Assembly (NCBI GenBank): GCA_022705945.1 | Contig: JAKJDL010000005.1 | Span: 15,825-79,824 of the forward strand | Direction: 5' to 3' | DNA length: 64,000 bases | Source of the DNA: Candidatus Omnitrophota bacterium | Lineage (GTDB): Bacteria > Omnitrophota > Omnitrophia > Omnitrophales > Aquincolibacteriaceae | Shown here: piece after piece, positions 1 through 64,000 of the stretch | Layout: the number at the start of each line of letters is the position of its first letter | How positions within the stretch are numbered: position 1 is the first letter of the stretch | Position numbers and translations under genes: made by a program | The notes under the pieces: model-generated | The model's database searches: none | What the model was told of the DNA's origin: nothing | Seen by the model: only the letters and a program-made list of their open reading frames with translations

Positions 1-768
1 GATGCTTTTCTCAAGAAATTCGTGAATGACGAAGGGGATGTGGATTATGCCGCGGCGCAAAGGGATGCTTCTTTGTTGAACGACTACCTCAAGAGTCTTG
101 CGGCTCAAAACCCCCTTGAAATCTCCTCGGAATGGCCCCGCGAAGAGGCTATGGCGTTCTGGATGAATGCTTACAATGCGGGAGTGATCAAAATTATTCT
201 CGATCACTATCCGGTACGTAGCATCGACCAGATCCCAAGTGCCTGGGATATGACGGTCATTCATGTCGGGCTTGAGCAGTATAGTCTCAACCAGATTCGC
301 GCGTCAAAACTGATTCAAAACTACCGCGATGAAAAGATCCATTTGGCTCTTTCATGCGGGGCCCGAAGTTGTCCCCGGCTTCACAGGGAGGCGTTCACGG
401 GAAGTAATGCGGAGGGGCGGATTTTTCTTGCCGCCCGTGAATTCTTGAACAATCCAGGTAACGTTCAGATTGTTCCGGGGAAAAGGAAGCTTTATCTTTC
501 GAGATTGTTTAAATGGTATGGCCGTGATTTCAACTTAGACTTCGGAACGCCCGAGCAGATAGGCAAATTTACAAGGGACGAGATGTCAATATTATCGTTC
601 CTCATCTACTACCTTGAGGATCTTGATAAAATTGAATATCTGGAGGGGGGGAAATATAAGATTGCTTATTTTCCGTTTGATTCCGCGCTGAATGATTGGA
701 AAGGGTCAGCTTCAACGAATCCGGGGTTGCCTGCGGGGGGTATCTCGCGCCCCTTGGAGACATCTTAG
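1..768 (+). CDS. DUF547 domain protein, 5'-truncated by the window edge (reading frame open from nt 1)
   Basis: Frame 1 is open from the first base. The conserved DUF547 core 'LALSCGARSCPRL' and family-like N-terminal region are present. Stop at 766-768. Confidence 0.6.
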   Translation, partial: DAFLKKFVNDEGDVDYAAAQRDASLLNDYLKSLAAQNPLEISSEWPREEAMAFWMNAYNAGVIKIILDHYPVRSIDQIPSAWDMTVIHVGLEQYSLNQIRASKLIQNYRDEKIHLALSCGARSCPRLHREAFTGSNAEGRIFLAAREFLNNPGNVQIVPGKRKLYLSRLFKWYGRDFNLDFGTPEQIGKFTRDEMSILSFLIYYLEDLDKIEYLEGGKYKIAYFPFDSALNDWKGSASTNPGLPAGGISRPLETS

Positions 769-858
769 ACTCCCCACAGACCCCCGCGCTATCTTGTTGT
801 CCTGATCTGTTATCCTAACCTATTTAAAATCAAACAGTTAGGATTTCCTCAAAAAGCA

Positions 859-887
859 TTGACAGGGCGGGTAGATTCCCATAAAAT
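859..887 (+). promoter_or_regulatory. Sigma70-like promoter upstream of rplU (TTGACA-17-TAAAAT)
   Basis: TTGACA at 859-864, 17-nt spacer, TAAAAT at 882-887, about 34 nt upstream of the rplU start. An inverted repeat TCCTAAC...GTTAGGA at about 806-845 may be an L21-leader-type structure. Confidence 0.5.
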
Positions 888-920
888 ACCGCCTTCTCTC
901 AGGGAAAAAAGGAGTAATTT

Positions 921-1241
921 ATGTCTATTTACGCAATTGTAGAAACAGGCTCCAAGCAGTATTGGGTTGAGCCTAAGTCCGTGCTGGACGTGGAGTTATT
1001 GGAAGGGGCGGAAGGCCAAAAAGAGGTTGTTTTGGACAGGGTTCTTTTCTTTACGGATGGAGCGAAAACCAGCGTCGGGACTCCGGTTGTTAAGGGGGCC
1101 CGGGTTGTCTGCGAAAACCTGGGTGCTGTGCGGGCTCCCAAAGTGATTCATTATCGTATGCGGCGCCGTAAGGCCTCTCGCCGCAAACACGGGCATCGGC
1201 AGGAACTCCTCCGGTTGCTCGTCAAAGAGATCAAGGCCTGA
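921..1241 (+). CDS. rplU: 50S ribosomal protein L21
   Basis: N-terminus '[25 protein letters not shown]' is the canonical L21 start. Size 106 aa, RBS AAAAAGGAG. Tandem TGA-TAA stop. Confidence 0.95.
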
Positions 1242-1266
1242 TAATCATTCGGTAGGTGAGGGGAAA

Positions 1267-1509
1267 ATGGCACATACAAAGAGTCAAGGTAGCAGTACTA
1301 ACGGGCGCGATTCAAACGCTCAAAGATTAGGCGTCAAGGTCTTTGGCGGTCAGAAGATTCGCGCGGGAGGCATTATTGTGCGCCAGCGGGGGACGCGTTA
1401 TCGTCCCGGGCAGCATGTTGGGATCGGCAATGATCATACTCTTTTTGCTAAAAAGGACGGGGTTGTCGAATTCAAGGCGAACAGATTCGTGCACGTTATT
1501 CCGGGTTAA
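1267..1509 (+). CDS. rpmA: 50S ribosomal protein L27
   Basis: '[29 protein letters not shown]' is the canonical L27 signature. 80 aa, immediately downstream of rplU. Confidence 0.95.
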
Positions 1510-1529
1510 TCTCCATTGTTAAGATGAAA

Positions 1530-1572
1530 AAGGCTAAAAAGCGAAACAGGCGCTTTTTAGCCTTTTTCTTTT
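1530..1572 (+). terminator. Rho-independent terminator after rpmA
   Basis: Inverted repeat AAGGCTAAAAAGCG ... CGCTTTTTAGCCTT followed by a T-rich run (TTTTCTTTTT). Confidence 0.6.
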
Positions 1573-1584
1573 TGGAGGCACTAA

Positions 1585-2556
1585 GTGCTGGTCGATAAAA
1601 TCCATTTGCTTGTTCAAGGGGGGCGCGGAGGTAACGGTTGCGAAAGTTACTTTCATCGGATTGACAGAAAAATTGTGCCGAATGGCGGCGATGGCGGCGA
1701 TGGCGGGAGCGTGATTTTTCGGGCGTCACGAAACGCACCCGGTCTGGATCGTCTTAAACTGAAGCAACACATTATTGCTCCAGCCGGTGCGCATGGGGGA
1801 GCCAACCATAAACGAGGGGCCTGCGGTGACGATCTTGTGGTCCTGGTTCCTGTCGGGACCTCGATCTATAACCGCATGAATCATCTTGCTATCCGTGATC
1901 TGAACCAGGATCAGGCAGAAGTGGTTGTGGCCCGCGGCGGCAAAGGCGGCGTCGGTAATATCGGTGACAAAAAGGCGACGGCCGGTGAGGACGGTGAGCA
2001 GATTGAGCTTGAGCTTGAATGCCTGCTTTCGGCGGATGTTTTCCTCGTTGGTTTACCCAACGCGGGAAAATCGGCTTTCCTTCACCGTTTGACCAAGGCC
2101 CATGTTGAAGGCAAGGAGTATCCGTTCTCGACTACCAGACCGGTACTCGGTGTTTATGAATACGATGATTATAAACAGGTCAATTTTTGTGAGCTTCCTT
2201 CGATTTTCGAAGGATCGACCAGGGGGAGGGGGCTCGGAACCGATTATCTGAAACACCTTGCGCATGCCAGGGTGATCCTCTATATGCTGGATGCGGTGCC
2301 GCAATTTGCCGAGTCGTTGCCGGACGGCTATCATACCTTGCGAAAGATTGTTCAGGAATACAATTCGGCGTTCCTGCAGATTCCCAGCGCGATAGTTGTT
2401 AACAAGATCGATTTGGCAGCAGATCCCGGGAAGATCCAGGAGGAGATGGAAAAACTTGGGCAGCTTTATTTTTTGATTTCCGTGCAAACGGGCGAAGGGA
2501 TAGAATCTCTTATGGAATTTATCAAGGAGCAGGTTGAAAGTGATCGGAATGCCTAG
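1585..2556 (+). CDS. obg: GTPase Obg/CgtA
   Basis: Obg N-terminal glycine-rich fold 'KIHLLVQGGRGGNGCESYFHR...PNGGDGGDGGSV'. G-domain 'VGLPNAGKSAFL'. Conserved rplU-rpmA-obg synteny. GTG start. Confidence 0.9.
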   Translation: MLVDKIHLLVQGGRGGNGCESYFHRIDRKIVPNGGDGGDGGSVIFRASRNAPGLDRLKLKQHIIAPAGAHGGANHKRGACGDDLVVLVPVGTSIYNRMNHLAIRDLNQDQAEVVVARGGKGGVGNIGDKKATAGEDGEQIELELECLLSADVFLVGLPNAGKSAFLHRLTKAHVEGKEYPFSTTRPVLGVYEYDDYKQVNFCELPSIFEGSTRGRGLGTDYLKHLAHARVILYMLDAVPQFAESLPDGYHTLRKIVQEYNSAFLQIPSAIVVNKIDLAADPGKIQEEMEKLGQLYFLISVQTGEGIESLMEFIKEQVESDRNA

Positions 2557-3667
2557 TCATATCAAGAATGCCAAACGGATCGTTGTCAAAATCGGGACCA
2601 GTATTCTGAGGACCCCCTCTGAAAGTTTTTCTCACAAGGAACATTTAAGGATTTGTGACGAGATTTATTCTCTGTTGAGGATGAAGAAGCAGCCTGTTGT
2701 TGTGAGTTCGGGAGCGATCGCTCTCGGCATGAAGTCTACCGGTATTAAAAAGCGCCCCAAAGAAATGCCGGCGCTTCAGGCTTGCGCCGCGATCGGTCAG
2801 GGGAAATTGATCGGCGCTTATGAGAGTTATTTTTTAAAAAAAGGGATTCATACGGCCCAGGTGCTGTTGACGCGGGATGGATTGGAAAACCGCAAGAGGT
2901 TTCTTTGCTCCCGGGACGCCATGCAGAAGCTGCTTGAAATGAACGTTCTGCCGATCGTCAACGAAAACGATACCGTGGCCGTCGAAGAGATCGCTTTCGG
3001 GGACAATGATATCCTTTCCGTCCATGTGGCCCACTTGGTGGGGGCAGATCTTCTCATTAATCTTTCGGATGCAGAGGGTTTTCTTCTCAAAGACGGCACG
3101 AGAGTCCGCGAAGTAACATCAGAAGATGAAATCGATACCAAGCTTCTGATGCATCTTTCGGATACCAGGCGTGAGGAAACGGTCGGCGGGATGCGTGCGA
3201 AGCTTGTTGCCGCCCGTGTCGCCATGCGCCTCGGGATTCCTTTTATGATCGTCAATGGCCACAGGCCGAATATCCTGAAGGAGATTCTTGACGGGAGTGA
3301 TGTAGGCACTTTTTTTATACCTTCCAAAGAAAAGAAAGACCAGCGGCGTAAATGGATTGCCTTTTCGGCGGTGCGCAAAGGGATTCTGACCGTGGATGAG
3401 GGGGCATTTGATGCCTTGGCAAACCGGCATAAAAGTCTTTTGCCCGGCGGGATTTCCAAAGTTCAGGGGAATTTTGAAGAAGGAGAAGTCGTTGAATTGC
3501 AGACCGCGGGGGGAAGAGTTTTCGGGCGAGGGGTCGTAAAGTACAACAGCAAGGATCTCGCGCGTATCATGGGGAAACGCACTGACCGGATCCGGGAGCT
3601 TTTGGGCCGTGAATCCTCTTGTGAAATTATTCATCGAAATGATCTTGTGCTATGGAGCGCACGATAA
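2534..3667 (+). CDS. proB: Glutamate 5-kinase with C-terminal PUA domain
   Basis: 'RIVVKIGTSIL' amino-acid kinase N-terminus and a PUA domain at the C-terminus. proA lies immediately downstream. The true start may be the ATG at 2549 (MPSHIKNAKRIVVKIG). Confidence 0.9.
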   Translation: MKVIGMPSHIKNAKRIVVKIGTSILRTPSESFSHKEHLRICDEIYSLLRMKKQPVVVSSGAIALGMKSTGIKKRPKEMPALQACAAIGQGKLIGAYESYFLKKGIHTAQVLLTRDGLENRKRFLCSRDAMQKLLEMNVLPIVNENDTVAVEEIAFGDNDILSVHVAHLVGADLLINLSDAEGFLLKDGTRVREVTSEDEIDTKLLMHLSDTRREETVGGMRAKLVAARVAMRLGIPFMIVNGHRPNILKEILDGSDVGTFFIPSKEKKDQRRKWIAFSAVRKGILTVDEGAFDALANRHKSLLPGGISKVQGNFEEGEVVELQTAGGRVFGRGVVKYNSKDLARIMGKRTDRIRELLGRESSCEIIHRNDLVLWSAR

Positions 3668-4938
3668 TGCGGGTTTTAAAGAAGAAATGGTGTGAGCTGC
3701 TTGATCGGAACCTTGTAAAAACGGGCACTGCTTCAAAAGCGGCCCAGCAGTGGACTCCCAGTTTTAAAAAGAAGCTTCTCCTCGATATGGCGCGCCGTAT
3801 CGAGTTACGCATCGCCCGGATTTTGAAAGAGAATGAAAAAGACGTCGCAAAAGCCAGAGCGGCGGGTTTGTCCGCAAGCATGATTGACCGACTTGTTTTG
3901 AATGAGCAAAGGATCCGGGCCATGGCAAGGGGAGTGCGGATGGTTGCGGATCTTGAGGATCCTATCGGGAGGACGATTAGTGCCTGGACGAGACCCAACG
4001 GCCTTAAGCTGACAAAGGTTTCTGTCCCCCTTGGAGTCATTTTTATCATTTATGAGTCGCGGCCGAACGTAACGGTTGAGTGCGCCTCGCTTTGTTTGAA
4101 AAGCTCGAATGCCGTCATTTTGCGAGGCGGACGGGAAGCCATGGCATCCAACCATGCGTTTGTCAGCCTTTTTCACGAGTCCCTGGAAAAATTTAAAGTA
4201 TCTCCCTATATCGTGAACCTTATCGGAATGACCGACTATGAGGCTGTCGATTATTTGCTTGAACAGGAAGGCCGAATTGACCTTGTGATTCCGCGAGGAG
4301 GCGAAAAGCTGATCCGCCGTGTTGTGGAGCGCTCCCGGATTCCGGTGGTCAAGCATTACCAGGGGATTTGTCATATTTATATCGATAAAAAAGCTAATTT
4401 GAAAAAGGCGTCGCGCATCGTTTTGAATGCAAAAGTTCAAAGACCGGGTGTTTGTAATGCAATGGAGACGCTTCTGGTGCACAGGACGATAGCCCGCAAA
4501 TTCCTGCCGGGGGTCGGTATCGCTCTGAAAAAGGTTGGCTGCGAGATCCGCGGTGATAAAACGACATGCAAGCTTCTGCCGTATGCGATCCCGGCAGCGA
4601 AAAAAGATTATGGCTGCGAGTTTCTCGATAAGATACTTGCGGTTAAAGTGGTTCGTGATATCGAAGAGGCGATCACACATATTGAAACTTACGGTTCCCG
4701 GCATACGGATGCGATCGTAACGGAGGACTCTAGAGCGGCAGAGATGTTTAAGCTGCGGGTCGATTCTTCATCGGTGATGATTAACGCCTCCACCCGGTTT
4801 GCAGATGGTTTTGAATATGGATTTGGAGCCGAGATCGGTATTTCCACCGATAAGATACATGCCCGCGGTCCGATGGGCCTTGAGGGCCTTACGTCTTATA
4901 AATATATTGTGGAAGGGCAGGGGCAGGTCAGGAATTAA
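3652..4938 (+). CDS. proA: Gamma-glutamyl phosphate reductase
   Basis: Aldehyde dehydrogenase-like ProA motifs ('VILRGGREA', 'IPRGGEKLI'). About 420 aa. Overlaps the proB stop. Confidence 0.9.
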   Translation: MERTIMRVLKKKWCELLDRNLVKTGTASKAAQQWTPSFKKKLLLDMARRIELRIARILKENEKDVAKARAAGLSASMIDRLVLNEQRIRAMARGVRMVADLEDPIGRTISAWTRPNGLKLTKVSVPLGVIFIIYESRPNVTVECASLCLKSSNAVILRGGREAMASNHAFVSLFHESLEKFKVSPYIVNLIGMTDYEAVDYLLEQEGRIDLVIPRGGEKLIRRVVERSRIPVVKHYQGICHIYIDKKANLKKASRIVLNAKVQRPGVCNAMETLLVHRTIARKFLPGVGIALKKVGCEIRGDKTTCKLLPYAIPAAKKDYGCEFLDKILAVKVVRDIEEAITHIETYGSRHTDAIVTEDSRAAEMFKLRVDSSSVMINASTRFADGFEYGFGAEIGISTDKIHARGPMGLEGLTSYKYIVEGQGQVRN

Positions 4939-4950
4939 AGTGGCAGACGC

Positions 4951-5535
4951 ATGAAAATAGGTATTCTTGGTGGGACGTTTGATCCGGTACATGTAGGCCA
5001 TCTTGCGCTTGCAACTTACGCGATCAAACAGTTCAAGCTTGATAAGGTTTTTTTTGTTCTTTCCGCGCGCCCTCCCCACAAACAAGCTGCCCGCCCGATG
5101 AGTTCGGTCCGTCACCGTTTAGCCATGCTCAAACTTGCGGTCGGGGATTCAAAAAAAATGATAGTGTCAAATCTGGAAGTGAGACGGCCCGGTCCCTCGT
5201 ATATGGTTCGGACGCTGAAAAAATTGAGGAAGATGTTCCCTCGGGAGAAACTTTATCTTGTCCTCGGCCAGGACTCGTATGGAAGTCTCAACCGGTGGCA
5301 CCGGCCGGACGAGATCAAGAAAATGGTCCGGTTTCTTGTTGCTAGGCGGCCCGGTTGTGTGGTTCCCAAACATGCCGGGACCCGGACTGCGTGGATCAGG
5401 ATGCCGCCCCTGGATATAGCATCTTCGAAGATTCGAAAGAACTTTGTCGTTAAGACGAAAGAAATGGAGATGCAACTGTCCCCGAAAGTTGCGGATTATG
5501 TGCGCCGACACCGTTTATACAGAAAGGGAATATGA
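4951..5535 (+). CDS. nadD: Nicotinate-nucleotide adenylyltransferase
   Basis: 'MKIGILGGTFDPVHVGHL' (the HxGH nucleotidyltransferase motif). About 190 aa. Confidence 0.9.
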   Translation: MKIGILGGTFDPVHVGHLALATYAIKQFKLDKVFFVLSARPPHKQAARPMSSVRHRLAMLKLAVGDSKKMIVSNLEVRRPGPSYMVRTLKKLRKMFPREKLYLVLGQDSYGSLNRWHRPDEIKKMVRFLVARRPGCVVPKHAGTRTAWIRMPPLDIASSKIRKNFVVKTKEMEMQLSPKVADYVRRHRLYRKGI

Positions 5536-6767
5536 ACGCTTCGTTTGAGTTTGTCCTTGTAGCGATTCTTTTCGTGTTTTCGGGATTTTTTTCTTCATCT
5601 GAAACCGCTCTTTTTTCACTTTCGAAACTTGATAAAAGAAAACTCAAAGAACAATATCCGCGTTTCTCAAAATGGGTTCTGGATCTTTTGGAGCAGCCGC
5701 GCAAAACTCTTGGGACCATTCTGATCGGCAACTTGATCGTGAACACACTCGCGACTACCGTCGCGACTTTTTTTGTGGTCGCAAACTGGGGAGAGAAACA
5801 TCTCGGCTTTGCGATGGCGGTTTTTACGGTGCTTTTGATCGTTTTTTGCGAAACGATGCCGAAGATTCTTGCGGTACGGAATAAAGTAAAGCTTTCGATT
5901 CTGGTCGCTTTACCGCTTAGAATTTTTGTTTTTCTTTTCACTCCCCTCCGCCTTTTGATGCGGTACGCAACCGAGAAAATTCTTTCGGTGATTGTTCGCG
6001 AGAAGATAGAGCAATCCGATATGATTTCAGAAAACGAGCTCAAGGTGCTGGTCAAGATCGGAGAGGAGGAGGGGGTTCTGGGGGGGCAGGAACGCCACAT
6101 GATCCAGAAGCTTCTGGATCTCGGTGAGCGGCCGGTCAAAGACATCATGGTACCCCGGACGGATATGGTTGCCCTCGACGTTGAAGACGGTCCGGAAAAA
6201 CACGATGAACTGATCAGAAAAGCGCACCACGAGCATATGCCGGTTTATGAGGGTTCGCTGGATAATGTTGTGGGTGTGGTGATGTCTCTTGACTATCTTT
6301 TGCACGAGCCGAGGCCGGCCGTGAAGGGGATTATGAAAAAACCTCTTTTTATACCGGAAAGTAAAAAGATCGATGATCTCCTGGAAACTTTTAAGGCGAA
6401 CAAGGAGTGGTTTGCGGTTTGCGTGGATGAATACGGGGGGACTGCCGGGATTGTTACCCAGGAGGATGTCCTGGAGGAGATTTTCGGGGAATTCTACGAC
6501 GAATATGAAAAGGTGGAAAATCCGATCCGGCGGCTTGGGGTGGATCTCTATATCGTGGAAGGGAAAGTTCCGCTCCAGGATTTTAATGACTATTTTTTGG
6601 CAAAACTTGAAGCTGAGGAAGCGTCGACGCTTGGCGGATATCTTTTGGAAAAAATGGGAGTTGTGCCCGTTAAAGAGGCGAAGTATGAGACCGAAGATTT
6701 TGAATTTGTGATCCAGTCAATGATCCGGCAGAGGATCCAGCACGTTCTCGTGAGAAAAAAAATATGA
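5532..6767 (+). CDS. CNNM/DUF21-CBS-CorC_HlyC family membrane protein (hemolysin/Mg-Co efflux-like)
   Basis: N-terminal four-TM DUF21 region, tandem CBS domains, and a C-terminal CorC/HlyC transporter-associated domain. Confidence 0.8.
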   Translation: MNASFEFVLVAILFVFSGFFSSSETALFSLSKLDKRKLKEQYPRFSKWVLDLLEQPRKTLGTILIGNLIVNTLATTVATFFVVANWGEKHLGFAMAVFTVLLIVFCETMPKILAVRNKVKLSILVALPLRIFVFLFTPLRLLMRYATEKILSVIVREKIEQSDMISENELKVLVKIGEEEGVLGGQERHMIQKLLDLGERPVKDIMVPRTDMVALDVEDGPEKHDELIRKAHHEHMPVYEGSLDNVVGVVMSLDYLLHEPRPAVKGIMKKPLFIPESKKIDDLLETFKANKEWFAVCVDEYGGTAGIVTQEDVLEEIFGEFYDEYEKVENPIRRLGVDLYIVEGKVPLQDFNDYFLAKLEAEEASTLGGYLLEKMGVVPVKEAKYETEDFEFVIQSMIRQRIQHVLVRKKI

Positions 6768-7717
6768 TCAGCCTGATGATAGTTTTTTTGTTGTCGCTTG
6801 CGCTCTCGGCGTTTTTCTCGAGCGCTGAGATGGCGTTTGTGTCTTCCAATAAGCTTCAGATCAGAGATATGGCCGAGAAAGGAGACCGTTCGGCTCGCGC
6901 CGTGATGGATCTTTACCGACAAAATCAGGATTTTCTCGCCGCGGTTTTGATCGGACATAATATTGTCAACATTACCGCTACCACGAACGCCGCTTATTTT
7001 TTTGATCATTATCTCGGGGTGAGCAATGAATGGCTTGTCCTTTCGGTGATGGCGCCGGTCCTGATCGTTCTGGGCGAGATGGTGCCGAAAGATTACGGCA
7101 GAATGCGCGCGGTTCCCTTTTTGCTGCGCCATGTTTTTGGGCTGCGGATGCTTCTTAAGGTCTGCTATCTCCCGGGCGTTGTTTTTTTTGGTGCGTTTCG
7201 ATTTTTATGGCCTTCTCTTAAAAAGCGCGAAAAAGAGGATCTTTTTGTCAGCGAGGGGGAGTTCCGGTCTCTGATCGAAGAAAGCACGCACCAGGGTATT
7301 GTCGGCGAGCAGGAAGAGAAGCTCATCCATACGATCCTGGATTTTGAAAGGATCCAGGTTGGCTCCGTTATGATCCCGGTGGATCAAATTTCCATGGTTA
7401 ATATTCAAAGCAACGTTAAGGATGTCAAGGTGTTGGCGCGGGAGCGTCGTTCGCGCATGATGCTTGTTTATGAGGAAATCCCGTCGATCGTTGTCGGTAT
7501 GATTTATGTTTTTGATCTTATATGGAAAGGGGATGAAGCGCAGGGGCTGCATGATTTTTTAAGAGCGCCGATTTTTATTTCCGAGGAGACTTCGATCGAA
7601 AAAGCATTTTTGACCCTCCAGCAAAAACGTCAATCCTACGCTGTCATCACCGCCCGCGGAGGAGATGTCAAGGGTGTGGTTCCTATCGAACGTTTACTTA
7701 TGTTCGAAAGGCATTGA
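6764..7717 (+). CDS. Second CNNM/DUF21-CBS membrane protein (paralog lacking the CorC_HlyC tail)
   Basis: Same DUF21 N-terminus pattern ('FFSSAEMAFVSSNK') plus a CBS pair. Overlaps the previous gene by 4 nt. Confidence 0.75.
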   Translation: MISLMIVFLLSLALSAFFSSAEMAFVSSNKLQIRDMAEKGDRSARAVMDLYRQNQDFLAAVLIGHNIVNITATTNAAYFFDHYLGVSNEWLVLSVMAPVLIVLGEMVPKDYGRMRAVPFLLRHVFGLRMLLKVCYLPGVVFFGAFRFLWPSLKKREKEDLFVSEGEFRSLIEESTHQGIVGEQEEKLIHTILDFERIQVGSVMIPVDQISMVNIQSNVKDVKVLARERRSRMMLVYEEIPSIVVGMIYVFDLIWKGDEAQGLHDFLRAPIFISEETSIEKAFLTLQQKRQSYAVITARGGDVKGVVPIERLLMFERH

Positions 7718-7923
7718 GCCGCTTGCCGGGTTCTATAACACATCAGTTTTTTTAAACTCGCCCAATTTCTTCAAATTTAAAATTTTCTGTTTTTCGGATT
7801 GTTTTCCCGGATTCCTCAATCTGGTGGCGTCTCTTTCCCGGCACGGTTCAAAACTATAAAGCTTTAGAAAGTCCGGTCGTTACATAAGTGTGATCTTATA
7901 CTGATACGAAGGAGACTCCGCCC

Positions 7924-9024
7924 TTGCGAGTTATCGCGATAACGAATCAAAAAGGGGGATGTGGTAAAACCACTACGAGCATTAATTTCTCCGCATGTCT
8001 GCATTTTTTGCAGAAGAGAGTTTTGCTGGTAGACCTTGACCCGCAGGGGCATTCGACTTGCGGCCTCGGGATCAAGACTCCCAAAGGGACCCCGACAATT
8101 TATGAGTTGTTGAGTCCGATCCAGGCCGTCCCACCGTCCATGACGCAGGTCATAAGATCCCTGTATCCCGACTTCGATCTGCTCCCGTCGAATGCTGCCT
8201 TAAATGCTCTCGAAGAAGAATGTAATTTCATGCCGAACAATCAGTTGCTCCTGAGAGAGCTACTGGCAAGGATCAAGGCACAGCATGCGCGGTATGATTT
8301 TGTTGTGCTGGATTGTCCGCCCAATCTCGGGATTTTGACTTGGAACGCTCTGAATGCGGCAGATGAGATTATTATTCCCGTTGAGCCATCTTTCTTTTCC
8401 CTGCACGGACTCGGGAAAATATCTGAAACGATCCAGGTGGTCAACCGGTCACGTTCGGTCCCCATTGAAGTTCATGCGTTGCTTACCATTTTCAACTCAC
8501 TGACCAGTTTCTCGCAAGAAGTTCACGATGAGGTCCGGGCTCATTTCAAAACGCAGCTTTTCCGGACCATCATCCATGAAAATGTAAGCTTGCGCGAAGC
8601 TGCAGCGGCGGGGCAAAGCATCGTTCAGTATGCTCCCGGATCGTCCGCATTTCAGGATTATCTGAATCTGGCGGTCGAATATCTTGAACGTGATTGGGAT
8701 CGGAAGCTTCCGTCGCAGGAGCTTGGGTGGCATAAAGTTTTTCAGAATCATTTTGCCCCCCGTTCAATGCCGGACGGTATTCTGTTTCAGTTCAGCAACA
8801 AGACCGCCGCAACGGTTGAAATAGCCGGGGATTTTAACCACTGGGTCCCGGAACCTTTGGTGCGGCGGAGCGATGACGGGCTTTGGCAGAAGATCATCCG
8901 TGTTGATATGAAAACCTTCCGTTATAAATTTATCGTGGACGGAGAGTGGCAGGTGGATCCGAGCCATCCGCTTCAAAAAGAAAACGCTTACGGCGGGCTG
9001 GATTCTTACGTGGAGCTGTCGTGA
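7924..9024 (+). CDS. ParA/MinD-family ATPase fused to a C-terminal AMPK-beta/CBM48-like glycogen-binding-type domain
   Basis: Deviant Walker A 'NQKGGCGKTT' and ParA fold through about aa 250. The C-terminus 'TVEIAGDFNHWVPEPLVRRSDDGLWQKIIRVDMKTFRYKFIVDGEWQVDPSHP' matches the AMPK1_CBM/CBM48 pattern. Confidence 0.75.
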   Translation: MRVIAITNQKGGCGKTTTSINFSACLHFLQKRVLLVDLDPQGHSTCGLGIKTPKGTPTIYELLSPIQAVPPSMTQVIRSLYPDFDLLPSNAALNALEEECNFMPNNQLLLRELLARIKAQHARYDFVVLDCPPNLGILTWNALNAADEIIIPVEPSFFSLHGLGKISETIQVVNRSRSVPIEVHALLTIFNSLTSFSQEVHDEVRAHFKTQLFRTIIHENVSLREAAAAGQSIVQYAPGSSAFQDYLNLAVEYLERDWDRKLPSQELGWHKVFQNHFAPRSMPDGILFQFSNKTAATVEIAGDFNHWVPEPLVRRSDDGLWQKIIRVDMKTFRYKFIVDGEWQVDPSHPLQKENAYGGLDSYVELS

Positions 9025-9833
9025 CGGGGGGAGCGAAAAAACTTATCCGGGGACTCAAGGATGTCTCCGCGCTCTTTGAATCCCCACAGCAGCCGGTGGT
9101 CAGAAAACTTTCGGACATTCAAATCCTCGGTGTGTCGAGCCCGGATGAGGATGATGATTCTTTGTTGCTTAATACCTATTTTGCTTCCCGAATGGCATCG
9201 GAATCAAAACCTTGTTCCTTGGTTTCACTTTTATCCCGATCTGCGGCCTCCTGTTCATGGCGCGGGGGAATGCAAAAAATAGAACCCTTCGGCCGGAATA
9301 TTAAAAGACATACTTTTTTCTGGGACGAGTTCCGGGAGGTGGTTGAGGCGGGAACGGGGCAGCCGTGGGTTTCCTGTGTTAGCCGGAGTATTTTTATGGA
9401 TTTCCAGTACCAGCATCTGGTCCATTATCCTCGCCTCCTGGAGATTTTGGACAAATGGATTCTTTTTTTGAAGCCCTCGGCGGAGTCGCTGACGGGAGGC
9501 TATAAAATGATTAAGGCTGGCTTGGCCCTGAATCCCCACCTGGAATGCTTTGTCCTGTTTCAAACCAAGGCGGATCCGCCGGCCGACAGCACGATCTTTG
9601 AAAAGTTTGCTGCGCTCGCTTCAAAATATTTAAAAATCCATTTGGGCTGGCTTGGGTGGCTCAATTTGAGTAACAGGGACCGTTTTTTTGAAGCGGAGTT
9701 AAATGTCGATCAGCTCCATTTTTGTCCGGCTCAAACGAGGTCGTCCCCGGAGCAGCTGGCTTTGGCTCATTGGATTGCCCGCGCGGAAGGTACAGGTGAA
9801 TTTTCGAGTTCGGAACGAAAGGTGTTTTCATGA
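9021..9833 (+). CDS. ParA-like paralog with degenerate P-loop (putative pseudo-ATPase); hypothetical
   Basis: GTG at 9021 overlaps the upstream stop. 'IQILGVSSPDEDDDSLLLNTYFA' aligns to the ParA 'VIAVASGKGGVGKTTTAANLA' with PDEDDDS in place of KGGVGKT. The remainder has no recognisable motif. Start uncertain (ORF open from 8946). Confidence 0.4.
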   Translation: MTGGAKKLIRGLKDVSALFESPQQPVVRKLSDIQILGVSSPDEDDDSLLLNTYFASRMASESKPCSLVSLLSRSAASCSWRGGMQKIEPFGRNIKRHTFFWDEFREVVEAGTGQPWVSCVSRSIFMDFQYQHLVHYPRLLEILDKWILFLKPSAESLTGGYKMIKAGLALNPHLECFVLFQTKADPPADSTIFEKFAALASKYLKIHLGWLGWLNLSNRDRFFEAELNVDQLHFCPAQTRSSPEQLALAHWIARAEGTGEFSSSERKVFS

Positions 9834-10366
9834 TTCTCGCGCGAGAACCAATGTCCCAGTGTAAGGTTTTTGATGCGGTAAGGACAACAGTGCAGGGTTT
9901 GCATCCCGGGCAGGAGTTTGACAGGGATGCGGCGAGTTATCCTCTTCTTTTCAAGAGTAATGATGAAAAAATCTGGGTGAGAGTCTTTTATCAGCCCATG
10001 CCGGATTATGATATCCGGGAGCTCAAGTACGAGATTGAGAAGTTAAAAAAAATGATAGCGAAAGATTCCCGGTTATATTTTTTCTATCCGAAGCTCGATG
10101 TCAACTTTATGCTGGCTCTCCGTGCAGCATATCACAATCTTGCTTTTTTTGAGTACGGCGGTATTTCCGAGATCGGAAAGGGCAAAGACGGTATCCGGGT
10201 TTGCAGGTGGGTGTCGGCATCTGAAATACCTCATAATGCTTCAATCGAAATTCGACTGCCTGCGGCGATAAAAACCAATCCCGGAGTTTTCCTCAGTTAC
10301 TCCCGGTTGTCTCAAGATGAAGTTACCGGACTGAACGATATTAGCCTGGAACTTGCAAGGTCGTAG
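9830..10366 (+). CDS. Hypothetical protein (third gene of ParA-like operon)
   Basis: 178-aa ORF with an overlapping start and no recognisable motif. Confidence 0.4.
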   Translation: MILAREPMSQCKVFDAVRTTVQGLHPGQEFDRDAASYPLLFKSNDEKIWVRVFYQPMPDYDIRELKYEIEKLKKMIAKDSRLYFFYPKLDVNFMLALRAAYHNLAFFEYGGISEIGKGKDGIRVCRWVSASEIPHNASIEIRLPAAIKTNPGVFLSYSRLSQDEVTGLNDISLELARS

Positions 10367-10425
10367 TTCCGGTCACAGATTTCTTCCTTGAAGGGGATTC
10401 GTATCTCTCTTATAATCACCGACCT

Positions 10426-11142
10426 ATGACCAATCCCGTAATTCAGAACCTTGAGAGCTTGAAAAGAGCGCAATCCCTTGATAGTGAGATCCATCAGACG
10501 CATGTGCTCCAGGGGGAGATTCCTGAAACCCGCGCCAGGTTGAATCAGGAACTTGAGCACAAGAAAACACGCCTGACTGATCTGGAAAAGACATGTAAAG
10601 AGCTTCAGCTGAAATTAAAAGAAAAGGAGTTGGAGCTGTCCCAGAAGGAAGGTCAGGTTAAGAAGCTTGACGGCCAGCTTTCCCAGGTTAAAACCAATAA
10701 GGAATATAGTGCGCTTCAGCAGGAGATTGCGTCTTTGAAGGCGGATAATTCGTTGCTTGAGGAAGAAATCATTAAAAAGATGGATGAGGTCGATGCCATC
10801 AAAGAAGAAGTGCTGAAAGAGAAAGAGCGGTTTGCCGAGGTTTCTAAATCTTATCAATCCCGGGATCAAGACCTCTCGATTCAGGAAAAAAATCTCCAAA
10901 ACCGTCTTCAGGAAATTATTAAGCAACGTGAAGAAATTGTCGCCCGGCTGCCGCCCGAAATAGGTGACCTTTATAACAGGATCGCCATGAAAAAAGAAGG
11001 TTTTGCCTTGGCCCCTGTCAATGGGGATGTTTGTAGCGCCTGCCAGATGCAACTTCGTCCCCAGGTTGTGAATGAACTGCAGTTAGGGGAGCAGATTATC
11101 ACTTGCGAAAACTGCTCCCGCATTCTTTTCTACGACGTGTGA
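10426..11142 (+). CDS. COG1579-type coiled-coil zinc-ribbon protein
   Basis: Long coiled-coil region followed by C4 zinc ribbon 'CSACQMQLRP...CENCSRILF'. TATAAT at 10405-10410 lies only 15 nt upstream of the ATG (possible leaderless transcript). Confidence 0.65.
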   Translation: MTNPVIQNLESLKRAQSLDSEIHQTHVLQGEIPETRARLNQELEHKKTRLTDLEKTCKELQLKLKEKELELSQKEGQVKKLDGQLSQVKTNKEYSALQQEIASLKADNSLLEEEIIKKMDEVDAIKEEVLKEKERFAEVSKSYQSRDQDLSIQEKNLQNRLQEIIKQREEIVARLPPEIGDLYNRIAMKKEGFALAPVNGDVCSACQMQLRPQVVNELQLGEQIITCENCSRILFYDV

Positions 11143-11296
11143 TCTTTTAGCCCCACCCCAGCTTTTCCCCTCTGTTGTCGGAGTTAGCTTACCCAAGCGT
11201 CAAGCTGAAACCCGATAGCTATTTCAATAGGCCCCTCAGGCGGTTTTTTAAAAATTGGTCCATTTCCCAAAATAATATCTGATCCCAAAAATAATA

Positions 11297-11367
11297 TTGA
11301 CACCCTATTAAGGGAGGACTATACTTGCGCCGATAATAAAGTGGGTGAAAGTGGGGGAAAGTGGTAA
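11297..11367 (+). promoter_or_regulatory. mra promoter (TTGACA-17-TATACT) followed by three MraZ-box direct repeats
   Basis: TTGACA at 11297-11302, 17-nt spacer, TATACT at 11320-11325. AAAGTGGGTG, AAAGTGGGGG and AAAGTGGTAA at 11338-11367 form three GTGG(G) repeats with 10-bp periodicity, the classic MraZ operator architecture. Confidence 0.6.
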
Positions 11368-11388
11368 GCGGGAAGGCAAACCAAAACA

Positions 11389-11826
11389 ATGTTCTACGGC
11401 GAATACGAACATATCGTTGACAGCAAAGGCCGCGTAATGATTCCTGCGAAGTTTCGTGAGATCTTCAAGGAACGTTACGTGGAAAAATTTTTCCTGACCC
11501 GCGGCCTGGACCAGTGTTTGTTTGTTTTCACGGAAGAACAGTGGAAGTCTGAAGAAAAGAAATTTCGCGAAATGCCTTATATCAAATCAGAAGCTAGAAC
11601 ATTTAACCGGCTTCTTTTTTCGAGCGCGTGTGAAGTAGTTTGTGATAAACAGGGGAGGATTCTTATTCCCGATTATCTTAAAGGTTATGCCGATGTGCAT
11701 TCCAATGTGGTCATCATCGGTGTTTCCAACCGCATAGAGATCTGGGCGAAAGAAAAGTGGTCTCAGTTTTTTGATAATAATAAAAACCGTTACGAGGAGT
11801 TGGCTGAAAAGCTGATCTCGGAGTAA
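11389..11826 (+). CDS. mraZ: Transcriptional regulator MraZ
   Basis: 'MFYGEYEHIVDSKGRVMIPAKFRE' and the duplicated MraZ fold. 145 aa. First gene of the dcw cluster. Confidence 0.9.
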   Translation: MFYGEYEHIVDSKGRVMIPAKFREIFKERYVEKFFLTRGLDQCLFVFTEEQWKSEEKKFREMPYIKSEARTFNRLLFSSACEVVCDKQGRILIPDYLKGYADVHSNVVIIGVSNRIEIWAKEKWSQFFDNNKNRYEELAEKLISE

Positions 11827-11839
11827 GAAAGGAGTTCTT

Positions 11840-12178
11840 ATGGTTTATCAAGCCAAGGTGCGATCAAGAGTCGAAGTGTTGCGGTTTGACGGTGACCTGA
11901 GTGTTCCGAGTATGATCAAGATGAAGGGACGCATGAAGCGCTTGCTGAACCGGAACCATAAAAGGCTTTTGCTGGACTTGAGTGAAACAAAGCGTGTGGA
12001 GTTGGCGGGTGTCGGTCTTTTGGTAGATCGTCTGCGCAAGGTTCGTGAACAAAAAGGCGATATCAAGCTTTGTAATCTCCGACCGGAAGTGGAAAGGACT
12101 TTCCGTTTGATAGGAGTGAACGGATTGATGGAGTCCTATCCCACTCAAGAAGAAGCGATCCAGAGTTTTGCATCATAA
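11840..12178 (+). CDS. STAS-domain protein (anti-sigma-factor antagonist-like)
   Basis: STAS/SpoIIAA-like pattern 'VLRFDGDLSV...KRLLLDLSETKRVELAGVGLLVDRL...LCNLRPEVERTFRLIGV'. Inserted between mraZ and rsmH. Confidence 0.6.
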   Translation: MVYQAKVRSRVEVLRFDGDLSVPSMIKMKGRMKRLLNRNHKRLLLDLSETKRVELAGVGLLVDRLRKVREQKGDIKLCNLRPEVERTFRLIGVNGLMESYPTQEEAIQSFAS

Positions 12179-13076
12179 GCCCGTTCTTTTAAACGAAATT
12201 ATTGAGTTGCTGGACCCAAAACCTGGCGCGATCGTTTTAGACGGCACGATCGGCAGCGGGGGACATGCGAAAGCTTTCCTTGAAAGGATCGGTCCGGAAG
12301 GGCGACTGATAGGTTTGGATCAGGATCCCGAGGCCATCTGTCGCTGTCGAAAGCTGTTGGGTGATGATCCTCGGGTGACGCTGGTGCAAAGGAATTTCAG
12401 GGATCTCGAGTTGGTATTGAACGATTTGAATATGACAAAGGTTGATCGGATATTGTTTGACATCGGGTTGTCGTCCGATCAACTCGCGGACTGCAAGCGC
12501 GGTTTCAGTTTCCAAACGGAAGGGGACTTGGACATGCGGATGAACCCGGCGGTAGGCAGTAAAGCTTCGGAGTATTTGATGACTCTCTCCGAAAAGGAAC
12601 TTGCCCGCGTTTTCTACGAATATGCCGATGAGCATCGATCCCGCCGTTTTGCGTCGGCCATCGTCCGTGAACGAAAAAAATCTCCAATCGTTACAACTTC
12701 GAGGCTTTGCCAAATCATCGAAAATTCCTTGCCCGCTTCCCATCGTTTTGAAAAAGGCAAGAGGCCGGTCGGAAACCGCCGGAATCAGTCGACAAAGGTT
12801 TTTCAGGCCTTGCGGATTTTGGTCAATGATGAATTCGGCGCGCTTCACGACGGCATGATTGCGGCCTGGAACCGTTTGCGTCCCGGGGGACGACTTGGAG
12901 TCATCAGTTTTCACTCGGGTGAAGACCGTATCGTTAAAGAAAAATTCCGTGATTATGTAAAAAATAGCGGCGGAGAACTTGTCACTCGGAAGCCGGTGAT
13001 TGCAAAACGTTCAGAGATCGTTGATAATCCACGAGCGCGCAGCGCAAAACTAAGGGTGATCGGGGTGCGGCCATGA
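12168..13076 (+). CDS. rsmH: 16S rRNA (cytosine1402-N4)-methyltransferase
   Basis: 'HKPVLLNEIIELL...DGTIGSGGHA' is the canonical RsmH/MraW N-terminus. About 300 aa. Canonical dcw position. Confidence 0.9.
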   Translation: MHHKPVLLNEIIELLDPKPGAIVLDGTIGSGGHAKAFLERIGPEGRLIGLDQDPEAICRCRKLLGDDPRVTLVQRNFRDLELVLNDLNMTKVDRILFDIGLSSDQLADCKRGFSFQTEGDLDMRMNPAVGSKASEYLMTLSEKELARVFYEYADEHRSRRFASAIVRERKKSPIVTTSRLCQIIENSLPASHRFEKGKRPVGNRRNQSTKVFQALRILVNDEFGALHDGMIAAWNRLRPGGRLGVISFHSGEDRIVKEKFRDYVKNSGGELVTRKPVIAKRSEIVDNPRARSAKLRVIGVRP

Positions 13077-13465
13077 AAGGGAGCGGAAAAATACTTAGCG
13101 GAATAGCCTGTCTTACCGTTCTGCTGCTTTTTTACGTGCATTTGCAGATATCGTCCGTTATTGTTTCGTTTGATCTGCATCGATCCTCTCAGGCTCTGGA
13201 AGAAAAACAAGAAGTGTTGCGCCGGCTTCAGTTTAATGTCGGCCAGTTGAAGGCTCCGCAGCTCCTGGAAGAAAAGATGAAAAAACATGATCTTGCTCTG
13301 GGCCTCCCGAACAAAGTCCAAGTGCTGGACGTTCCTTCCGTTCCTGATTTTTCGCGTATCGCAACTCAGGATGCGGCGGTGGATTCCTCTGTTGGGTCAT
13401 CCTTTTCGAGTATTTTCGGGCGTTTGATTCAGACCGCTCAGGCTAAAACCGACCTCCCGTCCTGA
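13073..13465 (+). CDS. ftsL: Cell division protein FtsL-like (small bitopic membrane coiled-coil protein)
   Basis: Single TM helix near the N-terminus, a coiled-coil segment, and the canonical position between rsmH and ftsI. ATGA overlap with rsmH. Confidence 0.55.
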   Translation: MKGSGKILSGIACLTVLLLFYVHLQISSVIVSFDLHRSSQALEEKQEVLRRLQFNVGQLKAPQLLEEKMKKHDLALGLPNKVQVLDVPSVPDFSRIATQDAAVDSSVGSSFSSIFGRLIQTAQAKTDLPS

Positions 13466-13468
13466 CGC

Positions 13469-15211
13469 ATGCGTGCGCAGTTCTCCAACAAGCGCTTTTG
13501 GTTCCTTTATACAACCTTATTTATCCTGTTCGGTCTTGTCATCTACCAGGTCATCCAGCTGACCTATTTTCATCAGTCCTCTCTTCTTGAGCTTGCCCAT
13601 CGGCAACATTACATTACCATCGACGTCCCGCCGGTTCGCGGATCTGTCACGGACCGGATCGGCAGGGAATTTGTCACAAATCTGAAGGTTCCTTCAATCT
13701 ATGCCATTCCCCGGATCATGAGCGCCGGGGAGAAAACAAGGTTTGCGGGTGATCTCGCAAAAATATTAAAACTTGATAAAACTTTCGTTTTGCGGCGTCT
13801 TGAGCGCGATAAAGCTTTTGTCTGGATTAAAAGACGTGTAAGTTTTGAAGAAGCTGAGGAGGTAAAAAAAATCGGCAATCCCGCTATCGGAATCACCGAA
13901 GAATATAAACGCTTCTATCCGCAAGGCACGACTCTCGCCAATGTTCTGGGGTTCTCAAATGTTGATAACCAGGGCCTTGAGGGAATCGAAATGGTGATGG
14001 ATGCTTATCTTCATGGCAAACCCGGCAAGCGGGTGACGAAGCGTGATGCCATGGGTCGCGAGATCAGGGCATTCGAGATCAAAACACTGCCCGCCGTGGA
14101 TGGGGATACCGTGATGCTGACGATAGATCAGCATATCCAGTATTTAACTGAAAAAGCGATGGACGCGGCCATGAAGCAATGGAAACCGCAATCGGCCTGG
14201 GCGATTGTTATGGATCCCAAAACGGGCGAGATAATTGCGATGGTCAATCGCCCTACTTTTGATCCCAATCAGTATGATAAATCAGTGACAGATTCAAGAA
14301 GGAACCGTGTGATCACGGATATGTATGAGCCCGGGTCTGTTTTCAAGATTGTGGCGGCAAGTGCGGCCTTGAATGAGGGGGTGGTGACCCCCGAAACCAC
14401 CTTTTTCTGCGAGAACGGAAAATGGAACTACGGGGTTAAATCCCTTCGGGATGTCCGATCCTACGGCACGTTGACCATGGAGCAGATCATTGTCAAATCG
14501 AGCAATATCGGAACGGTCAAAATTGCCTTAAAGCTTCATCGGGACAAATTTCAGGAATACATACGTAATTTTGGTTTCGGGTCCCTGACGGGGATCGATT
14601 TGAAAGGAGAGGCGCCGGGTTATACTCGCCCCCCGTCCCAATGGTCAAAAACCTCCCCCTACAACATTCCCATGGGACAGGAAGTGATGGTGACAGCCAT
14701 CCAGATGGCGACCGCGATGTCGGTGATTGCCAATGGGGGTTACCTGATCCGGCCTTATATTGTCTCCAAAATACAAGATCCTGCGGGCGTGACAATCAAG
14801 GAGAATGTTCCTGAAATCAGAAAGGTTGTGATTAAACCGGAGACAGCTGCGCTGATGCGAAAAATATTAACGAAGGTAGTGGAGGAAGGGACGGGCACCA
14901 AAGCCAAGATACCGGGTATCTCGGCCGGCGGGAAGACGGGAACCGCTCAAAAGGTGCTCCCGGGAGGAAAGGGATATTCTCATAGCGCTTATATATCATC
15001 TTTTATCGGTTTTGCACCGAGTGATAACCCGAGATATGTCATGTGTGTGGTGTTGGACGAGGCACGCCCCATGTATTACGGCGGAACAGTCGCTGCGCCG
15101 GTGTTTAAAGAGGTCATGGAAGCAGCCTTTCTGACGGAAGGGATCCGCCCCTCCAAAAAGACCGAAGCGCCCAAACCTCCGGAATCCACCGATCTTTCGA
15201 TGACCGATTAG
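13469..15211 (+). CDS. ftsI: Penicillin-binding protein 2/3-type transpeptidase (FtsI)
   Basis: N-terminal TM helix and PBP dimerisation domain. Transpeptidase motifs SVFK (SXXK), SSN and KTGT. Confidence 0.9.
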   Translation: MRAQFSNKRFWFLYTTLFILFGLVIYQVIQLTYFHQSSLLELAHRQHYITIDVPPVRGSVTDRIGREFVTNLKVPSIYAIPRIMSAGEKTRFAGDLAKILKLDKTFVLRRLERDKAFVWIKRRVSFEEAEEVKKIGNPAIGITEEYKRFYPQGTTLANVLGFSNVDNQGLEGIEMVMDAYLHGKPGKRVTKRDAMGREIRAFEIKTLPAVDGDTVMLTIDQHIQYLTEKAMDAAMKQWKPQSAWAIVMDPKTGEIIAMVNRPTFDPNQYDKSVTDSRRNRVITDMYEPGSVFKIVAASAALNEGVVTPETTFFCENGKWNYGVKSLRDVRSYGTLTMEQIIVKSSNIGTVKIALKLHRDKFQEYIRNFGFGSLTGIDLKGEAPGYTRPPSQWSKTSPYNIPMGQEVMVTAIQMATAMSVIANGGYLIRPYIVSKIQDPAGVTIKENVPEIRKVVIKPETAALMRKILTKVVEEGTGTKAKIPGISAGGKTGTAQKVLPGGKGYSHSAYISSFIGFAPSDNPRYVMCVVLDEARPMYYGGTVAAPVFKEVMEAAFLTEGIRPSKKTEAPKPPESTDLSMTD

Positions 15212-15250
15212 CTCACATCCGGGGATATTTCTTGTTTTTGTTTGCATTCG

Positions 15251-15279
15251 TTGAATCCCTCCCGGCAGGATGCTATAAT
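15251..15279 (+). promoter_or_regulatory. Promoter for tRNA-Pro (TTGAAT-17-TATAAT, with TGc extended -10)
   Basis: TTGAAT at 15251-15256, 17-nt spacer, gaTGcTATAAT at 15269-15279, about 100 nt upstream of the tRNA. Confidence 0.55.
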
Positions 15280-15378
15280 GCGCTCCCTTAATTTAAGAGA
15301 TGCTGAGATTCAGGAAGGACAGCCGATACTTCGCCATCATCCCGAAAATTTTGGCGGTTCTTTTAGTGGAAATTAGAT

Positions 15379-15727
<349 letters not shown>

Positions 15728-15930
15728 TTTCAGATTCAAGCACACAAAGCTCTAACCCTCGATCTACGGTTGTTGCTATAATTTCTGAATCCATAAGCCC
15801 TCCCGCTGATTAGTTTCATCGTGTTGTGAAATCCTTCGGTATCCCGTGGATTTTGTGAAGTGCCGCATTCTGACGATCTCTTGATCGAAGGATTCCGGGA
15901 TCCATCCCCGTGGGTTAAGAACTGCGAAAG

Positions 15931-15966
15931 GGGCTCCGGTCCCCAAAATGTCCGGAGCCTTTTTAT
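15931..15966 (+). terminator. Rho-independent terminator (GGCTCCGG-loop-CCGGAGCC-TTTTTAT)
   Basis: Perfect 8-bp GC-rich stem with a 12-nt loop, followed by TTTTTAT. First strong terminator downstream of the tRNA-Pro/repeat array. Confidence 0.65.
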
Positions 15967-16021
15967 GGTCCAAAATCGGTTAAAATATCGAAATTGTTGC
16001 GGCCAGGTTTTGATTGTGTCT

Positions 16022-16049
16022 TTGTGAGCCTGGGCGGATGTGCTATAAT
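16022..16049 (+). promoter_or_regulatory. Promoter upstream of rsfS (TTGTGA-16-TATAAT with TGc extended -10)
   Basis: 'tTTGTGAgcctgggcggatgTGcTATAATc'. -10 at 16044-16049. Confidence 0.45.
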
Positions 16050-16084
16050 CCCACAACTTTTTCATAGAAAGGTGAGCCAATACT

Positions 16085-16417
16085 TTGCAACCCAAACGAA
16101 TGGCTGCTTTGATTCGCGCGTTCGCGGATGATAAAAAAGCCGAAGACATCGTTGTTCTCGATATCTCGAAACTTTCAAGTGTTGCCCATTATTTCATCAT
16201 CACCCACGGCAACAACGACCGTCATGTCCGCGCGGTTGCCGATCATGTGATGGATGAAATGAAGAAAAGAAAGATGCCGGTTCTTCACGTCGAGGGGATG
16301 AAGGACGGCAAATGGGTGCTCTTGGACTTCGGGGCTGTGATCCTCCATGTCTTCTACAAGGAAACCCGCGAATTTTACGCCCTCGAGCGCCTGTGGGGCG
16401 AAGCGAAATGTATTTAA
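16085..16417 (+). CDS. rsfS: Ribosomal silencing factor RsfS (Iojap family)
   Basis: 'AEDIVVLDISKLSSVAHYFIITHGNNDRHVRAVADHV...WVLLDFGAVILHVF' is the Iojap/RsfS signature. TTG start with RBS AAAGGTGAG (alternative ATG at 16100). Confidence 0.85.
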   Translation: MQPKRMAALIRAFADDKKAEDIVVLDISKLSSVAHYFIITHGNNDRHVRAVADHVMDEMKKRKMPVLHVEGMKDGKWVLLDFGAVILHVFYKETREFYALERLWGEAKCI

Positions 16418-16490
16418 CCGGGGGGCTTGTATCTCGCGACTTCTCCCTCGTTTTGACGAGTTTCCGGTCCCTGGTTCCGGTTGTTAAAAC

Positions 16491-18149
16491 ATGAAATCAA
16501 AGGTCGAAGAAGTTCTCCGCGCCGCAGTCGAGTCATTGTGCAAGTCCCGGGGGGCCGAGAAGCCCGGTGGACTGACCTATGATCTCCAGCCGCCCAAGGA
16601 TTCCCGGCACGGGGACCTTTCCACGAATATTTCATTCAGGCTTTCAAAGATCCTTCGCCTTAAACCCGCCGAGATCGCCCAAACGATTGTTGCTTACATT
16701 GAAGACCTGGGTGAAGATTCGCCGGTTGAAGAATCCCGGATTGCGGGCGGAGGGTTCATCAATTTCAGGCTCCGGACCACCGATCTCGGGGCGCTTTTGC
16801 AAAATATCCACAAGGCGGGCCCTGCCTACGGCTGCTCGGATTACGGCAAAGGGAAGAAGGTTGTGGTCGAGTTCGTCAGCGCGAATCCGACAGGGCCTCT
16901 CACGATCGCACACGGACGCCAGGCCGCGGTGGGGGACGCGCTTTGTCGTATACTAAAGGCCACGGGACACGAGGTTTATCCGGAGTATTATCTGAACGAT
17001 GCGGGACGGCAGATGAGCCTGCTCGCACGTAGCGTCTGGGCGCGTTACAACGAGCTTCTCGGTATCGCCGTGCCCTTTCCCGAAGACGGCTATAAAGGCG
17101 ACTACATCCGCGAGATCGCGCGGACCATCATTGAAAAGGAAAAGAAGGACTCGCTCCTGAAGGATCCTGAAGACAAAGCGGTCGAATACTGCGGCCAATA
17201 TGCGGTAAAAGCGATGATGGCGTGGATCGAATCGGATCTCGCGAAAATGCGCGTCCGGTTTGACAATTATTTCAGCGAAAAGACGCTTTACGCGAAGGGG
17301 GCCGTAGAGCACGCGCTTGATGTGCTCAGGCAAAAGGGCTATCTTTTTGAAAGCGAAGGGGCCCTTTGGTTCCGTTCGACCGATTTCGGAGATGACAAGG
17401 ATCGCGTCGTAAAAAAGTCGACAGGGGAGTACACCTACCTCGCGCCGGATATCGCCTATCATCTTTCCAAATATGAGCGGGGATACAACATGATGGTGAA
17501 TTTTTGGGGCCCCGACCACCACGGTTATATTCCGCGTCTGAAGGCGGCTTGCCAGGCACTCGGTTATCCGCCGGAGGCGATCCATATCGGGATTGTCCAG
17601 CTGACGACGCTTTACCGGGAGGGGCAGCCGGTTAGAATGTCGACGCGGGCGGGAGAGTTTGTGACGCTTCGTGAACTTTATGAGGAAGCAGGCGTGGACG
17701 CGACGCGTTTTTTCTTTACGATGCGCCGCCAGGAAAGCCCCCTCGACTTCGACCTTGATCTGGCGAAAGAACAGTCCCAGGAGAATCCCGTTTACTATCT
17801 CCAATATGCGCACGCCCGCATCGCGAGCCTGCTGAAATTCGCGGATGAAAAAGTCACGCCCGAAGCCGATCTTGCGCTCCTGTCCTCGCAAGAGGAAATA
17901 GAGCTTATCCGCTGCCTTTCCCAGTTCCCGGATATGCTCATTGCTGCCAGCCGTTTGCTTGAGCCTTACCGTCTTGCGGATTATCTCCGGCAGGTCGCCG
18001 CATGTTTCCATAAGTTTTACTCGTTCCACCGGATCGTGAATGAGGATAAGGAACTGACGAAGGCGCGCCTTTTGCTTTCGGAAGCGACACGCATTGTGCT
18101 GCGCAACGGCCTGGAATTACTCGGCATTTCACAACCCGAGTCGATGTGA
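16491..18149 (+). CDS. argS: Arginine--tRNA ligase
   Basis: Class I aaRS with 'ANPTGPLTIAHGRQAAVGDAL' (HIGH region variant). ArgRS N-domain and C-terminal DALR anticodon-binding domain. About 550 aa. Confidence 0.9.
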   Translation: MKSKVEEVLRAAVESLCKSRGAEKPGGLTYDLQPPKDSRHGDLSTNISFRLSKILRLKPAEIAQTIVAYIEDLGEDSPVEESRIAGGGFINFRLRTTDLGALLQNIHKAGPAYGCSDYGKGKKVVVEFVSANPTGPLTIAHGRQAAVGDALCRILKATGHEVYPEYYLNDAGRQMSLLARSVWARYNELLGIAVPFPEDGYKGDYIREIARTIIEKEKKDSLLKDPEDKAVEYCGQYAVKAMMAWIESDLAKMRVRFDNYFSEKTLYAKGAVEHALDVLRQKGYLFESEGALWFRSTDFGDDKDRVVKKSTGEYTYLAPDIAYHLSKYERGYNMMVNFWGPDHHGYIPRLKAACQALGYPPEAIHIGIVQLTTLYREGQPVRMSTRAGEFVTLRELYEEAGVDATRFFFTMRRQESPLDFDLDLAKEQSQENPVYYLQYAHARIASLLKFADEKVTPEADLALLSSQEEIELIRCLSQFPDMLIAASRLLEPYRLADYLRQVAACFHKFYSFHRIVNEDKELTKARLLLSEATRIVLRNGLELLGISQPESM

Positions 18150-19087
18150 GCAGACCCGCCGTTCTTTTTATTGTCGGTCCTACGGCGTCCGGAAAGACGT
18201 CCCTTGCGTTTGGGCTGGCCAAACGGCTTGATGGGGAAATCCTTTCCGCGGATTCCATGTTGATTTACAAAGGGATGGATATCGGAACCGCGAAACCCTC
18301 ACCCGCCGAGTTAAAAAAAATTCCGCATCATGGCATCAACCTTGTTCCGCCATCCAAAAACTTTTCTGTTTTTGAATACAGGGAATATGCCCTTAAGGCG
18401 ATTCGTGATATTGTCTCCCGGGGGAAATTACCGATCGTTGCGGGCGGGACAGGATTTTATGTTCGTGCCCTTTTGGAAGGGCTGACGCCGCACCCCGGAC
18501 AGGATCCGGAAATACGAAGAAAACTGTCGCGGGAGGCCGTGTTGCGCGGCCCCGAAGTTCTCTACAGACGGCTTTTGAAGATTGATCCTAAAAGGGCAAA
18601 AGCCATCGGACCGCATAATGTCCGGCGGATTGTAAGAGCGCTTGAGATCTACCTGGTGTCAAAACGAAAACCGTCGGCACCCGTTCCCAAAAGCCCCGGG
18701 CTCCGGGCTCTGGGATTCCGGCCCAAGGTGATCGGACTCAATCGTGATCGGGCGGCGCTCTATGACGCGATTGCCCGGCGGGTTGACTCAATGTTTCGAA
18801 AGGGGCTCGTGGCTGAAGTGAAGCGGCTTTCGAGAAAAAAGATCTCATCAACGGCGCGACAGGGTGTTGGTTACAAGGAGGTTATGGAAGCGCTTCGTCG
18901 CAGTAAAAACGGCCGCGTGCCGCGCGAAGTGAAAGAAAATATCAAAAAAGCGACACGGCATTTTGCCAAGCGGCAGTGGACATGGTTTAAACGGGAGAAG
19001 GGGATCCGGTGGGTATGGTGGCCTGAAACCGCTTCGCTCCGAACGGTCCGGGACTTCATCCTGAACATGGTAAAAAATGAGATTTAA
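18146..19087 (+). CDS. miaA: tRNA dimethylallyltransferase
   Basis: P-loop 'FIVGPTASGKTSLA' and the MiaA family pattern. About 310 aa. Overlaps the argS stop. Confidence 0.9.
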   Translation: MSRPAVLFIVGPTASGKTSLAFGLAKRLDGEILSADSMLIYKGMDIGTAKPSPAELKKIPHHGINLVPPSKNFSVFEYREYALKAIRDIVSRGKLPIVAGGTGFYVRALLEGLTPHPGQDPEIRRKLSREAVLRGPEVLYRRLLKIDPKRAKAIGPHNVRRIVRALEIYLVSKRKPSAPVPKSPGLRALGFRPKVIGLNRDRAALYDAIARRVDSMFRKGLVAEVKRLSRKKISSTARQGVGYKEVMEALRRSKNGRVPREVKENIKKATRHFAKRQWTWFKREKGIRWVWWPETASLRTVRDFILNMVKNEI

Positions 19088-19155
19088 GATCTCTTTGATT
19101 CGCAATACCGCTTCAAACCGAAGCGGCGGAGCCGGTCCCTCGTATTGCACTGTGG

Positions 19156-20304
19156 ATGCGCAAAATGTCTGACCGTGTTTTTCTCGTGATCGTCAAAGGG
19201 CCGAAGATGAATGTCTCTGACGCGGATGCGGTTTTAACGGAGATGAAGGAGCTGACGGGATCCGCGAACGGTGTTTTGGTGGGCGAGACGCGCGCGAATA
19301 TTCCGGTTCCGAGCCCGAGCCATTACATTCGAGGAGGCAAGATCGAGGAGCTCCGGATTGCGACGCAAGAAACGAAAGCGAATGTCCTTATTTTCAGTGT
19401 GGACCTTTCGCCGGTTCAGGCCCGGAATATTGAAAATGAGATTCCTTGGGTTCGCGTGGTTGACCGAACCGGGCTCATTCTCGATATTTTCGCGCGAAGG
19501 GCTGTATCCAAAGACGGAAAGCTCCAGGTTGAACTCGCCCAGCTCCAATATCTTCTGCCGAGACTGGCCGGCAAGGGTGTGATCATGTCCCGGCTGGGGG
19601 GCGGCATCGGGACCCGGGGACCCGGAGAACAAAAGCTTGAAGTGGATCGCCGCAAGATCCGGAACCGGATCGAGCATATTAAAGGGCAGATCGAAAAACT
19701 TTCGAGACATCGGGCCCTTGTGCGAGAGGGGCGAAAACAAAAGCGTTTGCGGCAGATTGCGATCGTCGGCTATACGAATGCCGGCAAGTCAACGCTTCTC
19801 AATGCGCTGACCGGGGCGGATGCTTATGTCGAAGACCGTCTTTTCGCGACGCTTGATCCCAAAACAAGGGTCCGGGAGGAAAAAAACGAGAGCCCGATCC
19901 TCTTCACGGATACGGTCGGATTTATCCGTGACCTGCCGCATGGTCTCGTGAAAGCGTTTCATGCCACGCTTGAAGAAGCGGTCGAAGCGGACCTGGTTCT
20001 TATCGTGGTGGACGCTGCGGATGAGTTGGCACTCGAACACAAACATGTTGTGGACGGGGTTTTGAAGGAGCTTGGAGCGGAGTCCAGACCGAAACTAATC
20101 GCTCTCAACAAGCTGGATCTTCTTAATGACCAGCAAAAGGCGCGTGTCATGGACTTGTTCCCGGGAGCCTGCCCGATTTCGGCTGTTCAAAAACAGGGAC
20201 TCAGGGAGCTTGTCCGCGAGGCAAGAAAGCTTATTGAACTGGGTGAGGAGCTCAAGCTGTCCGGTCATCAAAATGGTGACGAAAACAATTCCGGCAATCG
20301 TTAA
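19156..20304 (+). CDS. hflX: GTPase HflX
   Basis: HflX N-terminal domain followed by G-domain 'GYTNAGKSTLLNALTG', DTVGF and NKLD. Confidence 0.9.
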   Translation: MRKMSDRVFLVIVKGPKMNVSDADAVLTEMKELTGSANGVLVGETRANIPVPSPSHYIRGGKIEELRIATQETKANVLIFSVDLSPVQARNIENEIPWVRVVDRTGLILDIFARRAVSKDGKLQVELAQLQYLLPRLAGKGVIMSRLGGGIGTRGPGEQKLEVDRRKIRNRIEHIKGQIEKLSRHRALVREGRKQKRLRQIAIVGYTNAGKSTLLNALTGADAYVEDRLFATLDPKTRVREEKNESPILFTDTVGFIRDLPHGLVKAFHATLEEAVEADLVLIVVDAADELALEHKHVVDGVLKELGAESRPKLIALNKLDLLNDQQKARVMDLFPGACPISAVQKQGLRELVREARKLIELGEELKLSGHQNGDENNSGNR

Positions 20305-20423
20305 ATTTTCCGAACGCCTGGTATGGAAATCAGAAAATGCCCATGATATACTTCACCGTCTTTTGCCCTCCTGAATTGATAGGAAAATCGGAGAATATCC
20401 TGAAATATTAACGAGAGAAAATT

Positions 20424-23297
20424 ATGGAGACCGCCATGACGAATTTGCCGAGCGTGGAACTTTATAAAGCGGGACAAGGGCCGTGGCTTGATACGATCAG
20501 CCGGCGACTGCTTCGTTCCGGCCAGCTCAAGAAATGGATTGAGGAGGACGGCCTGCTCGGGGTGACCTCCAACCCTTCGATTTTCCAGCAGGCGATCACT
20601 CAAGGGGACGGTTATGAGAAGGATATCCGGCGCATGCTTAAAAAAGGAGCCGCAACCCTTGAGATCTATGATGCCCTGACGGTTGCCGATATCCGGGAAA
20701 CCTGCGATCTTTTTCTTCCTGTTTTTGAAAGAACAAAAGGGGAACATGGTTTTGTGAGCCTCGAAGTTCTGCCGTGCCTTGCGGCGAATCCCGACGCGAC
20801 GATCCGCGAAGCGAAGAGGCTTTTCGCGGAGATCGGGCGTCCGAATCTTATGATCAAGGTTCCCGCGACCCCGGAAGGCGTCATTGCGGTCGAGTCGCTT
20901 ATTGCCGAAGGGATCAATGTCAATGTGACTCTGATTTTTTCACAGGCGAATTACCGTGCGGTTGCGGAAGCCTATCTTGCGGGACTTTCAAGGCTCGCCG
21001 CCCGGGGCGGCAAGCTCGCCGAGGTTCACTCGGTCGCGAGCGTTTTTGTGAGCCGGATCGACACGGATATTGATAAACAGCTTGATTTGAAGCTCGCGGA
21101 AGAGCACGACAGTTCACGCAGGGCCGGGCTTCAGGACCTAAAAGGGAAAGCGGCTCTCGCGAACACAAAGCTGATCTACCAGGAATTTAAAAAGATTTTT
21201 AGCACTGCGGCGTTTCTTTCGCTGAAGGAGCGGGGAGCAACGGTTCAAAAGGTCCTTTGGGGTTCGACAAGCACGAAGAATCCGGCCTATCCTGATCTGC
21301 TCTATGTCGAGAATCTTGTCGGGCGTGACAGCATAAATACGCTCCCGCAGGCTACCTGGGAAGCGTTGCTTGATCACGGGCAGATCCGCCCCGCGGCGGT
21401 CGAGGAAAATATAGAGGCTGCCCGGCAGGTTATTGCGGATCTTAAATCGAACGGAATCGACATCCATGCGGTTTGCGAAAGGCTCCAGAGGGAAGGGGTG
21501 AGGGCTTTTGTCCGGGCTTTTGAATCGCTGATGGCAGTCCTTGAAAAAAAGAACATTGGATTGATCCGTTCCGAGGGGGCGGTCAAGACATCCTACGTGC
21601 TTCCCGAAAGGACCCAAAAGGCTGTCCGGAACGCGGTAAAAGACTTTATGAAAAAAGATATACATGGCCGCTGGCTGGCAAAGGATCCGACGATCTGGAC
21701 GAATGATCCGGATCACCATAAAGTAATTCTGAACCGCCTCGGCTGGGTCGAGATCGTGGAAAAGCTTTCCGGACGGCTATATGAGATTGACCTTCTCCGT
21801 GAAAAAATCTTCCGCGAGAAAGTCCGTGATGTCGTGTTGCTTGGGATGGGCGGATCCAGCCTTGCGGCTGAAGTGATGTCGCTTATCCTGAAGAAGCCGC
21901 ACCATAAGACCGTTGGAGCGCCCAGGATGCGGTTCCATTTGCTTGATACGACGGATCCGCTCAGTATCGCGAAAGTTGATCGCGCGGTCAATTATGCCAA
22001 AACAGTGTTCGTGGTGGGGAGTAAATCCGGCTCCACGATCGAAACGCGCTCGCAGTATCAGTATTTTTTCAATGCCGTGAAAAAGTCATTCAGGGGCGAC
22101 GAAGATAAGACCGCCGGCAGGTTCGTGTTTGTGACCGACGAGGGTTCGCCTTTTGCCGAGATGGGAAAGTTGATGAATCTCGCAGGGCTTTTTCTGAACC
22201 CGTCCGACATCGGCGGACGTTATTCGGCCCTCTCGTTCTTCGGATATGTTCCCGCCGCGCTTCTTGGGATTGACATCCGGAAGATCACGAAGGATGCCCA
22301 TATCGCTCTCATGAATATGCGGAAGGAAAAAAACCTTACGAAGAACGAGGGAATCTATCTCGGTATCGTGCTCGGCGTGCTCGCGCTTCAAAGAAAGGAT
22401 AAGCTGACATTCTGGACTTCTCCCTCGCTTTCCTCTTTTGCGGATTGGGCCGAACAGCTGATCGCGGAGAGCACGGGCAAGGAAGGAAAGGGCATTGTGC
22501 CGGTCGTCGGGGAACCGCCGCTTGCTCTTGAACAGTATTCCGAAAACCGCGTTTTCGCGATTCTCCGTCAAAAAGGTGAAGATACGGCTCTTTGGTCCTC
22601 CCGGATCCGGGCACTCAAAGCCAGAGGATTTGCCGTTATTGACTGTGTTTGGGCGGACGGCGTGAACGTTGGCGGGGAATTCCTGAAATGGGAAATTGCT
22701 ACCAGTATTGCGAGCGCGCTTCTCGGGATTAACCCGTTCGATGAACCCAATGTGAAGGAATCGAAGGATATTACAGGCAGGATTCTCAAGGATATGAAAA
22801 AGAAAAAAAAGCTTCCCAGGCCCCAGTTGCTGCTCTCCGCGGGAAGTCCCAGGCTTTCTCCGGCCGAAAGGAAGGTCTTCGATAAGTTCTTCGGGAAACT
22901 GAAACCGGAGGGTTATGTGTCGCTATTGGCCTATATTGACCGGACAGCGGTATCCAGAAAATGTCTCCAGGCCCTTCAGAAAAAAATAGCGGCGAAGATT
23001 CGCGTGCCGGCCCTTTCCGGTTTCGGGCCCCGGTACCTTCATTCCATAGGACAGCTTTACAAGGGCGGACCGAAGAATGGGGCTTTTATAGAATTTTATG
23101 TCCGGGACACGATGGACCTGAAAGTTCCGGGGGAATTTTACGGGTTCAAACAGCTCAAGACCGCTCAGGCAATGGGGGATTATCTGGCGACTTCCAACAA
23201 GGGTTTGCCTGTGCTTGTGGTTGATCTTGGAAAAGATTCTGTCAAAGGCCTCAGGGCTTTTGGCTCGAAGCTCGGTGCGTTCTTTTTATTAAAATGA
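20424..23297 (+). CDS. Bifunctional transaldolase / glucose-6-phosphate isomerase fusion
   Basis: N-terminal roughly 370 aa transaldolase ('GVTSNPSIF', 'MIKVPATPEG'). C-terminal roughly 580 aa phosphoglucose isomerase (SIS domains 'VLLGMGGSSL'). One continuous 957-aa ORF. Confidence 0.85.
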   Translation: METAMTNLPSVELYKAGQGPWLDTISRRLLRSGQLKKWIEEDGLLGVTSNPSIFQQAITQGDGYEKDIRRMLKKGAATLEIYDALTVADIRETCDLFLPVFERTKGEHGFVSLEVLPCLAANPDATIREAKRLFAEIGRPNLMIKVPATPEGVIAVESLIAEGINVNVTLIFSQANYRAVAEAYLAGLSRLAARGGKLAEVHSVASVFVSRIDTDIDKQLDLKLAEEHDSSRRAGLQDLKGKAALANTKLIYQEFKKIFSTAAFLSLKERGATVQKVLWGSTSTKNPAYPDLLYVENLVGRDSINTLPQATWEALLDHGQIRPAAVEENIEAARQVIADLKSNGIDIHAVCERLQREGVRAFVRAFESLMAVLEKKNIGLIRSEGAVKTSYVLPERTQKAVRNAVKDFMKKDIHGRWLAKDPTIWTNDPDHHKVILNRLGWVEIVEKLSGRLYEIDLLREKIFREKVRDVVLLGMGGSSLAAEVMSLILKKPHHKTVGAPRMRFHLLDTTDPLSIAKVDRAVNYAKTVFVVGSKSGSTIETRSQYQYFFNAVKKSFRGDEDKTAGRFVFVTDEGSPFAEMGKLMNLAGLFLNPSDIGGRYSALSFFGYVPAALLGIDIRKITKDAHIALMNMRKEKNLTKNEGIYLGIVLGVLALQRKDKLTFWTSPSLSSFADWAEQLIAESTGKEGKGIVPVVGEPPLALEQYSENRVFAILRQKGEDTALWSSRIRALKARGFAVIDCVWADGVNVGGEFLKWEIATSIASALLGINPFDEPNVKESKDITGRILKDMKKKKKLPRPQLLLSAGSPRLSPAERKVFDKFFGKLKPEGYVSLLAYIDRTAVSRKCLQALQKKIAAKIRVPALSGFGPRYLHSIGQLYKGGPKNGAFIEFYVRDTMDLKVPGEFYGFKQLKTAQAMGDYLATSNKGLPVLVVDLGKDSVKGLRAFGSKLGAFFLLK

Positions 23298-23388
23298 CCG
23301 ATCGGGACTTGGCGGTGAAAGGTCAGAGAATCTGTTAAAGCAAACGGGATATTGGGCGAAAATACTATCTAAAAGGATTTGTCAGCCT

Positions 23389-24207
23389 ATGACCCATACG
23401 ACCCATTTTTTTTGTGCTGTTGCTTCTGCGCGCGGTGTTTTTCTTTCCATGATTGTGAGCGCCGGAATGTTTGTTTCGGGCTGTGCGTCGACTCCTTCGC
23501 AGCAAGCCAATATCATGCCCAATTTCAGGCCGGCCACGGCGTTGACAGTTAATCTTCCGGCGCCGACAACGGGAGGGATGCGTGATATTTACCATGTTGT
23601 CGGGCCCTATGAATCGTTGTGGCGGATTTCGACGGTCTATGGCAAGGATATGGAATCCATCATGAGGGACAATAATATTACGGACCCCTCAAAGCTCCAG
23701 AAGGGGCAAAGACTTTTGATTCGGAACACCTACGGACCGCGAGCGAACATCCCTCTTTTCCCGACGACGAGGTGGACGCATATCGTGATCCATCACACCG
23801 CAACCGATGTCGGAAATGCCTTTACGATCGATTCGCTGCATCTTAAACGAGGTTGGGAGCGGGGGATGGGGTATGACTTTCTGATCGATAACGGAACTCA
23901 CGGTAAGTCCATGGGACAGATTGAGGTCGGTCCGCGATGGCTGAAACAGCTCGACGGAGCCCACACAAAACAGGGAGATTGGAACAAAAAGGCCATCGGG
24001 ATAGCGGTGGTCGGTAATTACAGCCAGGAAAGTTTCCCCGCGGCCATGATGGACAATCTGGTTTTTCTTGTGGCCACTCTCAAGAATTTTTATCGCATTC
24101 CGGAACAAAACATCGTAGGTCACCGCGATGTCCCCGGTGCCGCGACCGAATGCCCCGGGAAAGTTTTCCCTTGGAACGAATTTAAACAGCGAGTGAGGAT
24201 GTACTAA
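23389..24207 (+). CDS. LysM-domain N-acetylmuramoyl-L-alanine amidase (Amidase_2/PGRP fold) lipoprotein
   Basis: Lipoprotein signal ('...VSGCAS'). LysM ('YHVVGPYESLWRISTVYG...LQKGQRLLI'). Amidase_2 core ('WTHIVIHHTATD...GYDFLID...GAHT'). Confidence 0.75.
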   Translation: MTHTTHFFCAVASARGVFLSMIVSAGMFVSGCASTPSQQANIMPNFRPATALTVNLPAPTTGGMRDIYHVVGPYESLWRISTVYGKDMESIMRDNNITDPSKLQKGQRLLIRNTYGPRANIPLFPTTRWTHIVIHHTATDVGNAFTIDSLHLKRGWERGMGYDFLIDNGTHGKSMGQIEVGPRWLKQLDGAHTKQGDWNKKAIGIAVVGNYSQESFPAAMMDNLVFLVATLKNFYRIPEQNIVGHRDVPGAATECPGKVFPWNEFKQRVRMY

Positions 24208-24654
24208 GGCATCCGTTTTTTTGTCACCCAAGCCCATAATCGATAAAACGGTTATGGGCTTTTCTTTTTTGCGGCCAAATCAGACGGCCGAAGAACGCCC
24301 CCCCGGATATATGCGGGATGTGCAGCGGGAATAATGTCTCCGGCGCTTTGGGGGGGGCCGGGATCAAGGCGATCCTCGCGGATCTGCGTCATCGTTCCGC
24401 CTCCTGATCGGGAACGGATCGTATTAAAACGTGTTGACGGGGGATTCATCTGCCGGCTTTTATCGGAAAGGGAACGAGAGATGTGTCGGTGTGTCAAAAA
24501 AACCGAAAAAAATTCAAGATTCCCCGAAATCATCCGTTAATTACATTGTCAAAAGCTTGTCTCAGCGCGTACTTGTTGGCTGAGCGGGTTGGCTTGCATG
24601 TCGGTGATGTGTTGGCTTTTAATGCCTGATCTTTAACGGAGCGCGGAGGATGTT

Positions 24655-24867
24655 ATGATCAATAACATGGTGTTATCGACCGAGATTGAGTGGATTGGCT
24701 ACGAACACAAACGGAACATGCTCCAGGTGGAGTTTATTGCCGGTCCCGTCTACCAGTATGACAATGTCCCCGAAAAGATATACGAGGATTTCCTGACGGC
24801 GCCTTCCCACGGCAGGTTCTTTGAGTCCAACATTAAGGGGAAATTCCTGAGCCGCAAGATTCGCTGA
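24655..24867 (+). CDS. KTSC-domain small protein
   Basis: 'IEWIGYEHKRNMLQVEFIAGPVYQYDNVPEKIYEDFLTAPSHGRFFESNIKGKF' matches the KTSC domain pattern. 70 aa. Confidence 0.6.
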   Translation: MINNMVLSTEIEWIGYEHKRNMLQVEFIAGPVYQYDNVPEKIYEDFLTAPSHGRFFESNIKGKFLSRKIR

Positions 24868-25047
24868 TCTTTTTCCGGCAGATTCCCCGATGTTCCCCGT
24901 TTTTTTCCTCTTTGTCCATCCCGGGAATATCGTTCAGTCCTGCGATCCGGTTTTCCAGCTTCAAAATGATGCCGATACGGAATCCGGCCTTTCACCCCAA
25001 GGATAAGAGTTTTTCTCTCAGCGCAGCTGATGATTTTTCGGTAGTTT

Positions 25048-26673
25048 TTGGCGTGGATTTTATTAAACTATGAGCTCATGACGCACGCTAATCATCATCC
25101 CCATCATTCCAAACCCAAACCGCGTGAACAGTGGGGAACCCGGATGGGTTTGATCTTTGCCATGGCTGCCAATGCAGTAGGGCTCGGTAACTTCCTCCGT
25201 TTCCCGGTCCAGTGTGCCGCAAACGGCGGCGGGGCGTTCATGATCCCGTATTTTATCGCCTTCATCCTTCTCGGAATTCCGCTTCTCTGGATTGAATGGG
25301 GGATAGGCCGTTTCGGCGGCAAATACGGTCACGGGACGACGCCGGGAATGTTCCATTACCTTTGGCGGCACCCTCTCGCCAAATATATCGGAGCGATCGG
25401 GATCGCGGTGCCGTTTTTGCTTGTGATTTATTACAACTATATTGTCTCCTGGACGCTCGCCTATAGCGTATTTTCGTTCACGGGAAAATATGCCGGAATT
25501 ACGACTTTCCAGGGTATGGCGGATTTTTTGGCGGCCTACCTGGGGAAGGTTTCCAACTCCCATTTCCCGACGATCGCTACCGCTTTTCTTTTTTTTCTGA
25601 TCTCTCACGGCTGTATGCTTTGGGTCATCGCGATGGGAGTGAATAAGGGGATAGAACGGCTTGTGCGAATCGCGATACCCATGATCATCGTTTTGGGTAT
25701 TATCCTTGTGATCAGGGTCCTTTTCGTCGGTACACCGGACCCTTCCATGCCGGGAAATAGCGTGGCGAACGGATTTGGTTACATCTGGAATCCGGACTTT
25801 TCGACTTTGAAAGACAGCAGGGTGTGGCTGGCGGCAACGGGGCAGATTTTTTTCACGTTGAGCGTGGGATTTGGCGCGATACAGACCTATGCGAGCTATC
25901 TCAAACCCAAGGATGACGTGGTGCTTTCGGGGCTTGCGACCTGTTCCATAAACGAGTTTTGCGAAGTGATCCTCGGCGGATCCATCGCAATCCCCGTTAC
26001 GTTCGCGTTTTTCGGTTTGGCCCAGACGCAGGCGGTAGCGGCCGGAGGGGCATTTGATCTCGGTTTTTTCGCGTTACCGATTATTTTCCAAAAGATGATG
26101 TTCGGTCAAATTTTCGGTGCCGTATGGTTTTTCCTTCTTTTTCTTGCCGGGATAACTTCCTCAATCGCGATGGCTCAGCCGATCATGGCTTTTTTCCAGG
26201 AGGAATTCCGCATGACGCGCCGGACGGCGGCGACTATCGTGGGGATTATGACGTTTTTCTTTACTCTGCCCGTGATTTTTTTCTTGAAGCACGGATTTCT
26301 CAACGAACTGGATTTCTGGATCGGGACTTTCGCGCTGGTCGTTTTCGCCATTATCGAAATCGTCCTTTTTATCTGGGTCTTCGGAGAGGAGAGAGCTTGG
26401 AAAGAGATCAATTCCGGCGCGGATCTGCGCCTGCCGCGCGCCGTGATCCGGATTATGAAATATGTGACCCTGACCTACTTGTCCGTGTTGCTGGTTTTCT
26501 GGCTTGTTCAGGACGGGGCTTCAATTTTTTTGATGAAGAATGTTTCCGCGGCCGATTATCCCTATATCTGGTTTGCCCGTTTCATGATCGTTGGAGTTGC
26601 CGCATTGATGGTTTTTCTTGTTCATATTGCCTGGCAGAGAAAACACCATATTCAGCGGCGGGTCCCGGGCTAG
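25048..26673 (+). CDS. Sodium-dependent transporter, neurotransmitter:sodium symporter (SNF) family
   Basis: NSS signature 'REQWGTRMGLIFAMAANAVGLGNFLRFP' and about 12 TM helices. 541 aa. The start may be a later Met. Confidence 0.85.
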   Translation: MAWILLNYELMTHANHHPHHSKPKPREQWGTRMGLIFAMAANAVGLGNFLRFPVQCAANGGGAFMIPYFIAFILLGIPLLWIEWGIGRFGGKYGHGTTPGMFHYLWRHPLAKYIGAIGIAVPFLLVIYYNYIVSWTLAYSVFSFTGKYAGITTFQGMADFLAAYLGKVSNSHFPTIATAFLFFLISHGCMLWVIAMGVNKGIERLVRIAIPMIIVLGIILVIRVLFVGTPDPSMPGNSVANGFGYIWNPDFSTLKDSRVWLAATGQIFFTLSVGFGAIQTYASYLKPKDDVVLSGLATCSINEFCEVILGGSIAIPVTFAFFGLAQTQAVAAGGAFDLGFFALPIIFQKMMFGQIFGAVWFFLLFLAGITSSIAMAQPIMAFFQEEFRMTRRTAATIVGIMTFFFTLPVIFFLKHGFLNELDFWIGTFALVVFAIIEIVLFIWVFGEERAWKEINSGADLRLPRAVIRIMKYVTLTYLSVLLVFWLVQDGASIFLMKNVSAADYPYIWFARFMIVGVAALMVFLVHIAWQRKHHIQRRVPG

Positions 26674-27029
26674 GTTTTATCCGGCCTCTATTGTTTTAAT
26701 CGATTCTCCTGCCGAAGTTTTTTCCCGTTGATTCTGCATCGCAGATGCTGCAATGAGGACATATTTGACTTTCCTTGTACTCTTCGCTGTTAGTGTATCA
26801 ATACAAATAATAACAGTTAATATAGCAAAAAATATCTTTATATAGCATTACCATATCAAAACAACTAAAATATACTTAATTATGACTTGCGCATTCAATT
26901 ATTTCATGGCATGTTTTAAGTAGAAGAAAACAAAGAAGATATGACAAAAATGGCAATTTTGTTAAAAAAATTGTGCTGAGGGTGTTTATTGTATAGGAGT
27001 TTCGTATCTTTAAAAAGGCCACATTTTTT

Positions 27030-30000
27030 ATGAAAAAAATAACCTGTCAAAAAAAAGGAATGGGAATGCGAGTTATTGCATTGACGGTCGCGCTGACTTT
27101 TACGATGTCGGGCGTGGCGATGCCGTCGCCTGCCGGGTCTCCGGTTGCCGCAGACTCCGTTCATCTGCCGTTTTCAATCGCCGATCTGACTATTCCCGCG
27201 GAATACGGCACCGTTCGATTGGGCCCTGAAGCGGATGGCGATCGCGGCAAATCAGGTTCCCCGTCCTCTTCCATTCCCTATTCTTCATCCCGCAGCATTA
27301 TTTTGATCCAGGATGCGCACGCGGTCAATGATGCTCAGGAAAATATCCGAAGGATCATTGATCACCTGCAGTCACGGCAAATGGCGGATCTGGTTTTGCT
27401 CGAAGGAGCGAAAGGAAAGCTCGATCCCGTTCTCTTAAGGACTTATCCCGACGCGCGGAGGCGGACGAAGGTGGCCTCGGAATATCTTGAGCGCGCTGAA
27501 CTTACCGGAGCCGAAGCCGCTGCCGTGCTGAATAATGCAGAAGGTTCTTTCGAGGGATTGGAGGATTGGCCGCTTTATTCCGAGAACTTTTTTGCCTATC
27601 AGGCCGCGCAAGATGAAAAATCGGATATCCATAGAAAACTCGCAGTTTTTCGAACCGAACTTGACCGGAAAAGCAGTTTGAAAATATCAGCCTCCCTCCG
27701 GGAATTCCTTAAGTATTGGAGCGATTTCCGTTCCGAACGTATCTCGCTCATGGATCTGCTTTTTTACCTTCAGAGATTCGCAACGCTTGGTAAAAAGGAT
27801 GCGGGTTATGACGAGCTTTCGAGACTTCTTGATTCTCTCGGTTATGAGAAATCCGGAGCGGGGCAGGCTCTTGAGCCGGCGGTCCGGCGCATTGCGGAAG
27901 AGTTTAAAAGTAAATTCACACGGGGGCTCAATGCCCGGGATCAAACGAATTTTATTATGAATTATCAGAGATTCATGACGGGGCAGATGTCGGCGGGAGA
28001 GATGCTGAGTTACCTCGTCCGGTTCGGTGCCGAGAGGGGGCATCAGCTGAAGATGACTCCGGAGATCAGGAGACTTCTCGGACACAGCCAGACACTCTCG
28101 GAGATCAAAGGGAGCCGTCTTTTCAACGAGCTAAACAGGTTTTTGCCCGAGGCCGCGGAAAGTCTTGTCCGGTCTCATGAGGAGCTCGGAATATTGCGGT
28201 CTTATGAAAAGCTCTTCATCCTTGAAAGCCTTGCTTCCCTCGAGCTTACCCACGAGATGCTTTTGCAGTATCAAAGAGAGCCTGAGGCTTATCTGGGGCT
28301 CACCGGAGATCCGGAGCTTGGGAAAAGTCTTGTTCCCGCGATCGAATTCTATCAGGCGGCTCTGCGCCGCGATTTGTCCTTTTATGAAAAAGTTCGCCGA
28401 ATCCCGGCGGAGGTGCGCACTGTGGTGCTTGTCGCGGGCGGATTCCATACGAACGGTCTTGAACGGCTCCTTCGGGAGAACGGCGAATCCTATGCCGTTA
28501 TCACGCCGAAGATCGCGTCACTCGCGGGCGCCGAGAATTATTTCAAAGTGATGGCGGGCGATCTCTCTTACAAGAAATATCTTAAAACGACCTATTACGA
28601 CGCGCTTATGAACCATGCCGTCCGGAAGCTTACCGAATCACTAAGCGAGCCGGAATTCCGGCAGACGGTCAAGCTTTGGCGTGACAACCTGATCCGCGAT
28701 CTTTCGGCGAAGGGACGTATCACGGACATTGGGAAATACACCCGCTACCTCGATGAACTGAACATTGTCTATGCCGAGCGCTTTGCCGGAGAACTGAAAC
28801 CGCGTTCAAGAGAGGACATTCTTGACTTCGTGAAAGTGCAGCTTGAGAAATTCAAAACGGAGGCGCTGCGGGCCGCAAGGAAACGGTTTGAAGATCAGCT
28901 TGCCGGGGTCGCTCCCGGGCTTCGGCAAATGACTGGCGAAAAAGAGTTCGGCGGAGCGGCCGCTACTGATCGGGCGACCTTTGGAACTCCGCTTGGTCTT
29001 GCTCCCGGGAATGCGGTGTTGAGGGCTGAGGCTCGCGGCGCAAATGTTCCGGAGCCGGTCGTGCCGGCCGCCGTGCCGGGACTCCGGACCCCACGTACCG
29101 GGAGAGAACTCACGATGCTTTCTGCGGTGGATGATTTGATGGCGAAATGGCAAAAAGAGCTGGCAAACGACGAAAAAAACAGGCTTGGACGAGCCGGCTT
29201 GATCCGCAAACGTTTGACGGAACTCGAGCGCCTGAAACGGATCGTGAATGATAAGGAAAAACTTACGGCCTATTTATGTAAATTCGACAGCCCGAGTGAT
29301 CTTCAGGTGCGCGTGCGGGAAGGGGTGATCAGCCGCCCGCTTCCCGCGGACGTTCGTTTTATCTACCTTGATCCTGAAAAATGGGAACATCAGATACTCT
29401 GGGAGCTGACGGGGCATGAGCGATCGGTGCCGGAAGGAATCGCCTGGCCGTTGATATGGCCTGACGGAAGTTCGACGCGTTTTGTTATCGTGAATAATCG
29501 CGAGAAGCCCGCTTTTAGCGAGATCCTCATTATGGCGCATGAACTTTCGCACTGCCGGAGCAATCTCCCGACAGCCGAGATGCCGTATTTTTTCAATCGT
29601 CTGCTGGAAGGTTATCAGCAGCAGAACGAATTTGAGACGCTTGTGGAATGGGCCGAGCTTGACAGTGATTTTGGGCGGTTCGTGAAAAAAGTATTGATCG
29701 GAGAATTGCCGGTGGGTTGGGGTGTTTGGGAGTGGGCGGTCAGGACCTTCAGTCCCGGAACTTCCAAAGAGGTTCGTTACGGGGCACTGCGCGATGTGCT
29801 GCAAAATGTTAACGGTTACAGTGCCGAAGCGGCCATGGCGGACGATGTGGCCCGTCAGTTTTCCGGAGGAGCGGCGCTTGGGAAATTCTTCATCGAAAAA
29901 GATATGTCTGCGATCCGTAACGCGCTTGGGAATGAGCGGGCGCGGCTGCTGGAGAGGCTCTTTGAGGGAGTGAAACAAACAGGACTTCGCGGAACTTCTC

Positions 30001-33000
30001 TTGAATCCGTCACAGGACTGCTGATCGCGATCGCACGCGAGCTTATCTTGATCCCCGATAGGGTCTTCCCGGCCGGACATGTGGTTTCGGACGAAATTCT
30101 GGAGCGCGTCATTTTGCTCCTGAAGGTCAGCGGGGAGGCGGCAAGTTCTTATCCTGCCCGTCCCGTCACGCTTGATGAGGCAAGCCTGAAACTTTTCGAG
30201 AGGATGCTCTTTGAAGGCGAAATACCGTCGCAGGATAAGCAGATCGAAGTTTCAGATCGAATGTCGCAAGCGCTGGTTGCGGCGTCCCGTTCCGAGTCCC
30301 GTGCGGGAGAGGACGGTGTTGTGCCGGCACAGACGCGAGGGATTCAGCCCGGGACTGCCCGCGTGAGAGTATGGCGGAAGATCGCGAATGTGTTTGGGAA
30401 AATTCGCGGCGTCCGCGTGTTCAGCAGCGCGGATCCGGCCGCTATCGTGGAAAGTGTCGCGGCTCACCTTCGCAACTGGAACCCTGAAAGGAGCGGCAAG
30501 GTTCTCTTTGTCGCGCGGATGCAAGGTTCAGTGATTCAATTTGCGCTGGCTCCCGAAAGGCCCCGGTTCGGCATTTTAAAGTTAAACATGGATCACGGGT
30601 CGTTAGCCTTGAGTTTACCCAGAAATGAAGATGATCCTGAAGATCATCTTGAGGCTTGGCGATACGGCTACGCGAGCGGCTTTCTGGACTTCACCGACAA
30701 CACATTCGTAATCGTTCCGGACATGCATCTTAAAAATTTGGCGGCGACTAATACGGAAAAGGCAACGGAACTCGAAAAACTTATGTACGTTGTTAACAAG
30801 ATCGTCAGCGGCTCGCTGAAAAGCGCCGGTAAAAATCCGGAAGAATGGAATCTGCCGGGAGAGTATCCTCTGATACGGAGCGAATTGAGGGGGGCTTTGC
30901 CTGCGGTAAAGCCTTTGATCTACGATAAGGAAAAAGAAGAGGAGTTTTATGAGCTGTGGGGCAATCAATTAAAACAGAGCGGAAATCGCGATGCGGATGC
31001 GCTGATTGAAATTGCCCGGAAGCTTCGCCGGGCGCGTCAGGTTATTCCTTATGAGGAGTTTTCACGCGAGATGCGGGAGGTGGGACCGAAGCTCCGGGAT
31101 GCGCTTGAGGGGCGAGGGCAATACGCCGTGATTTGGGGAGAACCTCATACGTCCCGCCGGTGGGCATGGTTTCACATCAAGGAAGGGCTCCGGGAACCGG
31201 CCGCGACAGTTTATGAGAATCAGATTGCCGAGGCTCGCAGCGTCTCGACTTTTGTGATCGTGGATGACGCGAGTTATAGCGGCACCCAAATCAGGGAAAC
31301 GATTGAGAAAATAGCAAAACATAATTCTCGAGCAAATATTATTGTCGCGGTCCCCTACATGACGAAACGGGCGCATTCGGTGATTCGTTCGAGGAAGGGA
31401 CTGCCCGAGGGTGTTTCGATCACGGTTTTGGATCATAAAAATATGCCGACGCTTTCTGAGCTTCTCACGGAAGAAGAGAATAAGCTGGTTGACATGAAGC
31501 GCAAGCCTCAAGAAGAAGAGGATCGGGCGAGTGCGAACAGGCGTTTTTTGGGAAGGGTGTTCATGGGGGGGGGAAGTGGAAAAGAATATGATATCTTCAA
31601 GTATGCCACGGTTACGCTCTTTGAACATAAAATAGCCGATTCCTGGTCGGTTTATCAACGCATCGCACATTTCTTTGATCCTGTGCGGCCGCCCTACAGG
31701 GACAAAGAAAGCGCCTATTATCAGGAAGAATCAAAACAGCTTGCTGACGGAAATGACGGTTCCGCCCGCAGTTCACCTGCGGCAAAACCTCCGAAAGAGT
31801 TTGGGGATGCTGAAAAACCCCGCTCGGAAATCAGGTCGGGAGGTGATAAGGGAGAAAATCCCCTGGAGGATTCCGTTGCGCCGCCCGTTTTTAAAGAGCC
31901 CACCAGTAGACGCACTCCTCAGTTGGCGCGTACAGAGCTCCGCACAGCCGGGCAACTCGAGCTGTTCGGCCCTGCCGAATTGTTACCGCACGGGACGGCT
32001 CGGGTGCGGGTCGATCCGCAAACGGTCATTGAACTGGCCGCGTCGCAGATTCGCGAAGGGGTTGAGCGAAATATTGTAAAATGGGATCCGGAGGCCGGGG
32101 AATACCGCGTGACCGGCCAGAATGCCCGGGACGGCCTTGCTGCCGTTAGGGCCGCCGCGAACCGGCGGGATTTTTCCGTCGGGGGTCAGGATGTAAGCCG
32201 TGAGGCCCTGATTGCGGGAATCCTGACCGGGAATTACATTTATCGGGAGGACCGCGAAGATATCGCTTCCGGAGGCGGTTCCGTCCGTTATTTCACAGCC
32301 CGTCCGGAATCGCGTAATGTGCGGCGCTCGGAAATGCGGCAAAAAAATATTGCGGAGGCACAGAGGCAGAAACTTCTGGATCAAGCCCTGAAGACTGTGG
32401 TCGATCGGGGATTGATGACGAAGGTTCAGGTTGAGCAGGCGCTGAAAGTTTCCGGGATTAAGTGGGTCGGTAAAAAGGAGGGTATGGAGCGTATCGGTCA
32501 GCTTCGCAAAACGGATCACGGCTATCTTGTCGAATTAAGCATGGAATGGGCCCAATTGCCGTACCAAAAAGAGTTCCGGACCGCAGCAAAAAAGGCCCGT
32601 CTCTCGGAGGCGGAACTCCTGGATCTGTTTGAAAATAAACTCGCTTATTCGTTGACGCGGTGTCTGACACAAGTAAGCGTTGAGGAATTCATTCATGCGT
32701 TCCATTTGCCCAAGATCTTTACCCGTGATGGGTCCCTGCCGTCGCGTACGGTCATTTTCCTGAAGGAAACGAGTTTGTTGCGCTCCAGACCCGAAGATGC
32801 CCAAAAGATCTTCCGGTTCGAGAAAGTGGTGGAACTTCTTCTTGCCCAAAGGGAAGGTTCCCCTCTCCGGGAGCTTGTCGAGCGAGGAAATTTTCACAAG
32901 AAACATGTCCGTTACATCGAAATGTTGCGGGAGATTACCGAAGAAGATTTCTATGGCAAGACCTTCCTGGGGGAACCGCTCTGGCTCGGACGCATTGGAA

Positions 33001-36000
33001 AGTTTCTGGATGACATCAAGGGAATCTACCTCACTTTATCCGAGAAACCCCAGGATTCGAGACCTTCAGGGTTGCCCCGCCGGGGTTTGCGTGACATGGG
33101 CGATTTTCTGGAGGTTTTGAGGATCCAACGTTGGCATCGCAACTTTGTTACCCATTGGCTCCCCGTCGAAAGTAGTCCTCACAAAGACTGGACCGTAAAT
33201 GGCACGGCCGACCTGGCAGGCCGGAAAGTTCCCGTGATTGCAAAAAGAAAATTCTCTGATTACTACAGCGCCGGCAATGTGGGAGCAATTCTTTCATCCC
33301 GTTTGCCGGGGAAGAAGACCTTGTTTCTAATGGAAACCCTCCGGAAGATTCATGGGGAATCTTTCGAGCCGAAGGACATTGAGCGCATTTATGTCCGTGC
33401 GCTTGGAGCGGGGACTCTAAAAGCCGGTTTTTATGTTATGGTCGGCACAAGCCGCGGTATTTTTGATTTTGCCCTCCTCTTGCCGCAATCCGAGGACGAT
33501 GATGATCATGTCCCCATCGGGTTTCTTTTGAAGGGGGAACTGGAGGTGCTGGAAAAATCTGCCCAACGTGATCCCGAATTGGGGATCCGGTCCGGAGCTT
33601 ATTTGCCTCCCAAAGGGACGAATCCGGGCGCATTAAGCGTTTCGTACGGGGGACGGGATCTTGAAAAAATGCTCCAGAACAACGATGAGCAGATCCTTCA
33701 AAGCGCTCGCCTCGCATTCCTTGAAAATGCGATCTCCCGTTACATCCGCAACATGTTCCGAATGGGCGGGTACCACATGGTTTCGGATTTTAAGCCGGCT
33801 AATACCGCGCATCTTGATCTCACCGTGCGCATCATTGATTACGGTATCCACTTCTACAGTGAAAAGATCGCCCAAGTTACGTTCATGATCAATACGCTTG
33901 TCGAGGGGAAGAGCGTTCTAGGTAAGGAATGGAGTTACCCGCCGGAAACAGATGACCGACAATATATTTTTAGCGGTATCTTGAAAACCTTTACGGGCAG
34001 TCATAAGCCCAGCGATGCCGACTATGCGTATTATCTCGGGCAAGGACTGGATTTTTTGCGCCAGATATATTCGGATCCGGATGGGGCGCTTACTCCCGCT
34101 TCAAAAAAAGAGTTGGAGAAATTTTTCCGTAACGTCGGGAAGATCGAAGTGACGGATATGTTTACTCCCTTGGCGACGACAGTTTCGGAAGGGGATTTTG
34201 AGGCGGTTGCCCGGGAGGCTGCGGCCTCAAACGCGAAAGAAAAGAGGCCCATTCGTTTTCCGGATGTCCGGAATCTTTCCCTGAAAGGGCAGGATTTGAG
34301 TTATGCACGCCTGGCACAGCGCTCCGGAGTATCAGTCCCCTCGGATTCGGAGAAAATGCCCGTAGGGGATGTGATCCGTGTCCTGGATTATATTTCACAG
34401 GATTATGCCATTCTTCCGGATGAGATCGTTCTGGACGTGCTTGCCGCTTGGGCTCGCCGCTTTCGGGTTAAGATGCCGGAACTTAAAAGCCGGGATCATT
34501 ACCGTGCCTTGATACGGACTTTGCGGGAATCTGCGGAAGCGGTGTCCGCGTCCGGGCGCACTTCGGTCGAGCGTTCAGTTACAGTTAAAGACGAAGATCG
34601 CGATTTCTATCATGAGTTGAGCTCCTTCCAGATCCAAAAGATCTTCGAACGATTCTCCGGCCAGGATGAGGACAAGATCTCGTCCGCCGAATTAGCCATG
34701 ATGCCCTATAGCCTCGAATTTGTACTGCTGGATGTATTGAAAAGCCGGCAAAAAGAGTTCAATCCGGCCCTTTCTGCCGCCTATAAAGCAGCACTCAAAA
34801 AGCAGCAGGCCATTTCTTTGCTGGTTCCCGACGGGACATCGAGTTCTCCCGATTCCCCAATCGCCTCATCCCGCAAAAAAGCTCGCTCGGAAATGCGAGA
34901 AGAAGATATAGCGGAGGCGCAAAGGGAAATTTCTGATCGCGCGGAGGTAACGGACCGAGCGGCCAACGCGAACGCCGGAGAGTATGATCTTCCAGGTCAG
35001 TACGCGGTCTCGGAGAATTTGAAAATGTTTGTAGCGGGTTTAAAGGAACATTATTCAGGACATCTATCCTCTCTTAAAGCGCTAGATCTCGCAACGGGTA
35101 CGGGATCGGTCGCTTTCGCGATGGCCTCTGCCGGTGTTGGCACGATCACCGCTCTGGACATCAACGAAGGTATGCTTAAGAGGGCCCAAAGGTCGTCGTC
35201 GGCTTCACCCAAAGTAGTGTTTCTTCAGGGCGATATCTTTAATGCGCGACAGGTCCTTGAACGTGCGGGTAGGGATACGATCTTCGACCTCATAACGATC
35301 GGATATACGCTTCACGCCTATAAGCCTGAGGACATTACGGAGCTTCTAGCAACGGCTCGCACGATGCTTTCGGAAGGTGGGCGGCTTGCGATTCTTGGCC
35401 GTGGTTTGGATGAGATCTACAACCGGCGAACGATGAGCGATTACCGGAGAATCCTCCAAAAAGCCGGATTCGATTTGATGACGGTCGAAGGCAGCAATCA
35501 CTTTACTCTTTGGGCATCGAGTCGGAGCGAGGAGCCTATTTCGGGCGAGTTAAAGCTTGGGCGTGAATCTCGGAGGAGAACAAACAAACTGCCGGTTCAC
35601 GCGCGGGCGGAGGTGCGGGCGGAGCGTGCTTCAATTAAAGAGGAGTTGAGCGATTTCAGGAGGCGTTTGAAAGCAATCGGAGATCTTCCCGAGGGAGTCC
35701 TTTATCCGAATTCGGACGCGTCTTACCAGATGGTGCGGAACGGGATCGTTCCGGTGATAACCGCGGGGAGCCGGGTTCTGGAAATCGGAACGGGAAGCGG
35801 TGTCGTGCTTGATCTGCTCGCGGATGCCGGGCGAAATCTCGCCGGACTTCATTTTGTAGGGACGGACAAGAACCCCGCCGCTGTGCGAACTGCCCGGCGG
35901 ATGTTACAGAGGTTCGGCAATGTGGAAATTCGGGAGGGGAGTCTGTTTGATCCCGTCATAGGTGAAAAATTCGACGTGATCTTCTGGAATCCTCCCTGGT

Positions 36001-37184
36001 TTGACGGCCAGTGGAAGGACGAAGAAGCCGGTGCGGATATGGTGGACGAGGACTACCGCACCGTCCGCCGTTTTCTTGAAGAGGCTCCGGCCCATTTGAC
36101 GGCGAACGGGAGGATTTTCATTTTGTTTCCGGTGAAATATTTTCCAAAATTAAAATCGCCCTATCCTTTTACTTTGCGCGACAGTTATACGAACGGCAAG
36201 AACCTTAAAATCGGTCTCTTCGAATACGATCCGATGGCGTCCCGGCGGTCGGGCTTCAGCGAATTGCCCAAAACAAAGCGGACCACGTTCGACGCAGGAC
36301 ATGAGCGGCGCTCGGAGGTGAGGCTGAAGGAAGTTAGTGACGGGTTAGAAGGGAAAATTGGAGCGCTGATGTCGGATTTCGGGAACCGGGAGGATCTGCG
36401 AGGGTATATCCTGAGCGATGATTTCCCGAAGGTGCTGCAATCGATGTTCGGGGAATTTGCGGACACGGCTGTTCTTTTGAGGAATATCCGGTTGTTCGTG
36501 AGCGGAATTGAATTGCCGGCCGAGGCCGAGACGAATCCGGAGATTGTCCGCATTCTGCCGTCAGCGATGGCGAAACTGATCCAGTCGCTTTCTGTAATCA
36601 AGGATCACTCTTACACGATCGGGGTGGAAGCCCCGTCATCGGGAGAGAAGACGGTGTTTATGGAACAGCTTCTCTCTGTCCTCTCGCAGCGCGCGGGACT
36701 CGTTAATGAAATCGCCGTGGCGGGACGTCTTGACGGGGAAGGACAAAGCAGTCTCAGGAAGTTGGAGATTGTCGTGCGGCCCGTGATCCCTAACCGTCCG
36801 TTTATCGCGAGGAACAACCAGACCGCTGTGCCGATGGTCGTCAGTTCGGCGGAAGCAGAGATTTCTTCGTTCAACGCGATCTTTCATCCGATCATGTCGG
36901 AGGCTGACGGTATGACTGATCCGTTTGTCCGGGAATATACCGATCTGCTGAAAGTGGTTGCGGCGATCCATCTGGCGGAGCTGACGACGCGAAATTCGAA
37001 ACTGCTAAACCAACCCCAATTGCTCAGAGCCGAACTTTTCAAGAGTCTTAATATCGCGGAGCGCGCGGAACTCCAGAACCTTATTCAAATGAACACCTCG
37101 GGCCGCGGCTTTACGATCTCGAGTGTGGCGGTGAAGATTTTCCTCGAAATGCAGGCCCGCGAGGCGATCCTGCGGGCGGCGTAA
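27030..37184 (+). CDS. Giant (3384 aa) signal-peptide-bearing multi-domain protein: zincin HExxH motif, PRTase-like motif, eukaryotic-like protein-kinase motif set, two class I SAM methyltransferase domains
   Basis: Single uninterrupted ORF. The likely real start is the ATG at 27066 (RBS AAAGGAA; signal peptide MRVIALTVALTFTMSGVAMP). Motifs read directly: 'IMAHELSHC' (HExxH), 'FVIVDDASYSGTQ' (PRPP-binding-like), 'LGAGTLKAG...HMVSDFKPANTAHL...RIIDYG...SYPPE' (kinase), 'LDLATGTGSV...VVFLQGDIF' (MTase motifs I/II), 'VLEIGTGSGVV...FDVIFWNPPWFDG' (NPPW amino-MTase). Confidence 0.7.
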   Translation: MKKITCQKKGMGMRVIALTVALTFTMSGVAMPSPAGSPVAADSVHLPFSIADLTIPAEYGTVRLGPEADGDRGKSGSPSSSIPYSSSRSIILIQDAHAVNDAQENIRRIIDHLQSRQMADLVLLEGAKGKLDPVLLRTYPDARRRTKVASEYLERAELTGAEAAAVLNNAEGSFEGLEDWPLYSENFFAYQAAQDEKSDIHRKLAVFRTELDRKSSLKISASLREFLKYWSDFRSERISLMDLLFYLQRFATLGKKDAGYDELSRLLDSLGYEKSGAGQALEPAVRRIAEEFKSKFTRGLNARDQTNFIMNYQRFMTGQMSAGEMLSYLVRFGAERGHQLKMTPEIRRLLGHSQTLSEIKGSRLFNELNRFLPEAAESLVRSHEELGILRSYEKLFILESLASLELTHEMLLQYQREPEAYLGLTGDPELGKSLVPAIEFYQAALRRDLSFYEKVRRIPAEVRTVVLVAGGFHTNGLERLLRENGESYAVITPKIASLAGAENYFKVMAGDLSYKKYLKTTYYDALMNHAVRKLTESLSEPEFRQTVKLWRDNLIRDLSAKGRITDIGKYTRYLDELNIVYAERFAGELKPRSREDILDFVKVQLEKFKTEALRAARKRFEDQLAGVAPGLRQMTGEKEFGGAAATDRATFGTPLGLAPGNAVLRAEARGANVPEPVVPAAVPGLRTPRTGRELTMLSAVDDLMAKWQKELANDEKNRLGRAGLIRKRLTELERLKRIVNDKEKLTAYLCKFDSPSDLQVRVREGVISRPLPADVRFIYLDPEKWEHQILWELTGHERSVPEGIAWPLIWPDGSSTRFVIVNNREKPAFSEILIMAHELSHCRSNLPTAEMPYFFNRLLEGYQQQNEFETLVEWAELDSDFGRFVKKVLIGELPVGWGVWEWAVRTFSPGTSKEVRYGALRDVLQNVNGYSAEAAMADDVARQFSGGAALGKFFIEKDMSAIRNALGNERARLLERLFEGVKQTGLRGTSLESVTGLLIAIARELILIPDRVFPAGHVVSDEILERVILLLKVSGEAASSYPARPVTLDEASLKLFERMLFEGEIPSQDKQIEVSDRMSQALVAASRSESRAGEDGVVPAQTRGIQPGTARVRVWRKIANVFGKIRGVRVFSSADPAAIVESVAAHLRNWNPERSGKVLFVARMQGSVIQFALAPERPRFGILKLNMDHGSLALSLPRNEDDPEDHLEAWRYGYASGFLDFTDNTFVIVPDMHLKNLAATNTEKATELEKLMYVVNKIVSGSLKSAGKNPEEWNLPGEYPLIRSELRGALPAVKPLIYDKEKEEEFYELWGNQLKQSGNRDADALIEIARKLRRARQVIPYEEFSREMREVGPKLRDALEGRGQYAVIWGEPHTSRRWAWFHIKEGLREPAATVYENQIAEARSVSTFVIVDDASYSGTQIRETIEKIAKHNSRANIIVAVPYMTKRAHSVIRSRKGLPEGVSITVLDHKNMPTLSELLTEEENKLVDMKRKPQEEEDRASANRRFLGRVFMGGGSGKEYDIFKYATVTLFEHKIADSWSVYQRIAHFFDPVRPPYRDKESAYYQEESKQLADGNDGSARSSPAAKPPKEFGDAEKPRSEIRSGGDKGENPLEDSVAPPVFKEPTSRRTPQLARTELRTAGQLELFGPAELLPHGTARVRVDPQTVIELAASQIREGVERNIVKWDPEAGEYRVTGQNARDGLAAVRAAANRRDFSVGGQDVSREALIAGILTGNYIYREDREDIASGGGSVRYFTARPESRNVRRSEMRQKNIAEAQRQKLLDQALKTVVDRGLMTKVQVEQALKVSGIKWVGKKEGMERIGQLRKTDHGYLVELSMEWAQLPYQKEFRTAAKKARLSEAELLDLFENKLAYSLTRCLTQVSVEEFIHAFHLPKIFTRDGSLPSRTVIFLKETSLLRSRPEDAQKIFRFEKVVELLLAQREGSPLRELVERGNFHKKHVRYIEMLREITEEDFYGKTFLGEPLWLGRIGKFLDDIKGIYLTLSEKPQDSRPSGLPRRGLRDMGDFLEVLRIQRWHRNFVTHWLPVESSPHKDWTVNGTADLAGRKVPVIAKRKFSDYYSAGNVGAILSSRLPGKKTLFLMETLRKIHGESFEPKDIERIYVRALGAGTLKAGFYVMVGTSRGIFDFALLLPQSEDDDDHVPIGFLLKGELEVLEKSAQRDPELGIRSGAYLPPKGTNPGALSVSYGGRDLEKMLQNNDEQILQSARLAFLENAISRYIRNMFRMGGYHMVSDFKPANTAHLDLTVRIIDYGIHFYSEKIAQVTFMINTLVEGKSVLGKEWSYPPETDDRQYIFSGILKTFTGSHKPSDADYAYYLGQGLDFLRQIYSDPDGALTPASKKELEKFFRNVGKIEVTDMFTPLATTVSEGDFEAVAREAAASNAKEKRPIRFPDVRNLSLKGQDLSYARLAQRSGVSVPSDSEKMPVGDVIRVLDYISQDYAILPDEIVLDVLAAWARRFRVKMPELKSRDHYRALIRTLRESAEAVSASGRTSVERSVTVKDEDRDFYHELSSFQIQKIFERFSGQDEDKISSAELAMMPYSLEFVLLDVLKSRQKEFNPALSAAYKAALKKQQAISLLVPDGTSSSPDSPIASSRKKARSEMREEDIAEAQREISDRAEVTDRAANANAGEYDLPGQYAVSENLKMFVAGLKEHYSGHLSSLKALDLATGTGSVAFAMASAGVGTITALDINEGMLKRAQRSSSASPKVVFLQGDIFNARQVLERAGRDTIFDLITIGYTLHAYKPEDITELLATARTMLSEGGRLAILGRGLDEIYNRRTMSDYRRILQKAGFDLMTVEGSNHFTLWASSRSEEPISGELKLGRESRRRTNKLPVHARAEVRAERASIKEELSDFRRRLKAIGDLPEGVLYPNSDASYQMVRNGIVPVITAGSRVLEIGTGSGVVLDLLADAGRNLAGLHFVGTDKNPAAVRTARRMLQRFGNVEIREGSLFDPVIGEKFDVIFWNPPWFDGQWKDEEAGADMVDEDYRTVRRFLEEAPAHLTANGRIFILFPVKYFPKLKSPYPFTLRDSYTNGKNLKIGLFEYDPMASRRSGFSELPKTKRTTFDAGHERRSEVRLKEVSDGLEGKIGALMSDFGNREDLRGYILSDDFPKVLQSMFGEFADTAVLLRNIRLFVSGIELPAEAETNPEIVRILPSAMAKLIQSLSVIKDHSYTIGVEAPSSGEKTVFMEQLLSVLSQRAGLVNEIAVAGRLDGEGQSSLRKLEIVVRPVIPNRPFIARNNQTAVPMVVSSAEAEISSFNAIFHPIMSEADGMTDPFVREYTDLLKVVAAIHLAELTTRNSKLLNQPQLLRAELFKSLNIAERAELQNLIQMNTSGRGFTISSVAVKIFLEMQAREAILRAA

Positions 37185-37301
37185 CGTACGTAACGTAATA
37201 GACACGAGGCACACGACGCACGTCTTATGGGCGCAGAGCCGCAGGGGAAAAGAAATTCCATGCGGTGTGCGATGTGCGGCATGTGTGTGGCCGTTTCAGT
37301 G

Positions 37302-37700
37302 TTACGCGGCACCGCCTTTTTCGATCATGATGTAGGTCTCCCAGTGCGGTTTCCAGTCCAGGATAACGCGGATGTGGAGCAGGGAATTCTCTTTCACGAC
37401 GAGACTTGGCGGGAACGCGTGCTTGTGCCAGCGGAAAAGGACGCTGTTCGTGACCGGTTCGATATCCATCGGCGAGGTCTTCACGAGTTGACCGTCCGGC
37501 AGTTCGTATTCCAGCACTTCTTTATGGAATTTCCTGTCCTTGCGCCAACACGTTACGGCATAGATCCGGTCGAAGTGGTGAGGGAACGAAGGAACATGAA
37601 TGTTGCTCAGAAGGCCGTCGGCTTTGTAGGTGTCCTGCGGGCCGGAATCAAAGCTCCGGCATATCATGAATTGTAAGAGGCGGATCGAATCGGTTTCCAT
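37302..37700 (-). CDS. Hypothetical protein (132 aa), convergent with the giant gene
   Basis: Minus-strand ORF with protein-like composition. The overlapping + strand ORF 37227..37676 is less protein-like. No motif recognised. Confidence 0.35.
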   Translation of the reverse strand: METDSIRLLQFMICRSFDSGPQDTYKADGLLSNIHVPSFPHHFDRIYAVTCWRKDRKFHKEVLEYELPDGQLVKTSPMDIEPVTNSVLFRWHKHAFPPSLVVKENSLLHIRVILDWKPHWETYIMIEKGGAA

Positions 37701-38373
37701 GGGTGTGCATACTAATGAAAACAGGGGCCGTTTTCAAGAAGAGTGAAGGGAGAATCGGCTGCCGCCGGCCGATTATGCTTGTTGAAGCGCCTCTTATAAA
37801 TGGCAGGAGCCAAATTTAATTCGCGAAATGCGGCACAGTCTTTCGGCCGGGGAGGTCCACAAACTTCTTGAGGCGGATCCCGGCAAGAGGTTGTCTGCGT
37901 CCTTCTTGCGGCAGTGCTGATCACGCCCGCGCTCAAGGAATTTATCGGGAACGGGATGATTTTCACCGTTATCCCGATCAATCCCGGCGTCGGATTCATT
38001 CAAGAGGCCAAGTTGCCGGCGCCGTTCCGGAATCTTTCGGAGATTTGTAACGGATTTTGACCGTTTTTTGCCCCTTTTCTCTTGAAAAATCTTTGTTCCC
38101 GTCATAGAATACGCTTCCGTTTGTACAACCTGATGTTCTTGCCCGAAGTTGTTCTCAACGACCTTGGTAGTCGAGGATTGCCCTGTCAGCGGATTGTCCG
38201 GCAGGTTTACCGGACCCCGCAATTGCGAGATCGTTTTGACCGTATGGAAAACACCGCGGGCGAGGCGTGTAGCTTCCGTTTCTGAACATGAAATGCAATA
38301 ACGCATTCAATCTTGTAGAAAGGCACCCATGACACCTCAAACGTTGGAAAAAGATCAATCCGGAGCCAAAAAA

Positions 38374-41300
38374 ATGAATAAAAGTTTTGCAACGATGGAT
38401 GCCAATGAAGCCGTCGCTTACGTCGCCTACCGCATTAATGAATGTATCGCGATCTATCCCATCACGCCGTCCTCGCCGATGGGTGAATGGGCGGACCAGT
38501 GGGCTTCGGAAGGAAAGAAGAACCTTTGGGGCACGATCCCTTCCGTCTCCGAGCTTCAGAGTGAAGGCGGCGCGGCGGGTGCCGTGCACGGCGCCCTTCA
38601 GCGCGGAGCTCTCACGACGACATTCACGGCGTCGCAGGGCCTTCTATTGATGATCCCGAACATGTATAAGATCGCCGGGGAGTTGACCCCCATGGCGATG
38701 CACGTGACGGCCCGTTCGCTGGCCGCGCACGCGCTCTCGATCTTCGGGGACCACGCTGACGTGATGGCGGTCCGCCAGACCGGTTTCGCGATGCTCGCCT
38801 CGGATTCGGTCCAGGAAGCCATGGACATGGCCCTGATCGCCCAGGCCGCGAGCCTTGAATCCCGCATTCCTTTTCTGCATTTCTTTGACGGGTTCCGTAC
38901 TTCCCATGAGGTCCAGAAGATCAGCGTTCTTTCCGAAGACCAGATCCGCGCGATGATTGACATGACAAAGGTGATGGAACACCGCGCCCGCGCGCTTTCC
39001 CCGGAAAACCCGGTCATTCGCGGCACGGCCCAGAACCCGGACGTCTATTTTCAGGCTCGGGAGACCGTCAATAAATTTTACAAAGCCTGCCCCGACATCG
39101 TTCAGAAGGTTATGGACAAGTTCGCGCAAGTGTCCGGCCGTCAGTACAGCCTGTTCGAATACAGCGGGCCGAAGGACGCCGAGCAGGTTATCGTGATCAT
39201 GGCTTCCGGCGTTGAAGTGGTCGAAGAGACCGTCAAGGCCCTTAGTTCGAAAGGCGCGAAGGTCGGCTGTCTCAAGGTATCGCTTTACCGCCCCTTTGAC
39301 GTCAAACGCTTCGTTAGTCTTCTTCCCGAAACCACCCAAAACCTCATCGTTCTTGACCGCACTAAAGAACCCGGCGCCGTCGGCGAGCCGCTTTATCTGG
39401 ATGTCGTCAGCGCGCTCCAGGAAGCGTCTCAGAACGGCTGGTCAGGGTTCAAGCAGACGCCGAAAATCTACGGCGGACGCTACGGGCTTTCGTCCAAGGA
39501 GTTCACGCCGGCCATGGTAAAGGGAATCTTTGATTGCTTTTCTTCCGGCAAGGGAAGGCACGGCTTCACGATCGGCATCAACGACGACGTGACGAACACG
39601 AGCCTTCCGTATGACCCCGCTTATTCGATCGAATCCGACAAGATTGTCCGGGCGATGTTCTACGGGCTCGGTGCCGACGGGACGGTCGGGGCGAACAAGA
39701 ACTCCATCAAGATTATCGGCGAGAACACGGACAATTTCGCCCAGGGATTTTTTGTGTATGACTCCAAAAAGTCCGGCGCGATTACGGTGTCGCACCTGCG
39801 GTTTGGTCCCGACCCGATCAACCTGCCGTATCTGATCAGCACGGCGGATTTCCTGGCGTGCCATCAGACCGTGTTCCTTGAAAAATATGACATGCTTCGC
39901 AACTTAAGGGCGGGCGGGACGTTCCTGCTGAACGTGCCGTGGGAGGCCGACAAGGTCTGGGAGAATATCCCGGTCGAAGTGCAGAAAGAGATCCTCGAAA
40001 AGAAGCTCAAGTTTTACGTGATCGACGCCTACAAGGTCGCTTCCGAAAGCGGCATGGGCATGAGGATCAACACGATTATGCAGGTTTGCTTTTTCGCGAT
40101 CTCGGGCGTGCTCCCGCGTGAGCAGGCGATAGCCGAGATCAAGAAGTCGATCCAGAAAACCTACGGTAAAAAAGGCGAGGAGGTGGTCAGGAAGAACCTC
40201 CAGGCTGTGGACATGACGCTTGCGCACTTGCACGAGATCAAGGTCCCGGCGGTTGCCGACAGCAAGGTCAGAAAGCGCCCGCCGGTTACCGGGGACGCGC
40301 CGAAATTCGTGAAAGATGTTCTCGGGGTCATTGTGGAAGGGCGCGGCGACGACCTGCCGGTTAGCGCGTTCCCGGTGGACGGCACGTTCCCGACCGCGAC
40401 GACGCAGTATGAGAAGCGTAATATCGCTCTCGAGATTCCCGTGTGGGAGCCCGAGCTTTGCATTCAGTGCGGGAAGTGCAACTTTGTGTGCCCGCACGCG
40501 GTGATCCGGATGAAGGCCTACGATCCGAAATATCTCGCGGATGCTCCCGAGGGTTTCAAATCTTCCGATGCGAAGATGCCGGTTTTTAAGGGCCAGAAGT
40601 TCACGATTCAGGTCGCGCCGGAAGATTGCACCGGCTGCGGCCTCTGCGTGGAAACGTGTCCTGCCAAGAGCAAGACTGATCCCGAGAAAAAAGCCATCAA
40701 CATGGCCTCCCAGCAGCCGCTCCGCGAACCGGAGAAGGTGAATTGGGCGTATTTCCAGAGCATTCCCGATTTTGATCGCACGAAGCTGAATACCGGGATG
40801 ATCAACCAGCAGCAGGCCATGCGACCCTTGTTTGAATTTTCGGGCGCCTGCGGCGGTTGCGGCGAGACGCCGTATGTGAAACTGATCTCGCAGCTTTTCG
40901 GTGACCGCGCCGTCATTGCCAACGCAACCGGCTGCTCCTCGATCTACGGCGGGAACCTTCCGACCACACCGTGGGCCAAGGATGCCAACGGCCGCGGGCC
41001 GGCTTGGGCCAATTCGCTGTTTGAGGATTGCGCGGAGTTCGGCTACGGGTTCCGTATGGCGATCGACAAACAGAAAGAATTTGCCTGTGAACTTTTGTTA
41101 AGACTTGGCGACAAGGTCGGAGCCGACCTCGCGAAGGCACTGATCGAAGCCCCGCAGAAGACCGAGGCGGACATCCAGGCCCAGCGCGGGCGTGTCGCGG
41201 AGCTCAAGAAAAAACTTGCTTCCGTTAGCCCGGATCCCGATGCCGCCCAGCTGCTTTCGCTGGCGGATGTGCTCGTCAAAAGGAGCGTCTGGAGTTTCGG

Positions 41301-41955
41301 CGGCGACGGTTGGGCCTATGATATCGGGTTCGGCGGTCTGGACCACGTGCTCGCTTCCGGAAAGAACGTGAATGTCCTCGTGCTGGATACGGAAGTTTAT
41401 TCCAATACGGGCGGCCAGGCATCGAAGTCCACGCCGCGTTCCGCGGTTGCGAAGTTCGCGATGGGCGGAAAGGCGTCCGGGAAGAAGAATCTTGGCTTGA
41501 TCGCCATGACCTACGGGAACGTTTATGTCGCGTCGATCGCGATGGGTGCCAACGACCAGCAGGCGCTCAAGGCGATCCTCGAGGCCGAAGCGTATGACGG
41601 GCCTTCCCTCGTGATTGCCTACAGCCATTGCATCGCGCACGGGATCAACATGACGACGGGGATGCAGGGCCAGAAGGCCGCCGTGGCTTCCGGCCAGTGG
41701 CTGCTCTATCGCTTTGATCCGACCAAGCTTGAGAGAGGGGAAAACCCGCTCACGCTCGATTCGAAGGCGCCGTCGGCACCGGTCGAACAGTTTATGATGA
41801 TGGAAAACCGCTTCAAGATGCTGATGAAAAGCAGGCCGGAACACGCGAAGGAGCTTTTCAAGCTCGCCCAAAAGGACGCGGATTACCGGTGGAAGCTTTT
41901 CGAGTATCTCGCGCAGGGGAAACCCCAGCCGGAGGCGCCCAAGGTTACCGCGTAA
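38374..41955 (+). CDS. nifJ: Pyruvate:ferredoxin (flavodoxin) oxidoreductase, single-chain PFOR
   Basis: Roughly 1190 aa. Two 4Fe-4S ferredoxin motifs ('CIQCGKCNFVCPHA', 'CTGCGLCVETCPA') and TPP-binding 'GGDGWAYDIGF'. Start taken at ATG 38374 (RBS GGAG). The ORF is open from 38329. Confidence 0.9.
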   Translation: MNKSFATMDANEAVAYVAYRINECIAIYPITPSSPMGEWADQWASEGKKNLWGTIPSVSELQSEGGAAGAVHGALQRGALTTTFTASQGLLLMIPNMYKIAGELTPMAMHVTARSLAAHALSIFGDHADVMAVRQTGFAMLASDSVQEAMDMALIAQAASLESRIPFLHFFDGFRTSHEVQKISVLSEDQIRAMIDMTKVMEHRARALSPENPVIRGTAQNPDVYFQARETVNKFYKACPDIVQKVMDKFAQVSGRQYSLFEYSGPKDAEQVIVIMASGVEVVEETVKALSSKGAKVGCLKVSLYRPFDVKRFVSLLPETTQNLIVLDRTKEPGAVGEPLYLDVVSALQEASQNGWSGFKQTPKIYGGRYGLSSKEFTPAMVKGIFDCFSSGKGRHGFTIGINDDVTNTSLPYDPAYSIESDKIVRAMFYGLGADGTVGANKNSIKIIGENTDNFAQGFFVYDSKKSGAITVSHLRFGPDPINLPYLISTADFLACHQTVFLEKYDMLRNLRAGGTFLLNVPWEADKVWENIPVEVQKEILEKKLKFYVIDAYKVASESGMGMRINTIMQVCFFAISGVLPREQAIAEIKKSIQKTYGKKGEEVVRKNLQAVDMTLAHLHEIKVPAVADSKVRKRPPVTGDAPKFVKDVLGVIVEGRGDDLPVSAFPVDGTFPTATTQYEKRNIALEIPVWEPELCIQCGKCNFVCPHAVIRMKAYDPKYLADAPEGFKSSDAKMPVFKGQKFTIQVAPEDCTGCGLCVETCPAKSKTDPEKKAINMASQQPLREPEKVNWAYFQSIPDFDRTKLNTGMINQQQAMRPLFEFSGACGGCGETPYVKLISQLFGDRAVIANATGCSSIYGGNLPTTPWAKDANGRGPAWANSLFEDCAEFGYGFRMAIDKQKEFACELLLRLGDKVGADLAKALIEAPQKTEADIQAQRGRVAELKKKLASVSPDPDAAQLLSLADVLVKRSVWSFGGDGWAYDIGFGGLDHVLASGKNVNVLVLDTEVYSNTGGQASKSTPRSAVAKFAMGGKASGKKNLGLIAMTYGNVYVASIAMGANDQQALKAILEAEAYDGPSLVIAYSHCIAHGINMTTGMQGQKAAVASGQWLLYRFDPTKLERGENPLTLDSKAPSAPVEQFMMMENRFKMLMKSRPEHAKELFKLAQKDADYRWKLFEYLAQGKPQPEAPKVTA

Positions 41956-41984
41956 TCACATATTAACCGAGTCCGAAAAAAACC

Positions 41985-44141
41985 GTGAGGAATGATGCAA
42001 TGAGCCCAAAGCCTGCCGCAGCCGCGTCCAGAAAAAAAGATCTTAAAGCACTGTTCGAGCCCCAGACGATTGCTGTGGTCGGCGCCTCGAGGCGAACGGA
42101 AGCGGTTGGTCACGCGATCTTGCGGAATCTCCTGAATACCGGTTACAAGGGGAAGATCTATCCCGTCAATCCCAAGGCGGACGAGATCCTTGGTGCCAGG
42201 TGTTTTCCGTCCGTGGGGGATGTCCCGGGAGTGATCGATCTGGCGATCTTCATCATTCCGAGTACCGGTGTTCCCGCAGAATTGGAGGCGTGCGCCAAAA
42301 AGGGCGCCAAAGCGGCAATCGTGATTTCGGCGGGTTTCCGTGAAGTCGGCGCCGAGGGATTAAAGCTTGAAGAGGAGGTCAGAAGGATCGCCGATCAATA
42401 CGGCATCGCGGTCCTGGGACCGAACTGCCTCGGCCTTATCAACAATGACCCGGCGCTCAGTATGAACGCGAGTTTCGCCGGTACGATTCCGAATCCCGGC
42501 AAAGTCGCGTTCGTGTCGCAGAGCGGCGCTCTGGGAACGGCACTGCTTGATTACGCGCGCGGCCAAAATATCGGTTTTTCGAAATTCGTGAGCCTCGGCA
42601 ACAAGGTCGGGGTGACCGAACTGGAAGTGCTTGAATACCTGAAGGATGATCCGAAGACGAGCGTCATTATCATGTATCTGGAAGATATCGTGCACGGCCA
42701 TGATTTTATCGAGATGGCGCACGAGATTACCGGCGATACCGCGACGACGAAACCGATCCTCGTGATCAAGTCCGGACGTACGAGCGAGGGCGCCAAGGCG
42801 GCGAGCTCGCACACGGGTTCCATGATGGGGGCCGATGAAGTTTACGACGCCGTGTTCGCGCAGTCGGGCGTGATGCGGATGAGTTCCGCGCTGGAGATGT
42901 TCGGTCTTGCCAATGTTTTCGCGAATCAGCCGTTAATGAGGGGGAATCGGGTCGCTATTGTCACGAACGCCGGCGGCCCCGGGATCATGGCCACGGATGC
43001 GTGCGTAAAAGCCGGCCTCAAGATGGCGGAAATGTCTCCGCAGACCGTTGCCAGGCTCAAGGAAAAACTTCCCCCTACCGCGAATTTTTCGAACCCGATC
43101 GACGTGATCGGTGATGCCCGGCACGACCGCTATGAACACGCGCTGCGCGCCGTGATCGCGGAGCCGAACGTGGACGGAGTGCTTGTTCTGCTCACGCCGC
43201 AGGCGATGACGGAGGCGGAAGCGACCGCGAAGGTCATCGTGGATCTGGACAAGAGTTCGGATAAAACGATTGTGACGTGCTTTATGGGGCATGCGGATGT
43301 CGAGGCGGGGGTGAAAGTCCTTAAAGAGAATAACATCCCTCATTATCATTTCCCGGAAGAAGCTGCCGGGGCGCTTGCCGCCGTAGACCGCTACCAGCAG
43401 TGGCTTAACCGCCGCCGCACCGGCGTAAAACATTATGACGCTGATCGGAACCGCGCCCAAAACGCCATCCGGATCGCTTCAAAAGCGGGCCGGAAGTTTT
43501 TGCCCATCCACGAGTCGATGGAGGTTTTCACCGCATACGGTTTTCCCGTCATTCCCTGGGCGTTTGTGAAGACCCAGGAGGATGCCTGGGAATCGGCCGT
43601 GAAGATCGGTTTCCCGGTGGTCATGAAAGTCGTCTCCCAGCAGATCATCCACAAGGTTGATGTGGGAGGCGTCCGGCTGAATCTGAATTCCGCCGAAGAC
43701 GTTCAGGCCGCGTTCCGTGACATTATGGCGGTCGGCGACAAGCTCAAGGCGAAGATTGACGGCGTATTCATGCAGCGCATGGCGCCGAAGGGCCGCGAGG
43801 TTATCCTCGGTATGAAGCGGGACCCGCACTTCGGGCCGATCCTGATGTTCGGTCTCGGCGGCATTTATGTCGAGGCTTTGAAGGACGTGACGTTCCGTGT
43901 CGCTCCGATCCGCGAGTTGAGCGCATACGGTATGGTCCGCGGTATTCGCGCGATCAAGTTGCTCGAAGGCGTCCGCGGAGAGCCCCGCGCCGATTTCCTC
44001 GCGGTTGAAGACTGCCTCAAACGGCTTTCACAGCTTGCCTGCGATCATCCCGAGATTGACGAAATTGACATCAATCCGCTTATGGTCTATGCTGAGGGCA
44101 AAGGCGCGGGCGTGATCGACGCCCGGATTATTCTTAAATAA
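41985..44141 (+). CDS. Acetyl-CoA synthetase (ADP-forming), fused alpha/beta (NDP-forming acyl-CoA synthetase)
   Basis: CoA-binding N-domain ('IAVVGASRR'), succinyl-CoA-synthetase-like ligase domain and a C-terminal ATP-grasp domain. About 710 aa. Alternative ATG at 42000. Confidence 0.85.
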   Translation: MRNDAMSPKPAAAASRKKDLKALFEPQTIAVVGASRRTEAVGHAILRNLLNTGYKGKIYPVNPKADEILGARCFPSVGDVPGVIDLAIFIIPSTGVPAELEACAKKGAKAAIVISAGFREVGAEGLKLEEEVRRIADQYGIAVLGPNCLGLINNDPALSMNASFAGTIPNPGKVAFVSQSGALGTALLDYARGQNIGFSKFVSLGNKVGVTELEVLEYLKDDPKTSVIIMYLEDIVHGHDFIEMAHEITGDTATTKPILVIKSGRTSEGAKAASSHTGSMMGADEVYDAVFAQSGVMRMSSALEMFGLANVFANQPLMRGNRVAIVTNAGGPGIMATDACVKAGLKMAEMSPQTVARLKEKLPPTANFSNPIDVIGDARHDRYEHALRAVIAEPNVDGVLVLLTPQAMTEAEATAKVIVDLDKSSDKTIVTCFMGHADVEAGVKVLKENNIPHYHFPEEAAGALAAVDRYQQWLNRRRTGVKHYDADRNRAQNAIRIASKAGRKFLPIHESMEVFTAYGFPVIPWAFVKTQEDAWESAVKIGFPVVMKVVSQQIIHKVDVGGVRLNLNSAEDVQAAFRDIMAVGDKLKAKIDGVFMQRMAPKGREVILGMKRDPHFGPILMFGLGGIYVEALKDVTFRVAPIRELSAYGMVRGIRAIKLLEGVRGEPRADFLAVEDCLKRLSQLACDHPEIDEIDINPLMVYAEGKGAGVIDARIILK

Positions 44142-44164
44142 TTCCGGAACCCTTCGGGTTTTTT

Positions 44165-44878
44165 ATGGGCGAGATCGAAAAGCTGAAATCGTTTGTCGAT
44201 AGCTTCCAGTATCGCGAAAAATATCTTGCCGCGATCGATCCGAAAAACGGCCGCTATCCTTTCATAACCATCTCCCGTGATACAGGCGCCGGAGGGCATA
44301 ATCTTGCCGACGCGGTTATGGCGCTGATCGATCAGGAAAAGAAAGATCCTCTTTTTCAGGACTGGCAGATTTGCGACCAGGAGATTTGTTCCAGACTCGC
44401 CCGGGATTCCAGGCTCAAGGTTTCGAGGGAGTCCCTCATCGTGACCGAGTATCGTTCGGCCACGGAAGATGTGCTGAGCCAGCTTTTGACGGGGGAGGCC
44501 TCGCAGGAAAAAATCGCTCGTAGAATGTTTGCGATGATGCGCGATCTTGCCGTTTACGGGAAATCAATCATCATCGGCCGGGGGGCCACGTGTCTTACCC
44601 GCAATCTGTCGTATGGTATTCATATCCGGCTTGTTGCCTCGCTTCCCTCCCGTATTTCGCTTATGATGAAGGCTCACGGGAAGGATGAGAAGTGGGCCCG
44701 CGAAAAGATCCGCGAACAGGATCGCGCCAAAGCGGCGTTCGTGAAAAACTTTTTTCATAAGGATATCCACGATCCGCTTTTGTATGACGCGATCTGGAAT
44801 ACGGACAGGATCGGGATTGACGAGATTGCTCGCATTCTTGTGAGCTGGATCAAGAACAAGGCGGCTCTCCCGAAGTAG
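44165..44878 (+). CDS. Cytidylate-kinase-like family protein (P-loop NTPase fold, degenerate Walker A)
   Basis: 'FITISRDTGAGGHNLADAV' resembles the cytidylate kinase-like family N-terminus. 237 aa. Confidence 0.5.
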   Translation: MGEIEKLKSFVDSFQYREKYLAAIDPKNGRYPFITISRDTGAGGHNLADAVMALIDQEKKDPLFQDWQICDQEICSRLARDSRLKVSRESLIVTEYRSATEDVLSQLLTGEASQEKIARRMFAMMRDLAVYGKSIIIGRGATCLTRNLSYGIHIRLVASLPSRISLMMKAHGKDEKWAREKIREQDRAKAAFVKNFFHKDIHDPLLYDAIWNTDRIGIDEIARILVSWIKNKAALPK

Positions 44879-45027
44879 CAGATTCTTTCACGTGTTTTTA
44901 TTTACGAATCCGTTCCTGATCCCCGTAAGGCCCGGGCCGCGCGATAAAAATAAATCCAAAATCACGATTGACACAAGGTAAATGTCTGATAGTTTATCCA
45001 CCACCTGTTGTGGGACGGCAAATCTCA

Positions 45028-45043
45028 ACTACAATATATTGGC
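45028..45043 (+). promoter_or_regulatory. Candidate NrdR box upstream of nrdD
   Basis: ACTACAATATATTGGC contains the perfect palindrome CAATATATTG, resembling the NrdR operator consensus (acaCwAtATaTwGtgt). About 35 nt upstream of the nrdD start. Confidence 0.35.
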
Positions 45044-45079
45044 TTTTTGCCGATATGAAAGGATAAAGGGGGAGTGAAC

Positions 45080-47113
45080 ATGTCTGAGCGGTTCCAGTCC
45101 AGAAAGATCACCAATATTCGAAAGCGCGACGGTTCCGTGATGCCCTTTGACGGGGTAAAGATCTATAACGCCATCGTTAAAGCGGGGCAGGCAACCGGCG
45201 ATTATGACGGCAGCGAGGCACAGCTCCTGACGCTGGCCGTGATCAAGGTTATCGATAACCGTTACGACCGTGGATTCCTGGATATCGAAGCAATCCAGGA
45301 TATCGTCGAACAGGTCCTGATTACTTCCAACTATCTTAAGACCGCCCGCGCGTATATCGTCTACCGCGAACAGCATAAAAAACTGCGCAGTGACAAAAAA
45401 ACGGTCGTTGACGTTGTCTCCTCGGTCAATGAATACCTCTACAAACAGGACTGGCGGGTGAACGCGAACGCCAATCAGGGATATTCGCTTGGCGGCATGA
45501 TTCTCAATATTTCGGGCAAGGTCATCGCGAATTACTGGCTCTCTCATGTTTATCCCGAAGAGGTCGCGAACGCGCACCGGCACGGCGACATTCATATTCA
45601 CGATCTCGATATGCTCTCGGGATACTGCGCCGGATGGTCCCTGAGGACATTGCTTCGCGAAGGTTTTAACGGTGTTCCCGACAAGGTCGAATCAGCCCCG
45701 CCGAAGCACCTGAGTTCCGCGGTCGGGCAGATGGTTAACTTCCTCGGCACCCTCCAGAACGAATGGGCGGGAGCGCAGGCGTTCTCGTCGTTTGACACTT
45801 ACCTCGCGCCTTATATCCGCAAGGACAAGCTTCCTTACGAAAAGGTGAAGCAGAGCATTCAGGAATTTATTTACAACCTGAACGTTCCGTCGCGCTGGGG
45901 CACCCAGACGCCGTTCACGAACGTGACCTTTGATTGGATTTGCCCGGAGGATTTGCGCGCGGAACATCCGATAGTAGGCGGTCAGGAGATGGAGTTCACC
46001 TATGGCGATCTTGGCGAAGAAATGGCCATGATCAACAAGGCTTATATCGAGGTGATGATGAAAGGCGACGCGAAGGGGAGGGTTTTCACGTTCCCGATCC
46101 CGACCTACAACATTACCCCGGATTTTGACTGGGATCATCCGAACTGCGAACCTCTTTTCGAGATGACCGCGAAATACGGGCTTCCGTATTTCCAGAACTT
46201 CCTCAATTCCGATCTCAAACCGAACCAGATCCGCTCGATGTGTTGCCGGCTGCAACTTGATCTCCGAGAGCTCCTCAAGCGCGGTAACGGCCTCTTTGGC
46301 TCGGCCGAACAGACGGGATCACTTGGGGTCGTAACTCTCAATTGCGCGCGTATCGGTTATCTCGCGAAAGGGGATGAGAGCGCTTTTTATAACCGGGTTG
46401 ACCATCTTCTTCATCTCGCGAAGACGAGCCTTGAGCTGAAGAGGAAGATCATCCAGAGACATATTGATCAGGGGCTTTTCCCTTACACGAGGCGTTATCT
46501 TGGAACGCTTCGGAACCATTTTTCAACGATCGGCGTGAACGGGATCAATGAATGTATCCGGAACTTCACAAACGACAAAGAGAACATCACGACCGAGGAA
46601 GGGTTTAAATTCGCGCTCAAGCTCCTTGATCATATCCGGATGAGAATGACCGAGTTCCAAACGGAGACCGGTCATCTTTATAATCTTGAAGCGACGCCTG
46701 CCGAGGGTGCGACCTACCGTTTTGCCAAGGAGGACATCAGGCGGTTCCCGGACGTTCTTCACGCGGGAACGGATGAGCGCCCGTATTACACGAACTCCTC
46801 CCAGCTCCCGGTGACCTTCACGGATGATCCTTTTGAGGCCCTGGAACGCCAGGAAGAGCTCCAGCGCCGTTACACCGGCGGGACCGTGCTGCATCTCTAT
46901 ATGGGAGAACGTGTTTCGTCGTCCGCGGCGTGCAAGGAGCTTGTGAGACGCGCTTTGGCCGGCTACAGGATTCCTTATATCACGGTCACTCCGACATTTT
47001 CGATCTGTCCGAAGCACGCGTATCTTCCCGGAGAACACGAGTTCTGTCCAAAGTGCGATGAAGAGCTTATTCGTGAAAAAATGCTCGCGTCGCAGACCCC
47101 GGCAGAATCCTGA
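45080..47113 (+). CDS. nrdD: Anaerobic ribonucleoside-triphosphate reductase (class III), large polypeptide ending after the Zn-ribbon and lacking the glycyl-radical loop
   Basis: N-terminal ATP cone ('KRDGSVMPFDGVKIYNAIVKAG') and NrdD core. C-terminal Zn-ribbon 'CPKH...CPKCDE', then a TGA stop. Start taken at ATG 45080 (RBS GGGGGAG). Confidence 0.85.
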   Translation: MSERFQSRKITNIRKRDGSVMPFDGVKIYNAIVKAGQATGDYDGSEAQLLTLAVIKVIDNRYDRGFLDIEAIQDIVEQVLITSNYLKTARAYIVYREQHKKLRSDKKTVVDVVSSVNEYLYKQDWRVNANANQGYSLGGMILNISGKVIANYWLSHVYPEEVANAHRHGDIHIHDLDMLSGYCAGWSLRTLLREGFNGVPDKVESAPPKHLSSAVGQMVNFLGTLQNEWAGAQAFSSFDTYLAPYIRKDKLPYEKVKQSIQEFIYNLNVPSRWGTQTPFTNVTFDWICPEDLRAEHPIVGGQEMEFTYGDLGEEMAMINKAYIEVMMKGDAKGRVFTFPIPTYNITPDFDWDHPNCEPLFEMTAKYGLPYFQNFLNSDLKPNQIRSMCCRLQLDLRELLKRGNGLFGSAEQTGSLGVVTLNCARIGYLAKGDESAFYNRVDHLLHLAKTSLELKRKIIQRHIDQGLFPYTRRYLGTLRNHFSTIGVNGINECIRNFTNDKENITTEEGFKFALKLLDHIRMRMTEFQTETGHLYNLEATPAEGATYRFAKEDIRRFPDVLHAGTDERPYYTNSSQLPVTFTDDPFEALERQEELQRRYTGGTVLHLYMGERVSSSAACKELVRRALAGYRIPYITVTPTFSICPKHAYLPGEHEFCPKCDEELIREKMLASQTPAES

Positions 47114-47239
47114 ACCGGTTTATTCGGGAGGACAGTTTGACATACAAGAAATATCAGGTGAACAAAGCCCGTCGAGCCGTTTGAAGCTCTCACGGAAAGG
47201 TGAACGTCGAAAAACCCGGACCGGGAAGGAGGAAGTATC

Positions 47240-47434
47240 ATGACGTTAGCGGAAGCGAAAGCGAAAGCGAAAGAAAAGATTATTCTCAAGGATGAAGAGA
47301 GGACCCGTTGCGAAGTCTGGACGCGCGTGATGGGTTATCATCGTCCCGTCGCGGGATTCAATGTGGGGAAAAAAGGCGAGTTTTATGAAAGGAAATACTT
47401 CAAGGAAGCCGCGTGCGACTGCGGAGCCAGGTGA
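47240..47434 (+). CDS. Stand-alone 64-aa NrdD C-terminal glycyl-radical domain protein
   Basis: 'TRVMGYHRPVAGFNVGKKGEFYERKYF' matches the NrdD glycyl radical motif (RVCGY...FNxGKxxE...R). Strong own RBS GGAAGGAGG 6 nt upstream. Separated from nrdD by 126 nt that contain several stops in all continuing frames. Confidence 0.7.
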   Translation: MTLAEAKAKAKEKIILKDEERTRCEVWTRVMGYHRPVAGFNVGKKGEFYERKYFKEAACDCGAR

Positions 47435-48158
47435 TCATCCGGAGCTTTGTGCCGTCCTTTCTGAAATACCTGTCGGTGGAATAACGCCGTTTACGACGAT
47501 AGACTTCCCCGGCCGTCTGGCCGGGGTTTTCTATCTCCAGGGCTGTGAGTGGCGGTGCCGCTACTGTTATAACTCCGAGTTCTGGAAGTTTGTCCCTGAT
47601 GCGACTTGTGTCTCTCCCGAAAAGATCCCGCATTTCCTCGAGTCCCGCCGCGGGAAACTGGACGGGATCGTTTTCTCCGGAGGAGAGCCGACCGCTCACC
47701 CCTCTCTCAAGAAATGGATCCGGGCGGTGCGTTCGCTCGGCTATCAGGTCGCGCTTCATACGAATGGCATGTATCCCGATCGTCTGGGAGAGGTTTTGCC
47801 TCTCTGTGACTGGGTCGGAATCGATATCAAGGCCCCGTTTGATCAATATGCCGATGTGACGATGCGTGAGGGGAGCGGGGCAGCAGCGAAGGCCGGTCTG
47901 CGGCGGATTCTTTCAAGTCATGTTCCTTATGAATGCCGCACGACCGTGCATCCGGATTTGTTGAAAAATGAAAGCCTGCTTCAGCTTGCCGGCGAGCTTC
48001 ATGATCTCGGGGTCAGAGAGTTTCACGTCCAGAGATTTCGACGGGAGGGATGTCCCGATCCGGAGCTTTGCGAAAGCAGTCGGCTCGGAGCCGTCATTTC
48101 GCCGGACCTGCAAGACCGGCTTAGAGCCATTTTCCCGAAATTGCAGGTACGCGGATAG
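47385..48158 (+). CDS. nrdG: Anaerobic ribonucleotide reductase activating protein (radical SAM)
   Basis: 'ITPFTTIDFPGRLAGVFYLQGCEWRCRYCYN' (CxxxCxxC). ORF open from 47361 (alternative ATG). Overlaps the glycyl-radical mini-gene in another frame. Confidence 0.85.
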   Translation: MKGNTSRKPRATAEPGDHPELCAVLSEIPVGGITPFTTIDFPGRLAGVFYLQGCEWRCRYCYNSEFWKFVPDATCVSPEKIPHFLESRRGKLDGIVFSGGEPTAHPSLKKWIRAVRSLGYQVALHTNGMYPDRLGEVLPLCDWVGIDIKAPFDQYADVTMREGSGAAAKAGLRRILSSHVPYECRTTVHPDLLKNESLLQLAGELHDLGVREFHVQRFRREGCPDPELCESSRLGAVISPDLQDRLRAIFPKLQVRG

Positions 48159-48407
48159 CCCTGGTGTGATACGCGAAGTTTTGAAGAATATATCCTCTTG
48201 TCGTGACGGTTTTTGCTTGCCGCTCGCCCACGCCTGCGATCCTCGCGCAGAATCTTGAGAAGTGAAATTCCGGTCATTCGGGAATGCGCATCGTTCGGGA
48301 TGACCGTGTTTTTGGCATCCCGCCAGAAAATCGGCAAGGCAAGAGTCGGGGTTCTGCCGTTTTTTTTGGGAACATGAGAAAGAATGTTTTAACAAGTTGA
48401 GGATTGG

Positions 48408-49742
48408 ATGTCGCGTTTAGTCAGGGATAAAGTGTTTTTGACGGTTTTTCGTATGGCGGTTCCGATGCTCGCCGGGACCTTCGCCATGAATATGTATAAC
48501 ATGGTCGATACGTGGTTTGTTTCCCGGTTGGGGACCCAGGCGCTGGCGGCGATGTCGTTTACTTTCCCGGTGGTGATGTTCGTCAGTTTTGTGATGCGGG
48601 GAGTGGGGACCGGCGCGATGACGGTGGTCGCCCACGCGCTGGGAAGACAGAAACATCAAGCCGCGGCGAGGATTACGACGCACGCCATTTTTCTGGCGTC
48701 GGGGATTTCGCTCATCCTGACGGGGGCCGGCCTGTTGACCTTTGAACCGCTGTTTCTCCGGCTGGGCGCTTCCGGGGAGGTGCTTGACCTGGCCCGGCAA
48801 TACATGACGATTTGGTATTGGGGGCTCATTTTCCGAGTTCTGCACATCATGCTGGCGGACATTATTATCGGGACAGGGGACAGCAGGACGGTGAGTTTTT
48901 TGATGGTCGGAGGGACGCTTCTGAATTGCGTGCTCGACCCGGTGATGATTTTTGGCTGGGGGTTTTTCCCGAGGATGGGGATCCGGGGAGCCGCGCTGGC
49001 GACGGTGATCGCCGAATTGTTTGTGATGGCGGCGGCGTATTATTTTGTCCACCGGAAATATCATTTAATCTCTTTCGCGGCTTACTCCCGGCGGCGAATG
49101 ATGGCATCCTGGTACAGGATTCTACAGATCGGATCGTCGGCGATGGTAAGCTCCGTCCTGACCCCGGTATCGGCCGCGATTGTAATCAGGATCGTCGCCG
49201 GTTTCGGACGGTCGGCCGTGGCCGCGGTCGGGGTCGCGGCCCGGATTGAAATGTTCGCATTTATGATTCCGATGACGGTCGGGATGTCCCTCGTCCCGTT
49301 TGTCGCGCAAAATTACGGGGCGAAACGTTTTGACCGGATCCGGACGGTGCGGAGGGGAGCGTTCATTTTCGCGCTCGCGTTCGGATTTGTGAGCGCCGGG
49401 ATTCTTCTGCTTATCGCGCGGCCCCTCGGACGGCTGTTTTCTTCGGATCCCGCCGTGGTGGATGTCCTGGTGCGTTATATTTACATCACCTGCTTCGGAT
49501 ACGGCTTCCTGGAAGTACACCGGTACGCGACGTTTTGCATGACCGGCATTCACCGGCCGATGATGGCCACCACCCTGAATGCCATTCGCGTTTTGGTCCT
49601 GATGATTCCGATGGCGTTTTTGGGGGCGAAATGGTTCGGCCTCTACGGAGTTTTCTGGGGGCGGTTGTTGACCGATCTCCTTGCGGCCGGAATCGGGATC
49701 ATCTGGTCGGGAAAAATTCTCAAAAAAATGATCCCCGAGTGA
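48408..49742 (+). CDS. MATE family efflux transporter
   Basis: 12-TM protein with MATE/NorM-DinF family periodicity. 444 aa. Confidence 0.8.
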   Translation: MSRLVRDKVFLTVFRMAVPMLAGTFAMNMYNMVDTWFVSRLGTQALAAMSFTFPVVMFVSFVMRGVGTGAMTVVAHALGRQKHQAAARITTHAIFLASGISLILTGAGLLTFEPLFLRLGASGEVLDLARQYMTIWYWGLIFRVLHIMLADIIIGTGDSRTVSFLMVGGTLLNCVLDPVMIFGWGFFPRMGIRGAALATVIAELFVMAAAYYFVHRKYHLISFAAYSRRRMMASWYRILQIGSSAMVSSVLTPVSAAIVIRIVAGFGRSAVAAVGVAARIEMFAFMIPMTVGMSLVPFVAQNYGAKRFDRIRTVRRGAFIFALAFGFVSAGILLLIARPLGRLFSSDPAVVDVLVRYIYITCFGYGFLEVHRYATFCMTGIHRPMMATTLNAIRVLVLMIPMAFLGAKWFGLYGVFWGRLLTDLLAAGIGIIWSGKILKKMIPE

Positions 49743-49801
49743 CCTTCCGACGCTGTGTTTCGTCAGAACAGGCCTTTTTCAAATTTAAAAAGCCGGGCGC
49801 T

Positions 49802-49940
49802 ATCCTTCCGCTAATTATGTAATGTGTCTCCGGTGTTCTGGGGTATAATTCCGCTTATGTCGAACGATCAGATCATGCCTTCCGGCTATCGAAAGCTTCT
49901 TGCGGAGATTGTCGGTCTCTATGATAGCGCGCGGCGGACG
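49802..49940 (+). repeat. Left 139-bp direct repeat (attL-like) carrying the promoter and first 41 codons of the DUF1016-nuclease gene
   Basis: Identical to 60429-60567 by direct comparison. Contains TGGGGTATAAT and an ATG at 49857. The downstream reading frame diverges after the repeat and terminates at 49988. Confidence 0.9.
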
Positions 49941-49977
49941 ACGCCGGACCTTCCGGATGACCCGTATTTCTTTTTAA

Positions 49978-50532
49978 AGGTCGTATGAGCATAGCGTTTC
50001 ACAGTTAAAATGCCCCGATCTTTACGCGGTGGCTTGTCTGGTGCTCGATTTTTTGAGTGTCCATCCCTTTAGAGACGGTAATGGCAAGGTGGGCAGGCTC
50101 TTGACGCTTCTTGCGCTCTGCCAGCACGGCTATATGGTCGGCAAACATATCAGCCTTGAACGCGTTATTGAGCAGTCAAAAGAAACATACTACGAAACGC
50201 TCAACAAGAGCTCGCAGAAATGACATGAGGCCAAGCATGATGTCATGCCGTGGTTCAATTATTTCCTCGGGACAGTGCTTGCGGCTTATAAGGAATTTGA
50301 AGAACGGGCAGAACAAATAAAACCCGGAAGGGGCGCCAAGACACAAATAGTAACACAGGTCATTGAGCGACAATCCGGCGAGTTTGCTATTTCTGAGATA
50401 CAACGCGAGTGTCCGGGCGTTAGTCGTCCAATGATTCGAGTGATTCTCGAAGAACTTCGAGCCAAGGGGAAGGTTGAGGTGCTCGGAACCGGTAGAAGTG
50501 CCCGATGGCGTAAACGTGATAATAAGTCGTGA
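49978..50532 (+). pseudogene. Fic/DOC family gene remnant: N-terminally truncated at the repeat boundary, with an in-frame TGA at 50221
   Basis: Fic motif 'HPFRDGNGKVGR' (HPFx[DE]GNG[RK]xxR). Two same-frame ORFs (50029-50223, 50245-50532) separated only by TGA. The upstream frame is open back to 49978, but no N-terminal Fic region is present. Confidence 0.7.
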
Positions 50533-50944
50533 AACGTGATAATAAACGTGATAACAACTGAAATGGCTCAATCGGCTCAGTGAGGGATAATAAATTGCTC
50601 AAGTTCCCCGGGAGCGGAAAGGGTTTAAGGGGGTAGGCGGGGCCAAGATTGCTCATATTCAGGCCGCGCTTGAAATCGGGCGGCGCTATCGACAAGGACG
50701 ATGTGTCCACCGGGAAGCAAAAGATCGCCTCTGCCAAGGATGTTGTTGATATATCATGCCACACCTCCGCGACCTCAAAACCGAGATGTTCAAGGTCATC
50801 TGTCTCCATTCAAACAATCGGATTATAGAAATCACAGATGCGATGTCCGGGAAGGTCCAAAAAGGCGTTTTGACGGACATGGATGGACATGATTTTACTG
50901 ACCTGCAATAGATATTCTTCTTGACTCTCAAGCGCACCACACTA

Positions 50945-51010
50945 AAATGTCCACTAATCGGAAATATCCACTAAATAGTGGACATTTAGGGAAAGTAGAC
51001 ATTTAGTAAT
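50945..51010 (+). promoter_or_regulatory. Palindromic operator-like repeats upstream of the wHTH gene
   Basis: 'TGTCCACTAA', 'ATCCACTAAATAGTGGACATTTAG' (perfect palindrome TCCACTA-AAT-TAGTGGA) and 'GTAGACATTTAG'. Repeated half-sites 35-95 nt upstream of the start. Confidence 0.55.
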
Positions 51011-51060
51011 ATCTTGGTTTACAGAGGGCCAAGTAAGGATTGAGTGAAGGAGTTGCTACG

Positions 51061-51735
51061 ATGAAAATACTTTTAGGGGATAAGGCGAACATAATTATAC
51101 GCGCCATGCTATCTCAACCCGATAGGAAATGGGTTGCCAGAGATTTTGAGAAAGAATTTGGCGTGGGGCGCGCGCATGCGGCAAAAGTATTATCAGAATT
51201 GCGCGCCAAGGGGTTTGTCGGAGGAGTCCGGTCTGGCAGGCTCGCGTACAGTATATTACAAAATAAAGAAGAACTTCTCGAGGAATGGCTTAAAGTCTAT
51301 AAGTTTGAGCTTAACGAAGCCCATCTTTATTATTCAACCCGAGAGGATATTCTTTCCCGGCTAAAGGAATATTTTGCGGGAAAGAAAGAGCCCAATCAAT
51401 ACGCACTGACGCTTCATACCGGAGCTAATCTCATTACCAGCTACGTGAATACGCAGACGATATATTGTTACTTGCCGGTAGCGGATTTCAAACGCGCCTC
51501 GCTAGACTTGCGGCAGGTGCTTGATTTGAAGGAATTAAAAACGGGCGGTAATTTCTATTTAATAAACCCATATTATCGAAGCGCCACATTTTTCAATGCC
51601 CAGGCGATCAAAGGCTACAACGTTGTTTCGAATCTCCAGCTTTATTTGGACCTCTACCATTATCCGCAGAGAGGCAGGGATCATGCCGAGTATTTACTCA
51701 AAACATTAAAAGGGGAAGGAAAGCCAATTGCTTAA
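51061..51735 (+). CDS. wHTH-domain protein, AbiEi-like putative antitoxin/transcriptional regulator
   Basis: N-terminal MarR/wHTH-like segment 'DFEKEFGVGRAHAAKVLSELRAKGFVGGVRSGRLAYSIL'. Start taken at ATG 51061 (RBS GAAGGAG); ORF open from 51040. Overlaps the downstream nucleotidyltransferase gene by 8 nt. Confidence 0.5.
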   Translation: MKILLGDKANIIIRAMLSQPDRKWVARDFEKEFGVGRAHAAKVLSELRAKGFVGGVRSGRLAYSILQNKEELLEEWLKVYKFELNEAHLYYSTREDILSRLKEYFAGKKEPNQYALTLHTGANLITSYVNTQTIYCYLPVADFKRASLDLRQVLDLKELKTGGNFYLINPYYRSATFFNAQAIKGYNVVSNLQLYLDLYHYPQRGRDHAEYLLKTLKGEGKPIA

Positions 51736-52519
51736 AGAATTCCCGGGAGAAAAACTTCTCATTAAAGTTATAGACGATCTGGCTGATTTTTTGCCGTACC
51801 TTGTTCTGGTCGGCGGTTGGGTGCCGTACATTTATGCCAAACACATGTGGAAAGACATCCCCAATATGGCAGTGACTACCGGAGATATTGATTTCGGTGT
51901 CGGAGATCATGATTTTAAAGGGAAGGATACCGTTGCTTCTCGGGTGCAACGATTGGGATATGGCGAGCGTCACGTTTCAATGGACAGATTGATTCCCTTT
52001 GTGCCTATTGTGAAAGATTCATCGGGAGATGCTAAAGCAGAGGTCGAATTTATTACCGATCCCAAGGTTTCCCGGAAAGTCATCAATAAGATCGTTGGTC
52101 AAGAGATCAAGATTAATGAAATCCGGCATTTCAGCCTGTTGCTTGGCTCTGTCATGCCGGTAAAAATGAACGGTAAGAGTATTCAGATACCGACAGAATC
52201 GATGTTTGTTTTCCATAAACTGCTGACGTTTGTGGATCGGGAAAATAAGGCTAAACTCAAGAAGGATCTTTATTACGTTTATTATATGATCAGATTCAGT
52301 CCGACAAAGGCGCAGCTTTGTGACGACGTGGTCGGCCTTATCAAAAAACTTAAAGAAGGCAGACAGGTCAAAGAGAATCTCAAAGAGTATTTTGCCAGCG
52401 TTGATTCGAAGGGGCCATTATTTGTTGAGCAGGAAAACGGCCCGGACGCTTATGTTGCGAACGTAAGAGAAGACGCGTTTGAAAAGTTCGGAGATATTCG
52501 GCGAAGGGTTGAGGAATGA
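51728..52519 (+). CDS. Nucleotidyltransferase-fold protein, AbiEii/DUF1814-like putative toxin
   Basis: 'LVLVGGWVPYIY...TGDIDFGV' fits the minimal nucleotidyltransferase GS/GG...DxD pattern. 263 aa. Translationally coupled to the wHTH gene. Confidence 0.5.
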   Translation: MLKEFPGEKLLIKVIDDLADFLPYLVLVGGWVPYIYAKHMWKDIPNMAVTTGDIDFGVGDHDFKGKDTVASRVQRLGYGERHVSMDRLIPFVPIVKDSSGDAKAEVEFITDPKVSRKVINKIVGQEIKINEIRHFSLLLGSVMPVKMNGKSIQIPTESMFVFHKLLTFVDRENKAKLKKDLYYVYYMIRFSPTKAQLCDDVVGLIKKLKEGRQVKENLKEYFASVDSKGPLFVEQENGPDAYVANVREDAFEKFGDIRRRVEE

Positions 52520-53120
52520 GAGCCTTCGCCATCGGTGACGTCCACGGCGCCTACAAGGCGATGATGCGGTGCTTTGAGCGTTCAAAGTTCGATTATAAGA
52601 AAGACCGCCCGATCGTGATGGGCGATGTTTGCGACGGGTATCCGGATGTCAGACAGCGCATTGATGAGTTATTAAAGATCAAGCATTGTGATCTGATCAT
52701 TGGAAATCATGATATGTGGGCGCTGGACTGGGCCTTGTGAGGCGACACCCCGGAGATATGGAGAAGCCAAGGCGGCGACCGGACAATGGCGTCGTATAAC
52801 GGCGGACCTATGCCGCAGGCGCACATCGACTTCCCAAAAACGGACATCTTTGGTTGGAACTTGGGAATAAACTTTTTGTCCATGCCGGTTTTGTGCCGGA
52901 TTTGCCATTGGAGCAAGATAGCGTTCAGGTACTTGTGTGGGACAGGTATTTACTCAAAGACGCGTGGGAAGCGGATAATTATAGACGGGAAGCGCAGATC
53001 ATAAAATATGACGACATTTTATCGGACACACGACAACAGAGCTTTATAGGACGCTTGAGCCGCTTCATGTTTGCAACGTGTGGGATTTGGACACCGGCGC
53101 CGGTTGGTCAGGCAAGCTGA
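52516..53120 (+). pseudogene. Fragmented calcineurin-like metallophosphoesterase (Ser/Thr phosphatase/ApaH-like)
   Basis: 'AIGDVHG...GDVCDGYP...GNHDMW' (motifs GDxHG, GDxxDRG-like, GNHD/E) in 52516-52740. The C-terminal 'LFVHAGF' piece is in another frame (52854-53120). At least two frameshifts or stops. Confidence 0.6.
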
Positions 53121-53353
53121 CGATTATGATGGATATTGATACAAAGGAATACTGGCAATCGGAGTTATCAAAAGATTTATACGGCGGGACACCGGGCAAT
53201 TTAGCTGGGACGAAATAATATGAACTACTGGTGGACATCGGGTGCGTTCACGAGAAATATAAGATCAAGCGAGAGGCCGGATGATACTTGTTCTTGAGTG
53301 AACGCCGGACACCGTCCGGCAACAGAAACCATAAGTCATGAAAGAGGTTTTAT

Positions 53354-54976
53354 ATGCAATGGATAGCGCCTGCAGAAAAGAATGAAGCGAACGATCTTCT
53401 GGAAAAACGGCTGTGGGACGCCGCCGATCAGCTCCGGGCTAACTCCGGCCTGACTTCAGCCCAATACTCCCAGCCCGTCCTTGGGCTTATTTTCCTACGG
53501 TTTACCGACAGCCGGTTCAAGGTCCAGCAGGCCAAGATAAAAAAAGCAGGTAAGACCTCCCGGCGCGGATCCCGCGTCGAAGATTCTGCCGCCTATCACG
53601 CCGAAGGCATCCTGTATCTGGCGCCCGGAGCCAGGTTCGACGAGCTCCTTTCATACCCTGAAGGCGGTAAAGGCGGAAAGTCGCTCGGCCAGGCGATCAA
53701 CGAAGCCATGAGGAATATCGAGCGTGATAACCCTCAACTCGCCGGTGTCCTTCCCAAGACCTACGAAACCTTCGAGGCTCGGATCCTTGCGGAGCTTCTT
53801 AAAGTTATTTCCACGATTCCGTCTGACCTTGAAGGCGACTCCTTCGGAAAGATCTACGAATACTTTCTGGGTGAATTTGCCATGACCGAAGGACAAGCCG
53901 GAGGAGAGTTCTACACGCCGACGGCTATTGTCCGGTTGATCGTCGAGATTCTCGAACCGTTCCATGGGCTTATCCTTGATCCTGCCTGCGGATCGGGCGG
54001 TATGTTCGTCCAAAGCGCTCGGTTTGTGTCAGAACACCGGAAGAATCCTTCGAGCGAAATCAGCATCCACGGACAGGAGAAAGTAGACGCCACAGTCCGC
54101 CTCTGCAAGATGAACCTCGCGGCGCACGGTCTTGAAGGAGACATCAAGCAGGCCATTACCTATTACGATGACCTCCACAAGAGCACAGGCCGGTTCGACT
54201 TCGTTCTCGCCAATCCTCCGTTTAACGTCAATGCCGTGGACAAGGAACGTCTCAAAAGTGACGTCGGCCCGGGCAAACGCTTCCCGTTCGGGTTGCCACG
54301 CACAGACAACGCGAACTATCTCTGGATCCAGCTGTTTTATTCGGCGCTGAACAGTAAGGGCCGCGCCGGTTTTGTGATGGCTAACTCCGCGTCTGATGCG
54401 CGCTCTTCCGAACAGGAGCTTCGCAAAAAGCTCATCGAAGACCGTGCTGTTGATGTGGTGATCGCTGTCGGGCCGAATATGTTCTACACCGTGACGCTCC
54501 CGTGCACGCTCTGGTTTTTGGATAAAGGGAAGAAGAAAACACCGCGAGCGGATACGGTTTTGTTCGTTGATGCGCGGCAAATTTATCGACAAATATCAAA
54601 GGCTCAAAGAGACTGGACTCCGGCGCAGATCAGTTTTATCTCCAATATTGTGCGGCTCTATCGTGAAGAAGAACCCGACTTTACCCTTGGCAGGGATGAA
54701 GCGGCCAAGCGGGTTTCCGAAGCCTTCGGAAAGAAACCCCAATACAAGGACATCCCAGGTCTTTGCAAGGTTGTGACGATCAAGCAAATTGAAAAACAGG
54801 GCTGGTCGCTCAATCCCGGCCGCTACGTTGGTGTTGCGCCCGGTGGAACCCTCAGCAACGAGGACTTCAAGGAGCAGTTTGAAACTCTGAACGAAGAACT
54901 TGAAACCTTGAATGTTCAGGCCCGCAAACTTGAGCAAACCATCGCTCGCAACGTGACGGAGATTCTAGAGGCATGA
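53354..54976 (+). CDS. hsdM: Type I restriction-modification system, DNA methyltransferase subunit
   Basis: HsdM N-terminal '[13 protein letters not shown]...VLGLIFLRF'. SAM motif '[11 protein letters not shown]'. Catalytic 'NPPF'. 540 aa. Confidence 0.9.
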
Positions 54977-56175
54977 CGAAGGTCGAGCTCCGCACAGTTC
55001 GAATTGGTGACTTGGGCCGCGTCATCACCGGCAAGACACCACCGAGCGCCTACCCAGAACTGTTCGGGGAGGAATTTCCGTTTCTTACCCCTACAGACAT
55101 TGACGGTGTTGCGCGTTACATCGAACCAGAACGCTTCCTATCGCTAAAGGGATACGATCACCAGCAACAACTGCTTCTTCCGCCGCGCTCTGTCTGTGTT
55201 GTTTGTATTGGCGCTACGATCGGCAAAGTCTGCATGACCAACAAGCCATCGTTTACAAACCAGCAAATCAACTCCGTCGTTGTGAACGAAAGGGAACATG
55301 ACCCCATTTTTGTTTACCACCTTCTTACGACCTTGCGCGATGAGTTGAAATTAAATGCTGGTGGCGCTGCGACGCCGATCATTAACAAGACAGCTTTTTC
55401 AGAGATCGAAATCAATGTCCCGACATTGCTGGAGCAGCAGCGGATTGCGAACATTTTGTCGGCTTACGACGAACTGATCGAGAACAGTCAGCGGCGCATC
55501 CGGATATTGGAGACGATGGCCCGTGCTCTTTACCGTGAATGGTTCGTCGATTTTCGTTTTCCCGGCCACGAAAAGCATCCCCTTGTTGCCTCATCCATTG
55601 GCAATATCCCCAAAGGCTGGGAGGTCAAAAAACTCAAGGATGTCGGTCGCCTCACAATGGGTCAGTCGCCCAAGTCAGAGTTCTATAACGAGACGGGAGA
55701 AGGTCAGCCATTCCATCAGGGGGTGACCGATTTTGGTGATCGCTTTCCAACCGACCGCTTGTTTTGCGCCATCGAGGGGCGCGTTGCTGAAGCTGGCGAC
55801 ATTCTGTTTAGTGTTCGTGCTCCCGTCGGACGCATGAACATTGCTGATAAGAAAATCATCATTGGTCGTGGCTTGTCCGCTATCCGAGATAACAACGGCC
55901 ATCAATCCTTTCTCTGGGAGCAGTTGCGCAACCGTTTTGCTAAAGAAGACATGATGGGTAACGGTGCAATCTTTGCAGCAGTAACAAAAGATGATATGCA
56001 AGGCATCGAGTTGCTTTGTCCGCCGCAATCACTCGTTGTGGATGCCGAGAAGCACCTTGTTTCGATTCACGAAAAAGTTAGCATTCTCACTCGCCAAATT
56101 CAAAACCTCCGCCGCACCCGCGATTTTCTTTTGCCGCGATTAATGTCGGGACAATGTAATCTTCAGGAGGTTTAA
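54973..56175 (+). CDS. hsdS: Type I restriction-modification system, specificity subunit (two TRDs)
   Basis: Overlaps the hsdM stop. Duplicated TRD architecture with conserved central and C-terminal coiled-coil repeats ('[29 protein letters not shown]', '[22 protein letters not shown]'). Confidence 0.85.
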
Positions 56176-56315
56176 GTCGTGGCTCTTCCGCACAGATTCA
56201 TTTTGATGGCGAGTTTTATTAACGAGGGAGCTTTTGAGGAATCGATTGAACAAAGTCTGACCCCCAATCGCGGGGGTGAAAGGAATACCAGGGGAAATTG
56301 AAAAGAGGAAATGAA

Positions 56316-56951
56316 ATGGCTTATATTTTTCTTGATGAATCGGGCGACCTAGGTTTTGATTTTACGAAAAAAGGAACTACCCAGTATTTTGTAATCACAC
56401 TGCTCTTTGCGGATCACAAACGACCTATCGAAAAATGTGTCCGCACGGTTCACGCGCACTTGCGCAAGAGATTCAGGCGAATAGGAGGCGTTCTCCACGC
56501 GTGCAAGGAGGAAGACGTTACACGGCAGAGATTGCTACGATGCCTGTCGCAAAAGAATTGTGCCGTTATGACAATTTATCTCAACAAGAAGAGAGTTTAC
56601 ACGCGCCTACAGGATGAGAAAGCGGTCCTTTACAATTATGTGACGAACATATTGCTTGACCGGATTTTTACGAAGAAATTGGTTTCCTCCGACGACATTC
56701 ATCTGATTGCCTCCAAACGGGAAACCAACAAATTCCTTAACGAAAATTTCAGGTCCTATTTGAGACGGCAAATGATTGTAAATCATACTCGCAAAATTGC
56801 GGTTGAAATTCGGACACCGGCTGAAGAAAAAGCCTTGCAAGCGGTGGATTTTGTGAGTTGGGCAATATTCCGAAAACCGGAATGGCGGGATGATGTTTAT
56901 TACAACACGATCAGGGGAAAGATTGTGGAGGAGAATCCGTTATTCCCCTGA
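56316..56951 (+). CDS. DUF3800-family protein inserted between hsdS and hsdR
   Basis: 'MAYIFLDESGDLGFDF' is the DUF3800 hallmark. RBS AAGAGGAAA. ORF open from 56298. Confidence 0.65.
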   Translation: MAYIFLDESGDLGFDFTKKGTTQYFVITLLFADHKRPIEKCVRTVHAHLRKRFRRIGGVLHACKEEDVTRQRLLRCLSQKNCAVMTIYLNKKRVYTRLQDEKAVLYNYVTNILLDRIFTKKLVSSDDIHLIASKRETNKFLNENFRSYLRRQMIVNHTRKIAVEIRTPAEEKALQAVDFVSWAIFRKPEWRDDVYYNTIRGKIVEENPLFP

Positions 56952-57160
56952 AAATGGTAAAGCCTCATTCGCTGTTTACGAGGAACCCTGCGGAACCCCA
57001 CGAATGAGGACTTACTTACCGCACAAACTATAGCATTTTATTCATGATGATGCAATGCGCTATTTGATTAAAAATTACAATGTAAACCTAAAAAAGCTCA
57101 AAAAAAGCAAAAAAAAGCTTTAACTAATTTAGACTCAATGAGTTACTATTTGACGGTTAT

Positions 57161-60100
57161 TTGATTGCTGGGAGACAACGAATGCCCCATGATTATTCCG
57201 AAGACCAACTTGTAGAGCAGCCGGCGATACGGCTCTTTAAGGAGCTTGACTGGGACACGACTTCAGCTCTTGAGGAAGTCCTTGGTCCAGGTGGGACGCT
57301 GGATCGTGAAACGAAGTCAGAAGTTGTTCTCATCTCCCGGTTGCGCGCAGTACTTGTCCGACTGAATCCCGCGTTACCACCTGAAGCCATCACAAGCGCC
57401 ATTGATGAACTGATTCGCAACCGTTCGGCGACGAGTCTTGCCGGCGCTAACCGCGAAGTCTCTGAGCTTCTCCGGGAAGGTGTAAAGGTTTCGGTTTCTG
57501 ACCGTGAGCACGGCGGGCAGAAGACGGAGAGAGTTCGGATCATTGATTGGGATAATCCCGCGTCCAACGACTTCCTTCTTGTCAGTCAGTTCACTGTAAC
57601 CGGGCCGTTATATACCTGCCGGCCGGATCTGGTGGGATTTGTGAACGGGATTCCGTTTGTGGTGATCGAACTGAAGAAGCCCGGCGTTCCTGTCCAGCAG
57701 GGGTTTGACGATAATCTGACCAGCTATAAACATCCGCAAAACGGTATTCCGCAACTCTTCTGGTATAACGCGCTCCTTATCGTCTCAAACGGCACGGACA
57801 GCCGTGTCGGGTCTGTTACGGCCGGATGGGATCATTTCGGGGAATGGAAACGCGTGAAAAGCGAGGCCGAACCACGCACGGTATCGCTTGAAAAGATGAT
57901 ACGCGGGACCTGCGCCAAAGAACGGCTGTTGGATCTAGCTGAAAACTTCACCGTCTTTTCGGAACAAAGAGCCGGGCTTTTGAAAATCTTGGCGCGAAAC
58001 CATCAGTATCTTGGTGTTAATAATGTGTTGTCGGCTCTTCAGGATGTCAAACGAAAGCACAGTCAGCTTGGTGTGTTCTGGCACACGCAAGGTTCGGGCA
58101 AGAGTTTTTCCATGGTCTATTTTTCTCAGAAGGTTCTGCGGAAGATACAGGGGAACTGGACTTTTGTCATAGTGACTGACCGGACGGAACTGGACGATCA
58201 GATCTACCGGACTTTCAAGGCGTGCGGTGCTACGAGCGAACATTGTCAGGCCGAAAGCTCCGCACATTTAAGACAGCTTCTTGGCGAGAATCACCGGTAT
58301 GTTTTTACTCTCATCCACAAATTCCGAACCGAGAACGGGACTCCTCATCCGATATTGAGCGATCGCAATGACATCATCGTGTTGACCGACGAAGCCCACA
58401 GGAGTCAATACGACACGCTGGCGCTCAACATGCGGACGGCTTTGCCCAACGCTTTGTTTCTTGCCTTTACCGGCACGCCGCTCATTAAGGGCGAAGAAGA
58501 ACGGACCCGTGAAGTCTTTGGTGATTATATTTCGGTCTATGACTTCCAGCAGTCGGTTGAGGACGGTGCGACTGTTCCTCTGTTCTATGAAAACAGGACG
58601 CCCGAATTAAGACTGAAGAACCCGGATCTGAATGACCAGATTTATGATCTGATCGATGAAGCGGGGCTGGATCCGGCTCACGAAGAACGGTTGGAGCAAG
58701 AGCTGGGACGGCAGTATCACATTATTACCCGCGATGACCGTCTGGATACGATTGCCCAGGACATTGTCCGAAACTTTCTGGGGCGGGGGTTTATCGGTAA
58801 GGCGATGGTCGTATCGATCGATAAGGCAACGGCGCTCCGGATGCATGACAAGGTCCGGAAGTATTGGGCGGAAGATCTCAAGAGAACACAGAAGGAATGG
58901 GATGAGATCACATCTTCCGGAGACAAGTATGATTCGGAAAAGAGGCGTGTCCTTGAAGAACGGTTGAAGCTGCTTAAAGAGACCGACATGGCCGTTGTGG
59001 TCTCGCCGGGGCAGAATGAGATCGAACAAATGAGAGCTCTCGGGCTTGATATCGTTCCGCACCGGGAGCGGATGAACAGAGAGCCTCTGGATGAGAAATT
59101 TAAGGACCCGAAAGATCCATTCCGGATCGTGTTCCTTTGCGCGATGTGGCTCACCGGTTTTGATGCGGAGTGTTGCTCGACTATTTATCTGGACAAGCCG
59201 ATGCGGAACCACACTTTGATGCAGACCATCGCCCGGGCGAACCGTGTTTTTCCCGGTAAATACAACGGTTTGGTCGTGGACTATGCGAATGTTTTTGCGT
59301 CCCTGGAGCGGGCGCTTGCGATTTACGGTAAGAGGAAAGGTGGAGAAAGGCCGGTCCGAGACAAGAAAAAGCTCGTTGAAAATCTCCGGAAGGCGGTTGA
59401 GGATGCGGTGAAGTTCTGTGATAAACACGGGGTCAGTATCAAGTCGATCGAAAAGATACCGGCCGGAACGATGGACAGGCTTACCGCTATTGCTGAAGCG
59501 GTTAACCCGCTCATTTCGCCGGATAAGGTGCGAAAGGACTTTTTCGCCGCAGAGAAGCTGGCAATGACACTTTATAACGCGGTTAAACCGGATCCGGTGG
59601 TCCTGGAATTTTCTTCCAGAATTAGCTGTCTTGCGACCATTGCGAATGTTATCCGGGAACGGACCGGCGGAAATGTTCCTGTCGATATCACGGCCATTAT
59701 GGGGGATATTAACCGCCTGCTTGATGAGTCGATTGAAGCTGAGGGCTTCAGGATCAGGGAAAAGACAGGTAGCGGGATCGAAGGCGTTATTGATCTCAGC
59801 CGGATTGATTTCGAGGCCCTGGCCAGGCAGTTCAAGAAATCCAAGTGCAAGAATCTGGGGCTGGAGTCGCTAAAGGCGGCGATCCGCGCCCAGCTGGAAC
59901 GTCTGATCCGGCTTAACAGGAACCGTGCTGATTATCTGGCTAAGTTCGAGGAGCTGATCGAGTCTTACAATGCGGGGAGCCGGAATATCGAGGAGTTGTT
60001 CAGGGAACTTCTGGTTTTCAGCCGGTCGTTGAATGAGGAAGAGAAGAGGCATGTTCGGGAAAACCTGAGCGAAGAAGAACTGACGATTTTTGATGTTCTG

Positions 60101-60379
60101 GTCCGCCCCGGTCCGGATCTTTCATCCGACGAGCGGGAGCAGGTCAAGAAGGTAGCCAGGGAGCTCCTTCAAAGGCTTCGGTCTTTATTTGTGATCAACT
60201 GGCGGGAAAGGGTTCAAACCCGAGCGCGGGTGGTGGAAGCCATCAAGGATGAACTGGATCGACTCCCGGGTGGATACACGCAAGACCTTTACCAGCTAAA
60301 ATGTTCAGCCGTGTTTGAGCATGTCTACGAGAGTTACTTTGGCGAGGGTAATAGCGTTTTTGTATCTTCGCAATCCTGA
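57161..60379 (+). CDS. hsdR: Type I restriction enzyme, R (endonuclease/translocase) subunit
   Basis: HsdR N-terminal nuclease region. SF2 helicase motifs ('HTQGSGKS', 'VLTDEAHRSQY', 'FTGTPL'). 1072 aa. Alternative ATG at 57182. Confidence 0.9.
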   Translation: MIAGRQRMPHDYSEDQLVEQPAIRLFKELDWDTTSALEEVLGPGGTLDRETKSEVVLISRLRAVLVRLNPALPPEAITSAIDELIRNRSATSLAGANREVSELLREGVKVSVSDREHGGQKTERVRIIDWDNPASNDFLLVSQFTVTGPLYTCRPDLVGFVNGIPFVVIELKKPGVPVQQGFDDNLTSYKHPQNGIPQLFWYNALLIVSNGTDSRVGSVTAGWDHFGEWKRVKSEAEPRTVSLEKMIRGTCAKERLLDLAENFTVFSEQRAGLLKILARNHQYLGVNNVLSALQDVKRKHSQLGVFWHTQGSGKSFSMVYFSQKVLRKIQGNWTFVIVTDRTELDDQIYRTFKACGATSEHCQAESSAHLRQLLGENHRYVFTLIHKFRTENGTPHPILSDRNDIIVLTDEAHRSQYDTLALNMRTALPNALFLAFTGTPLIKGEEERTREVFGDYISVYDFQQSVEDGATVPLFYENRTPELRLKNPDLNDQIYDLIDEAGLDPAHEERLEQELGRQYHIITRDDRLDTIAQDIVRNFLGRGFIGKAMVVSIDKATALRMHDKVRKYWAEDLKRTQKEWDEITSSGDKYDSEKRRVLEERLKLLKETDMAVVVSPGQNEIEQMRALGLDIVPHRERMNREPLDEKFKDPKDPFRIVFLCAMWLTGFDAECCSTIYLDKPMRNHTLMQTIARANRVFPGKYNGLVVDYANVFASLERALAIYGKRKGGERPVRDKKKLVENLRKAVEDAVKFCDKHGVSIKSIEKIPAGTMDRLTAIAEAVNPLISPDKVRKDFFAAEKLAMTLYNAVKPDPVVLEFSSRISCLATIANVIRERTGGNVPVDITAIMGDINRLLDESIEAEGFRIREKTGSGIEGVIDLSRIDFEALARQFKKSKCKNLGLESLKAAIRAQLERLIRLNRNRADYLAKFEELIESYNAGSRNIEELFRELLVFSRSLNEEEKRHVRENLSEEELTIFDVLVRPGPDLSSDEREQVKKVARELLQRLRSLFVINWRERVQTRARVVEAIKDELDRLPGGYTQDLYQLKCSAVFEHVYESYFGEGNSVFVSSQS

Positions 60380-60428
60380 GTGTACCGGGATCTATTCTCA
60401 AAGCCGCAAATTTCAAAAGCAAGATACC

Positions 60429-60567
60429 ATCCTTCCGCTAATTATGTAATGTGTCTCCGGTGTTCTGGGGTATAATTCCGCTTATGTCGAACGATCAGAT
60501 CATGCCTTCCGGCTATCGAAAGCTTCTTGCGGAGATTGTCGGTCTCTATGATAGCGCGCGGCGGACG
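60429..60567 (+). repeat. Right 139-bp direct repeat (attR-like), forming the 5' end of the intact DUF1016-nuclease gene
   Basis: Identical to 49802-49940. Confidence 0.9.
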
Positions 60568-61482
60568 CTGGTTCACGCGCACTGGGAGATCGGAAAGCGG
60601 ATTGTCCGGATTGAGCAGGACGGCGCCGCCCGCGCGGCTTACGGGGCGGGACTGCTTGTGAGGCTCTCTGAGGACCTGACCCGGGAAAGAGGAGTCGGGT
60701 TTTCGCCGAGCAGTATCAAGCGGTTCCGGCAGTTTTATCTGTTGCACCCAAAAGGTGCGCCGGCGCACCTTTTGACCTGGGCGCATCACGCGGAGCTTCT
60801 CACGGTCCGTGACCGAAAGACCCGGTTACTGCTCGAAAAACGCGCGGATGAGCAGGGGATGACCCGTGATGAACTGCGAAAGTTGATCCGCGAAAGGCGC
60901 GGAATTGGAAAAGGCGATCGGGGTGAGGTCGCTGACGGGACGCCCCTTGTCCCGAAAAAGGGACCGCTCGGCCTTTATCAGATCAGAAGCGGAGCTGACA
61001 TCGGGTGGCCGCGGTCCGGCGTGCTTGTTTTTGACCACGGGTTTCGTTTTTATGATGCGCTGGACGACACGCAGGCGCAAGGTCTCGCGGCGGGTGATTT
61101 TGTGGAGGAGCGGGACGGTAAGCTCGTGAAGGCGGATCAAGCGAAGCGGCCCGGTTATACCTACACGGCTTATTTGCAGGAGGTGATCGACGGGGACACG
61201 CTCCGGGTCGCGCTGGATGCGGGGCTTGGAGGAATTGCCCGTCAAAAGCTGCGCTTGCGCGGGATCGACTGTCCCGAGATCGATACGCCGGAAGGGAAGG
61301 CCGCGAAAGTGTTTGTCGAGACTGTCCTGGAGGAAATTTCCTCGATGACCGTTTACACCTCAAGGAATGCCACTCACGACCGCTATGAGGCGGATGTGTT
61401 TTTTAATGACCAAGACGGCCGGGAAGTTTTCCTGAACGGTCTTTTGCTGGACACGCGACACGCCGTCCGGATGAAGAGGTAA
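60484..61482 (+). CDS. DUF1016 (YhcG-like) N-terminal domain fused to staphylococcal-nuclease (SNase/thermonuclease) domain
   Basis: N-terminus 'YRKLLAEIVGLYDSARRTLVHAHWEIGKRIV...SIKRFRQFY' matches the DUF1016 N-terminal pattern. C-terminus 'VIDGDTLRV...RLRGIDCPE...GKAAKVFVE' matches SNase. The TATAAT lies only about 8 nt upstream of the ATG (possible leaderless transcript). ORF open from 60451 (GTG). Confidence 0.7.
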   Translation: MSNDQIMPSGYRKLLAEIVGLYDSARRTLVHAHWEIGKRIVRIEQDGAARAAYGAGLLVRLSEDLTRERGVGFSPSSIKRFRQFYLLHPKGAPAHLLTWAHHAELLTVRDRKTRLLLEKRADEQGMTRDELRKLIRERRGIGKGDRGEVADGTPLVPKKGPLGLYQIRSGADIGWPRSGVLVFDHGFRFYDALDDTQAQGLAAGDFVEERDGKLVKADQAKRPGYTYTAYLQEVIDGDTLRVALDAGLGGIARQKLRLRGIDCPEIDTPEGKAAKVFVETVLEEISSMTVYTSRNATHDRYEADVFFNDQDGREVFLNGLLLDTRHAVRMKR

Positions 61483-61483
61483 G

Positions 61484-61600
61484 ATGAAAGTGCTGTCAAA
61501 GACTTTCAGCTGCCCTGATTCCTGTTTATCTCAAGGGAGATCAGGACTGCAAAAGTCCCGGTAAATGAATGAAAGTATTATTGAAGACTTTCGGCTGGCC
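61484..61600 (+). promoter_or_regulatory. Two copies of an imperfect palindromic about 33-bp motif (TGAAAGT-N10-ACTTTCA) upstream of the DUF4062 gene
   Basis: ATGAAAGTGCTGTCAAAGACTTTCAGCTGCCC (61484-61516) and ATGAAAGTATTATTGAAGACTTTCGGCTGGCC (61566-61598). Confidence 0.5.
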
Positions 61601-61718
61601 ATTGGCCCCGCGTTTACACCCGCCTTTGCGCCATACTTTTTAAGCTCTACCCGTGAGCAGTTTGGTATAATCCGCAAAGGTTCGTGGCGTTTTTAATCGT
61701 GTGGCAGGGGAAGGCAAA

Positions 61719-63272
61719 ATGACCAAGCGCAAGATATTCATCAGCAGCGTTCAGAAGGAGTTCAAGGATGAGCGGGCCGCCTTGAGGGATTTTATCTCCG
61801 GCGATCCCTTGTGCAGGCGCTACTTTGACTGTTTTCTTTTCGAAGATATTCCCGCCCAGGACCGCAGGCCGGACGCCGTCTATATCGATGAAGTCAGGGA
61901 TTGCGATATCTATGTGTGTCTTCTCGGCAATGAATACGGAGCTGAAGATGCCCGCGGATCTTCGGCTACGGAGCGGGAATTCAGGGAGGCGACGGAGCGC
62001 GGAAAGACGCGGCTTCTTTTTGTCAAAAACACGACTGAAAAAGACCGTCACCCTAAAACAGCTAAATTGATCAACAGAGCCGGCAACGAGGTTATTCGCC
62101 GGAGGTTTTCCAACGCCCCGGAATTGATCTCGCAACTGTATGCAGCCCTTGTGCAGTATTTGGAGGAGCAGTGTCTTTTGCAGACCGTTCCGTTCGATGC
62201 TGCTTCCTGCCGCAATGCTGTTTTGGGCGACATTGACGAATCTGCCGTTGGGAATTTTCTTGAGGCTGCCCGGGCCGAACGCAAGTTCCCCTTGCCGCCA
62301 CGCACTTCGGCGAAAAAGCTTTTCACTCATTTGAACCTATTCAATAACGGCAAGCTGACGCATGCCGCGGTCCTGTTGTTCTGCAGGAATCCCCAGAAGT
62401 TCCGCGCCCTGTTATGTGCCGAGGTTAAATGTATGCATTTTCACGGGACCGAGGTGCAAAAGCCGATCCCTTCGTACCAAACCTACCGGGGAACATTGTT
62501 CGAACAGGTTGATGAAGCTGTTGATTTCGTGCTCGGTAAACTGGATCGCACGGTCACGCCCAGCAAAACCGCTGTTGCGAGCGATGTATCGTATGAGATA
62601 CCCAAAATGGTGATCCGCGAAGCAATCGTTAACGCGGTCGCGCATCGGGATTACACATCCAACGCAGGCGTTCAGGTCATGCTGTTTGCGGATCGACTTG
62701 AGATCTGGAACCCAGGGGCACTTCCTGAAGGGATGACGCCGGCGACCCTACGGAAAGCCCATGCCTCTGTGCCGAGAAACCCGCTGATCAGCGATCCGCT
62801 TTTCTGGGCGAGATACATTGAACGGGCGGGAACCGGAACGATCGACATGATCGCTCTGTGCAAGAAAATGAAGATCCCGGAGCCTTCGTTTCAGCAGCGG
62901 GGAGGTCAGTTCGTCCTGATAATCCGTCGCAAGAAGAAGGCCCCTCCGAAAGCCCGGCCCATCACCCACGAGGTTCAGGGACCAAGTCGGCACCAAGTCG
63001 GCACCAAGTTGGCACTAAGTCAGCACCAAGTTGAGATATTGCATAAGTGTCAGGCTGAGAGCAGGATAGCCGATCTCATGAAGATCACTGGGCGGACAGA
63101 TCGCACCAAGTTCAGGCATCAGGTGCTTAGTCCTCTCGCAGATGCGGGATTGATCGAAATGACGGTTCCTGACAAACCCCAAAGCAGTAATCAGAAGTAC
63201 CGGTTGACGGAAAAAGGGGTTGCGTATTTACAAGGGCGCAAAAGGGCTGCGTGCTTCACGGCAAAGTTGTGA
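61719..63272 (+). CDS. DUF4062 - AlbA_2 (Schlafen-like) - HATPase_c_4 - wHTH protein
   Basis: N-terminus 'KIFISSVQKEFKDERAALRDFI...CDIYVCLLGNEYG' (DUF4062 pattern). Central AlbA_2-like region. 'IREAIVNAVAHRDY' (HATPase_c_4). C-terminal wHTH. RBS GGGGAAGG. ORF open from 61701. Confidence 0.65.
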   Translation: MTKRKIFISSVQKEFKDERAALRDFISGDPLCRRYFDCFLFEDIPAQDRRPDAVYIDEVRDCDIYVCLLGNEYGAEDARGSSATEREFREATERGKTRLLFVKNTTEKDRHPKTAKLINRAGNEVIRRRFSNAPELISQLYAALVQYLEEQCLLQTVPFDAASCRNAVLGDIDESAVGNFLEAARAERKFPLPPRTSAKKLFTHLNLFNNGKLTHAAVLLFCRNPQKFRALLCAEVKCMHFHGTEVQKPIPSYQTYRGTLFEQVDEAVDFVLGKLDRTVTPSKTAVASDVSYEIPKMVIREAIVNAVAHRDYTSNAGVQVMLFADRLEIWNPGALPEGMTPATLRKAHASVPRNPLISDPLFWARYIERAGTGTIDMIALCKKMKIPEPSFQQRGGQFVLIIRRKKKAPPKARPITHEVQGPSRHQVGTKLALSQHQVEILHKCQAESRIADLMKITGRTDRTKFRHQVLSPLADAGLIEMTVPDKPQSSNQKYRLTEKGVAYLQGRKRAACFTAKL

Positions 63273-63559
63273 TTCATGAAGGCCGTATGGATTCTGACCG
63301 GGGGATGAAAGGCCTCAAGAGCTGTGTCTCCTTGGAAAAAGGGAAACGGAAGCACGGGGAAATGATATGATATGAAACTGAGAGCGAGCGGAATGCCGTG
63401 AATTTTCGAATTCGATGTGAAAATGATTGGCTGTGCAATCTTGGGAAATGGTTTTTAGCCTATCGACAGAAAGAAGAAGGGAATTAATATTGAGAAGAAC
63501 TTTAAAACAAAGACCTGAATAAAAGTGGTAAAAGATTTATTTCTAAAAAGGGGGGTGTT

Positions 63560-64000
63560 ATGGGAATGTTTTGTTTTCAATGTCAGGAAACTGCAAAAAA
63601 TATCGGTTGCGCGATAAAAGGAGTCTGTGGGAAGCCCGAAGAAACCGCTGGTTTGCAAGATTTGCTTATTGAAGTGTGTAAGGGGATTTCGTTTTTCGGC
63701 AGGCGCCTTAAGGAAATTGAATCGGTGGATAAAAAGTTTGGAAAATTCATTTGCCAGTCACTGTTTGTTACTATAACTAATGCCGCTTGGGATGATGACG
63801 CGATAATTGTTAGAATTAAGGAAGGCATTGCGGTCAGGAATGAGATAAAGAAGACTTTCTTGGATGCGCACAAAAAGAAATATGGGCAAGATTTTTCAGA
63901 AGTTTTTCCTGGTTGCGCGGTATGGAGCTTCGATAAAAAAGATGAGATCCTTGCAAAAGCCCAATCCGACGACCTCAGGATTAATGTCAACGACAATGAG
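63560..64000 (+). CDS. hcp: Hydroxylamine reductase / hybrid cluster protein, 3'-truncated by the window edge
   Basis: 'MGMFCFQCQETAKNIGC...GVCGK' is the canonical Hcp N-terminal cysteine cluster. RBS AAAAAGGGGGG. Open to the window end. Not in the ORF track because no stop lies within the window. Confidence 0.8.
   Translation, partial: MGMFCFQCQETAKNIGCAIKGVCGKPEETAGLQDLLIEVCKGISFFGRRLKEIESVDKKFGKFICQSLFVTITNAAWDDDAIIVRIKEGIAVRNEIKKTFLDAHKKKYGQDFSEVFPGCAVWSFDKKDEILAKAQSDDLRINVNDNE

Follow-up and report, generated by a model that had tools for sequence, protein, structure and literature searches.

A nuclease-gene stub beside a defence island in an uncultured Omnitrophota bacterium as a probable scar of recombinase-free, homology-anchored recombination

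The window analyzed here is a stretch of 64,000 nucleotides in which approximately 10.5-10.6 kb of defence-type genes and pseudogenes lie between two copies of a direct repeat. The repeat derives from the 5' end of gene D, a DUF1016-SNase gene located at the right edge of this segment. The features of the locus are as follows.

48408-49742, + strand: MATE efflux gene, the left neighbour (Pfam MatE, 8.4e-57)
49773-49801, + strand: D upstream region of the left copy outside the perfect repeat, with a diverged patch AAAAAGCCGGGCGCT shared only with contig L039 (alignments)
49802-49940, + strand: left copy of the perfect repeat (139 bp), made up of 55 nt of D upstream sequence and the first 28 D codons, start codon ATG at 49857 (D-profile match at HMM positions 1-28)
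49941-49977, + strand: junction filler between the D stub and the Fic remnant (sequence), with a 5-nt deletion in L039 (alignment)
49978-50532, + strand: Fic pseudogene (Pfam Fic, 7.6e-07; DIP2311-like_C)
50607-50805, + strand: internal RadC fragment truncated on both sides, 88% identical to positions 16188-16386 of contig L005, inside a RadC gene at 15974-16681
51040-52519, + strand: AbiEi_2-like wHTH gene (51040-51735) overlapping an NTP_transf_8 nucleotidyltransferase gene (51728-52519) (Pfam)
52516-53187, + strand: metallophosphatase pseudogene, a 74-aa N-terminal fragment followed by decayed sequence (Pfam Metallophos, 4.7e-07)
53354-60379, + strand: type I R-M cluster of hsdM (53354-54976), hsdS (54973-56175), a DUF3800 gene (56316-56951) and hsdR (57182-60379) (Pfam)
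60407-60567, + strand: right copy, the D upstream region in its ordinary allele (60407-60428) and the 139-bp perfect repeat (60429-60567)
60484-61482, + strand: intact gene D, 332 aa, with DUF1016_N (Pfam, 1.8e-22) and a C-terminal staphylococcal-nuclease-like domain
61483-61605, + strand: segment Z, which travels with D, with two copies of a 29-nt motif (61484-61512 and 61569-61597)
61701-63272, + strand: right neighbour, a DUF4062 - HATPase_c_4 - Fic-like_C protein (Pfam; PADLOC matches to pAgo-associated domains)

Pairwise alignment of 49802-49940 with 60429-60567 gave no mismatches over 139 bp, in agreement with the first-pass annotation, which had also correctly placed this piece of the DUF1016-SNase gene on both sides of the defence-type cargo. 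A repeat search found one direct-repeat family in the window (49780-49940 and 60407-60567, 161 nt, 96% identity, spacing 10627), and a 48-nt piece of the repeat occurs exactly twice in the window while none is expected from 100 shuffles. Since homologues of D begin at the ATG at 49857 and 60484 in alignments, the repeat consists of 55 nt of upstream sequence and D codons 1-28; its coding part had previously been given as 41 codons, and counting from an upstream GTG yields 39. Past the repeat, the left-copy frame stays open for 15 further, unrelated codons before a stop at 49986-49988. The -10 element that had been reported is present as a literal TATAAT at 49843-49848 inside the left copy, but the promoter scan called no full sigma-70 site there. 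Homology between the copies extends leftwards beyond the perfect repeat to 49773 and 60407, past a diverged patch of 12-15 nt, and this extension is also homologous to the D upstream region in relatives.

Logan contigs from two other runs (L001 and L002) are 100% identical to window positions 45889-51754 and 48211-50694. These and the JGI metagenome contig L039 are three independent contigs that run across the entire left copy and into unique sequence on either side. The left copy and its junction are thus not an artefact of one assembly, which had been raised earlier as a possible explanation of the repeat. The right junction of hsdR to D (approximately 60380-60428) is known from the window alone and is spanned by no other contig on record. 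This would be compatible with an assembly error in which the 139-bp repeat led to a mis-join, the real molecules being an empty MATE-D locus and a separate circular or tandem island. Contig L036 ends at window position 60409 and UBA1443 (L014) has an N run at the expected place of a 91-bp repeat, so assemblers evidently struggle at the D locus. However, the two copies can be told apart by their upstream alleles, and hsdR is joined to D upstream sequence regardless, so the cargo has D 5' sequence at either end no matter what comes next. We therefore consider a mis-join extremely unlikely.

Within the 139 bp, both copies represent the same allele, and all 6 differences from the sister lineage are common to both. 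This would be expected if the D 5' region had been duplicated in place by replication slippage or unequal crossing-over and the cargo gained between the copies later. Relatives carry what resemble old tandem duplications of D, Z and cargo, with Z and Z' 82-94% identical and a 32-aa stub 88% identical to the 5' end of a 168-aa gene. Yet the copies differ directly upstream of the perfect repeat, by the diverged patch and an indel, and the left upstream version accompanies the Fic junction in L039; the cargo would need a separate insertion mechanism anyway. The upstream difference fits two parental molecules better than duplication in place, which we regard as improbable.

At the left junction, D breaks off at codon 28 and is fused to the interior of a dead Fic gene; both partners are truncated. 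Approximately 116 N-terminal residues of the Fic protein are gone and an in-frame TGA is found at 50221-50223; the HPFRDGNG motif and the C-terminal wHTH are kept. Full-length Fic homologues have 296-316 aa, and an open 163-aa version (P0135) was also found. This junction, odd upstream patch included, recurs in contig L039 at 99.2% identity, where it is preceded by the 3' end of a 4070-aa gene in place of MATE. The blastn homology of L039 to the window stops at 53187, a further module junction, where RadC and a C5 DNA methylase follow instead of hsdM. The island had been proposed to result from site-specific or homology-mediated insertion into the 5' end of D. The homology-mediated option fits the data; a discrete site-specific insertion found no support, given the truncation of both D and Fic, and neither did a unitary island, given the different surroundings of the same junction in L039.

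The G+C content of the cargo is 0.43-0.55 versus 0.55-0.59 in the flanks. All cargo genes named in the first-pass annotation were borne out by Pfam, although it had missed the RadC fragment. The AbiEi_2 and NTP_transf_8 genes, which have no PADLOC match, are a putative AbiE-like toxin-antitoxin or abortive-infection pair by their domains. The R-M cluster matches PADLOC models for MTase_I (5.8e-221), Specificity_I (3.9e-81) and REase_I (2.8e-169), and pieces of it are 99.9% identical in three other samples. The cargo is a mosaic: the AbiE-like pair and the type I R-M system with its DUF3800 gene are apparently working modules, and Fic, RadC and metallophosphatase are remnants of deletion. The right neighbour is also defence-associated, and the variable region runs on to the window end. 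Profile searches for cryptic recombinases confirmed the earlier impression of their absence, as Pfam revealed no recombinase, transposase or integrase domain in any island ORF, long antisense ORFs included. The repeat search found no terminal inverted repeats at the island.

Alleles of D are 95-99% identical at the nucleotide level over at least four upstream and at least three downstream contexts. Upstream neighbours are MATE, hsdR, a 32-aa stub after SoFic, or the 4070-aa gene; downstream neighbours are a 174-aa gene, or Z with either DUF4062 or an OXA-like PBP after it. On the left, D homology ends within an interval of approximately 10 nt in four contexts. On the right, homology between different contexts stops just past one of the two copies of the 29-nt Z motif, which is operator-like (GAAAGT-N10-ACTTTC). 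Blastn comparison of the window with the sister lineage gave 94.8% identity for MATE and 95.7% for D versus 75.7% for nrdD and 84.2% for nrdG. The D allele of contig L050 is a mosaic of window and sister types (Fisher p = 2.9e-9): at the 41 positions where the window and L003 alleles differ, with W and L marking a match to the former and the latter, it reads 14 W, L, W, 20 L and WWWLW. Proteins P0124, P0130 and P0134 are likewise mosaics.

Stubs of D of differing kinds were found near intact D in five lineages. The window-type stub has residues 1-28 and the L003-type stub is a 91-bp 3' end with 96-100% identity. L016 carries an internally deleted D copy and a 3' stub, and in L024 the D 5' end is repeated over 170 bp at 92% identity. 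In L025, a fragment covering D-profile positions 24-89 lies approximately 8 kb upstream of D and a 3' fragment (236-336) directly upstream. An empty site with MATE directly followed by D had been predicted; we looked for it and found none, and in all ten sister-lineage contigs (0/10 empty) the order is MATE, the 91-bp copy of the D 3' end, SoFic, D. Among the contigs on record there was also no loop-out or excised-circle junction.

Taken together, these findings make it probable that the repeat is a scar left in the hypervariable defence island of this uncultured Omnitrophota bacterium by homology-anchored recombination without a recombinase, followed by decay through deletion. Several observations argue for exchange anchored at D: the left junction truncates both genes and has RadC and metallophosphatase remnants in the same stretch; it recurs in L039 with other genes upstream and downstream; D alleles are internally recombined (L050; P0124, P0130 and P0134); near-identical D occurs with many different neighbours; MATE and D are far closer to the sister lineage than nrdD and nrdG; diverse D stubs lie near intact D in five lineages; and recombinase, transposase and terminal inverted repeats are lacking. 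Because D is near-identical between strains, and also between two lineages with only 76-84% identity in their core genes, it would supply the homology for recombining in cargo DNA. Incoming DNA with different defence cargo would recombine through D, and the cargo would end up flanked by two directly oriented D copies, or by one D copy and a fragment of D in the same orientation. One intact D would suffice, so the other copy would decay. In the window, the MATE-proximal copy survives only as 55-84 nt of upstream sequence and 28 codons, its stub joined to mid-Fic, itself dead, by an illegitimate or deletion joint. The 139-bp identity would permit a RecA-type loop-out of 10.6 kb; nothing in the data suggests dedicated excision machinery for this segment. 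We infer the route of DNA entry and, since neither a MATE-D empty site nor a loop-out or circle junction was found, the polarity of events. As to their order, we lean slightly towards tandem D copies followed by deletion over insertion in a single step through two crossovers, one homologous and the other illegitimate.

Some observations do not sit easily with D-anchored exchange. The hsdR-to-D junction is known from this window only. The 5' duplications in the window and L024 break after residue 28 and about 6 aligned codons further on, approximately 18 nt apart in D genes that are only about 35% identical, which hints at some site preference. Random recombination also does not predict the nearly constant left edge of D homology or downstream junctions right after a repeated motif.

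A different reading is a site-specific integrative element that inserted at the D 5' end and brought a replacement 5' end, its integrase having been lost or acting in trans. A direct repeat of target sequence around cargo of lower G+C, an intact gene restored at one side and the independent duplication in L024 all resemble this, and a large serine recombinase occurs in the variable region of one relative (L006). Targeting of 5' ends, previously described as unusual, has a precedent (PMC2791158), so that description needs qualifying. We nevertheless consider such an element unlikely: there is no recombinase in or beside the island, two truncated genes are fused at the left junction, and occurrences are not colinear, as L039 departs at 53187. 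Other D stubs are 3' ends or internally deleted copies of no single type, the edge of D homology differs by copy (49773 versus 60407), and 139-170 bp of identity is much longer than typical att cores. The repeat is real and probably a leftover D stub that offers shared homology for exchanging defence genes among uncultured Omnitrophota bacteria, rather than the border of a mobile element that inserts itself.

Another possibility is homing-like behaviour, in which the D nuclease would cut in or near D genes and break repair would capture foreign cassettes and duplicate D ends. The recurrence of stubs beside D in five lineages, the sharply bounded D module, a perfect and conserved 24-nt palindrome inside D (60750-60773) and the combination of DNA-associated DUF1016_N with an SNase nuclease domain are in line with this. 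However, SNase-type nucleases are normally non-specific, all stub kinds are equally expected under plain homologous recombination with deletion, and genes of the DUF1016 type have been described before as passengers in R-M loci (PMC9881135). We find homing very unlikely.

Recombinase-free anchored exchange is of a type already known. In Neisseria minimal mobile elements, cassettes are exchanged by homologous recombination between conserved flanking genes (PMC3082526). As at our locus, differing cassettes occupy one slot between conserved sequences without dedicated mobility genes, anchor alleles are mosaic and exchange crosses lineage boundaries. The classical elements are not known to leave long direct anchor repeats, whereas the anchor D, in an uncultured Omnitrophota host, is itself a candidate defence nuclease, travels with the cargo and is partly duplicated. 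Orphan arrays at T6SS effector-immunity and Rhs/CDI loci arise by homology-facilitated illegitimate recombination (PMC5361080; PMC3240628). As proposed for D, an incoming module there uses a single conserved stretch as its anchor and has its other end joined illegitimately, with residents displaced and gene stubs and serial arrays formed without an integrase. At those loci, anchoring is by the conserved 5' portion of an effector or rhs gene, and orphaned 3' ends with immunity genes are left behind, in contrast to the 5' and 3' nuclease-gene stubs and anti-phage cargo found here. SXT, inserted at prfC, likewise occupies the 5' end of a protein-coding gene and keeps a working 5' end, but requires the tyrosine recombinase Int and short near-identical attP and attB and has a conserved backbone, all absent here.

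Accessory nucleases of the DUF1016 or YhcG type (PADLOC PDC-S02) sit in type I R-M loci (PMC9881135). Similarly, D has DUF1016_N, matches the PDC-S02 model (2.5e-26) and lies immediately 3' of hsdR. Unlike these nucleases, D has a staphylococcal-nuclease-like C-terminus in place of the usual PD-(D/E)XK, consistent with its SNc match and with PF00565 in its homologues. Among the homologues found, the DUF1016_N-SNase architecture occurs mostly in Omnitrophota and Planctomycetes MAGs.

A repeat search of the window, from an uncultured Candidatus Omnitrophota bacterium, returned a single direct-repeat family at 49780-49940 and 60407-60567 (161 nt, 96% identity, spacing 10627). The first-pass annotation had described 49802-49940 and 60429-60567 as identical, and in pairwise alignment all 139 bp agree without a mismatch. 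A 48-nt core of the repeat is present in two exact copies in the window and in none of 100 shuffles. The right copy begins an intact gene, as had been read; this gene, called D here, occupies 60484-61482 and encodes 332 aa. Since 30 homologues align from the ATG at 60484 (49857 in the left copy), the repeat consists of 55 nt of upstream sequence and 28 codons of D, where 41 codons had been counted earlier. The left copy, also as described, runs into unrelated sequence and a stop, with 15 unrelated codons in frame and an end at 49988. A -10 element had been assigned to the repeat; a literal TATAAT does lie 9 nt before the ATG, but a consensus scan called no complete promoter. An Rfam search of 47000-64000, a range containing both repeat copies and a segment travelling with D (Z, 61483-61605), gave nothing at E <= 0.1.

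The N-terminal part of D matches DUF1016_N in Pfam (PF17761, 1.8e-22) and PDC-S02 models in PADLOC (down to 2.5e-26), while its C-terminal half aligns with thermonuclease-type proteins and has a PADLOC SNc match. PF00565 is found in D homologues, which are annotated as "endonuclease YncB (thermonuclease family)" and number more than 900 at E <= 1e-5. YhcG_C, the PD-(D/E)XK nuclease domain, was not matched in D by Pfam or PADLOC. D belongs, as the PDC-S02 candidate type, with the DUF1016 accessory nucleases, for which type I R-M loci are enriched (PMC9881135). Their usual nuclease domain is PD-(D/E)XK, whereas that of D is SNase-like. A viral origin was rejected, since IMG/VR held no junction match and, for D, SNase-domain matches only.

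The following features lie between the repeat copies, from left to right:

49978-50532, Fic pseudogene with an HPFRDGNG motif, a C-terminal wHTH and an in-frame TGA at 50221-50223 (Pfam)
50607-50805, internal RadC fragment (comparison with relatives)
After the RadC fragment, an AbiEi_2-like gene overlapping an NTP_transf_8 gene (Pfam)
Between the NTP_transf_8 gene and hsdM, a metallophosphatase fragment of 74 aa
Rightmost cargo before D, hsdM, hsdS, a DUF3800 gene and hsdR, in that order

The earlier inventory of this cargo was correct as far as it went but had overlooked the RadC fragment. Relative to homologues of 296-316 aa, about 116 residues are missing from the N-terminus of the Fic pseudogene; at 35% identity, the pseudogene was ruled out as an orthologue of the SoFic gene of the relatives. 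AbiE systems, which act as type IV toxin-antitoxin or abortive infection systems, pair an AbiEi wHTH antitoxin with a nucleotidyltransferase toxin, AbiEii (PF08843), encoded downstream. In the pair found here the AbiEi_2 match has an E-value of 2.9e-07, the partner matches NTP_transf_8 (PF12281) and not AbiEii, and neither protein has a PADLOC match. The type I R-M cluster is complete in Pfam, with N6_Mtase/HsdM_N, two Methylase_S stretches and HSDR_N/SWI2_SNF2/T1RH-like_C, and PADLOC also assigns MTase_I, Specificity_I and REase_I to hsdM, hsdS and hsdR. G+C inside the island is 0.43-0.55, versus 0.55-0.59 in the adjacent MATE gene and D. Non-coding sequence upstream of the AbiEi-like gene (50845-51006) is 81-89% identical to positions 13058-13168 of L005, a sister-lineage contig, where it precedes a different AbiE pair (DUF6088 and AbiEii); between these two genomes, exchange seems limited to the toxin-antitoxin genes themselves.

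This stretch had been read as an integrase-free defence island of about 10.6 kb inserted into the 5' end of D. The absence of an integrase is borne out by Pfam analysis of all sense, small and long antisense ORFs from 49.8 to 60.6 kb, which revealed no recombinase or transposase domain. The repeat search found no terminal inverted repeats at the island ends. A transposon or IS was ruled out by the missing inverted repeats and transposase and by the length of the duplication (139-168 bp). Perfect direct repeats of the target at both ends do speak for a site-specific integrative element of the genomic island, IME, ICE or prophage type, but the repeat is far longer than usual att cores and there is no tyrosine, serine or DDE recombinase in or beside the island.

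The possibility that the duplication is an assembly artefact can be set aside for the left copy and its junction, which other contigs confirm, while the join of hsdR to D is known from the window alone. Two Logan contigs from other runs (L001 and L002) are 100% identical to the window across nrdD/MATE, the D stub and the adjoining part of the island, the junction of the D 5' end with Fic recurs at 99.2% identity in a JGI contig (L039), and pieces of the island were found again in three further samples at 99.9%. Samples containing this strain are ERR14064717, ERR14064714, SRR29782965, SRR21487924, JGI 3300010346 and JGI 3300025682. No retrieved contig spans hsdR to D; a look-up with the DUF3800 gene yielded only a 1.3-kb contig, and exact-protein look-ups for D (332 and 343 aa), the DUF4062 protein and hsdR returned no records. 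Because hsdR is joined directly to D-upstream sequence, D 5' sequence is present on both sides of the cargo, whatever comes after it.

L039 shows that the cargo is not a fixed block. It matches window positions 49773-53187 at 99.2% identity, covering a peculiar patch of 12-15 nt that borders the perfect repeat on its upstream side, the D stub, the junction, the Fic remnant, the AbiE-like pair and the metallophosphatase fragment. Left of 49773, MATE is replaced in L039 by the 3' end of a 4070-aa gene, and right of 53187 hsdM gives way to intact RadC and a gene for a C5 DNA methylase. The Fic remnant is open in L039 (507-998), with TGG in place of TGA and an ORF of 163 aa (P0135), so this remnant kept decaying after the two lineages split. 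The different flanks and cargo in L039 mean that the "island" is not one unit but several modules in series, joined at 49773, 49940, about 53187 and 60407. The left junction probably predates its flanks. This lack of colinearity also argues against an integrative element. Two further contigs, L034 and L050, have the 4070-aa gene and intergenic region as in L039, followed by an ordinary D upstream region and intact D, and look like the unoccupied counterpart of L039. They are no precise empty site, however, since they differ from L039 upstream of D: with the ordinary allele of the patch in L034 and L050, neither form can be derived from the other by simple crossover inside the 139 bp. A homology search with a 426-aa ORF of L034 gave no matches; this ORF is the 3' end of the 4070-aa gene, as seen in L050. 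A 3384-aa ORF of the window (27030-37184) was considered as a relative of the 4070-aa gene and shows no similarity to it. Neither this ORF nor the single tRNA of the window, a tRNA-Pro(CGG) at 15379-15455, is linked to the repeat.

An empty site with MATE directly followed by D had been predicted for related genomes, and it is absent from the ten sister-lineage contigs (L003-L008, L014, L035, L037 and L038). Neither the MATE look-up, nor a genome scan, nor a metagenome scan with a 52-nt repeat core revealed one. All ten share the upstream order PFOR, acetyl-CoA synthetase, nrdD, nrdG and MATE. MATE is then followed by a 69-nt spacer, a 91-bp copy of the D 3' end, Z, SoFic, a 32-aa ORF, D and a 172/174-aa gene. 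The 91-bp copy encodes D residues 322-341 and is 96-100% identical to the true 3' end, forming this repeat:

8237-8327 and 10963-11053 of L003, 91-bp direct repeat, also in L004-L008, L035, L037 and L038

It encloses a 2.7-kb segment with SoFic and D; in L014 (UBA1443) MATE and Z are separated by a run of N at the expected place of the left copy. The sister-lineage Fic gene is intact (380 aa, SoFic defence model, E = 9e-113). The 32-aa ORF is a 5' stub of a 168-aa gene located downstream of DUF4062 (L003 9787-9869 versus 14233-14315, 83 bp, 88%), and Z and a second version, Z' (82-94%), flank the slots of this ORF and the 168-aa gene. As a whole, the L003 locus resembles an ancient tandem duplication of a unit of D, Z and cargo. 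Strain-specific defence genes follow further downstream, including AbiE, metallophosphatase, RadC, other type I R-M genes and, in L006, a serine recombinase. The window D runs straight into Z, and 61422-61605 is 91% identical to the stub plus Z of the relatives, which indicates that their stub plus Z at MATE are the remains of a window-like D-Z unit. In a comparison of 41422-49743 and D with L003, identity rises from 75.7% in the nrdD region and 84.2% in nrdG to 94.8% in MATE and 95.7% in D. The MATE-to-D region was exchanged between the lineages. The identity switch lies in the nrdG-MATE spacer (about 48273-48363), which suggests that the flexible region begins before MATE and not at 49802.

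D behaves as a recombination anchor. At 95-99% nucleotide identity it has at least four different upstream neighbours (MATE, hsdR, the stub after SoFic and the 4070-aa gene) and at least three downstream (the 174-aa gene, Z then DUF4062, and Z then an OXA-like PBP in L036). Crossovers within D are apparent in the L050 allele (10001-10999), where 41 sites distinguishing window-type (W) from L003-type (L) alleles read W x14, L, W, L x20, WWWLW (Fisher p = 2.9e-9), placing crossovers near nt 370-440 and near nt 800; three D proteins (P0124, P0130 and P0134) are likewise mosaics of window and sister types. A D profile run on six-frame translations of all loci revealed D stubs near intact D in five lineages, including:

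Window type, D residues 1-28
L016, an internally deleted second D and a third 3' stub separated by a Fic gene
L025, profile positions 24-89 about 8 kb upstream of D and 236-336 directly upstream
L024 (a distant Omnitrophota MAG), 4732-4900 and 6210-6378, direct repeat of 170 bp, 92%

The L024 repeat comprises the D upstream region and about 37-46 codons, encloses a single AAA_14-DUF4143 ATPase gene and is independent of that in the window; its D reaches only some 35% identity. The two 5' duplications break off about 18 nt apart in aligned coordinates and not at the same nucleotide, a further point against an integrative element, for which recombinase, empty site and colinear content are all lacking. 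D and Fic are recurrent neighbours (L003 type, L016, L024 and L025). The D N-termini of L018, L020 and L021 were considered as extra break points near residue 28 and rejected, being present but divergent. A mixture of 5', 3' and internally deleted stubs is the expected residue of tandem D copies and random deletion, and a site-specific process should yield one kind of stub only.

We conclude that the repeat is the scar of recombinase-free, homology-anchored recombination. Incoming DNA with D and different cargo would recombine at the resident D, leaving D or part of it on either side of the cargo, and the redundant copy would decay. The MATE-proximal D would have been cut to 28 codons and fused to the neighbouring Fic gene, either through a later deletion or in a single event that joined the non-homologous end illegitimately, the route known from homology-facilitated illegitimate recombination (PMC3240628). 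We lean slightly toward the deletion route, as this stretch holds many further remnants of deletions. An in-place duplication is less favoured, since the sequence just upstream differs between the two repeat copies and points to two parental molecules. The 139-bp identity should also permit a predicted RecA-type loop-out of the 10.6 kb. The earlier reading of an insertion into the 5' end of D thus fits as homology-anchored exchange, but not as a discrete site-specific element.

A site-preferring process, or a role of the D nuclease itself, has a low probability but draws on several observations in addition to the close break points of the window and L024. In four contexts, the left edges of D homology lie within about 10 nt of one another. 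A 29-nt motif is present twice just past the D stop (61484-61512 and 61569-61597), each copy with the inverted repeat GAAAGT-N10-ACTTTC, and downstream of D, homology between contexts stops immediately behind one or the other copy. The motif looks like an operator; it was found at no other island junction in the window or in 13 loci searched, and the RNA fold of Z alone is not significant (z = -1.1). Finally, a perfect 24-nt palindrome, AAAAGGTGCGCCGGCGCACCTTTT, lies within the D coding sequence at 60750-60773 (residues HPKGAPAHLL) and is kept in all close D alleles. We consider it improbable that the arrangement of D 5' stub, cargo and intact D forms a recombinase-free gene-targeting cassette, whose arms, two parts of one conserved gene, would after uptake allow a double crossover into any genome with D and leave D intact. 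D genes would then be portable landing pads spreading defence cargo across Omnitrophota, possibly helped by the D nuclease, the palindrome or the operator-like motifs.

Homology-anchored exchange at D has known parallels. Cassette exchange is recognized by a shared anchor with different neighbours, as seen for D; by crossovers inside the anchor, as in the mosaic D alleles; and by illegitimate joints and stubs without mobility genes, as in the D5'/Fic junction, the RadC and metallophosphatase fragments, the 91-bp D stub and the stub of the 168-aa gene. The D locus matches the pattern of the minimal mobile elements of Neisseria, one known case of this behaviour (PMC3082526), and that of T6SS effector-immunity/Rhs displacement arrays, in which a conserved anchor and an illegitimate joint leave gene stubs with no integrase (PMC5361080). 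SXT at prfC is similar in outcome only, since the D locus lacks the Int and short att sites that define SXT (PMC2791158). The locus is a further example of known genome plasticity and not a new class of mobile element. It does show defence genes being reshuffled, apparently without integrases, in a candidate phylum never studied genetically, with a conserved nuclease gene acting as the recombination handle. Foreign cargo enclosed by a long perfect repeat does not suffice to identify a mobile element; once relatives were compared, an apparent integrase-less element became an ordinary scar of homologous or illegitimate recombination. The recurrence of D stubs, together with 5' break points that almost coincide in two distant genomes, offers a modest lead on the assembly of defence islands.

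Elsewhere in Omnitrophota (L018 9884-12089; L021 5465-6469), prfA is followed by a D homologue, with rho and rpmE lying upstream. In L018 the order is D, a SIR2_2-domain gene and a prmC-like gene, which makes a defence islet of two genes within a housekeeping operon.

Follow-up and report, generated by a model that had tools for sequence, protein, structure and literature searches.

A predicted AbiE/MenT-type toxin–antitoxin operon with a translationally coupled lambda-type phosphatase, inactivated here, that may re-arm the toxin

In a 64-kb stretch of DNA from a Candidatus Omnitrophota bacterium (64,000 nt; hereafter the window), we found a promoter with four 13-nt operator boxes followed by three coupled genes (50921-53218), which encode a winged helix-turn-helix (wHTH) protein, a nucleotidyltransferase (NTase), and a metallophosphatase. 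We read this locus as an AbiE/MenT-superfamily toxin–antitoxin operon of a COG4861–COG4849-like branch with a phosphatase that would re-arm the toxin, and we put the probability of this reading at roughly 0.55. The two-gene core has already been predicted (COG4861–COG4849; PMC3985639), and the new part is the phosphatase: in other genomes it accompanies many unrelated toxins of this class, a pattern that suggests a dedicated enzyme, possibly one that reactivates them. In the proposed mechanism, the NTase would extend tRNA 3′ ends and so block translation, the AbiEi_2 protein would neutralize the NTase, at least in part, by triggering its auto-phosphorylation at T51, and the phosphatase would have removed the T51 phosphate and returned stockpiled toxin to its active state, acting as a built-in re-arming or tuning component.

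Work published from 2020 to 2026 has shown that MenT and AbiEii toxins are turned off by antitoxin-induced auto-phosphorylation and turned back on by phosphatases in vitro. AbiEi induces auto-phosphorylation of AbiEii, which abolishes its activity, and in vitro a Ser/Thr phosphatase restores that activity; the same authors describe the role of phosphatases in reactivating toxins in vivo as open (bioRxiv 10.64898/2026.01.19.700257). MenT1 and MenT3 are likewise regulated by phosphorylation (PMC11375011), and MenT4 is not phosphorylated by its antitoxin, so that phosphorylation is not universal in the superfamily. This literature suggests that the phosphorylated toxin is a likelier substrate of the phosphatase than the product of the toxin, and the most likely role of the phosphatase would be to reverse the antitoxin-induced phosphorylation that silences the toxin.

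The initial annotation had placed three ORFs at the positions listed in Table 1, and we recovered them there, together with the 4-nt overlap (ATGA) in which the phosphatase start at 52516 lies inside the NTase stop codon. The wHTH and NTase genes overlap by 8 nt (51728-51735), an arrangement common to all relatives, and the sequence strongly supports three translationally coupled genes under one promoter. The promoter was the top + strand site within 50500-53500, and more than 30 related loci have TTGAC(T) and TAAAAT equally far from the boxes and also conserve the four-box array. The array (50945-51004; consensus AAATGTCCACTAA) consists of two direct and two inverted boxes, 17 nt apart from start to start. 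The palindrome that had been described upstream of the genes is present as the core of this array and is accompanied by further boxes, but its spacer is 2 nt (TCCACTA-AA-TAGTGGA) rather than AAT. Box 4 is the second copy of direct-repeat family D2, called at 50994-51006 with the register shifted by 2 nt, and it is less degenerate in relatives than in the window. Three of the four box matches at two or fewer mismatches in the whole window fall within 43 nt at the operon promoter, and because of this clustering and the retention of the array in more than 30 related loci, we judge the array to be beyond chance. In a wHTH subfamily at 50% identity, the box is altered to match, with GTTCAC instead of GTCCAC. 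The boxes extend across the −10 element and into the start region, and their sequence co-varies with the wHTH subfamily; this layout fits autorepression of the AbiEi kind, and we regard the boxes as a putative operator. An Rfam scan of 49500-53600 at E ≤ 0.1 yielded no RNA family, and therefore nothing to suggest a riboswitch or an RNA antitoxin.

Table 1 Features of the operon and its 3′ flank (positions in the window)
Feature	Position	Strand	Remarks
Sigma-70-type promoter	50921-50948	+	TTGACT, 16-nt spacer, TAAAAT; 10/12 consensus positions
Operator box 1 (putative)	50945-50957	+	AAATGTCCACTAA; overlaps −10 hexamer
Operator box 2 (putative)	50962-50974	+	AAATATCCACTAA; left palindrome arm
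Operator box 3 (putative), inverted	50975-50987	-	AAATGTCCACTAT on - strand; right palindrome arm
Operator box 4 (putative), inverted	50992-51004	-	AAATGTCTACTTT on - strand; degenerate; sequence reading
Ribosome-binding site	51047-51052	+	AAGGAG, 8 nt 5′ of the wHTH ATG; sequence reading
wHTH / AbiEi_2 (COG4861-like) gene	51061-51735	+	224 aa; predicted antitoxin and autorepressor
NTase gene, NTP_transf_8 / GSU2403 family	51728-52519	+	263 aa; predicted MenT/AbiEii-like toxin
Lambda/NinI-like metallophosphatase pseudogene	52516-53218	+	
Remnant of PdeM/aq_1665-like metallophosphoesterase gene	53220-53297	+	26 codons (MNYWWTS...); DNA alignment with L031, L111

Sequence comparison strongly supports a cytoplasmic lambda/NinI-like binuclear metallophosphatase as the original product of the third gene, which is inactivated here. 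The gene contains the motifs GDVHG (residues 7-11) and GNHD (residues 63-66), Pfam Metallophos matched above its cut-off, and intact orthologs have 229 to 233 residues. The profile of the phosphatase matched lambda phosphatase (1g5b) with an E-value of 2.7e-15, ApaH with 6e-11, and the Pnkp phosphatase domain of C. thermocellum (4j6o) with 5e-4. The protein is collinear end to end with PrpB-type Ser/Thr phosphatases and shows 35 to 43% identity to phage "NinI-like serine-threonine phosphatases". Motif II is an invariant GDVCDGY without the Arg of the PPP motif GDxxDRG, and the intact ortholog fell below the NCBIfam equivalog cut-offs of both PrpB (60.6 bits versus 326) and ApaH (70.6 bits versus 176), the two models scoring it about equally. 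An IMG/VR scan for the phosphatase clade gave only one distant relative (43% identity), indicating that the clade is not a typical phage gene; annotated phages nonetheless carry the NinI-like enzymes with 35 to 43% identity.

A different substrate is the best surviving alternative, although we consider it unlikely: the phosphatase could act on nucleic acids or nucleotides, healing RNA (tRNA) ends with 2′,3′-cyclic or 3′-phosphates or hydrolyzing dinucleoside polyphosphates, and could, with the kinase or second phosphoesterase of its relatives, prepare, limit, or undo the action of the NTase on tRNA 3′ ends. A nucleotide or RNA-end substrate is conceivable because motif II lacks the Arg that protein phosphatases typically have, the ApaH model scores as well as PrpB, and lambda phosphatase has 2′,3′-cyclic phosphodiesterase activity (PMC2190708); the profile matches to ApaH and Pnkp point the same way. 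The phosphatase tree does not track the NTase type, which means that any toxin recognition would be generic; this independence would also fit a common small or RNA substrate. A P-loop kinase (AAA_18/AAA_33) lies directly 3′ of the phosphatase in 15 of the 63 loci with an identifiable downstream gene, and a PdeM/aq_1665-like gene, intact copies of which match Pfam Metallophos, NCBIfam PdeM-like, and PDB 1xm7, does so in L031, L111, L067, and L068; in L003, a 126-aa ORF separates the two. However, the PDB and NCBIfam matches of the accessory kinase are limited to the P-loop level and do not identify its substrate, the window contains neither kinase nor ligase, and no ligase partner or other RNA-repair protein was seen in any locus examined. 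Known MenT/AbiEii toxins add nucleotides to a 3′-OH, and a phosphatase cannot remove nucleotides. The size and full-length collinearity also fit lambda phosphatase/PrpB (about 220 aa) and not ApaH (about 280 aa), and there is direct precedent for phosphatase-reversible phosphorylation of toxins, which argues for toxin re-arming.

The initial annotation had treated the third gene as ancestral only conditionally. Several two-gene relatives of this clade keep phosphatase remnants, and the gene is therefore ancestral in the clade; the intact three-gene arrangement is common in other genomes. Of 20 genome loci selected through their NTase, 11 had a phosphatase that was either whole or truncated by the end of the contig, 5 had a remnant of it, and 4 lacked it. 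We also chose 80 metagenome loci by phosphatase similarity alone, about 59 of which were informative after dereplication. An NTase gene lay directly 5′ of the phosphatase in 46 of these, usually with a 4-nt overlap, and belonged to NTP_transf_8 in 29 loci and to AbiEii in 17. The NTases preceding the phosphatase represent at least six lineages (three NTP_transf_8 and at least three true AbiEii), and the stop–start overlap is exactly 4 nt in at least five. True AbiEi_4–AbiEii pairs are also followed by the phosphatase family, and the partner antitoxins comprise AbiEi_1, AbiEi_2, AbiEi_4, and a small non-wHTH protein. Several apparent exceptions retain an NTase 3′ remnant just 5′ of the phosphatase start, the phosphatase is intact after NTase loss in L050-53 and L082, and in L084 and L107 a divergent phosphatase clade adjoins purC without an NTase. 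Independent decay of the phosphatase occurred at least six times. A literature search found no paper describing a link between this phosphatase and NTase toxins.

Such a distribution could in principle arise without any functional link, with the phosphatase, kinase, second phosphoesterase, and small ORFs being independent cargo that collects in a recombination hot spot 3′ of toxin–antitoxin modules in defense islands, but we find this doubtful. The region 3′ of the NTase is indeed highly mosaic (the kinase, u126, u146, PRiA4_ORF3, and AP_endonuc_2-like genes recur in varying order), NTase 3′ remnants and swapped modules attest to frequent recombination, the window neighborhood is a decaying defense island that contains a type I R-M system as well as fragments of Fic and RadC, and a few loci have the phosphatase without an NTase. 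By contrast, the position directly 3′ of the NTase in 46 of about 59 independently sampled phosphatases, with exact 4-nt overlaps in several lineages, is a fixed one that the other accessory genes do not have, and the intact phosphatase is under purifying selection (dN/dS 0.064-0.089).

The wHTH–NTase pair had been likened to AbiEi/AbiEii, and this interpretation is supported: of the two outcomes named as refuting it, a lack of AbiE-type similarity and a failure of the three genes to co-occur in other genomes, neither was observed. The similarity is that of the wHTH protein; the NTase proved to be an NTP_transf_8 protein without a Pfam AbiEii or PADLOC AbiE match. The wHTH protein matched Pfam PF09952 AbiEi_2 above the gathering score (E = 2.7e-7, 31.4 bits versus a cut-off of 21, residues 66-212), and near-identical relatives are named "type IV toxin-antitoxin system AbiEi family antitoxin" by NCBI. 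Its architecture, with a winged helix at the N terminus and AbiEi_2 as the C-terminal domain, is strongly supported, and the AF2 model (mean pLDDT 51.8) was confident for the former and poor for the latter. We found 561 homologs and set the start at 51061, not at the TTG at 51040, because the homologs are 224 residues long. PF09952 is DUF2186 (the JGI name on homologs), which we take to correspond to COG4861. The dN/dS of the wHTH gene was 0.06 to 0.09, and in the window lineage selection on both this gene and the NTase gene is strongly purifying.

The NTase matched NTP_transf_8 with 35.7 bits (cut-off 26.3), and the same 90% cluster is named "GSU2403 family nucleotidyltransferase fold protein" by NCBI. 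With GGW at residues 29-31 and GDIDFG at 52-57, it contains motifs I (VGGW), II (D53-I-D55), and III (K164LLTFVDR171), and of motif IV (+DxxD) it has only K179-D180-L-Y-Y, without the second Asp. Motif III fits the COG4849 signature KLxAaxxR (PMC3985639), and by this signature and the DUF2186 partner the pair fits the COG4861–COG4849 branch, a gene pair that Dy et al. 2014 (PMC3985639) predicted to be AbiE-related. T51 precedes the catalytic D53 by two residues (T51-G-D53), is invariant across 41 homologs, sits in the loop (41-53) preceding strand β2 (54-58), and occupies the position of MenT1 T39 (T39-R40-D41) and AbiEii T65. The residue that follows GG in motif I (Trp here) was rejected as the phospho-acceptor because published work assigns this role to a Ser/Thr located two positions ahead of the catalytic Asp.

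In a fold comparison of the predicted NTase, 3D similarity to solved DUF1814-superfamily members was found: each of the top five structural matches was a DUF1814-type NTase, and several are proven toxins. A predicted fold nearest to the MenT/TglT/JHP933 toxins (the tRNA modifiers MenT1, MenT3, and MenT4, and also JHP933) is strongly supported, and the modeled structure shows that GSU2403/NTP_transf_8 NTases, missed by current defense-system finders, belong structurally with the MenT/AbiEii toxins. PF08843 AbiEii did not match the window NTase at E ≤ 1, and L063, a divergent NTP_transf_8 relative, matched it weakly (E = 0.0064). An hhalign comparison of the NTase alignment with an AbiEii alignment from related loci gave a probability of 0.7%; because both alignments were shallow (Neff 1.7), we treat this null as uninformative and not as evidence against homology. 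PADLOC gave no meaningful match for any of the three proteins, the NTase found nothing among PDB chains at E ≤ 10, and a search of PLSDB plasmids found nothing at E ≤ 1e-3. The link between the NTase and MenT came from the fold comparison, not from sequence searches.

It is improbable, in our estimate, that the locus is no toxin–antitoxin system at all and that the wHTH protein is an ordinary repressor of a benign modifying or repair set formed by the NTase and phosphatase, serving, for example, tRNA 3′-end maintenance or small-molecule nucleotidylation. We know of no experimentally shown toxicity for NTP_transf_8/GSU2403 proteins, a literature search found no paper characterizing them, and the PADLOC null and the half-conserved motif IV would suit such a set. 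However, the C-terminal AbiEi_2 domain is found specifically in antitoxin-type partners, and the nearest structures include proven toxins. The pair also spreads horizontally (65 to 97% identity between MAGs of Omnitrophota, Planctomycetia, and Deltaproteobacteria) and is located in defense islands, and its gene order, overlaps, and autoregulatory repeats are as in AbiE.

The phosphatase had been described as frameshifted and inactivated while the other two genes stay intact. The inactivation is borne out, but the frameshifts are only part of it. Scored against L031, the closest intact ortholog (92% nucleotide identity), the gene has a nonsense codon (CGA to TGA, 52738-52740), 1-nt deletions after 52840 and in a T-run at about 53017, an in-frame 3-nt insertion (53126-53128), and substitutions of otherwise invariant residues, such as L32P. 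Its dN/dS versus L031 was 0.21, above the range of intact copies, which shows that the dead phosphatase is under relaxed constraint. A Logan assembly (L114) was 100% identical across 50665-53345 (2681 nt), every lesion included, and an ENA assembly (L115, 3 mismatches) has the identical 74-aa truncated ORF with the same nonsense codon. Although two lesions, both 1-nt deletions, coincide with or adjoin short homopolymers (A5 and T5), a sequencing-error origin of the frameshifts is ruled out by these independent assemblies, and it is exceedingly improbable that the gene is really intact, given the base substitution that creates TGA, the changes at invariant residues, the elevated dN/dS, and the very long ORFs that are intact elsewhere in the window (e.g. 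3384 and 1208 aa). Because the phosphatase is dead in the window, the module would be expected to act here as a plain two-gene system, like several natural relatives.

Several points were counted against re-arming as the best explanation: the hhalign null, the missing AbiEii and PADLOC matches, the motif II without Arg, the kinase and phosphoesterase neighbors that recall RNA end-healing enzymes, and the phosphatase lineages without an NTase. A broader proposal is more tentative, and we would not yet bet on it: three-part AbiE/MenT systems, sometimes four-part with a P-loop kinase, in which the operon phosphatase would be a dedicated re-activator of the phospho-silenced toxin, a hard-wired phospho-switch that would have moved between at least six NTase lineages and been lost repeatedly. 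The set of operons in which a phosphatase is translationally coupled to toxins, across several toxin and antitoxin families, offers a concrete, cloneable candidate for the reactivation step, and the lineages that lost the phosphatase, this window included, are natural controls. If the re-activator reading is true, type VII toxin–antitoxin systems would gain their first internally encoded enzyme for toxin re-arming, and the finding would hint that the phage NinI/lambda phosphatase, for which we know of no settled natural role, interacts with phosphorylation-controlled host toxins.

Among known systems, Pnkp RNA repair resembles some related loci in having a lambda-like phosphoesterase and a P-loop kinase near a nucleotidyl-transferring enzyme. 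The proteins here, however, are separate and not fused, a Pol-beta-fold NTase stands in place of a covalent ligase, Hen1 is absent, and the window has no kinase and only the weak phosphatase match (E = 5e-4). Lambda phosphatase (NinI) and E. coli PrpA/PrpB share with this phosphatase a size of about 220 to 230 aa, GDxHG and GNHD, and the 1g5b profile match, whereas this enzyme is far below the NCBIfam PrpA/PrpB cut-offs, has GDVCDGY without Arg as motif II, and occurs in the context of NTase toxin operons.

AbiE (Streptococcus agalactiae and Lactococcus; COG5340–COG2253) likewise consists of overlapping genes for a wHTH antitoxin and then a Pol-beta-fold NTase. Both antitoxins combine a wHTH with a C-terminal domain of an AbiEi Pfam family, both systems have promoter inverted repeats, NTase motifs I-III, and a Ser/Thr two residues before the catalytic Asp, and the phosphatase family of this locus also follows true AbiEi_4–AbiEii pairs. 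By contrast, the NTase here is NTP_transf_8 with an incomplete motif IV and not AbiEii, the operator has four 13-bp boxes in place of two 23-bp inverted repeats, no third gene is described for AbiE, and the PADLOC AbiE models miss this module. With the COG4861–COG4849 pair the locus shares the DUF2186/AbiEi_2 wHTH protein and the KLxAaxxR-bearing NTase, the COG assignment coming from motif and family. MenT1 of M. tuberculosis, a COG4849-type toxin, shares T-x-D (T39-R40-D41), but its antitoxin is non-wHTH and no phosphatase partner is reported. Type VII systems (MenA3/MenT3 = TakA/TglT, MenA1/MenT1, and AbiEi/AbiEii, reclassified in 2026) have the same toxin fold and a conserved phospho-acceptor position; those systems are neutralized by toxin phosphorylation, which for this NTase is predicted from the position of T51. 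Reversal by Ser/Thr phosphatases (PstP and SaSTP) has been published in vitro for type VII toxins; those phosphatases are unlinked housekeeping enzymes of the PP2C type, whereas the phosphatase here is lambda-type (PPP-like) and encoded in the operon.

The segment 50921-53218 is a single compact unit on the + strand, and the three overlapping ORFs proposed in the initial annotation were found at the coordinates claimed there: a wHTH gene, a nucleotidyltransferase (NTase) gene and a phosphatase reading frame (table). Four copies of a 13-nt box (consensus AAATGTCCACTAA), spaced 17 nt start to start, begin within the −10 hexamer of the promoter and together form a 60-nt imperfect palindrome. The palindrome noticed earlier upstream of the wHTH gene exists and marks where boxes 2 and 3 meet, but its spacer is AA (TCCACTA-AA-TAGTGGA), not AAT. 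Four box matches with two or fewer mismatches occur in the 64-kb window, three of them at the operon promoter, and more than 30 related loci carry the four-box array at a matching position with respect to their TTGAC(T) and TAAAAT elements. In a wHTH subfamily with 50% identity (L054, L063-L068, and L094, loci from other genomes or metagenome assemblies), the boxes upstream of the wHTH gene contain GTTCAC instead of GTCCAC, with the promoter position unchanged; the wHTH protein and the operator site appear to have co-evolved. Such conservation and co-variation are expected for predicted wHTH binding sites, and the overlap with the −10 element would fit autorepression by the wHTH protein, as demonstrated experimentally for AbiEi (PMC3985639).

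Features of the operon and its surroundings in the window
Feature	Position	Strand	Details
ORF of 3384 aa	27030-37184	+	
Fic-family pseudogene	49824-50532		at least 3 ORFs; one with HPFRDGNGKVGR motif (Pfam Fic, E=7.6e-7), another with DIP2311-like C-terminal wHTH
RadC-like JAB remnant	~50690-50911		frameshifted; directly 5' of promoter; Pfam RadC E=9e-4; stretch ~70% identical to RadC of locus L029
Sigma-70-like promoter	50921-50948	+	TTGACT / 16 nt / TAAAAT; top-scoring + strand match in region
Direct boxes	start 50945 and 50962		
Inverted boxes	50975-50987 and 50992-51004		
Ribosome-binding site	5' of wHTH gene		AAGGAG
wHTH gene	51061-51735	+	224 aa
NTase gene	51728-52519	+	263 aa; 8-nt overlap with wHTH gene
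Phosphatase reading frame	begins 52516	+	ATGA overlap with NTase gene
Second metallophosphoesterase remnant	53220-53297		26 codons (MNYWWTS...); directly 3' of phosphatase pseudogene
Type I R-M, DUF1016 gene, DUF4062/HATPase_c_4/Fic-like_C gene	53354-63272		defence island
hsdM	53354-54976		
hsdS	54973-56175		
DUF3800	56298-56951		inserted before hsdR
hsdR	57161-60379		

The suggested likeness of the first two proteins to AbiEi/AbiEii was borne out, at the level of Pfam profiles, for the first. The C-terminal domain of the wHTH protein exceeded the gathering score of Pfam AbiEi_2 (PF09952, formerly DUF2186), near-identical proteins are named 'type IV toxin-antitoxin system AbiEi family antitoxin' at NCBI, and the protein model was confident for the N-terminal winged helix only. 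By contrast, the NTase matched Pfam NTP_transf_8 (PF12281; NCBI name 'GSU2403 family nucleotidyltransferase fold protein') with no match to Pfam AbiEii, and it was not recognised by PADLOC. The NTase possesses motif I (VGGW), motif II (D53-I-D55), a COG4849-type motif III (K164LLTFVDR; cf. KLxAaxxR), and half of motif IV (KDLYY). A COG4861-COG4849 wHTH-NTase pair was predicted as a sister of AbiE by Dy et al. (PMC3985639); since the two genes match that description, the core pair is a further member of an already predicted kind. Thr51 of the NTase is invariant in 41 homologues and lies in the loop before strand β2, two residues N-terminal to D53, which is the phospho-acceptor position of both MenT1 (T39, in T39-R40-D41) and AbiEii (T65).

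Lesions in the phosphatase gene were read from an alignment to L031, the closest intact orthologous operon (92% nucleotide identity; wHTH and NTase proteins 96-97% identical). Compared with L031, the window has a nonsense codon (CGA to TGA at 52738), 1-nt deletions after 52840 and in a T-run at 53017, and an in-frame ATG insertion (53126-53128), and family-invariant residues are altered, e.g., L32P. The disruption described initially is genuine because the nonsense codon and frameshifts recur in independent assemblies: a Logan assembly agrees with the window at 100% identity across 50665-53345, phosphatase lesions included, and an ENA contig that differs by 3 mismatches shares the truncated ORF of 74 aa. 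Elsewhere in the window, very long ORFs such as that of 3384 aa are intact, which we took as a sign that the assembly is not error-prone. Pairwise dN/dS values were 0.014-0.05 for the NTase and 0.06-0.09 for the wHTH protein, indicating that both genes are still maintained. The values for the phosphatase were 0.064-0.089 among intact copies and 0.21 for the window versus L031; to judge from these ratios, the gene has drifted after inactivation. The second metallophosphoesterase is intact at the matching position in L031, and its intact copies (178-191 aa; L003, L031, L067, and L068) resemble PdeM and Aquifex aq_1665.

The operon lies in a decaying defence island, with the gene order MatE, Fic fragments, RadC fragment, operon, type I R-M system, DUF1016, and DUF4062/HATPase_c_4/Fic-like_C. 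The broken Fic gene is a second pseudogene, just 5' of the operon. RadC is found downstream of the AbiE-phosphatase unit in L029 and L012; in L029, an AbiEi_4-AbiEii-phosphatase unit is followed by RadC and the adjoining type I R-M genes, a setting like that of the operon in the window. Here, the operon may represent an insertion between radC and hsdM.

Intact three-gene arrangements were found in other genomes. Twenty genome loci were chosen by the NTase, mostly from Omnitrophota MAGs but also from Planctomycetia, Deltaproteobacteria, and Elulimicrobium. The wHTH and NTase genes were intact and coupled in all 20, and the phosphatase gene was intact in nine (L010, L011, L020-L023, and L026-L028), present but truncated at the contig edge in two (L009 and L014), and absent from four (L017, L018, L024, and L025). 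The remaining five loci retained remnants, each with a different lesion: an internal deletion in L012, the first 22, 24, and 64 codons in L013, L015, and L019, respectively, and the last 29 in L016. With the window included, the phosphatase has decayed independently at least six times. A second AbiEi-AbiEii pair lies within 0.2-1.2 kb of the wHTH-NTase(-phosphatase) unit, on its downstream side, in L013 (5225-6943), L071 (4108-5627), L072 (5319-7014), and L016 (5920-7573); the pair in L013 stands in place of most of the phosphatase gene, with the P-loop kinase after it.

Sampling by the phosphatase is a more telling test of the three-gene unit than sampling by the NTase. Eighty metagenome loci were chosen by the phosphatase alone (75-96% identity to the query), of which ~59 were informative once duplicates and contig-edge loci were removed. 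An NTase gene lay directly upstream in 46 of the ~59: an NTP_transf_8 gene in 29 (three subfamilies with ~40% identity or less between them) and a true Pfam AbiEii gene in 17 (at least three subfamilies), with a 4-nt stop-start overlap in most loci. The partner antitoxin was AbiEi_1, AbiEi_2, AbiEi_4, or a small non-wHTH protein. Apparent exceptions (L076, L036, L050, and L035) kept the NTase 3' end just 5' of the phosphatase start, and in L061 (929-1222) and L086 a 97-aa ORF (MQYVYVLQSTKDGKWYTG...), GIY-YIG-like by eye and possibly a small mobile element, sits precisely between the AbiEii and phosphatase genes. In a few cases the phosphatase had no NTase gene or remnant nearby, being beside purC (L084 and L107) or a Bro-N gene (L096). 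The reverse of the window state was seen in L050-L053 (~3024-4544 in L050) and L082, where the NTase is deleted except for its 3' end and the AbiEi_2 gene and intact phosphatase are kept. A neighbour-joining phosphatase tree mixed the NTase types thoroughly, e.g., L031 (NTP_transf_8) was sister to L029 (AbiEii); therefore, the phosphatase has been swapped repeatedly among toxin modules with its coupled position retained. Downstream of the phosphatase were a P-loop kinase (AAA_18/AAA_33; 15 loci), a 126-aa protein of unknown function (10 loci), a Cys-rich 146-aa protein, or a PdeM/aq_1665-like second phosphoesterase. Accessory genes recurring nearby in variable order encode the 126-aa and 146-aa proteins, a 155-aa protein (MPMIKCTDEQ...), PRiA4_ORF3, and an AP_endonuc_2-like TIM barrel (examples: L003 5586-5966, L032 2858-3298, L012 5071-5538, L032 3295-4017, and L035 3248-3961).

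The identity of the phosphatase was judged from the intact orthologues, not the window pseudogene. These are cytoplasmic binuclear metallophosphatases of 229-233 aa, whose best profile match was lambda phosphatase (1g5b, E=2.7e-15), followed by ApaH (6e-11) and, weakly, the Pnkp phosphatase domain (5e-4). They are collinear with PrpB along the full length and score far under the NCBIfam cut-offs for PrpA/B and ApaH. Among the phage and plasmid collections searched, the best annotated matches were phage 'NinI-like serine-threonine phosphatases' (35-43% identity); plasmid matches were all <31% identical. Motif II of lambda-PP, PPP, and ApaH enzymes is GDxxDRG, the Arg of which binds phosphate. 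In the intact orthologues it is an invariant GDVCDGY (residues 36-42), in which this Arg is missing and Cys and Tyr are conserved instead.

MenT toxins lengthen tRNAs at the 3' end. MenA1 and MenA3 cause MenT1 and MenT3 to auto-phosphorylate, at T39 and S78 respectively (PMC11375011), and AbiEi induces auto-phosphorylation of AbiEii T65, which abolishes activity that a Ser/Thr phosphatase restores in vitro; the part of phosphatases in AbiEii reactivation in vivo was left for future work by the authors (bioRxiv 10.64898/2026.01.19.700257). In the model proposed here, the NTase would be a toxin of the MenT/AbiEii type, the AbiEi_2 protein would act as operon repressor and toxin neutraliser, probably via T51 phosphorylation, and the coupled lambda-like phosphatase would have undone that phosphorylation. 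Repeated phosphatase loss with the wHTH and NTase genes kept would fit an accessory that makes self-intoxication more likely and that the core module can do without. Alternatively, the phosphatase could act on RNA ends or nucleotides. Weighing against the model, and keeping this alternative alive, are the unusual motif II, the ApaH-like score, the frequent kinase or phosphoesterase partners, the lineages in which the phosphatase outlives the NTase (L050-53 and L082), a phosphatase tree independent of toxin type, and the known cyclic phosphodiesterase activity of lambda phosphatase (PMC2190708).

In the literature searched, no paper linked AbiEii or DUF1814 with metallophosphoesterase-type terms or characterised PF12281 or GSU2403 proteins; this agrees with the initial view that a third-gene phosphatase is not described for AbiE. 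The two-gene core is a further member of a kind predicted before. The window holds the three-gene variant only as a wreck, and its value is as a pointer to intact systems. As far as we found, this phosphatase partner, which is conserved, has moved among modules, and has been lost several times, constitutes an undescribed variant of the AbiE/MenT systems.

What the first reader, a model, noticed from the sequence alone, without database searches (positions are those of the whole stretch)
56298..56951. DUF3800 gene embedded inside a type I R-M operon between hsdS and hsdR
The hsdM-hsdS pair (overlapping) and hsdR are separated by a 211-aa ORF with the DUF3800 hallmark 'IFLDESGDLG'. An A-rich promoter-like region (AAAAAAGC x3) lies before hsdR. 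Accessory defence genes inserted into type I R-M loci (for example the PrrC anticodon nuclease) are a known theme. DUF3800 is enriched in defence islands but has no assigned function, so this is a candidate R-M-linked abortive-infection component.
Basis: partly seen in the sequence, partly recalled or inferred. Interest (0 to 1): 0.55.

Follow-up and report, generated by a model that had tools for sequence, protein, structure and literature searches.

The report
RNase-H-like gene with partner RNA
The gene wedged into this restriction-modification operon is one half of a small, widely travelled two-part module, an RNase-H-like protein plus a tightly linked 73-base structured RNA on the opposite strand; it lands in many genomic contexts and probably works on its own, not as an accessory of the restriction system.

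Summary
A 211-aa DUF3800 ORF (56316-56951, +) lies between overlapping hsdM/hsdS and hsdR.

This RNA has its own promoter and a terminator-like U-tract over the DUF3800 stop codon.

- **Linkage.** All 87 loci encoding this subfamily (52-100% identity) carry the RNA in that arrangement.
- **Structure.** The fold has strong covariation: 99.3% of cells paired, and 11 of 21 pairs change on both sides.
- **Known families.** Rfam 15 has no match.
- **Other partners.** No protein-coding neighbour is conserved.
- **R-M context.** R-M genes are the commonest neighbours. Type I genes lie within 3 kb in only 8 of 172 loci, at varying junctions.
- **Protein fold.** The protein models as a type-2 RNase H fold.
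- **Asymmetric loss.** Starting from the RNA, 26 of 114 loci have lost the ORF but kept an intact, promoter-bearing RNA. The protein was never found without the RNA.

Best reading: an autonomous, horizontally inserted nuclease + RNA module in which the RNA restrains or guards the nuclease (toxin-antitoxin or retron-like logic). The anatomy is shown. The mechanism is inferred.

The parts
53354..54976 (+). hsdM, type I methyltransferase (host operon, not part of the module)
   Evidence: N6_Mtase 2e-80, HsdM_N 5.8e-18; PADLOC MTase_I 5.8e-221
54973..56175 (+). hsdS, specificity subunit with two target-recognition domains; overlaps hsdM by 4 nt
   Evidence: Methylase_S 1.3e-36, two stretches; PADLOC Specificity_I 3.9e-81
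56260..56277 (+). GC-rich hairpin (ACCCCC-AATCGC-GGGGGT) in the hsdS-DUF3800 spacer. No U-tract follows, and it is not conserved in other loci.
   Evidence: Read from the sequence; upstream regions of 80 loci share no conserved sequence
56316..56951 (+). DUF3800 ORF, 211 aa, type-2 RNase H-like fold. The invariant residues D7, E8, E136 and D178 are the inferred metal-binding set.
56953..57025 (-). Structured small RNA gene convergent with DUF3800. The likely transcript runs from about 57020 to 56950. P1 is 57020-57015 with 56962-56956; a conserved UAA loop, P2, P3 and P4 follow; the U-tract overlaps the DUF3800 stop codon.
   Evidence: Covariance model R1: 83.2 bits, E=1e-20, the only hit in 64 kb; covariation; strand test; MFE -28.3 kcal/mol, z=-4.1
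57027..57055 (-). Promoter of the small RNA: -35 TTGCAT (57055-57050), 17-nt spacer, extended -10 TGC-TATAGT (57035-57027)
   Evidence: Read from the sequence. Most related loci have TTGACA-N16-18-TATAAT at the same position, 70-80 nt past the stop. The window copy is weaker (3/6 + 5/6) and falls below the scan tool's threshold.
57090..57119 (.). It lies outside the conserved module, between the small-RNA promoter and hsdR.
   Evidence: TRF period 10, 2.8 copies, score 46; similarity to other loci ends near the RNA promoter
57182..60379 (+). hsdR, restriction subunit. The likely start is ATG 57182, with GGGAGA 6 nt upstream; the ORF tool lists TTG 57161.
   Evidence: HSDR_N, SWI2_SNF2, T1R_D3-like, T1RH-like_C; TIGR00348 1.4e-146; sequence

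Best explanation
**What it is.** The ORF encodes a DUF3800 protein with a type-2 RNase H fold and an apparently intact DE-E-D acidic set. It is one half of a self-contained module of about 0.75 kb. The other half is a roughly 71-73-nt structured RNA transcribed from the opposite strand.

**The RNA gene.** It has its own sigma-70 promoter. The transcript ends in a hairpin plus U-tract that overlaps the DUF3800 stop codon.

**How it got here.** The module was acquired horizontally. It sits co-directionally inside an otherwise intact hsdMS/hsdR locus in a defence island.

**How it most likely works.** It probably acts independently of the R-M enzyme. The RNA binds and restrains, or guards, the nuclease. 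It may additionally act as an antisense to the 3' end of the DUF3800 mRNA. When the RNA is depleted, degraded or displaced (for example by phage-induced transcription shut-off or by a phage factor), the nuclease is released and attacks cellular or invader nucleic acid. This is the logic of an RNA-antitoxin system, and of retrons in which msDNA sequesters the effector.

**Shown:** gene anatomy, RNA structure and strand, strict linkage, fold, lack of a conserved protein partner, asymmetric loss.

**Inferred:** RNA-protein binding, nuclease activity and substrate, toxicity, the trigger.

**My confidence in each step:** anatomy and linkage about 0.95; independence from the R-M system about 0.85; the RNA-restrains-nuclease mechanism about 0.4.
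For: 1. **RNA structure.** On 70 sequences, 21 pairs were predicted and 11 have compensatory changes. 99.3% of cells are paired against 32-51% for slid controls. There are 163 double-change cells against 46.9 +/- 5 in shuffles, 0 of 500 reaching the observed value.
2. **Strand.** The minus strand gives 99.3% paired with 263 G-U pairs. The plus strand gives 81.6% with 3.
3. **Promoter.** TTGACA-N16-18-TATAAT occurs at a fixed distance in most loci.
4. **Linkage.** Model R1 finds exactly one copy abutting the stop codon in 80 of 80 genome loci, with one weak extra hit in 1.16 Mb. It also finds the copy in the window, in L081-L085 (L084 not scanned, same protein as L083) and in L086.
5. **No other partner.** The best neighbour cluster occurs in 5 of 80 loci.
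7. **Asymmetric loss.** RNA-first sampling gave 88 paired loci and 26 with the ORF deleted but a short 3' remnant kept. The orphan RNAs score 73-93 bits and keep their promoters, median 10/12 against 10.5/12. Protein-first sampling gave 0 of 87 without the RNA. An antidote outliving a poison predicts this pattern.
8. **Precedent.** DUF3800 is the effector of type VII retrons (PMC7736814). In retrons the RT and msDNA sequester the effector (PMC12819146).
9. **Horizontal insertion.** The module's GC is 0.38-0.47 against about 0.52 for the hsd genes. The subfamily is 56-75% identical across Nitrospirota, Omnitrophota, Patescibacteria, Proteobacteria and an archaeal MAG.
Against: - No experiment or expression data supports toxicity, RNA binding or nuclease activity.
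- A Legionella Tn-seq study lists a distant, strain-specific DUF3800 gene among apparently essential accessory genes, alongside antitoxins (10.1101/2020.10.01.323287). A simple toxin would not behave that way.
- 11 of the 26 orphan RNAs abut a tyrosine integrase. In those the ORF may have been displaced by an inserted element and not lost, which weakens the asymmetry argument.
- The two samples were drawn differently. The RNA side needed an exact 22-nt core.
- Orphan RNAs that stay intact while diverging imply the RNA has some value without a cis nuclease. This fits an antidote against copies in trans, but it also fits other roles.
- The RNA is nearly all paired or conserved, so RNA binding is plausible, but nothing shows that binding is inhibitory and not activating.
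- R-M neighbours are enriched, so some functional synergy with R-M cannot be excluded.
Confidence: 0.5

Rival explanations
1. R-M-dependent abortive-infection accessory of the PrrC kind. The DUF3800 nuclease is held inactive by the type I enzyme and is unleashed when a phage inhibits restriction.
For: It occupies the same slot as prrC, between hsdS and hsdR. Co-directional insertions recur next to unrelated hsd genes and next to Mrr. R-M methyltransferases are the commonest nearest neighbours: N6_Mtase 7, N6_N4_Mtase 7 and Eco57I 6 of 149.
Against: Type I genes lie within 3 kb in only 8 of 172 loci, and most loci have housekeeping or unrelated neighbours. The junction varies (M|S, S|M, S|R, after M). 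The protein is 56-75% identical across hosts whose R-M partners are unrelated or absent, which argues against a co-adapted protein-protein partnership. It has no PrrC, ABC-ATPase or anticodon-nuclease domain.
Confidence: 0.1
2. The RNA is a positive cofactor. The two form a ribonucleoprotein in which the RNA is a scaffold, sensor or specificity element needed for DUF3800 activity, as guide or omega RNAs are for other RNase-H-fold nucleases; or the RNA is the enzyme's substrate or product precursor.
For: The two are strictly linked. The fold is RNase H-like, with PIWI, Cas9 RuvC and IscB among the lower structural matches. Other Weinberg motifs (HEARO, IS605-orfB) turned out to be nuclease partner RNAs (own knowledge). 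TPR-DUF3800 accompanies Cas12a2/a3 (PMC10910872, PMC13594972).
Against: The RNA has no variable single-stranded segment that could act as a guide: every position is paired or conserved, and the transcript starts at P1. Orphan RNAs persist intact without the protein in several independent lineages, which is unexpected for a pure cofactor. The protein is never seen without the RNA, but a harmless apo-enzyme should sometimes survive alone.
Confidence: 0.22
3. Pure antisense (type I-like) control. The RNA acts only by pairing with the read-through 3' end of the DUF3800 mRNA made by convergent transcription, lowering its stability. There is no RNA-protein complex.
For: The orientation is fixed and convergent, with the RNA terminator over the stop codon, in 87 of 87 loci. 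This resembles 3'-overlapping type I pairs such as Fst RNAI/RNAII or TxpA/RatA (own knowledge).
Against: The strongly conserved loop and bulge sequences (UAA, GUAAAUAG, GUGGG...CUC) and covarying stems go beyond what antisense pairing requires. Other DUF3800-associated RNAs occur on either side and in either orientation (PMC5737381), which points to a trans RNA-protein relationship. Synonymous sites in the last codons show no extra constraint, so the functional RNA does not extend into the ORF.
Confidence: 0.08
4. A mobile-element or housekeeping role and not defence. The conserved RNA gene is mainly an integration target or maintenance element. Alternatively, DUF3800 is a replication-linked RNase H with an RNA regulator.
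For: In 11 orphan loci a Phage_integrase gene ends exactly at the ORF remnant, and the same integrase lies upstream of a full module in L031. 21 of 78 loci have a perfect DnaA box just upstream of the RNA -35, against 0.006 expected. The module is abundant in small Patescibacteria genomes, beside tRNA and housekeeping genes.
Against: The distribution is patchy and the protein nearly identical across phyla, which indicates an accessory, horizontally moving gene. Most loci have no integrase. The window copy has no DnaA box and sits in a defence island. Use as an att site would be a consequence of sequence conservation and would not explain it.
Confidence: 0.1

Closest known systems
DUF3800-associated RNA motifs (DUF3800-I to -XI; Weinberg et al. 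2017, PMC5737381)
   Same: A structured non-coding RNA is encoded next to a DUF3800 gene. UAA is conspicuous in the unpaired regions, a terminator follows, and the function is unknown.
   Different: No Rfam 15 family matches this RNA, even at E<=10 on the isolated region; DUF3800-I and -IX are in Rfam. I could not compare it with motifs II-XI that may be missing from Rfam, because the supplement is not held. Here the orientation and position are fixed: convergent and abutting the stop codon.
Type VII retrons (RT + msr/msd ncRNA + DUF3800 effector; Mestre et al. 2020, PMC7736814)
   Same: A DUF3800 protein with an RNase H2-like fold and a DE-E-D pattern is paired with a dedicated structured nucleic acid. 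By analogy, that nucleic acid holds the effector in check.
   Different: There is no reverse transcriptase in the window or among the conserved neighbours. The partner is a plain transcript of about 73 nt, not msDNA.
Type III toxin-antitoxin systems (ToxIN, CptIN, TenpIN)
   Same: The proposed logic is the same: an RNA directly neutralises a nuclease, and the pair travels as a small autonomous unit in defence regions.
   Different: The RNA here is a single copy with its own promoter on the opposite strand. Type III antitoxins are tandem repeats upstream on the same strand. The protein is RNase H-fold and not ToxN/AbiQ-like. No PADLOC model hits it.
PrrC / EcoprrI (anticodon nuclease between hsdS and hsdR)
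   Same: It occupies the same slot in a type I operon and is co-directional with it.
   Different: There is no sequence or domain similarity. The R-M context is present in a small minority of loci.
Type I TA pairs with 3'-overlapping antisense RNAs (Fst RNAI/RNAII, TxpA/RatA)
   Same: The small RNA is convergent, and its terminator region is shared with the end of the protein gene.
   Different: The protein is a 211-aa soluble enzyme, not a short hydrophobic peptide. The functional RNA does not extend into the ORF.
TPR-DUF3800 accessory proteins of Cas12a2/a3 and type VI-F CRISPR loci (PMC10910872, PMC13594972, PMC12669027)
   Same: A DUF3800 RNase H-fold domain in a defence context.
   Different: This protein has no TPR domain, there is no CRISPR locus, and its partner is a dedicated small RNA.

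Membership tests
Pfam DUF3800 (PF12686) | Profile match above the gathering score | tested here: met
   48.7 bits against a cut-off of 21, E=1.8e-12, profile positions 1-149 of 149
Pfam DUF3800 (PF12686) | N-terminal DE motif and C-terminal QxxD motif | tested here: met
   D7-E8 and Q175-A-V-D178. D7, E8, Q175 and D178 are invariant in 29 homologues. The motifs are as described in PMC7736814.
Type 2 RNase H fold (RNase HII/H2A/HIII) | Structural similarity over the catalytic domain | tested here: met
Type 2 RNase H fold (RNase HII/H2A/HIII) | DEDD catalytic carboxylates in equivalent positions | tested here: inconclusive
   D7, E8, E136 and D178 are invariant and fall after beta1, beta4 and beta5 in the predicted secondary structure. 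No residue-level superposition was available. There is no sequence-level match to any solved structure.
Type I restriction-modification system (host locus) | hsdM, hsdS and hsdR all present and intact | tested here: met
   Pfam, PADLOC and NCBIfam hits for all three
PrrC-type R-M-embedded anticodon nuclease | ABC-ATPase-like N-domain plus anticodon-nuclease C-domain | tested here: not met
   Only DUF3800 is found in Pfam; nothing in NCBIfam or PADLOC
PrrC-type R-M-embedded anticodon nuclease | Conserved association with a type I R-M locus | tested here: not met
   Type I genes lie within 3 kb in 8 of 172 loci, at varying junctions
Rfam DUF3800 RNA families (e.g. RF02969 DUF3800-I, RF02968 DUF3800-IX) | Covariance-model match | tested here: not met
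   No DUF3800-* hit at E<=1 in the window region or in 12 loci, nor at E<=10 on the isolated RNA
Weinberg DUF3800-II to -XI motifs not deposited in Rfam | Match to the published consensus | not testable with these tools
   The supplementary alignments are not held
Type III toxin-antitoxin | Tandem antitoxin RNA repeats upstream of the toxin on the same strand | tested here: not met
   A single RNA copy on the opposite strand, downstream. The only tandem repeat nearby is the unrelated A-rich array.
Type III toxin-antitoxin | RNA binds and inhibits the nuclease; the toxin is growth-inhibitory | not testable with these tools
   Needs expression and binding experiments
Type I toxin-antitoxin | Small hydrophobic toxin peptide | tested here: not met
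   A 211-aa soluble alpha/beta enzyme
Retron (type VII) | Adjacent reverse transcriptase | tested here: not met
   The window neighbours are hsdS and hsdR. No neighbour cluster occurs in more than 5 of 80 loci, and no RT family appears in the top neighbour tally.
Known anti-phage systems in PADLOC-DB 2.0 | Model match | tested here: not met
   0 families for the DUF3800 protein

The most novel reading that the evidence does not exclude
The DUF3800 + small-RNA pair is an uncharacterised class of RNA-guarded nuclease module, in effect a retron without a reverse transcriptase. A directly transcribed 73-nt structured RNA takes the place of msDNA as the keeper and sensor of an RNase-H-fold effector. 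The module spreads across bacteria, candidate-phyla radiation lineages and archaea. In some lineages its RNA promoter is wired to DnaA. Its conserved RNA gene is itself used as an attachment site by tyrosine-integrase elements.
Probability: 0.3. Interest if true: 0.8.

Novelty: new member of a known kind. Interest (0 to 1): 0.6.

Why it matters
Structured RNAs next to DUF3800 genes have been an unexplained observation since 2017, and no DUF3800 protein has a demonstrated activity.

This subfamily offers a very small and clean test case:
- a 211-aa protein;
- a 73-nt RNA with a defined promoter, structure and terminator;
- thousands of natural variants.

The asymmetric-loss pattern gives a concrete, cheap hypothesis to test: the RNA neutralises the nuclease.

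It also corrects the annotation logic for genes embedded in R-M operons. Here the operon is a landing site and not a functional partner.

If the RNA-guard idea holds, it would link retron effectors, CRISPR-associated DUF3800 proteins and these free-standing modules under one mechanism.

Tried and rejected
- **Known RNA family.** Rfam scans of the region, of 12 loci and of the isolated RNA found nothing relevant.
- **Known defence model.** PADLOC and NCBIfam give no hit for the protein. PHROGs gives only a distant family of unknown function, phrog_9243.
- **Conserved protein partner.** All-against-all clustering of 861 neighbouring ORFs found none.
- **Phage or plasmid carriage.** There are 0 hits in 50,697 phage records, 4 distant plasmid hits and 1 close IMG/VR hit. 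The module is essentially chromosomal.
- **Target-site duplication.** A 9-nt direct repeat (ACAATGTAA at 56151 and 57077) brackets the module, but about 2.5 such pairs are expected by chance in 1.15 kb. Rejected.
- **RNA extending into the ORF.** This could have explained the invariant EENPLFP tail. Synonymous-site entropy in the last codons equals that elsewhere. Rejected.
- **A-rich repeat as part of the module or as a scored promoter.** It lies outside the conserved block, and no + strand sigma-70 match was found.
- **Conserved upstream promoter or leader for DUF3800.** None was found.
- **Sequence-level link to a solved structure.** None was found.
- **Source organism.** The cluster record carries no name.
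- **Two documents could not be read.** These were the Weinberg supplement and a 2026 bioRxiv paper that mentions DUF3800.

Full report
**1. The observation**

The ORF tool lists 56298-56951 (+) as a 217-aa ORF with a TTG start. All homologues begin at MAYIF.

Pfam DUF3800 matches over its whole length (E=1.8e-12, 48.7 bits, cut-off 21). Both published hallmarks of the family, the N-terminal DE and the C-terminal QxxD (PMC7736814), are present and invariant.

The flanking genes are an intact type I R-M system:
- hsdM 53354-54976;
- hsdS 54973-56175, overlapping hsdM by 4 nt;
- hsdR, ending at 60379. Its likely start is ATG 57182, with GGGAGA six bases upstream.

The A-rich repeat exists (57090-57119, period 10, 2.8 copies). 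No sigma-70-like site was scored there on the + strand.

**2. What else is there: a partner RNA**

Weinberg et al. reported that DUF3800 genes are accompanied by structured RNAs of unknown function, eleven different motifs in all (PMC5737381). I therefore fetched 80 loci from different species that encode close relatives (56-69% identity) and compared their flanks.

Directly after the stop codon, every locus has a conserved block of about 75 nt with visibly covarying stems.

Structure:
- Aligned on the minus strand (70 sequences), RNAalifold predicts 21 pairs, 11 of them with compensatory double changes.
- 99.3% of cells form standard pairs, against 32-51% when the partners are slid by 1-3 columns.
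- There are 163 double-change cells against 46.9 +/- 5 in shuffles, with 0 of 500 shuffles reaching the observed value.

Strand:
- The same helices give 99.3% pairing with 263 G-U pairs on the minus strand, but 81.6% with 3 G-U on the plus strand.
- The RNA is therefore transcribed convergently with DUF3800.

Transcription signals:
- Most loci have a near-consensus TTGACA-N16-18-TATAAT on that strand. Its -10 ends 70-80 nt past the stop, just before helix P1.
- The structure is followed by a U-tract that runs into the complement of the stop codon. This is a terminator-like arrangement.

A covariance model (R1, 73 positions, 22 pairs) gives these results:
- One hit in the 64-kb window: 56953-57025 (-), 83.2 bits, E=1e-20.
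- Exactly one hit abutting the stop codon in all 80 loci, with a single weak extra hit in 1.16 Mb.
- Hits in L081-L083 and L085, retrieved through the nearest proteins; L084 encodes the same protein as L083 and was not scanned.
- A hit in the one close viral-contig relative, L086.

The window RNA folds into the consensus shape on its own (-28.3 kcal/mol, z=-4.1). Its promoter is weaker than most: TTGCAT (57055-57050), a 17-nt spacer, then an extended -10 TGC-TATAGT (57035-57027). That is below the scan tool's threshold.

No Rfam 15 family matches the RNA. I tested at E<=1 on the region and on 12 loci, and at E<=10 on the isolated RNA. DUF3800-I and -IX are in Rfam. The supplement that describes motifs II-XI is not held, so identity with one of them cannot be excluded.

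**3. Is the R-M context part of the system?**

- Clustering 861 ORFs within 6 kb of the gene in 80 loci found no neighbouring protein family in more than 5 loci.
- Upstream sequence is not conserved. The left edge of the module is the start codon.
- Among the 149 nearest neighbours, the commonest families are DNA methyltransferases and restriction subunits of several types: N6_Mtase 7, N6_N4_Mtase 7, Eco57I 6, ResIII 4, HsdM_N 3, Methylase_S 2. The PADLOC tally is likewise dominated by type I, II, IIG and III methyltransferases.
- The remaining neighbours include translation factors, glycosyltransferases, HepT and GIY-YIG proteins.
- Type I genes lie within 3 kb in 8 of 172 DUF3800 loci. They are always co-directional with DUF3800 but sit at different junctions:
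  - S|module|M in L022 and L040;
  - M|module|S in L082, which encodes the closest NCBI relative at 75% identity;
  - M|module in L154 and L038;
  - M-S|module in L147;
  - module|R in L205.
- Another near relative sits next to an Mrr restriction gene.
- In the window, the module's GC is 0.38-0.47 against about 0.52 for the hsd genes.
- The window as a whole changes from core anaerobe metabolism (PFOR, NrdD/G, MatE) to a defence island at about 50 kb.

The module repeatedly lands in R-M and defence regions. The R-M system is neither a constant nor a position-specific partner.

**4. The protein**

- The AlphaFold2 model, built with a 29-sequence alignment, has pLDDT 81.5 and pTM 0.81.
- Foldseek's only significant PDB matches are archaeal RNase HII over the full length (E=4e-5 to 3e-4).
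- No solved structure is related at the sequence level.
- The invariant acidic residues D7 and E8 (strand 1), E136 (after strand 4) and D178 (helix after strand 5) match the DE-E-D pattern described for retron-linked DUF3800 (PMC7736814). I could not superpose residues, so this mapping is inferred.
- The invariant EENPLFP tail is constrained at the protein level only. Synonymous variation there equals that of other invariant codons.

**5. The reverse test and an asymmetry**

I searched metagenome contigs for the exact 22-nt RNA core. This gave 120 loci:
- 88 have DUF3800 on the opposite strand, 28-82 nt away.
- 6 lack room for the gene.
- 26 have room but no DUF3800 ORF.

The 26 orphans:
- In nearly all of them, a remnant of the last 3-14 codons (for example IVEENPLFP*) still precedes the RNA. 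The ORF was therefore lost from a former module.
- The orphan RNAs score 73-93 bits, the same range as paired ones. They keep promoters of equal quality and differ from one another by structure-preserving changes.
- 11 have a Phage_integrase gene whose stop codon overlaps the remnant.
- The others lie next to YhcG nuclease, HsdM, an N6_N4 methylase or a Schlafen-like helicase.

Going from the protein side, 0 of 87 loci lack the RNA. The protein is never seen without the RNA, while the RNA persists without the protein in several independent lineages. That is what a poison-antidote relationship predicts.

Two caveats apply. The two samples were drawn differently. In the integrase group, the ORF may have been displaced and not lost.

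**6. Mechanism**

The best-supported reading is an autonomous module in which the RNA restrains or guards an RNase-H-fold nuclease. The nuclease would be released when the RNA falls. The closest functional analogies are:
- RNA-antitoxin (type III) systems;
- retrons, where msDNA sequesters the effector (PMC12819146), and where DUF3800 itself is the type VII effector (PMC7736814).

None of the defining features of type I TA, type III TA, retron or PrrC membership is met (see the membership table). This is therefore 'works like', not 'is a member of'.

Counter-evidence: a distant Legionella DUF3800 gene behaves as essential in Tn-seq, like antitoxins.

Rival readings remain open:
- RNA as a positive cofactor (0.22);
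- R-M-dependent accessory (0.1);
- pure antisense control (0.08);
- mobile-element or replication-linked role (0.1).

**7. Novelty and verdict**

Already in the literature:
- the general association of DUF3800 genes with structured RNAs;
- the RNase H-like fold;
- the defence-context enrichment (PMC5737381, PMC7736814, PMC10910872, PMC12669027).

New here:
- this RNA motif, which is absent from Rfam;
- its fixed convergent promoter-to-terminator anatomy;
- its 87-of-87 linkage to a very conserved and widespread subfamily;
- the asymmetric loss;
- the integrase and DnaA-box associations;
- the demonstration that the R-M operon is a landing site and not a partner.

I rate it a new member of a known kind. 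Interest is 0.6, because it turns a long-standing unexplained RNA-protein association into a simple testable system.

Noticed in passing
L008-L011, L014-L016, L018, L019, L021, L023, L025, L029, L055, L061, L067, L071, L074, L075, L077, L080: +102 to +125 nt after the DUF3800 stop: A perfect DnaA box (TT[AT]TCCACA, either orientation) sits just upstream of the small-RNA -35 in 21 of 78 loci, mostly Patescibacteria. The background is 0.006 per 150 nt. This suggests DnaA control of the RNA promoter. The window copy has none.
   Followed up: partly
L106, L107, L108, L113, L130, L132, L163, L167, L168, L200, L210 (and L031): A tyrosine recombinase gene (Phage_integrase, 1e-32) ends exactly at a short remnant of the DUF3800 3' end, followed by an intact RNA gene. 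In L031 the same integrase tail precedes a full module. The conserved ORF end plus RNA gene may serve as an attachment site, as tRNA genes do.
   Followed up: partly
L057:2896-2967 (-): A second, weak copy of the RNA (37 bits) lies about 250 nt upstream of the DUF3800 gene. It may be a partial duplicate such as an att repeat.
   Followed up: no
L011:10640-10732 and L188: An RNA variant carries an extra GC-rich hairpin (GCCTGCCTGTCGGCAGACAGG) inserted in the 3' bulge.
   Followed up: no
many loci, 8-12 nt upstream of the DUF3800 ATG (e.g. L018, L039, L048, L056, L064, L073): A TAnAAT-like -10 box lies almost directly against the start codon. This suggests leaderless or very short-leader mRNAs in those hosts. 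In other loci the ORF abuts or overlaps the upstream gene.
   Followed up: no
L012:2703-2773, L021:5146-5229, L019:1137-1293: tRNA genes lie immediately upstream of the module in several loci.
   Followed up: no
L004:1600-1670 (-): A 2dG-II purine riboswitch (87.8 bits) lies about 400 nt upstream of the DUF3800 gene in an Elusimicrobiaceae contig.
   Followed up: no
window:50029-50532: Two consecutive short ORFs carry a Fic motif (HPFRDGNGKVGR) and a DIP2311-like C-terminal domain. This looks like a frameshifted Fic gene at the edge of the island.
   Followed up: no
window:51040-52519: An AbiEi-like antitoxin (PF09952) overlaps a nucleotidyltransferase (NTP_transf_8). This is a likely type IV TA pair just upstream of the R-M locus.
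   Followed up: no
window:52516-53120: A calcineurin-like phosphoesterase appears split into two ORFs (74 aa and 88 aa), probably a pseudogene.
   Followed up: no
window:60451-61482: A fusion of a DUF1016 N-terminal domain with a staphylococcal-nuclease-like C-terminus. It matches the PADLOC candidate system PDC-S02 and lies directly after hsdR.
   Followed up: no
window:61701-63272: A DUF4062 + HATPase_c_4 + Fic-like_C protein has PADLOC hits to Argonaute-associated (Aga) domain models.
   Followed up: no
L073:13180-13962 and the upstream neighbour of one locus seen: Three of 80 loci encode a second DUF3800 paralogue near the first. One looks fused or truncated at its C-terminus.
   Followed up: no
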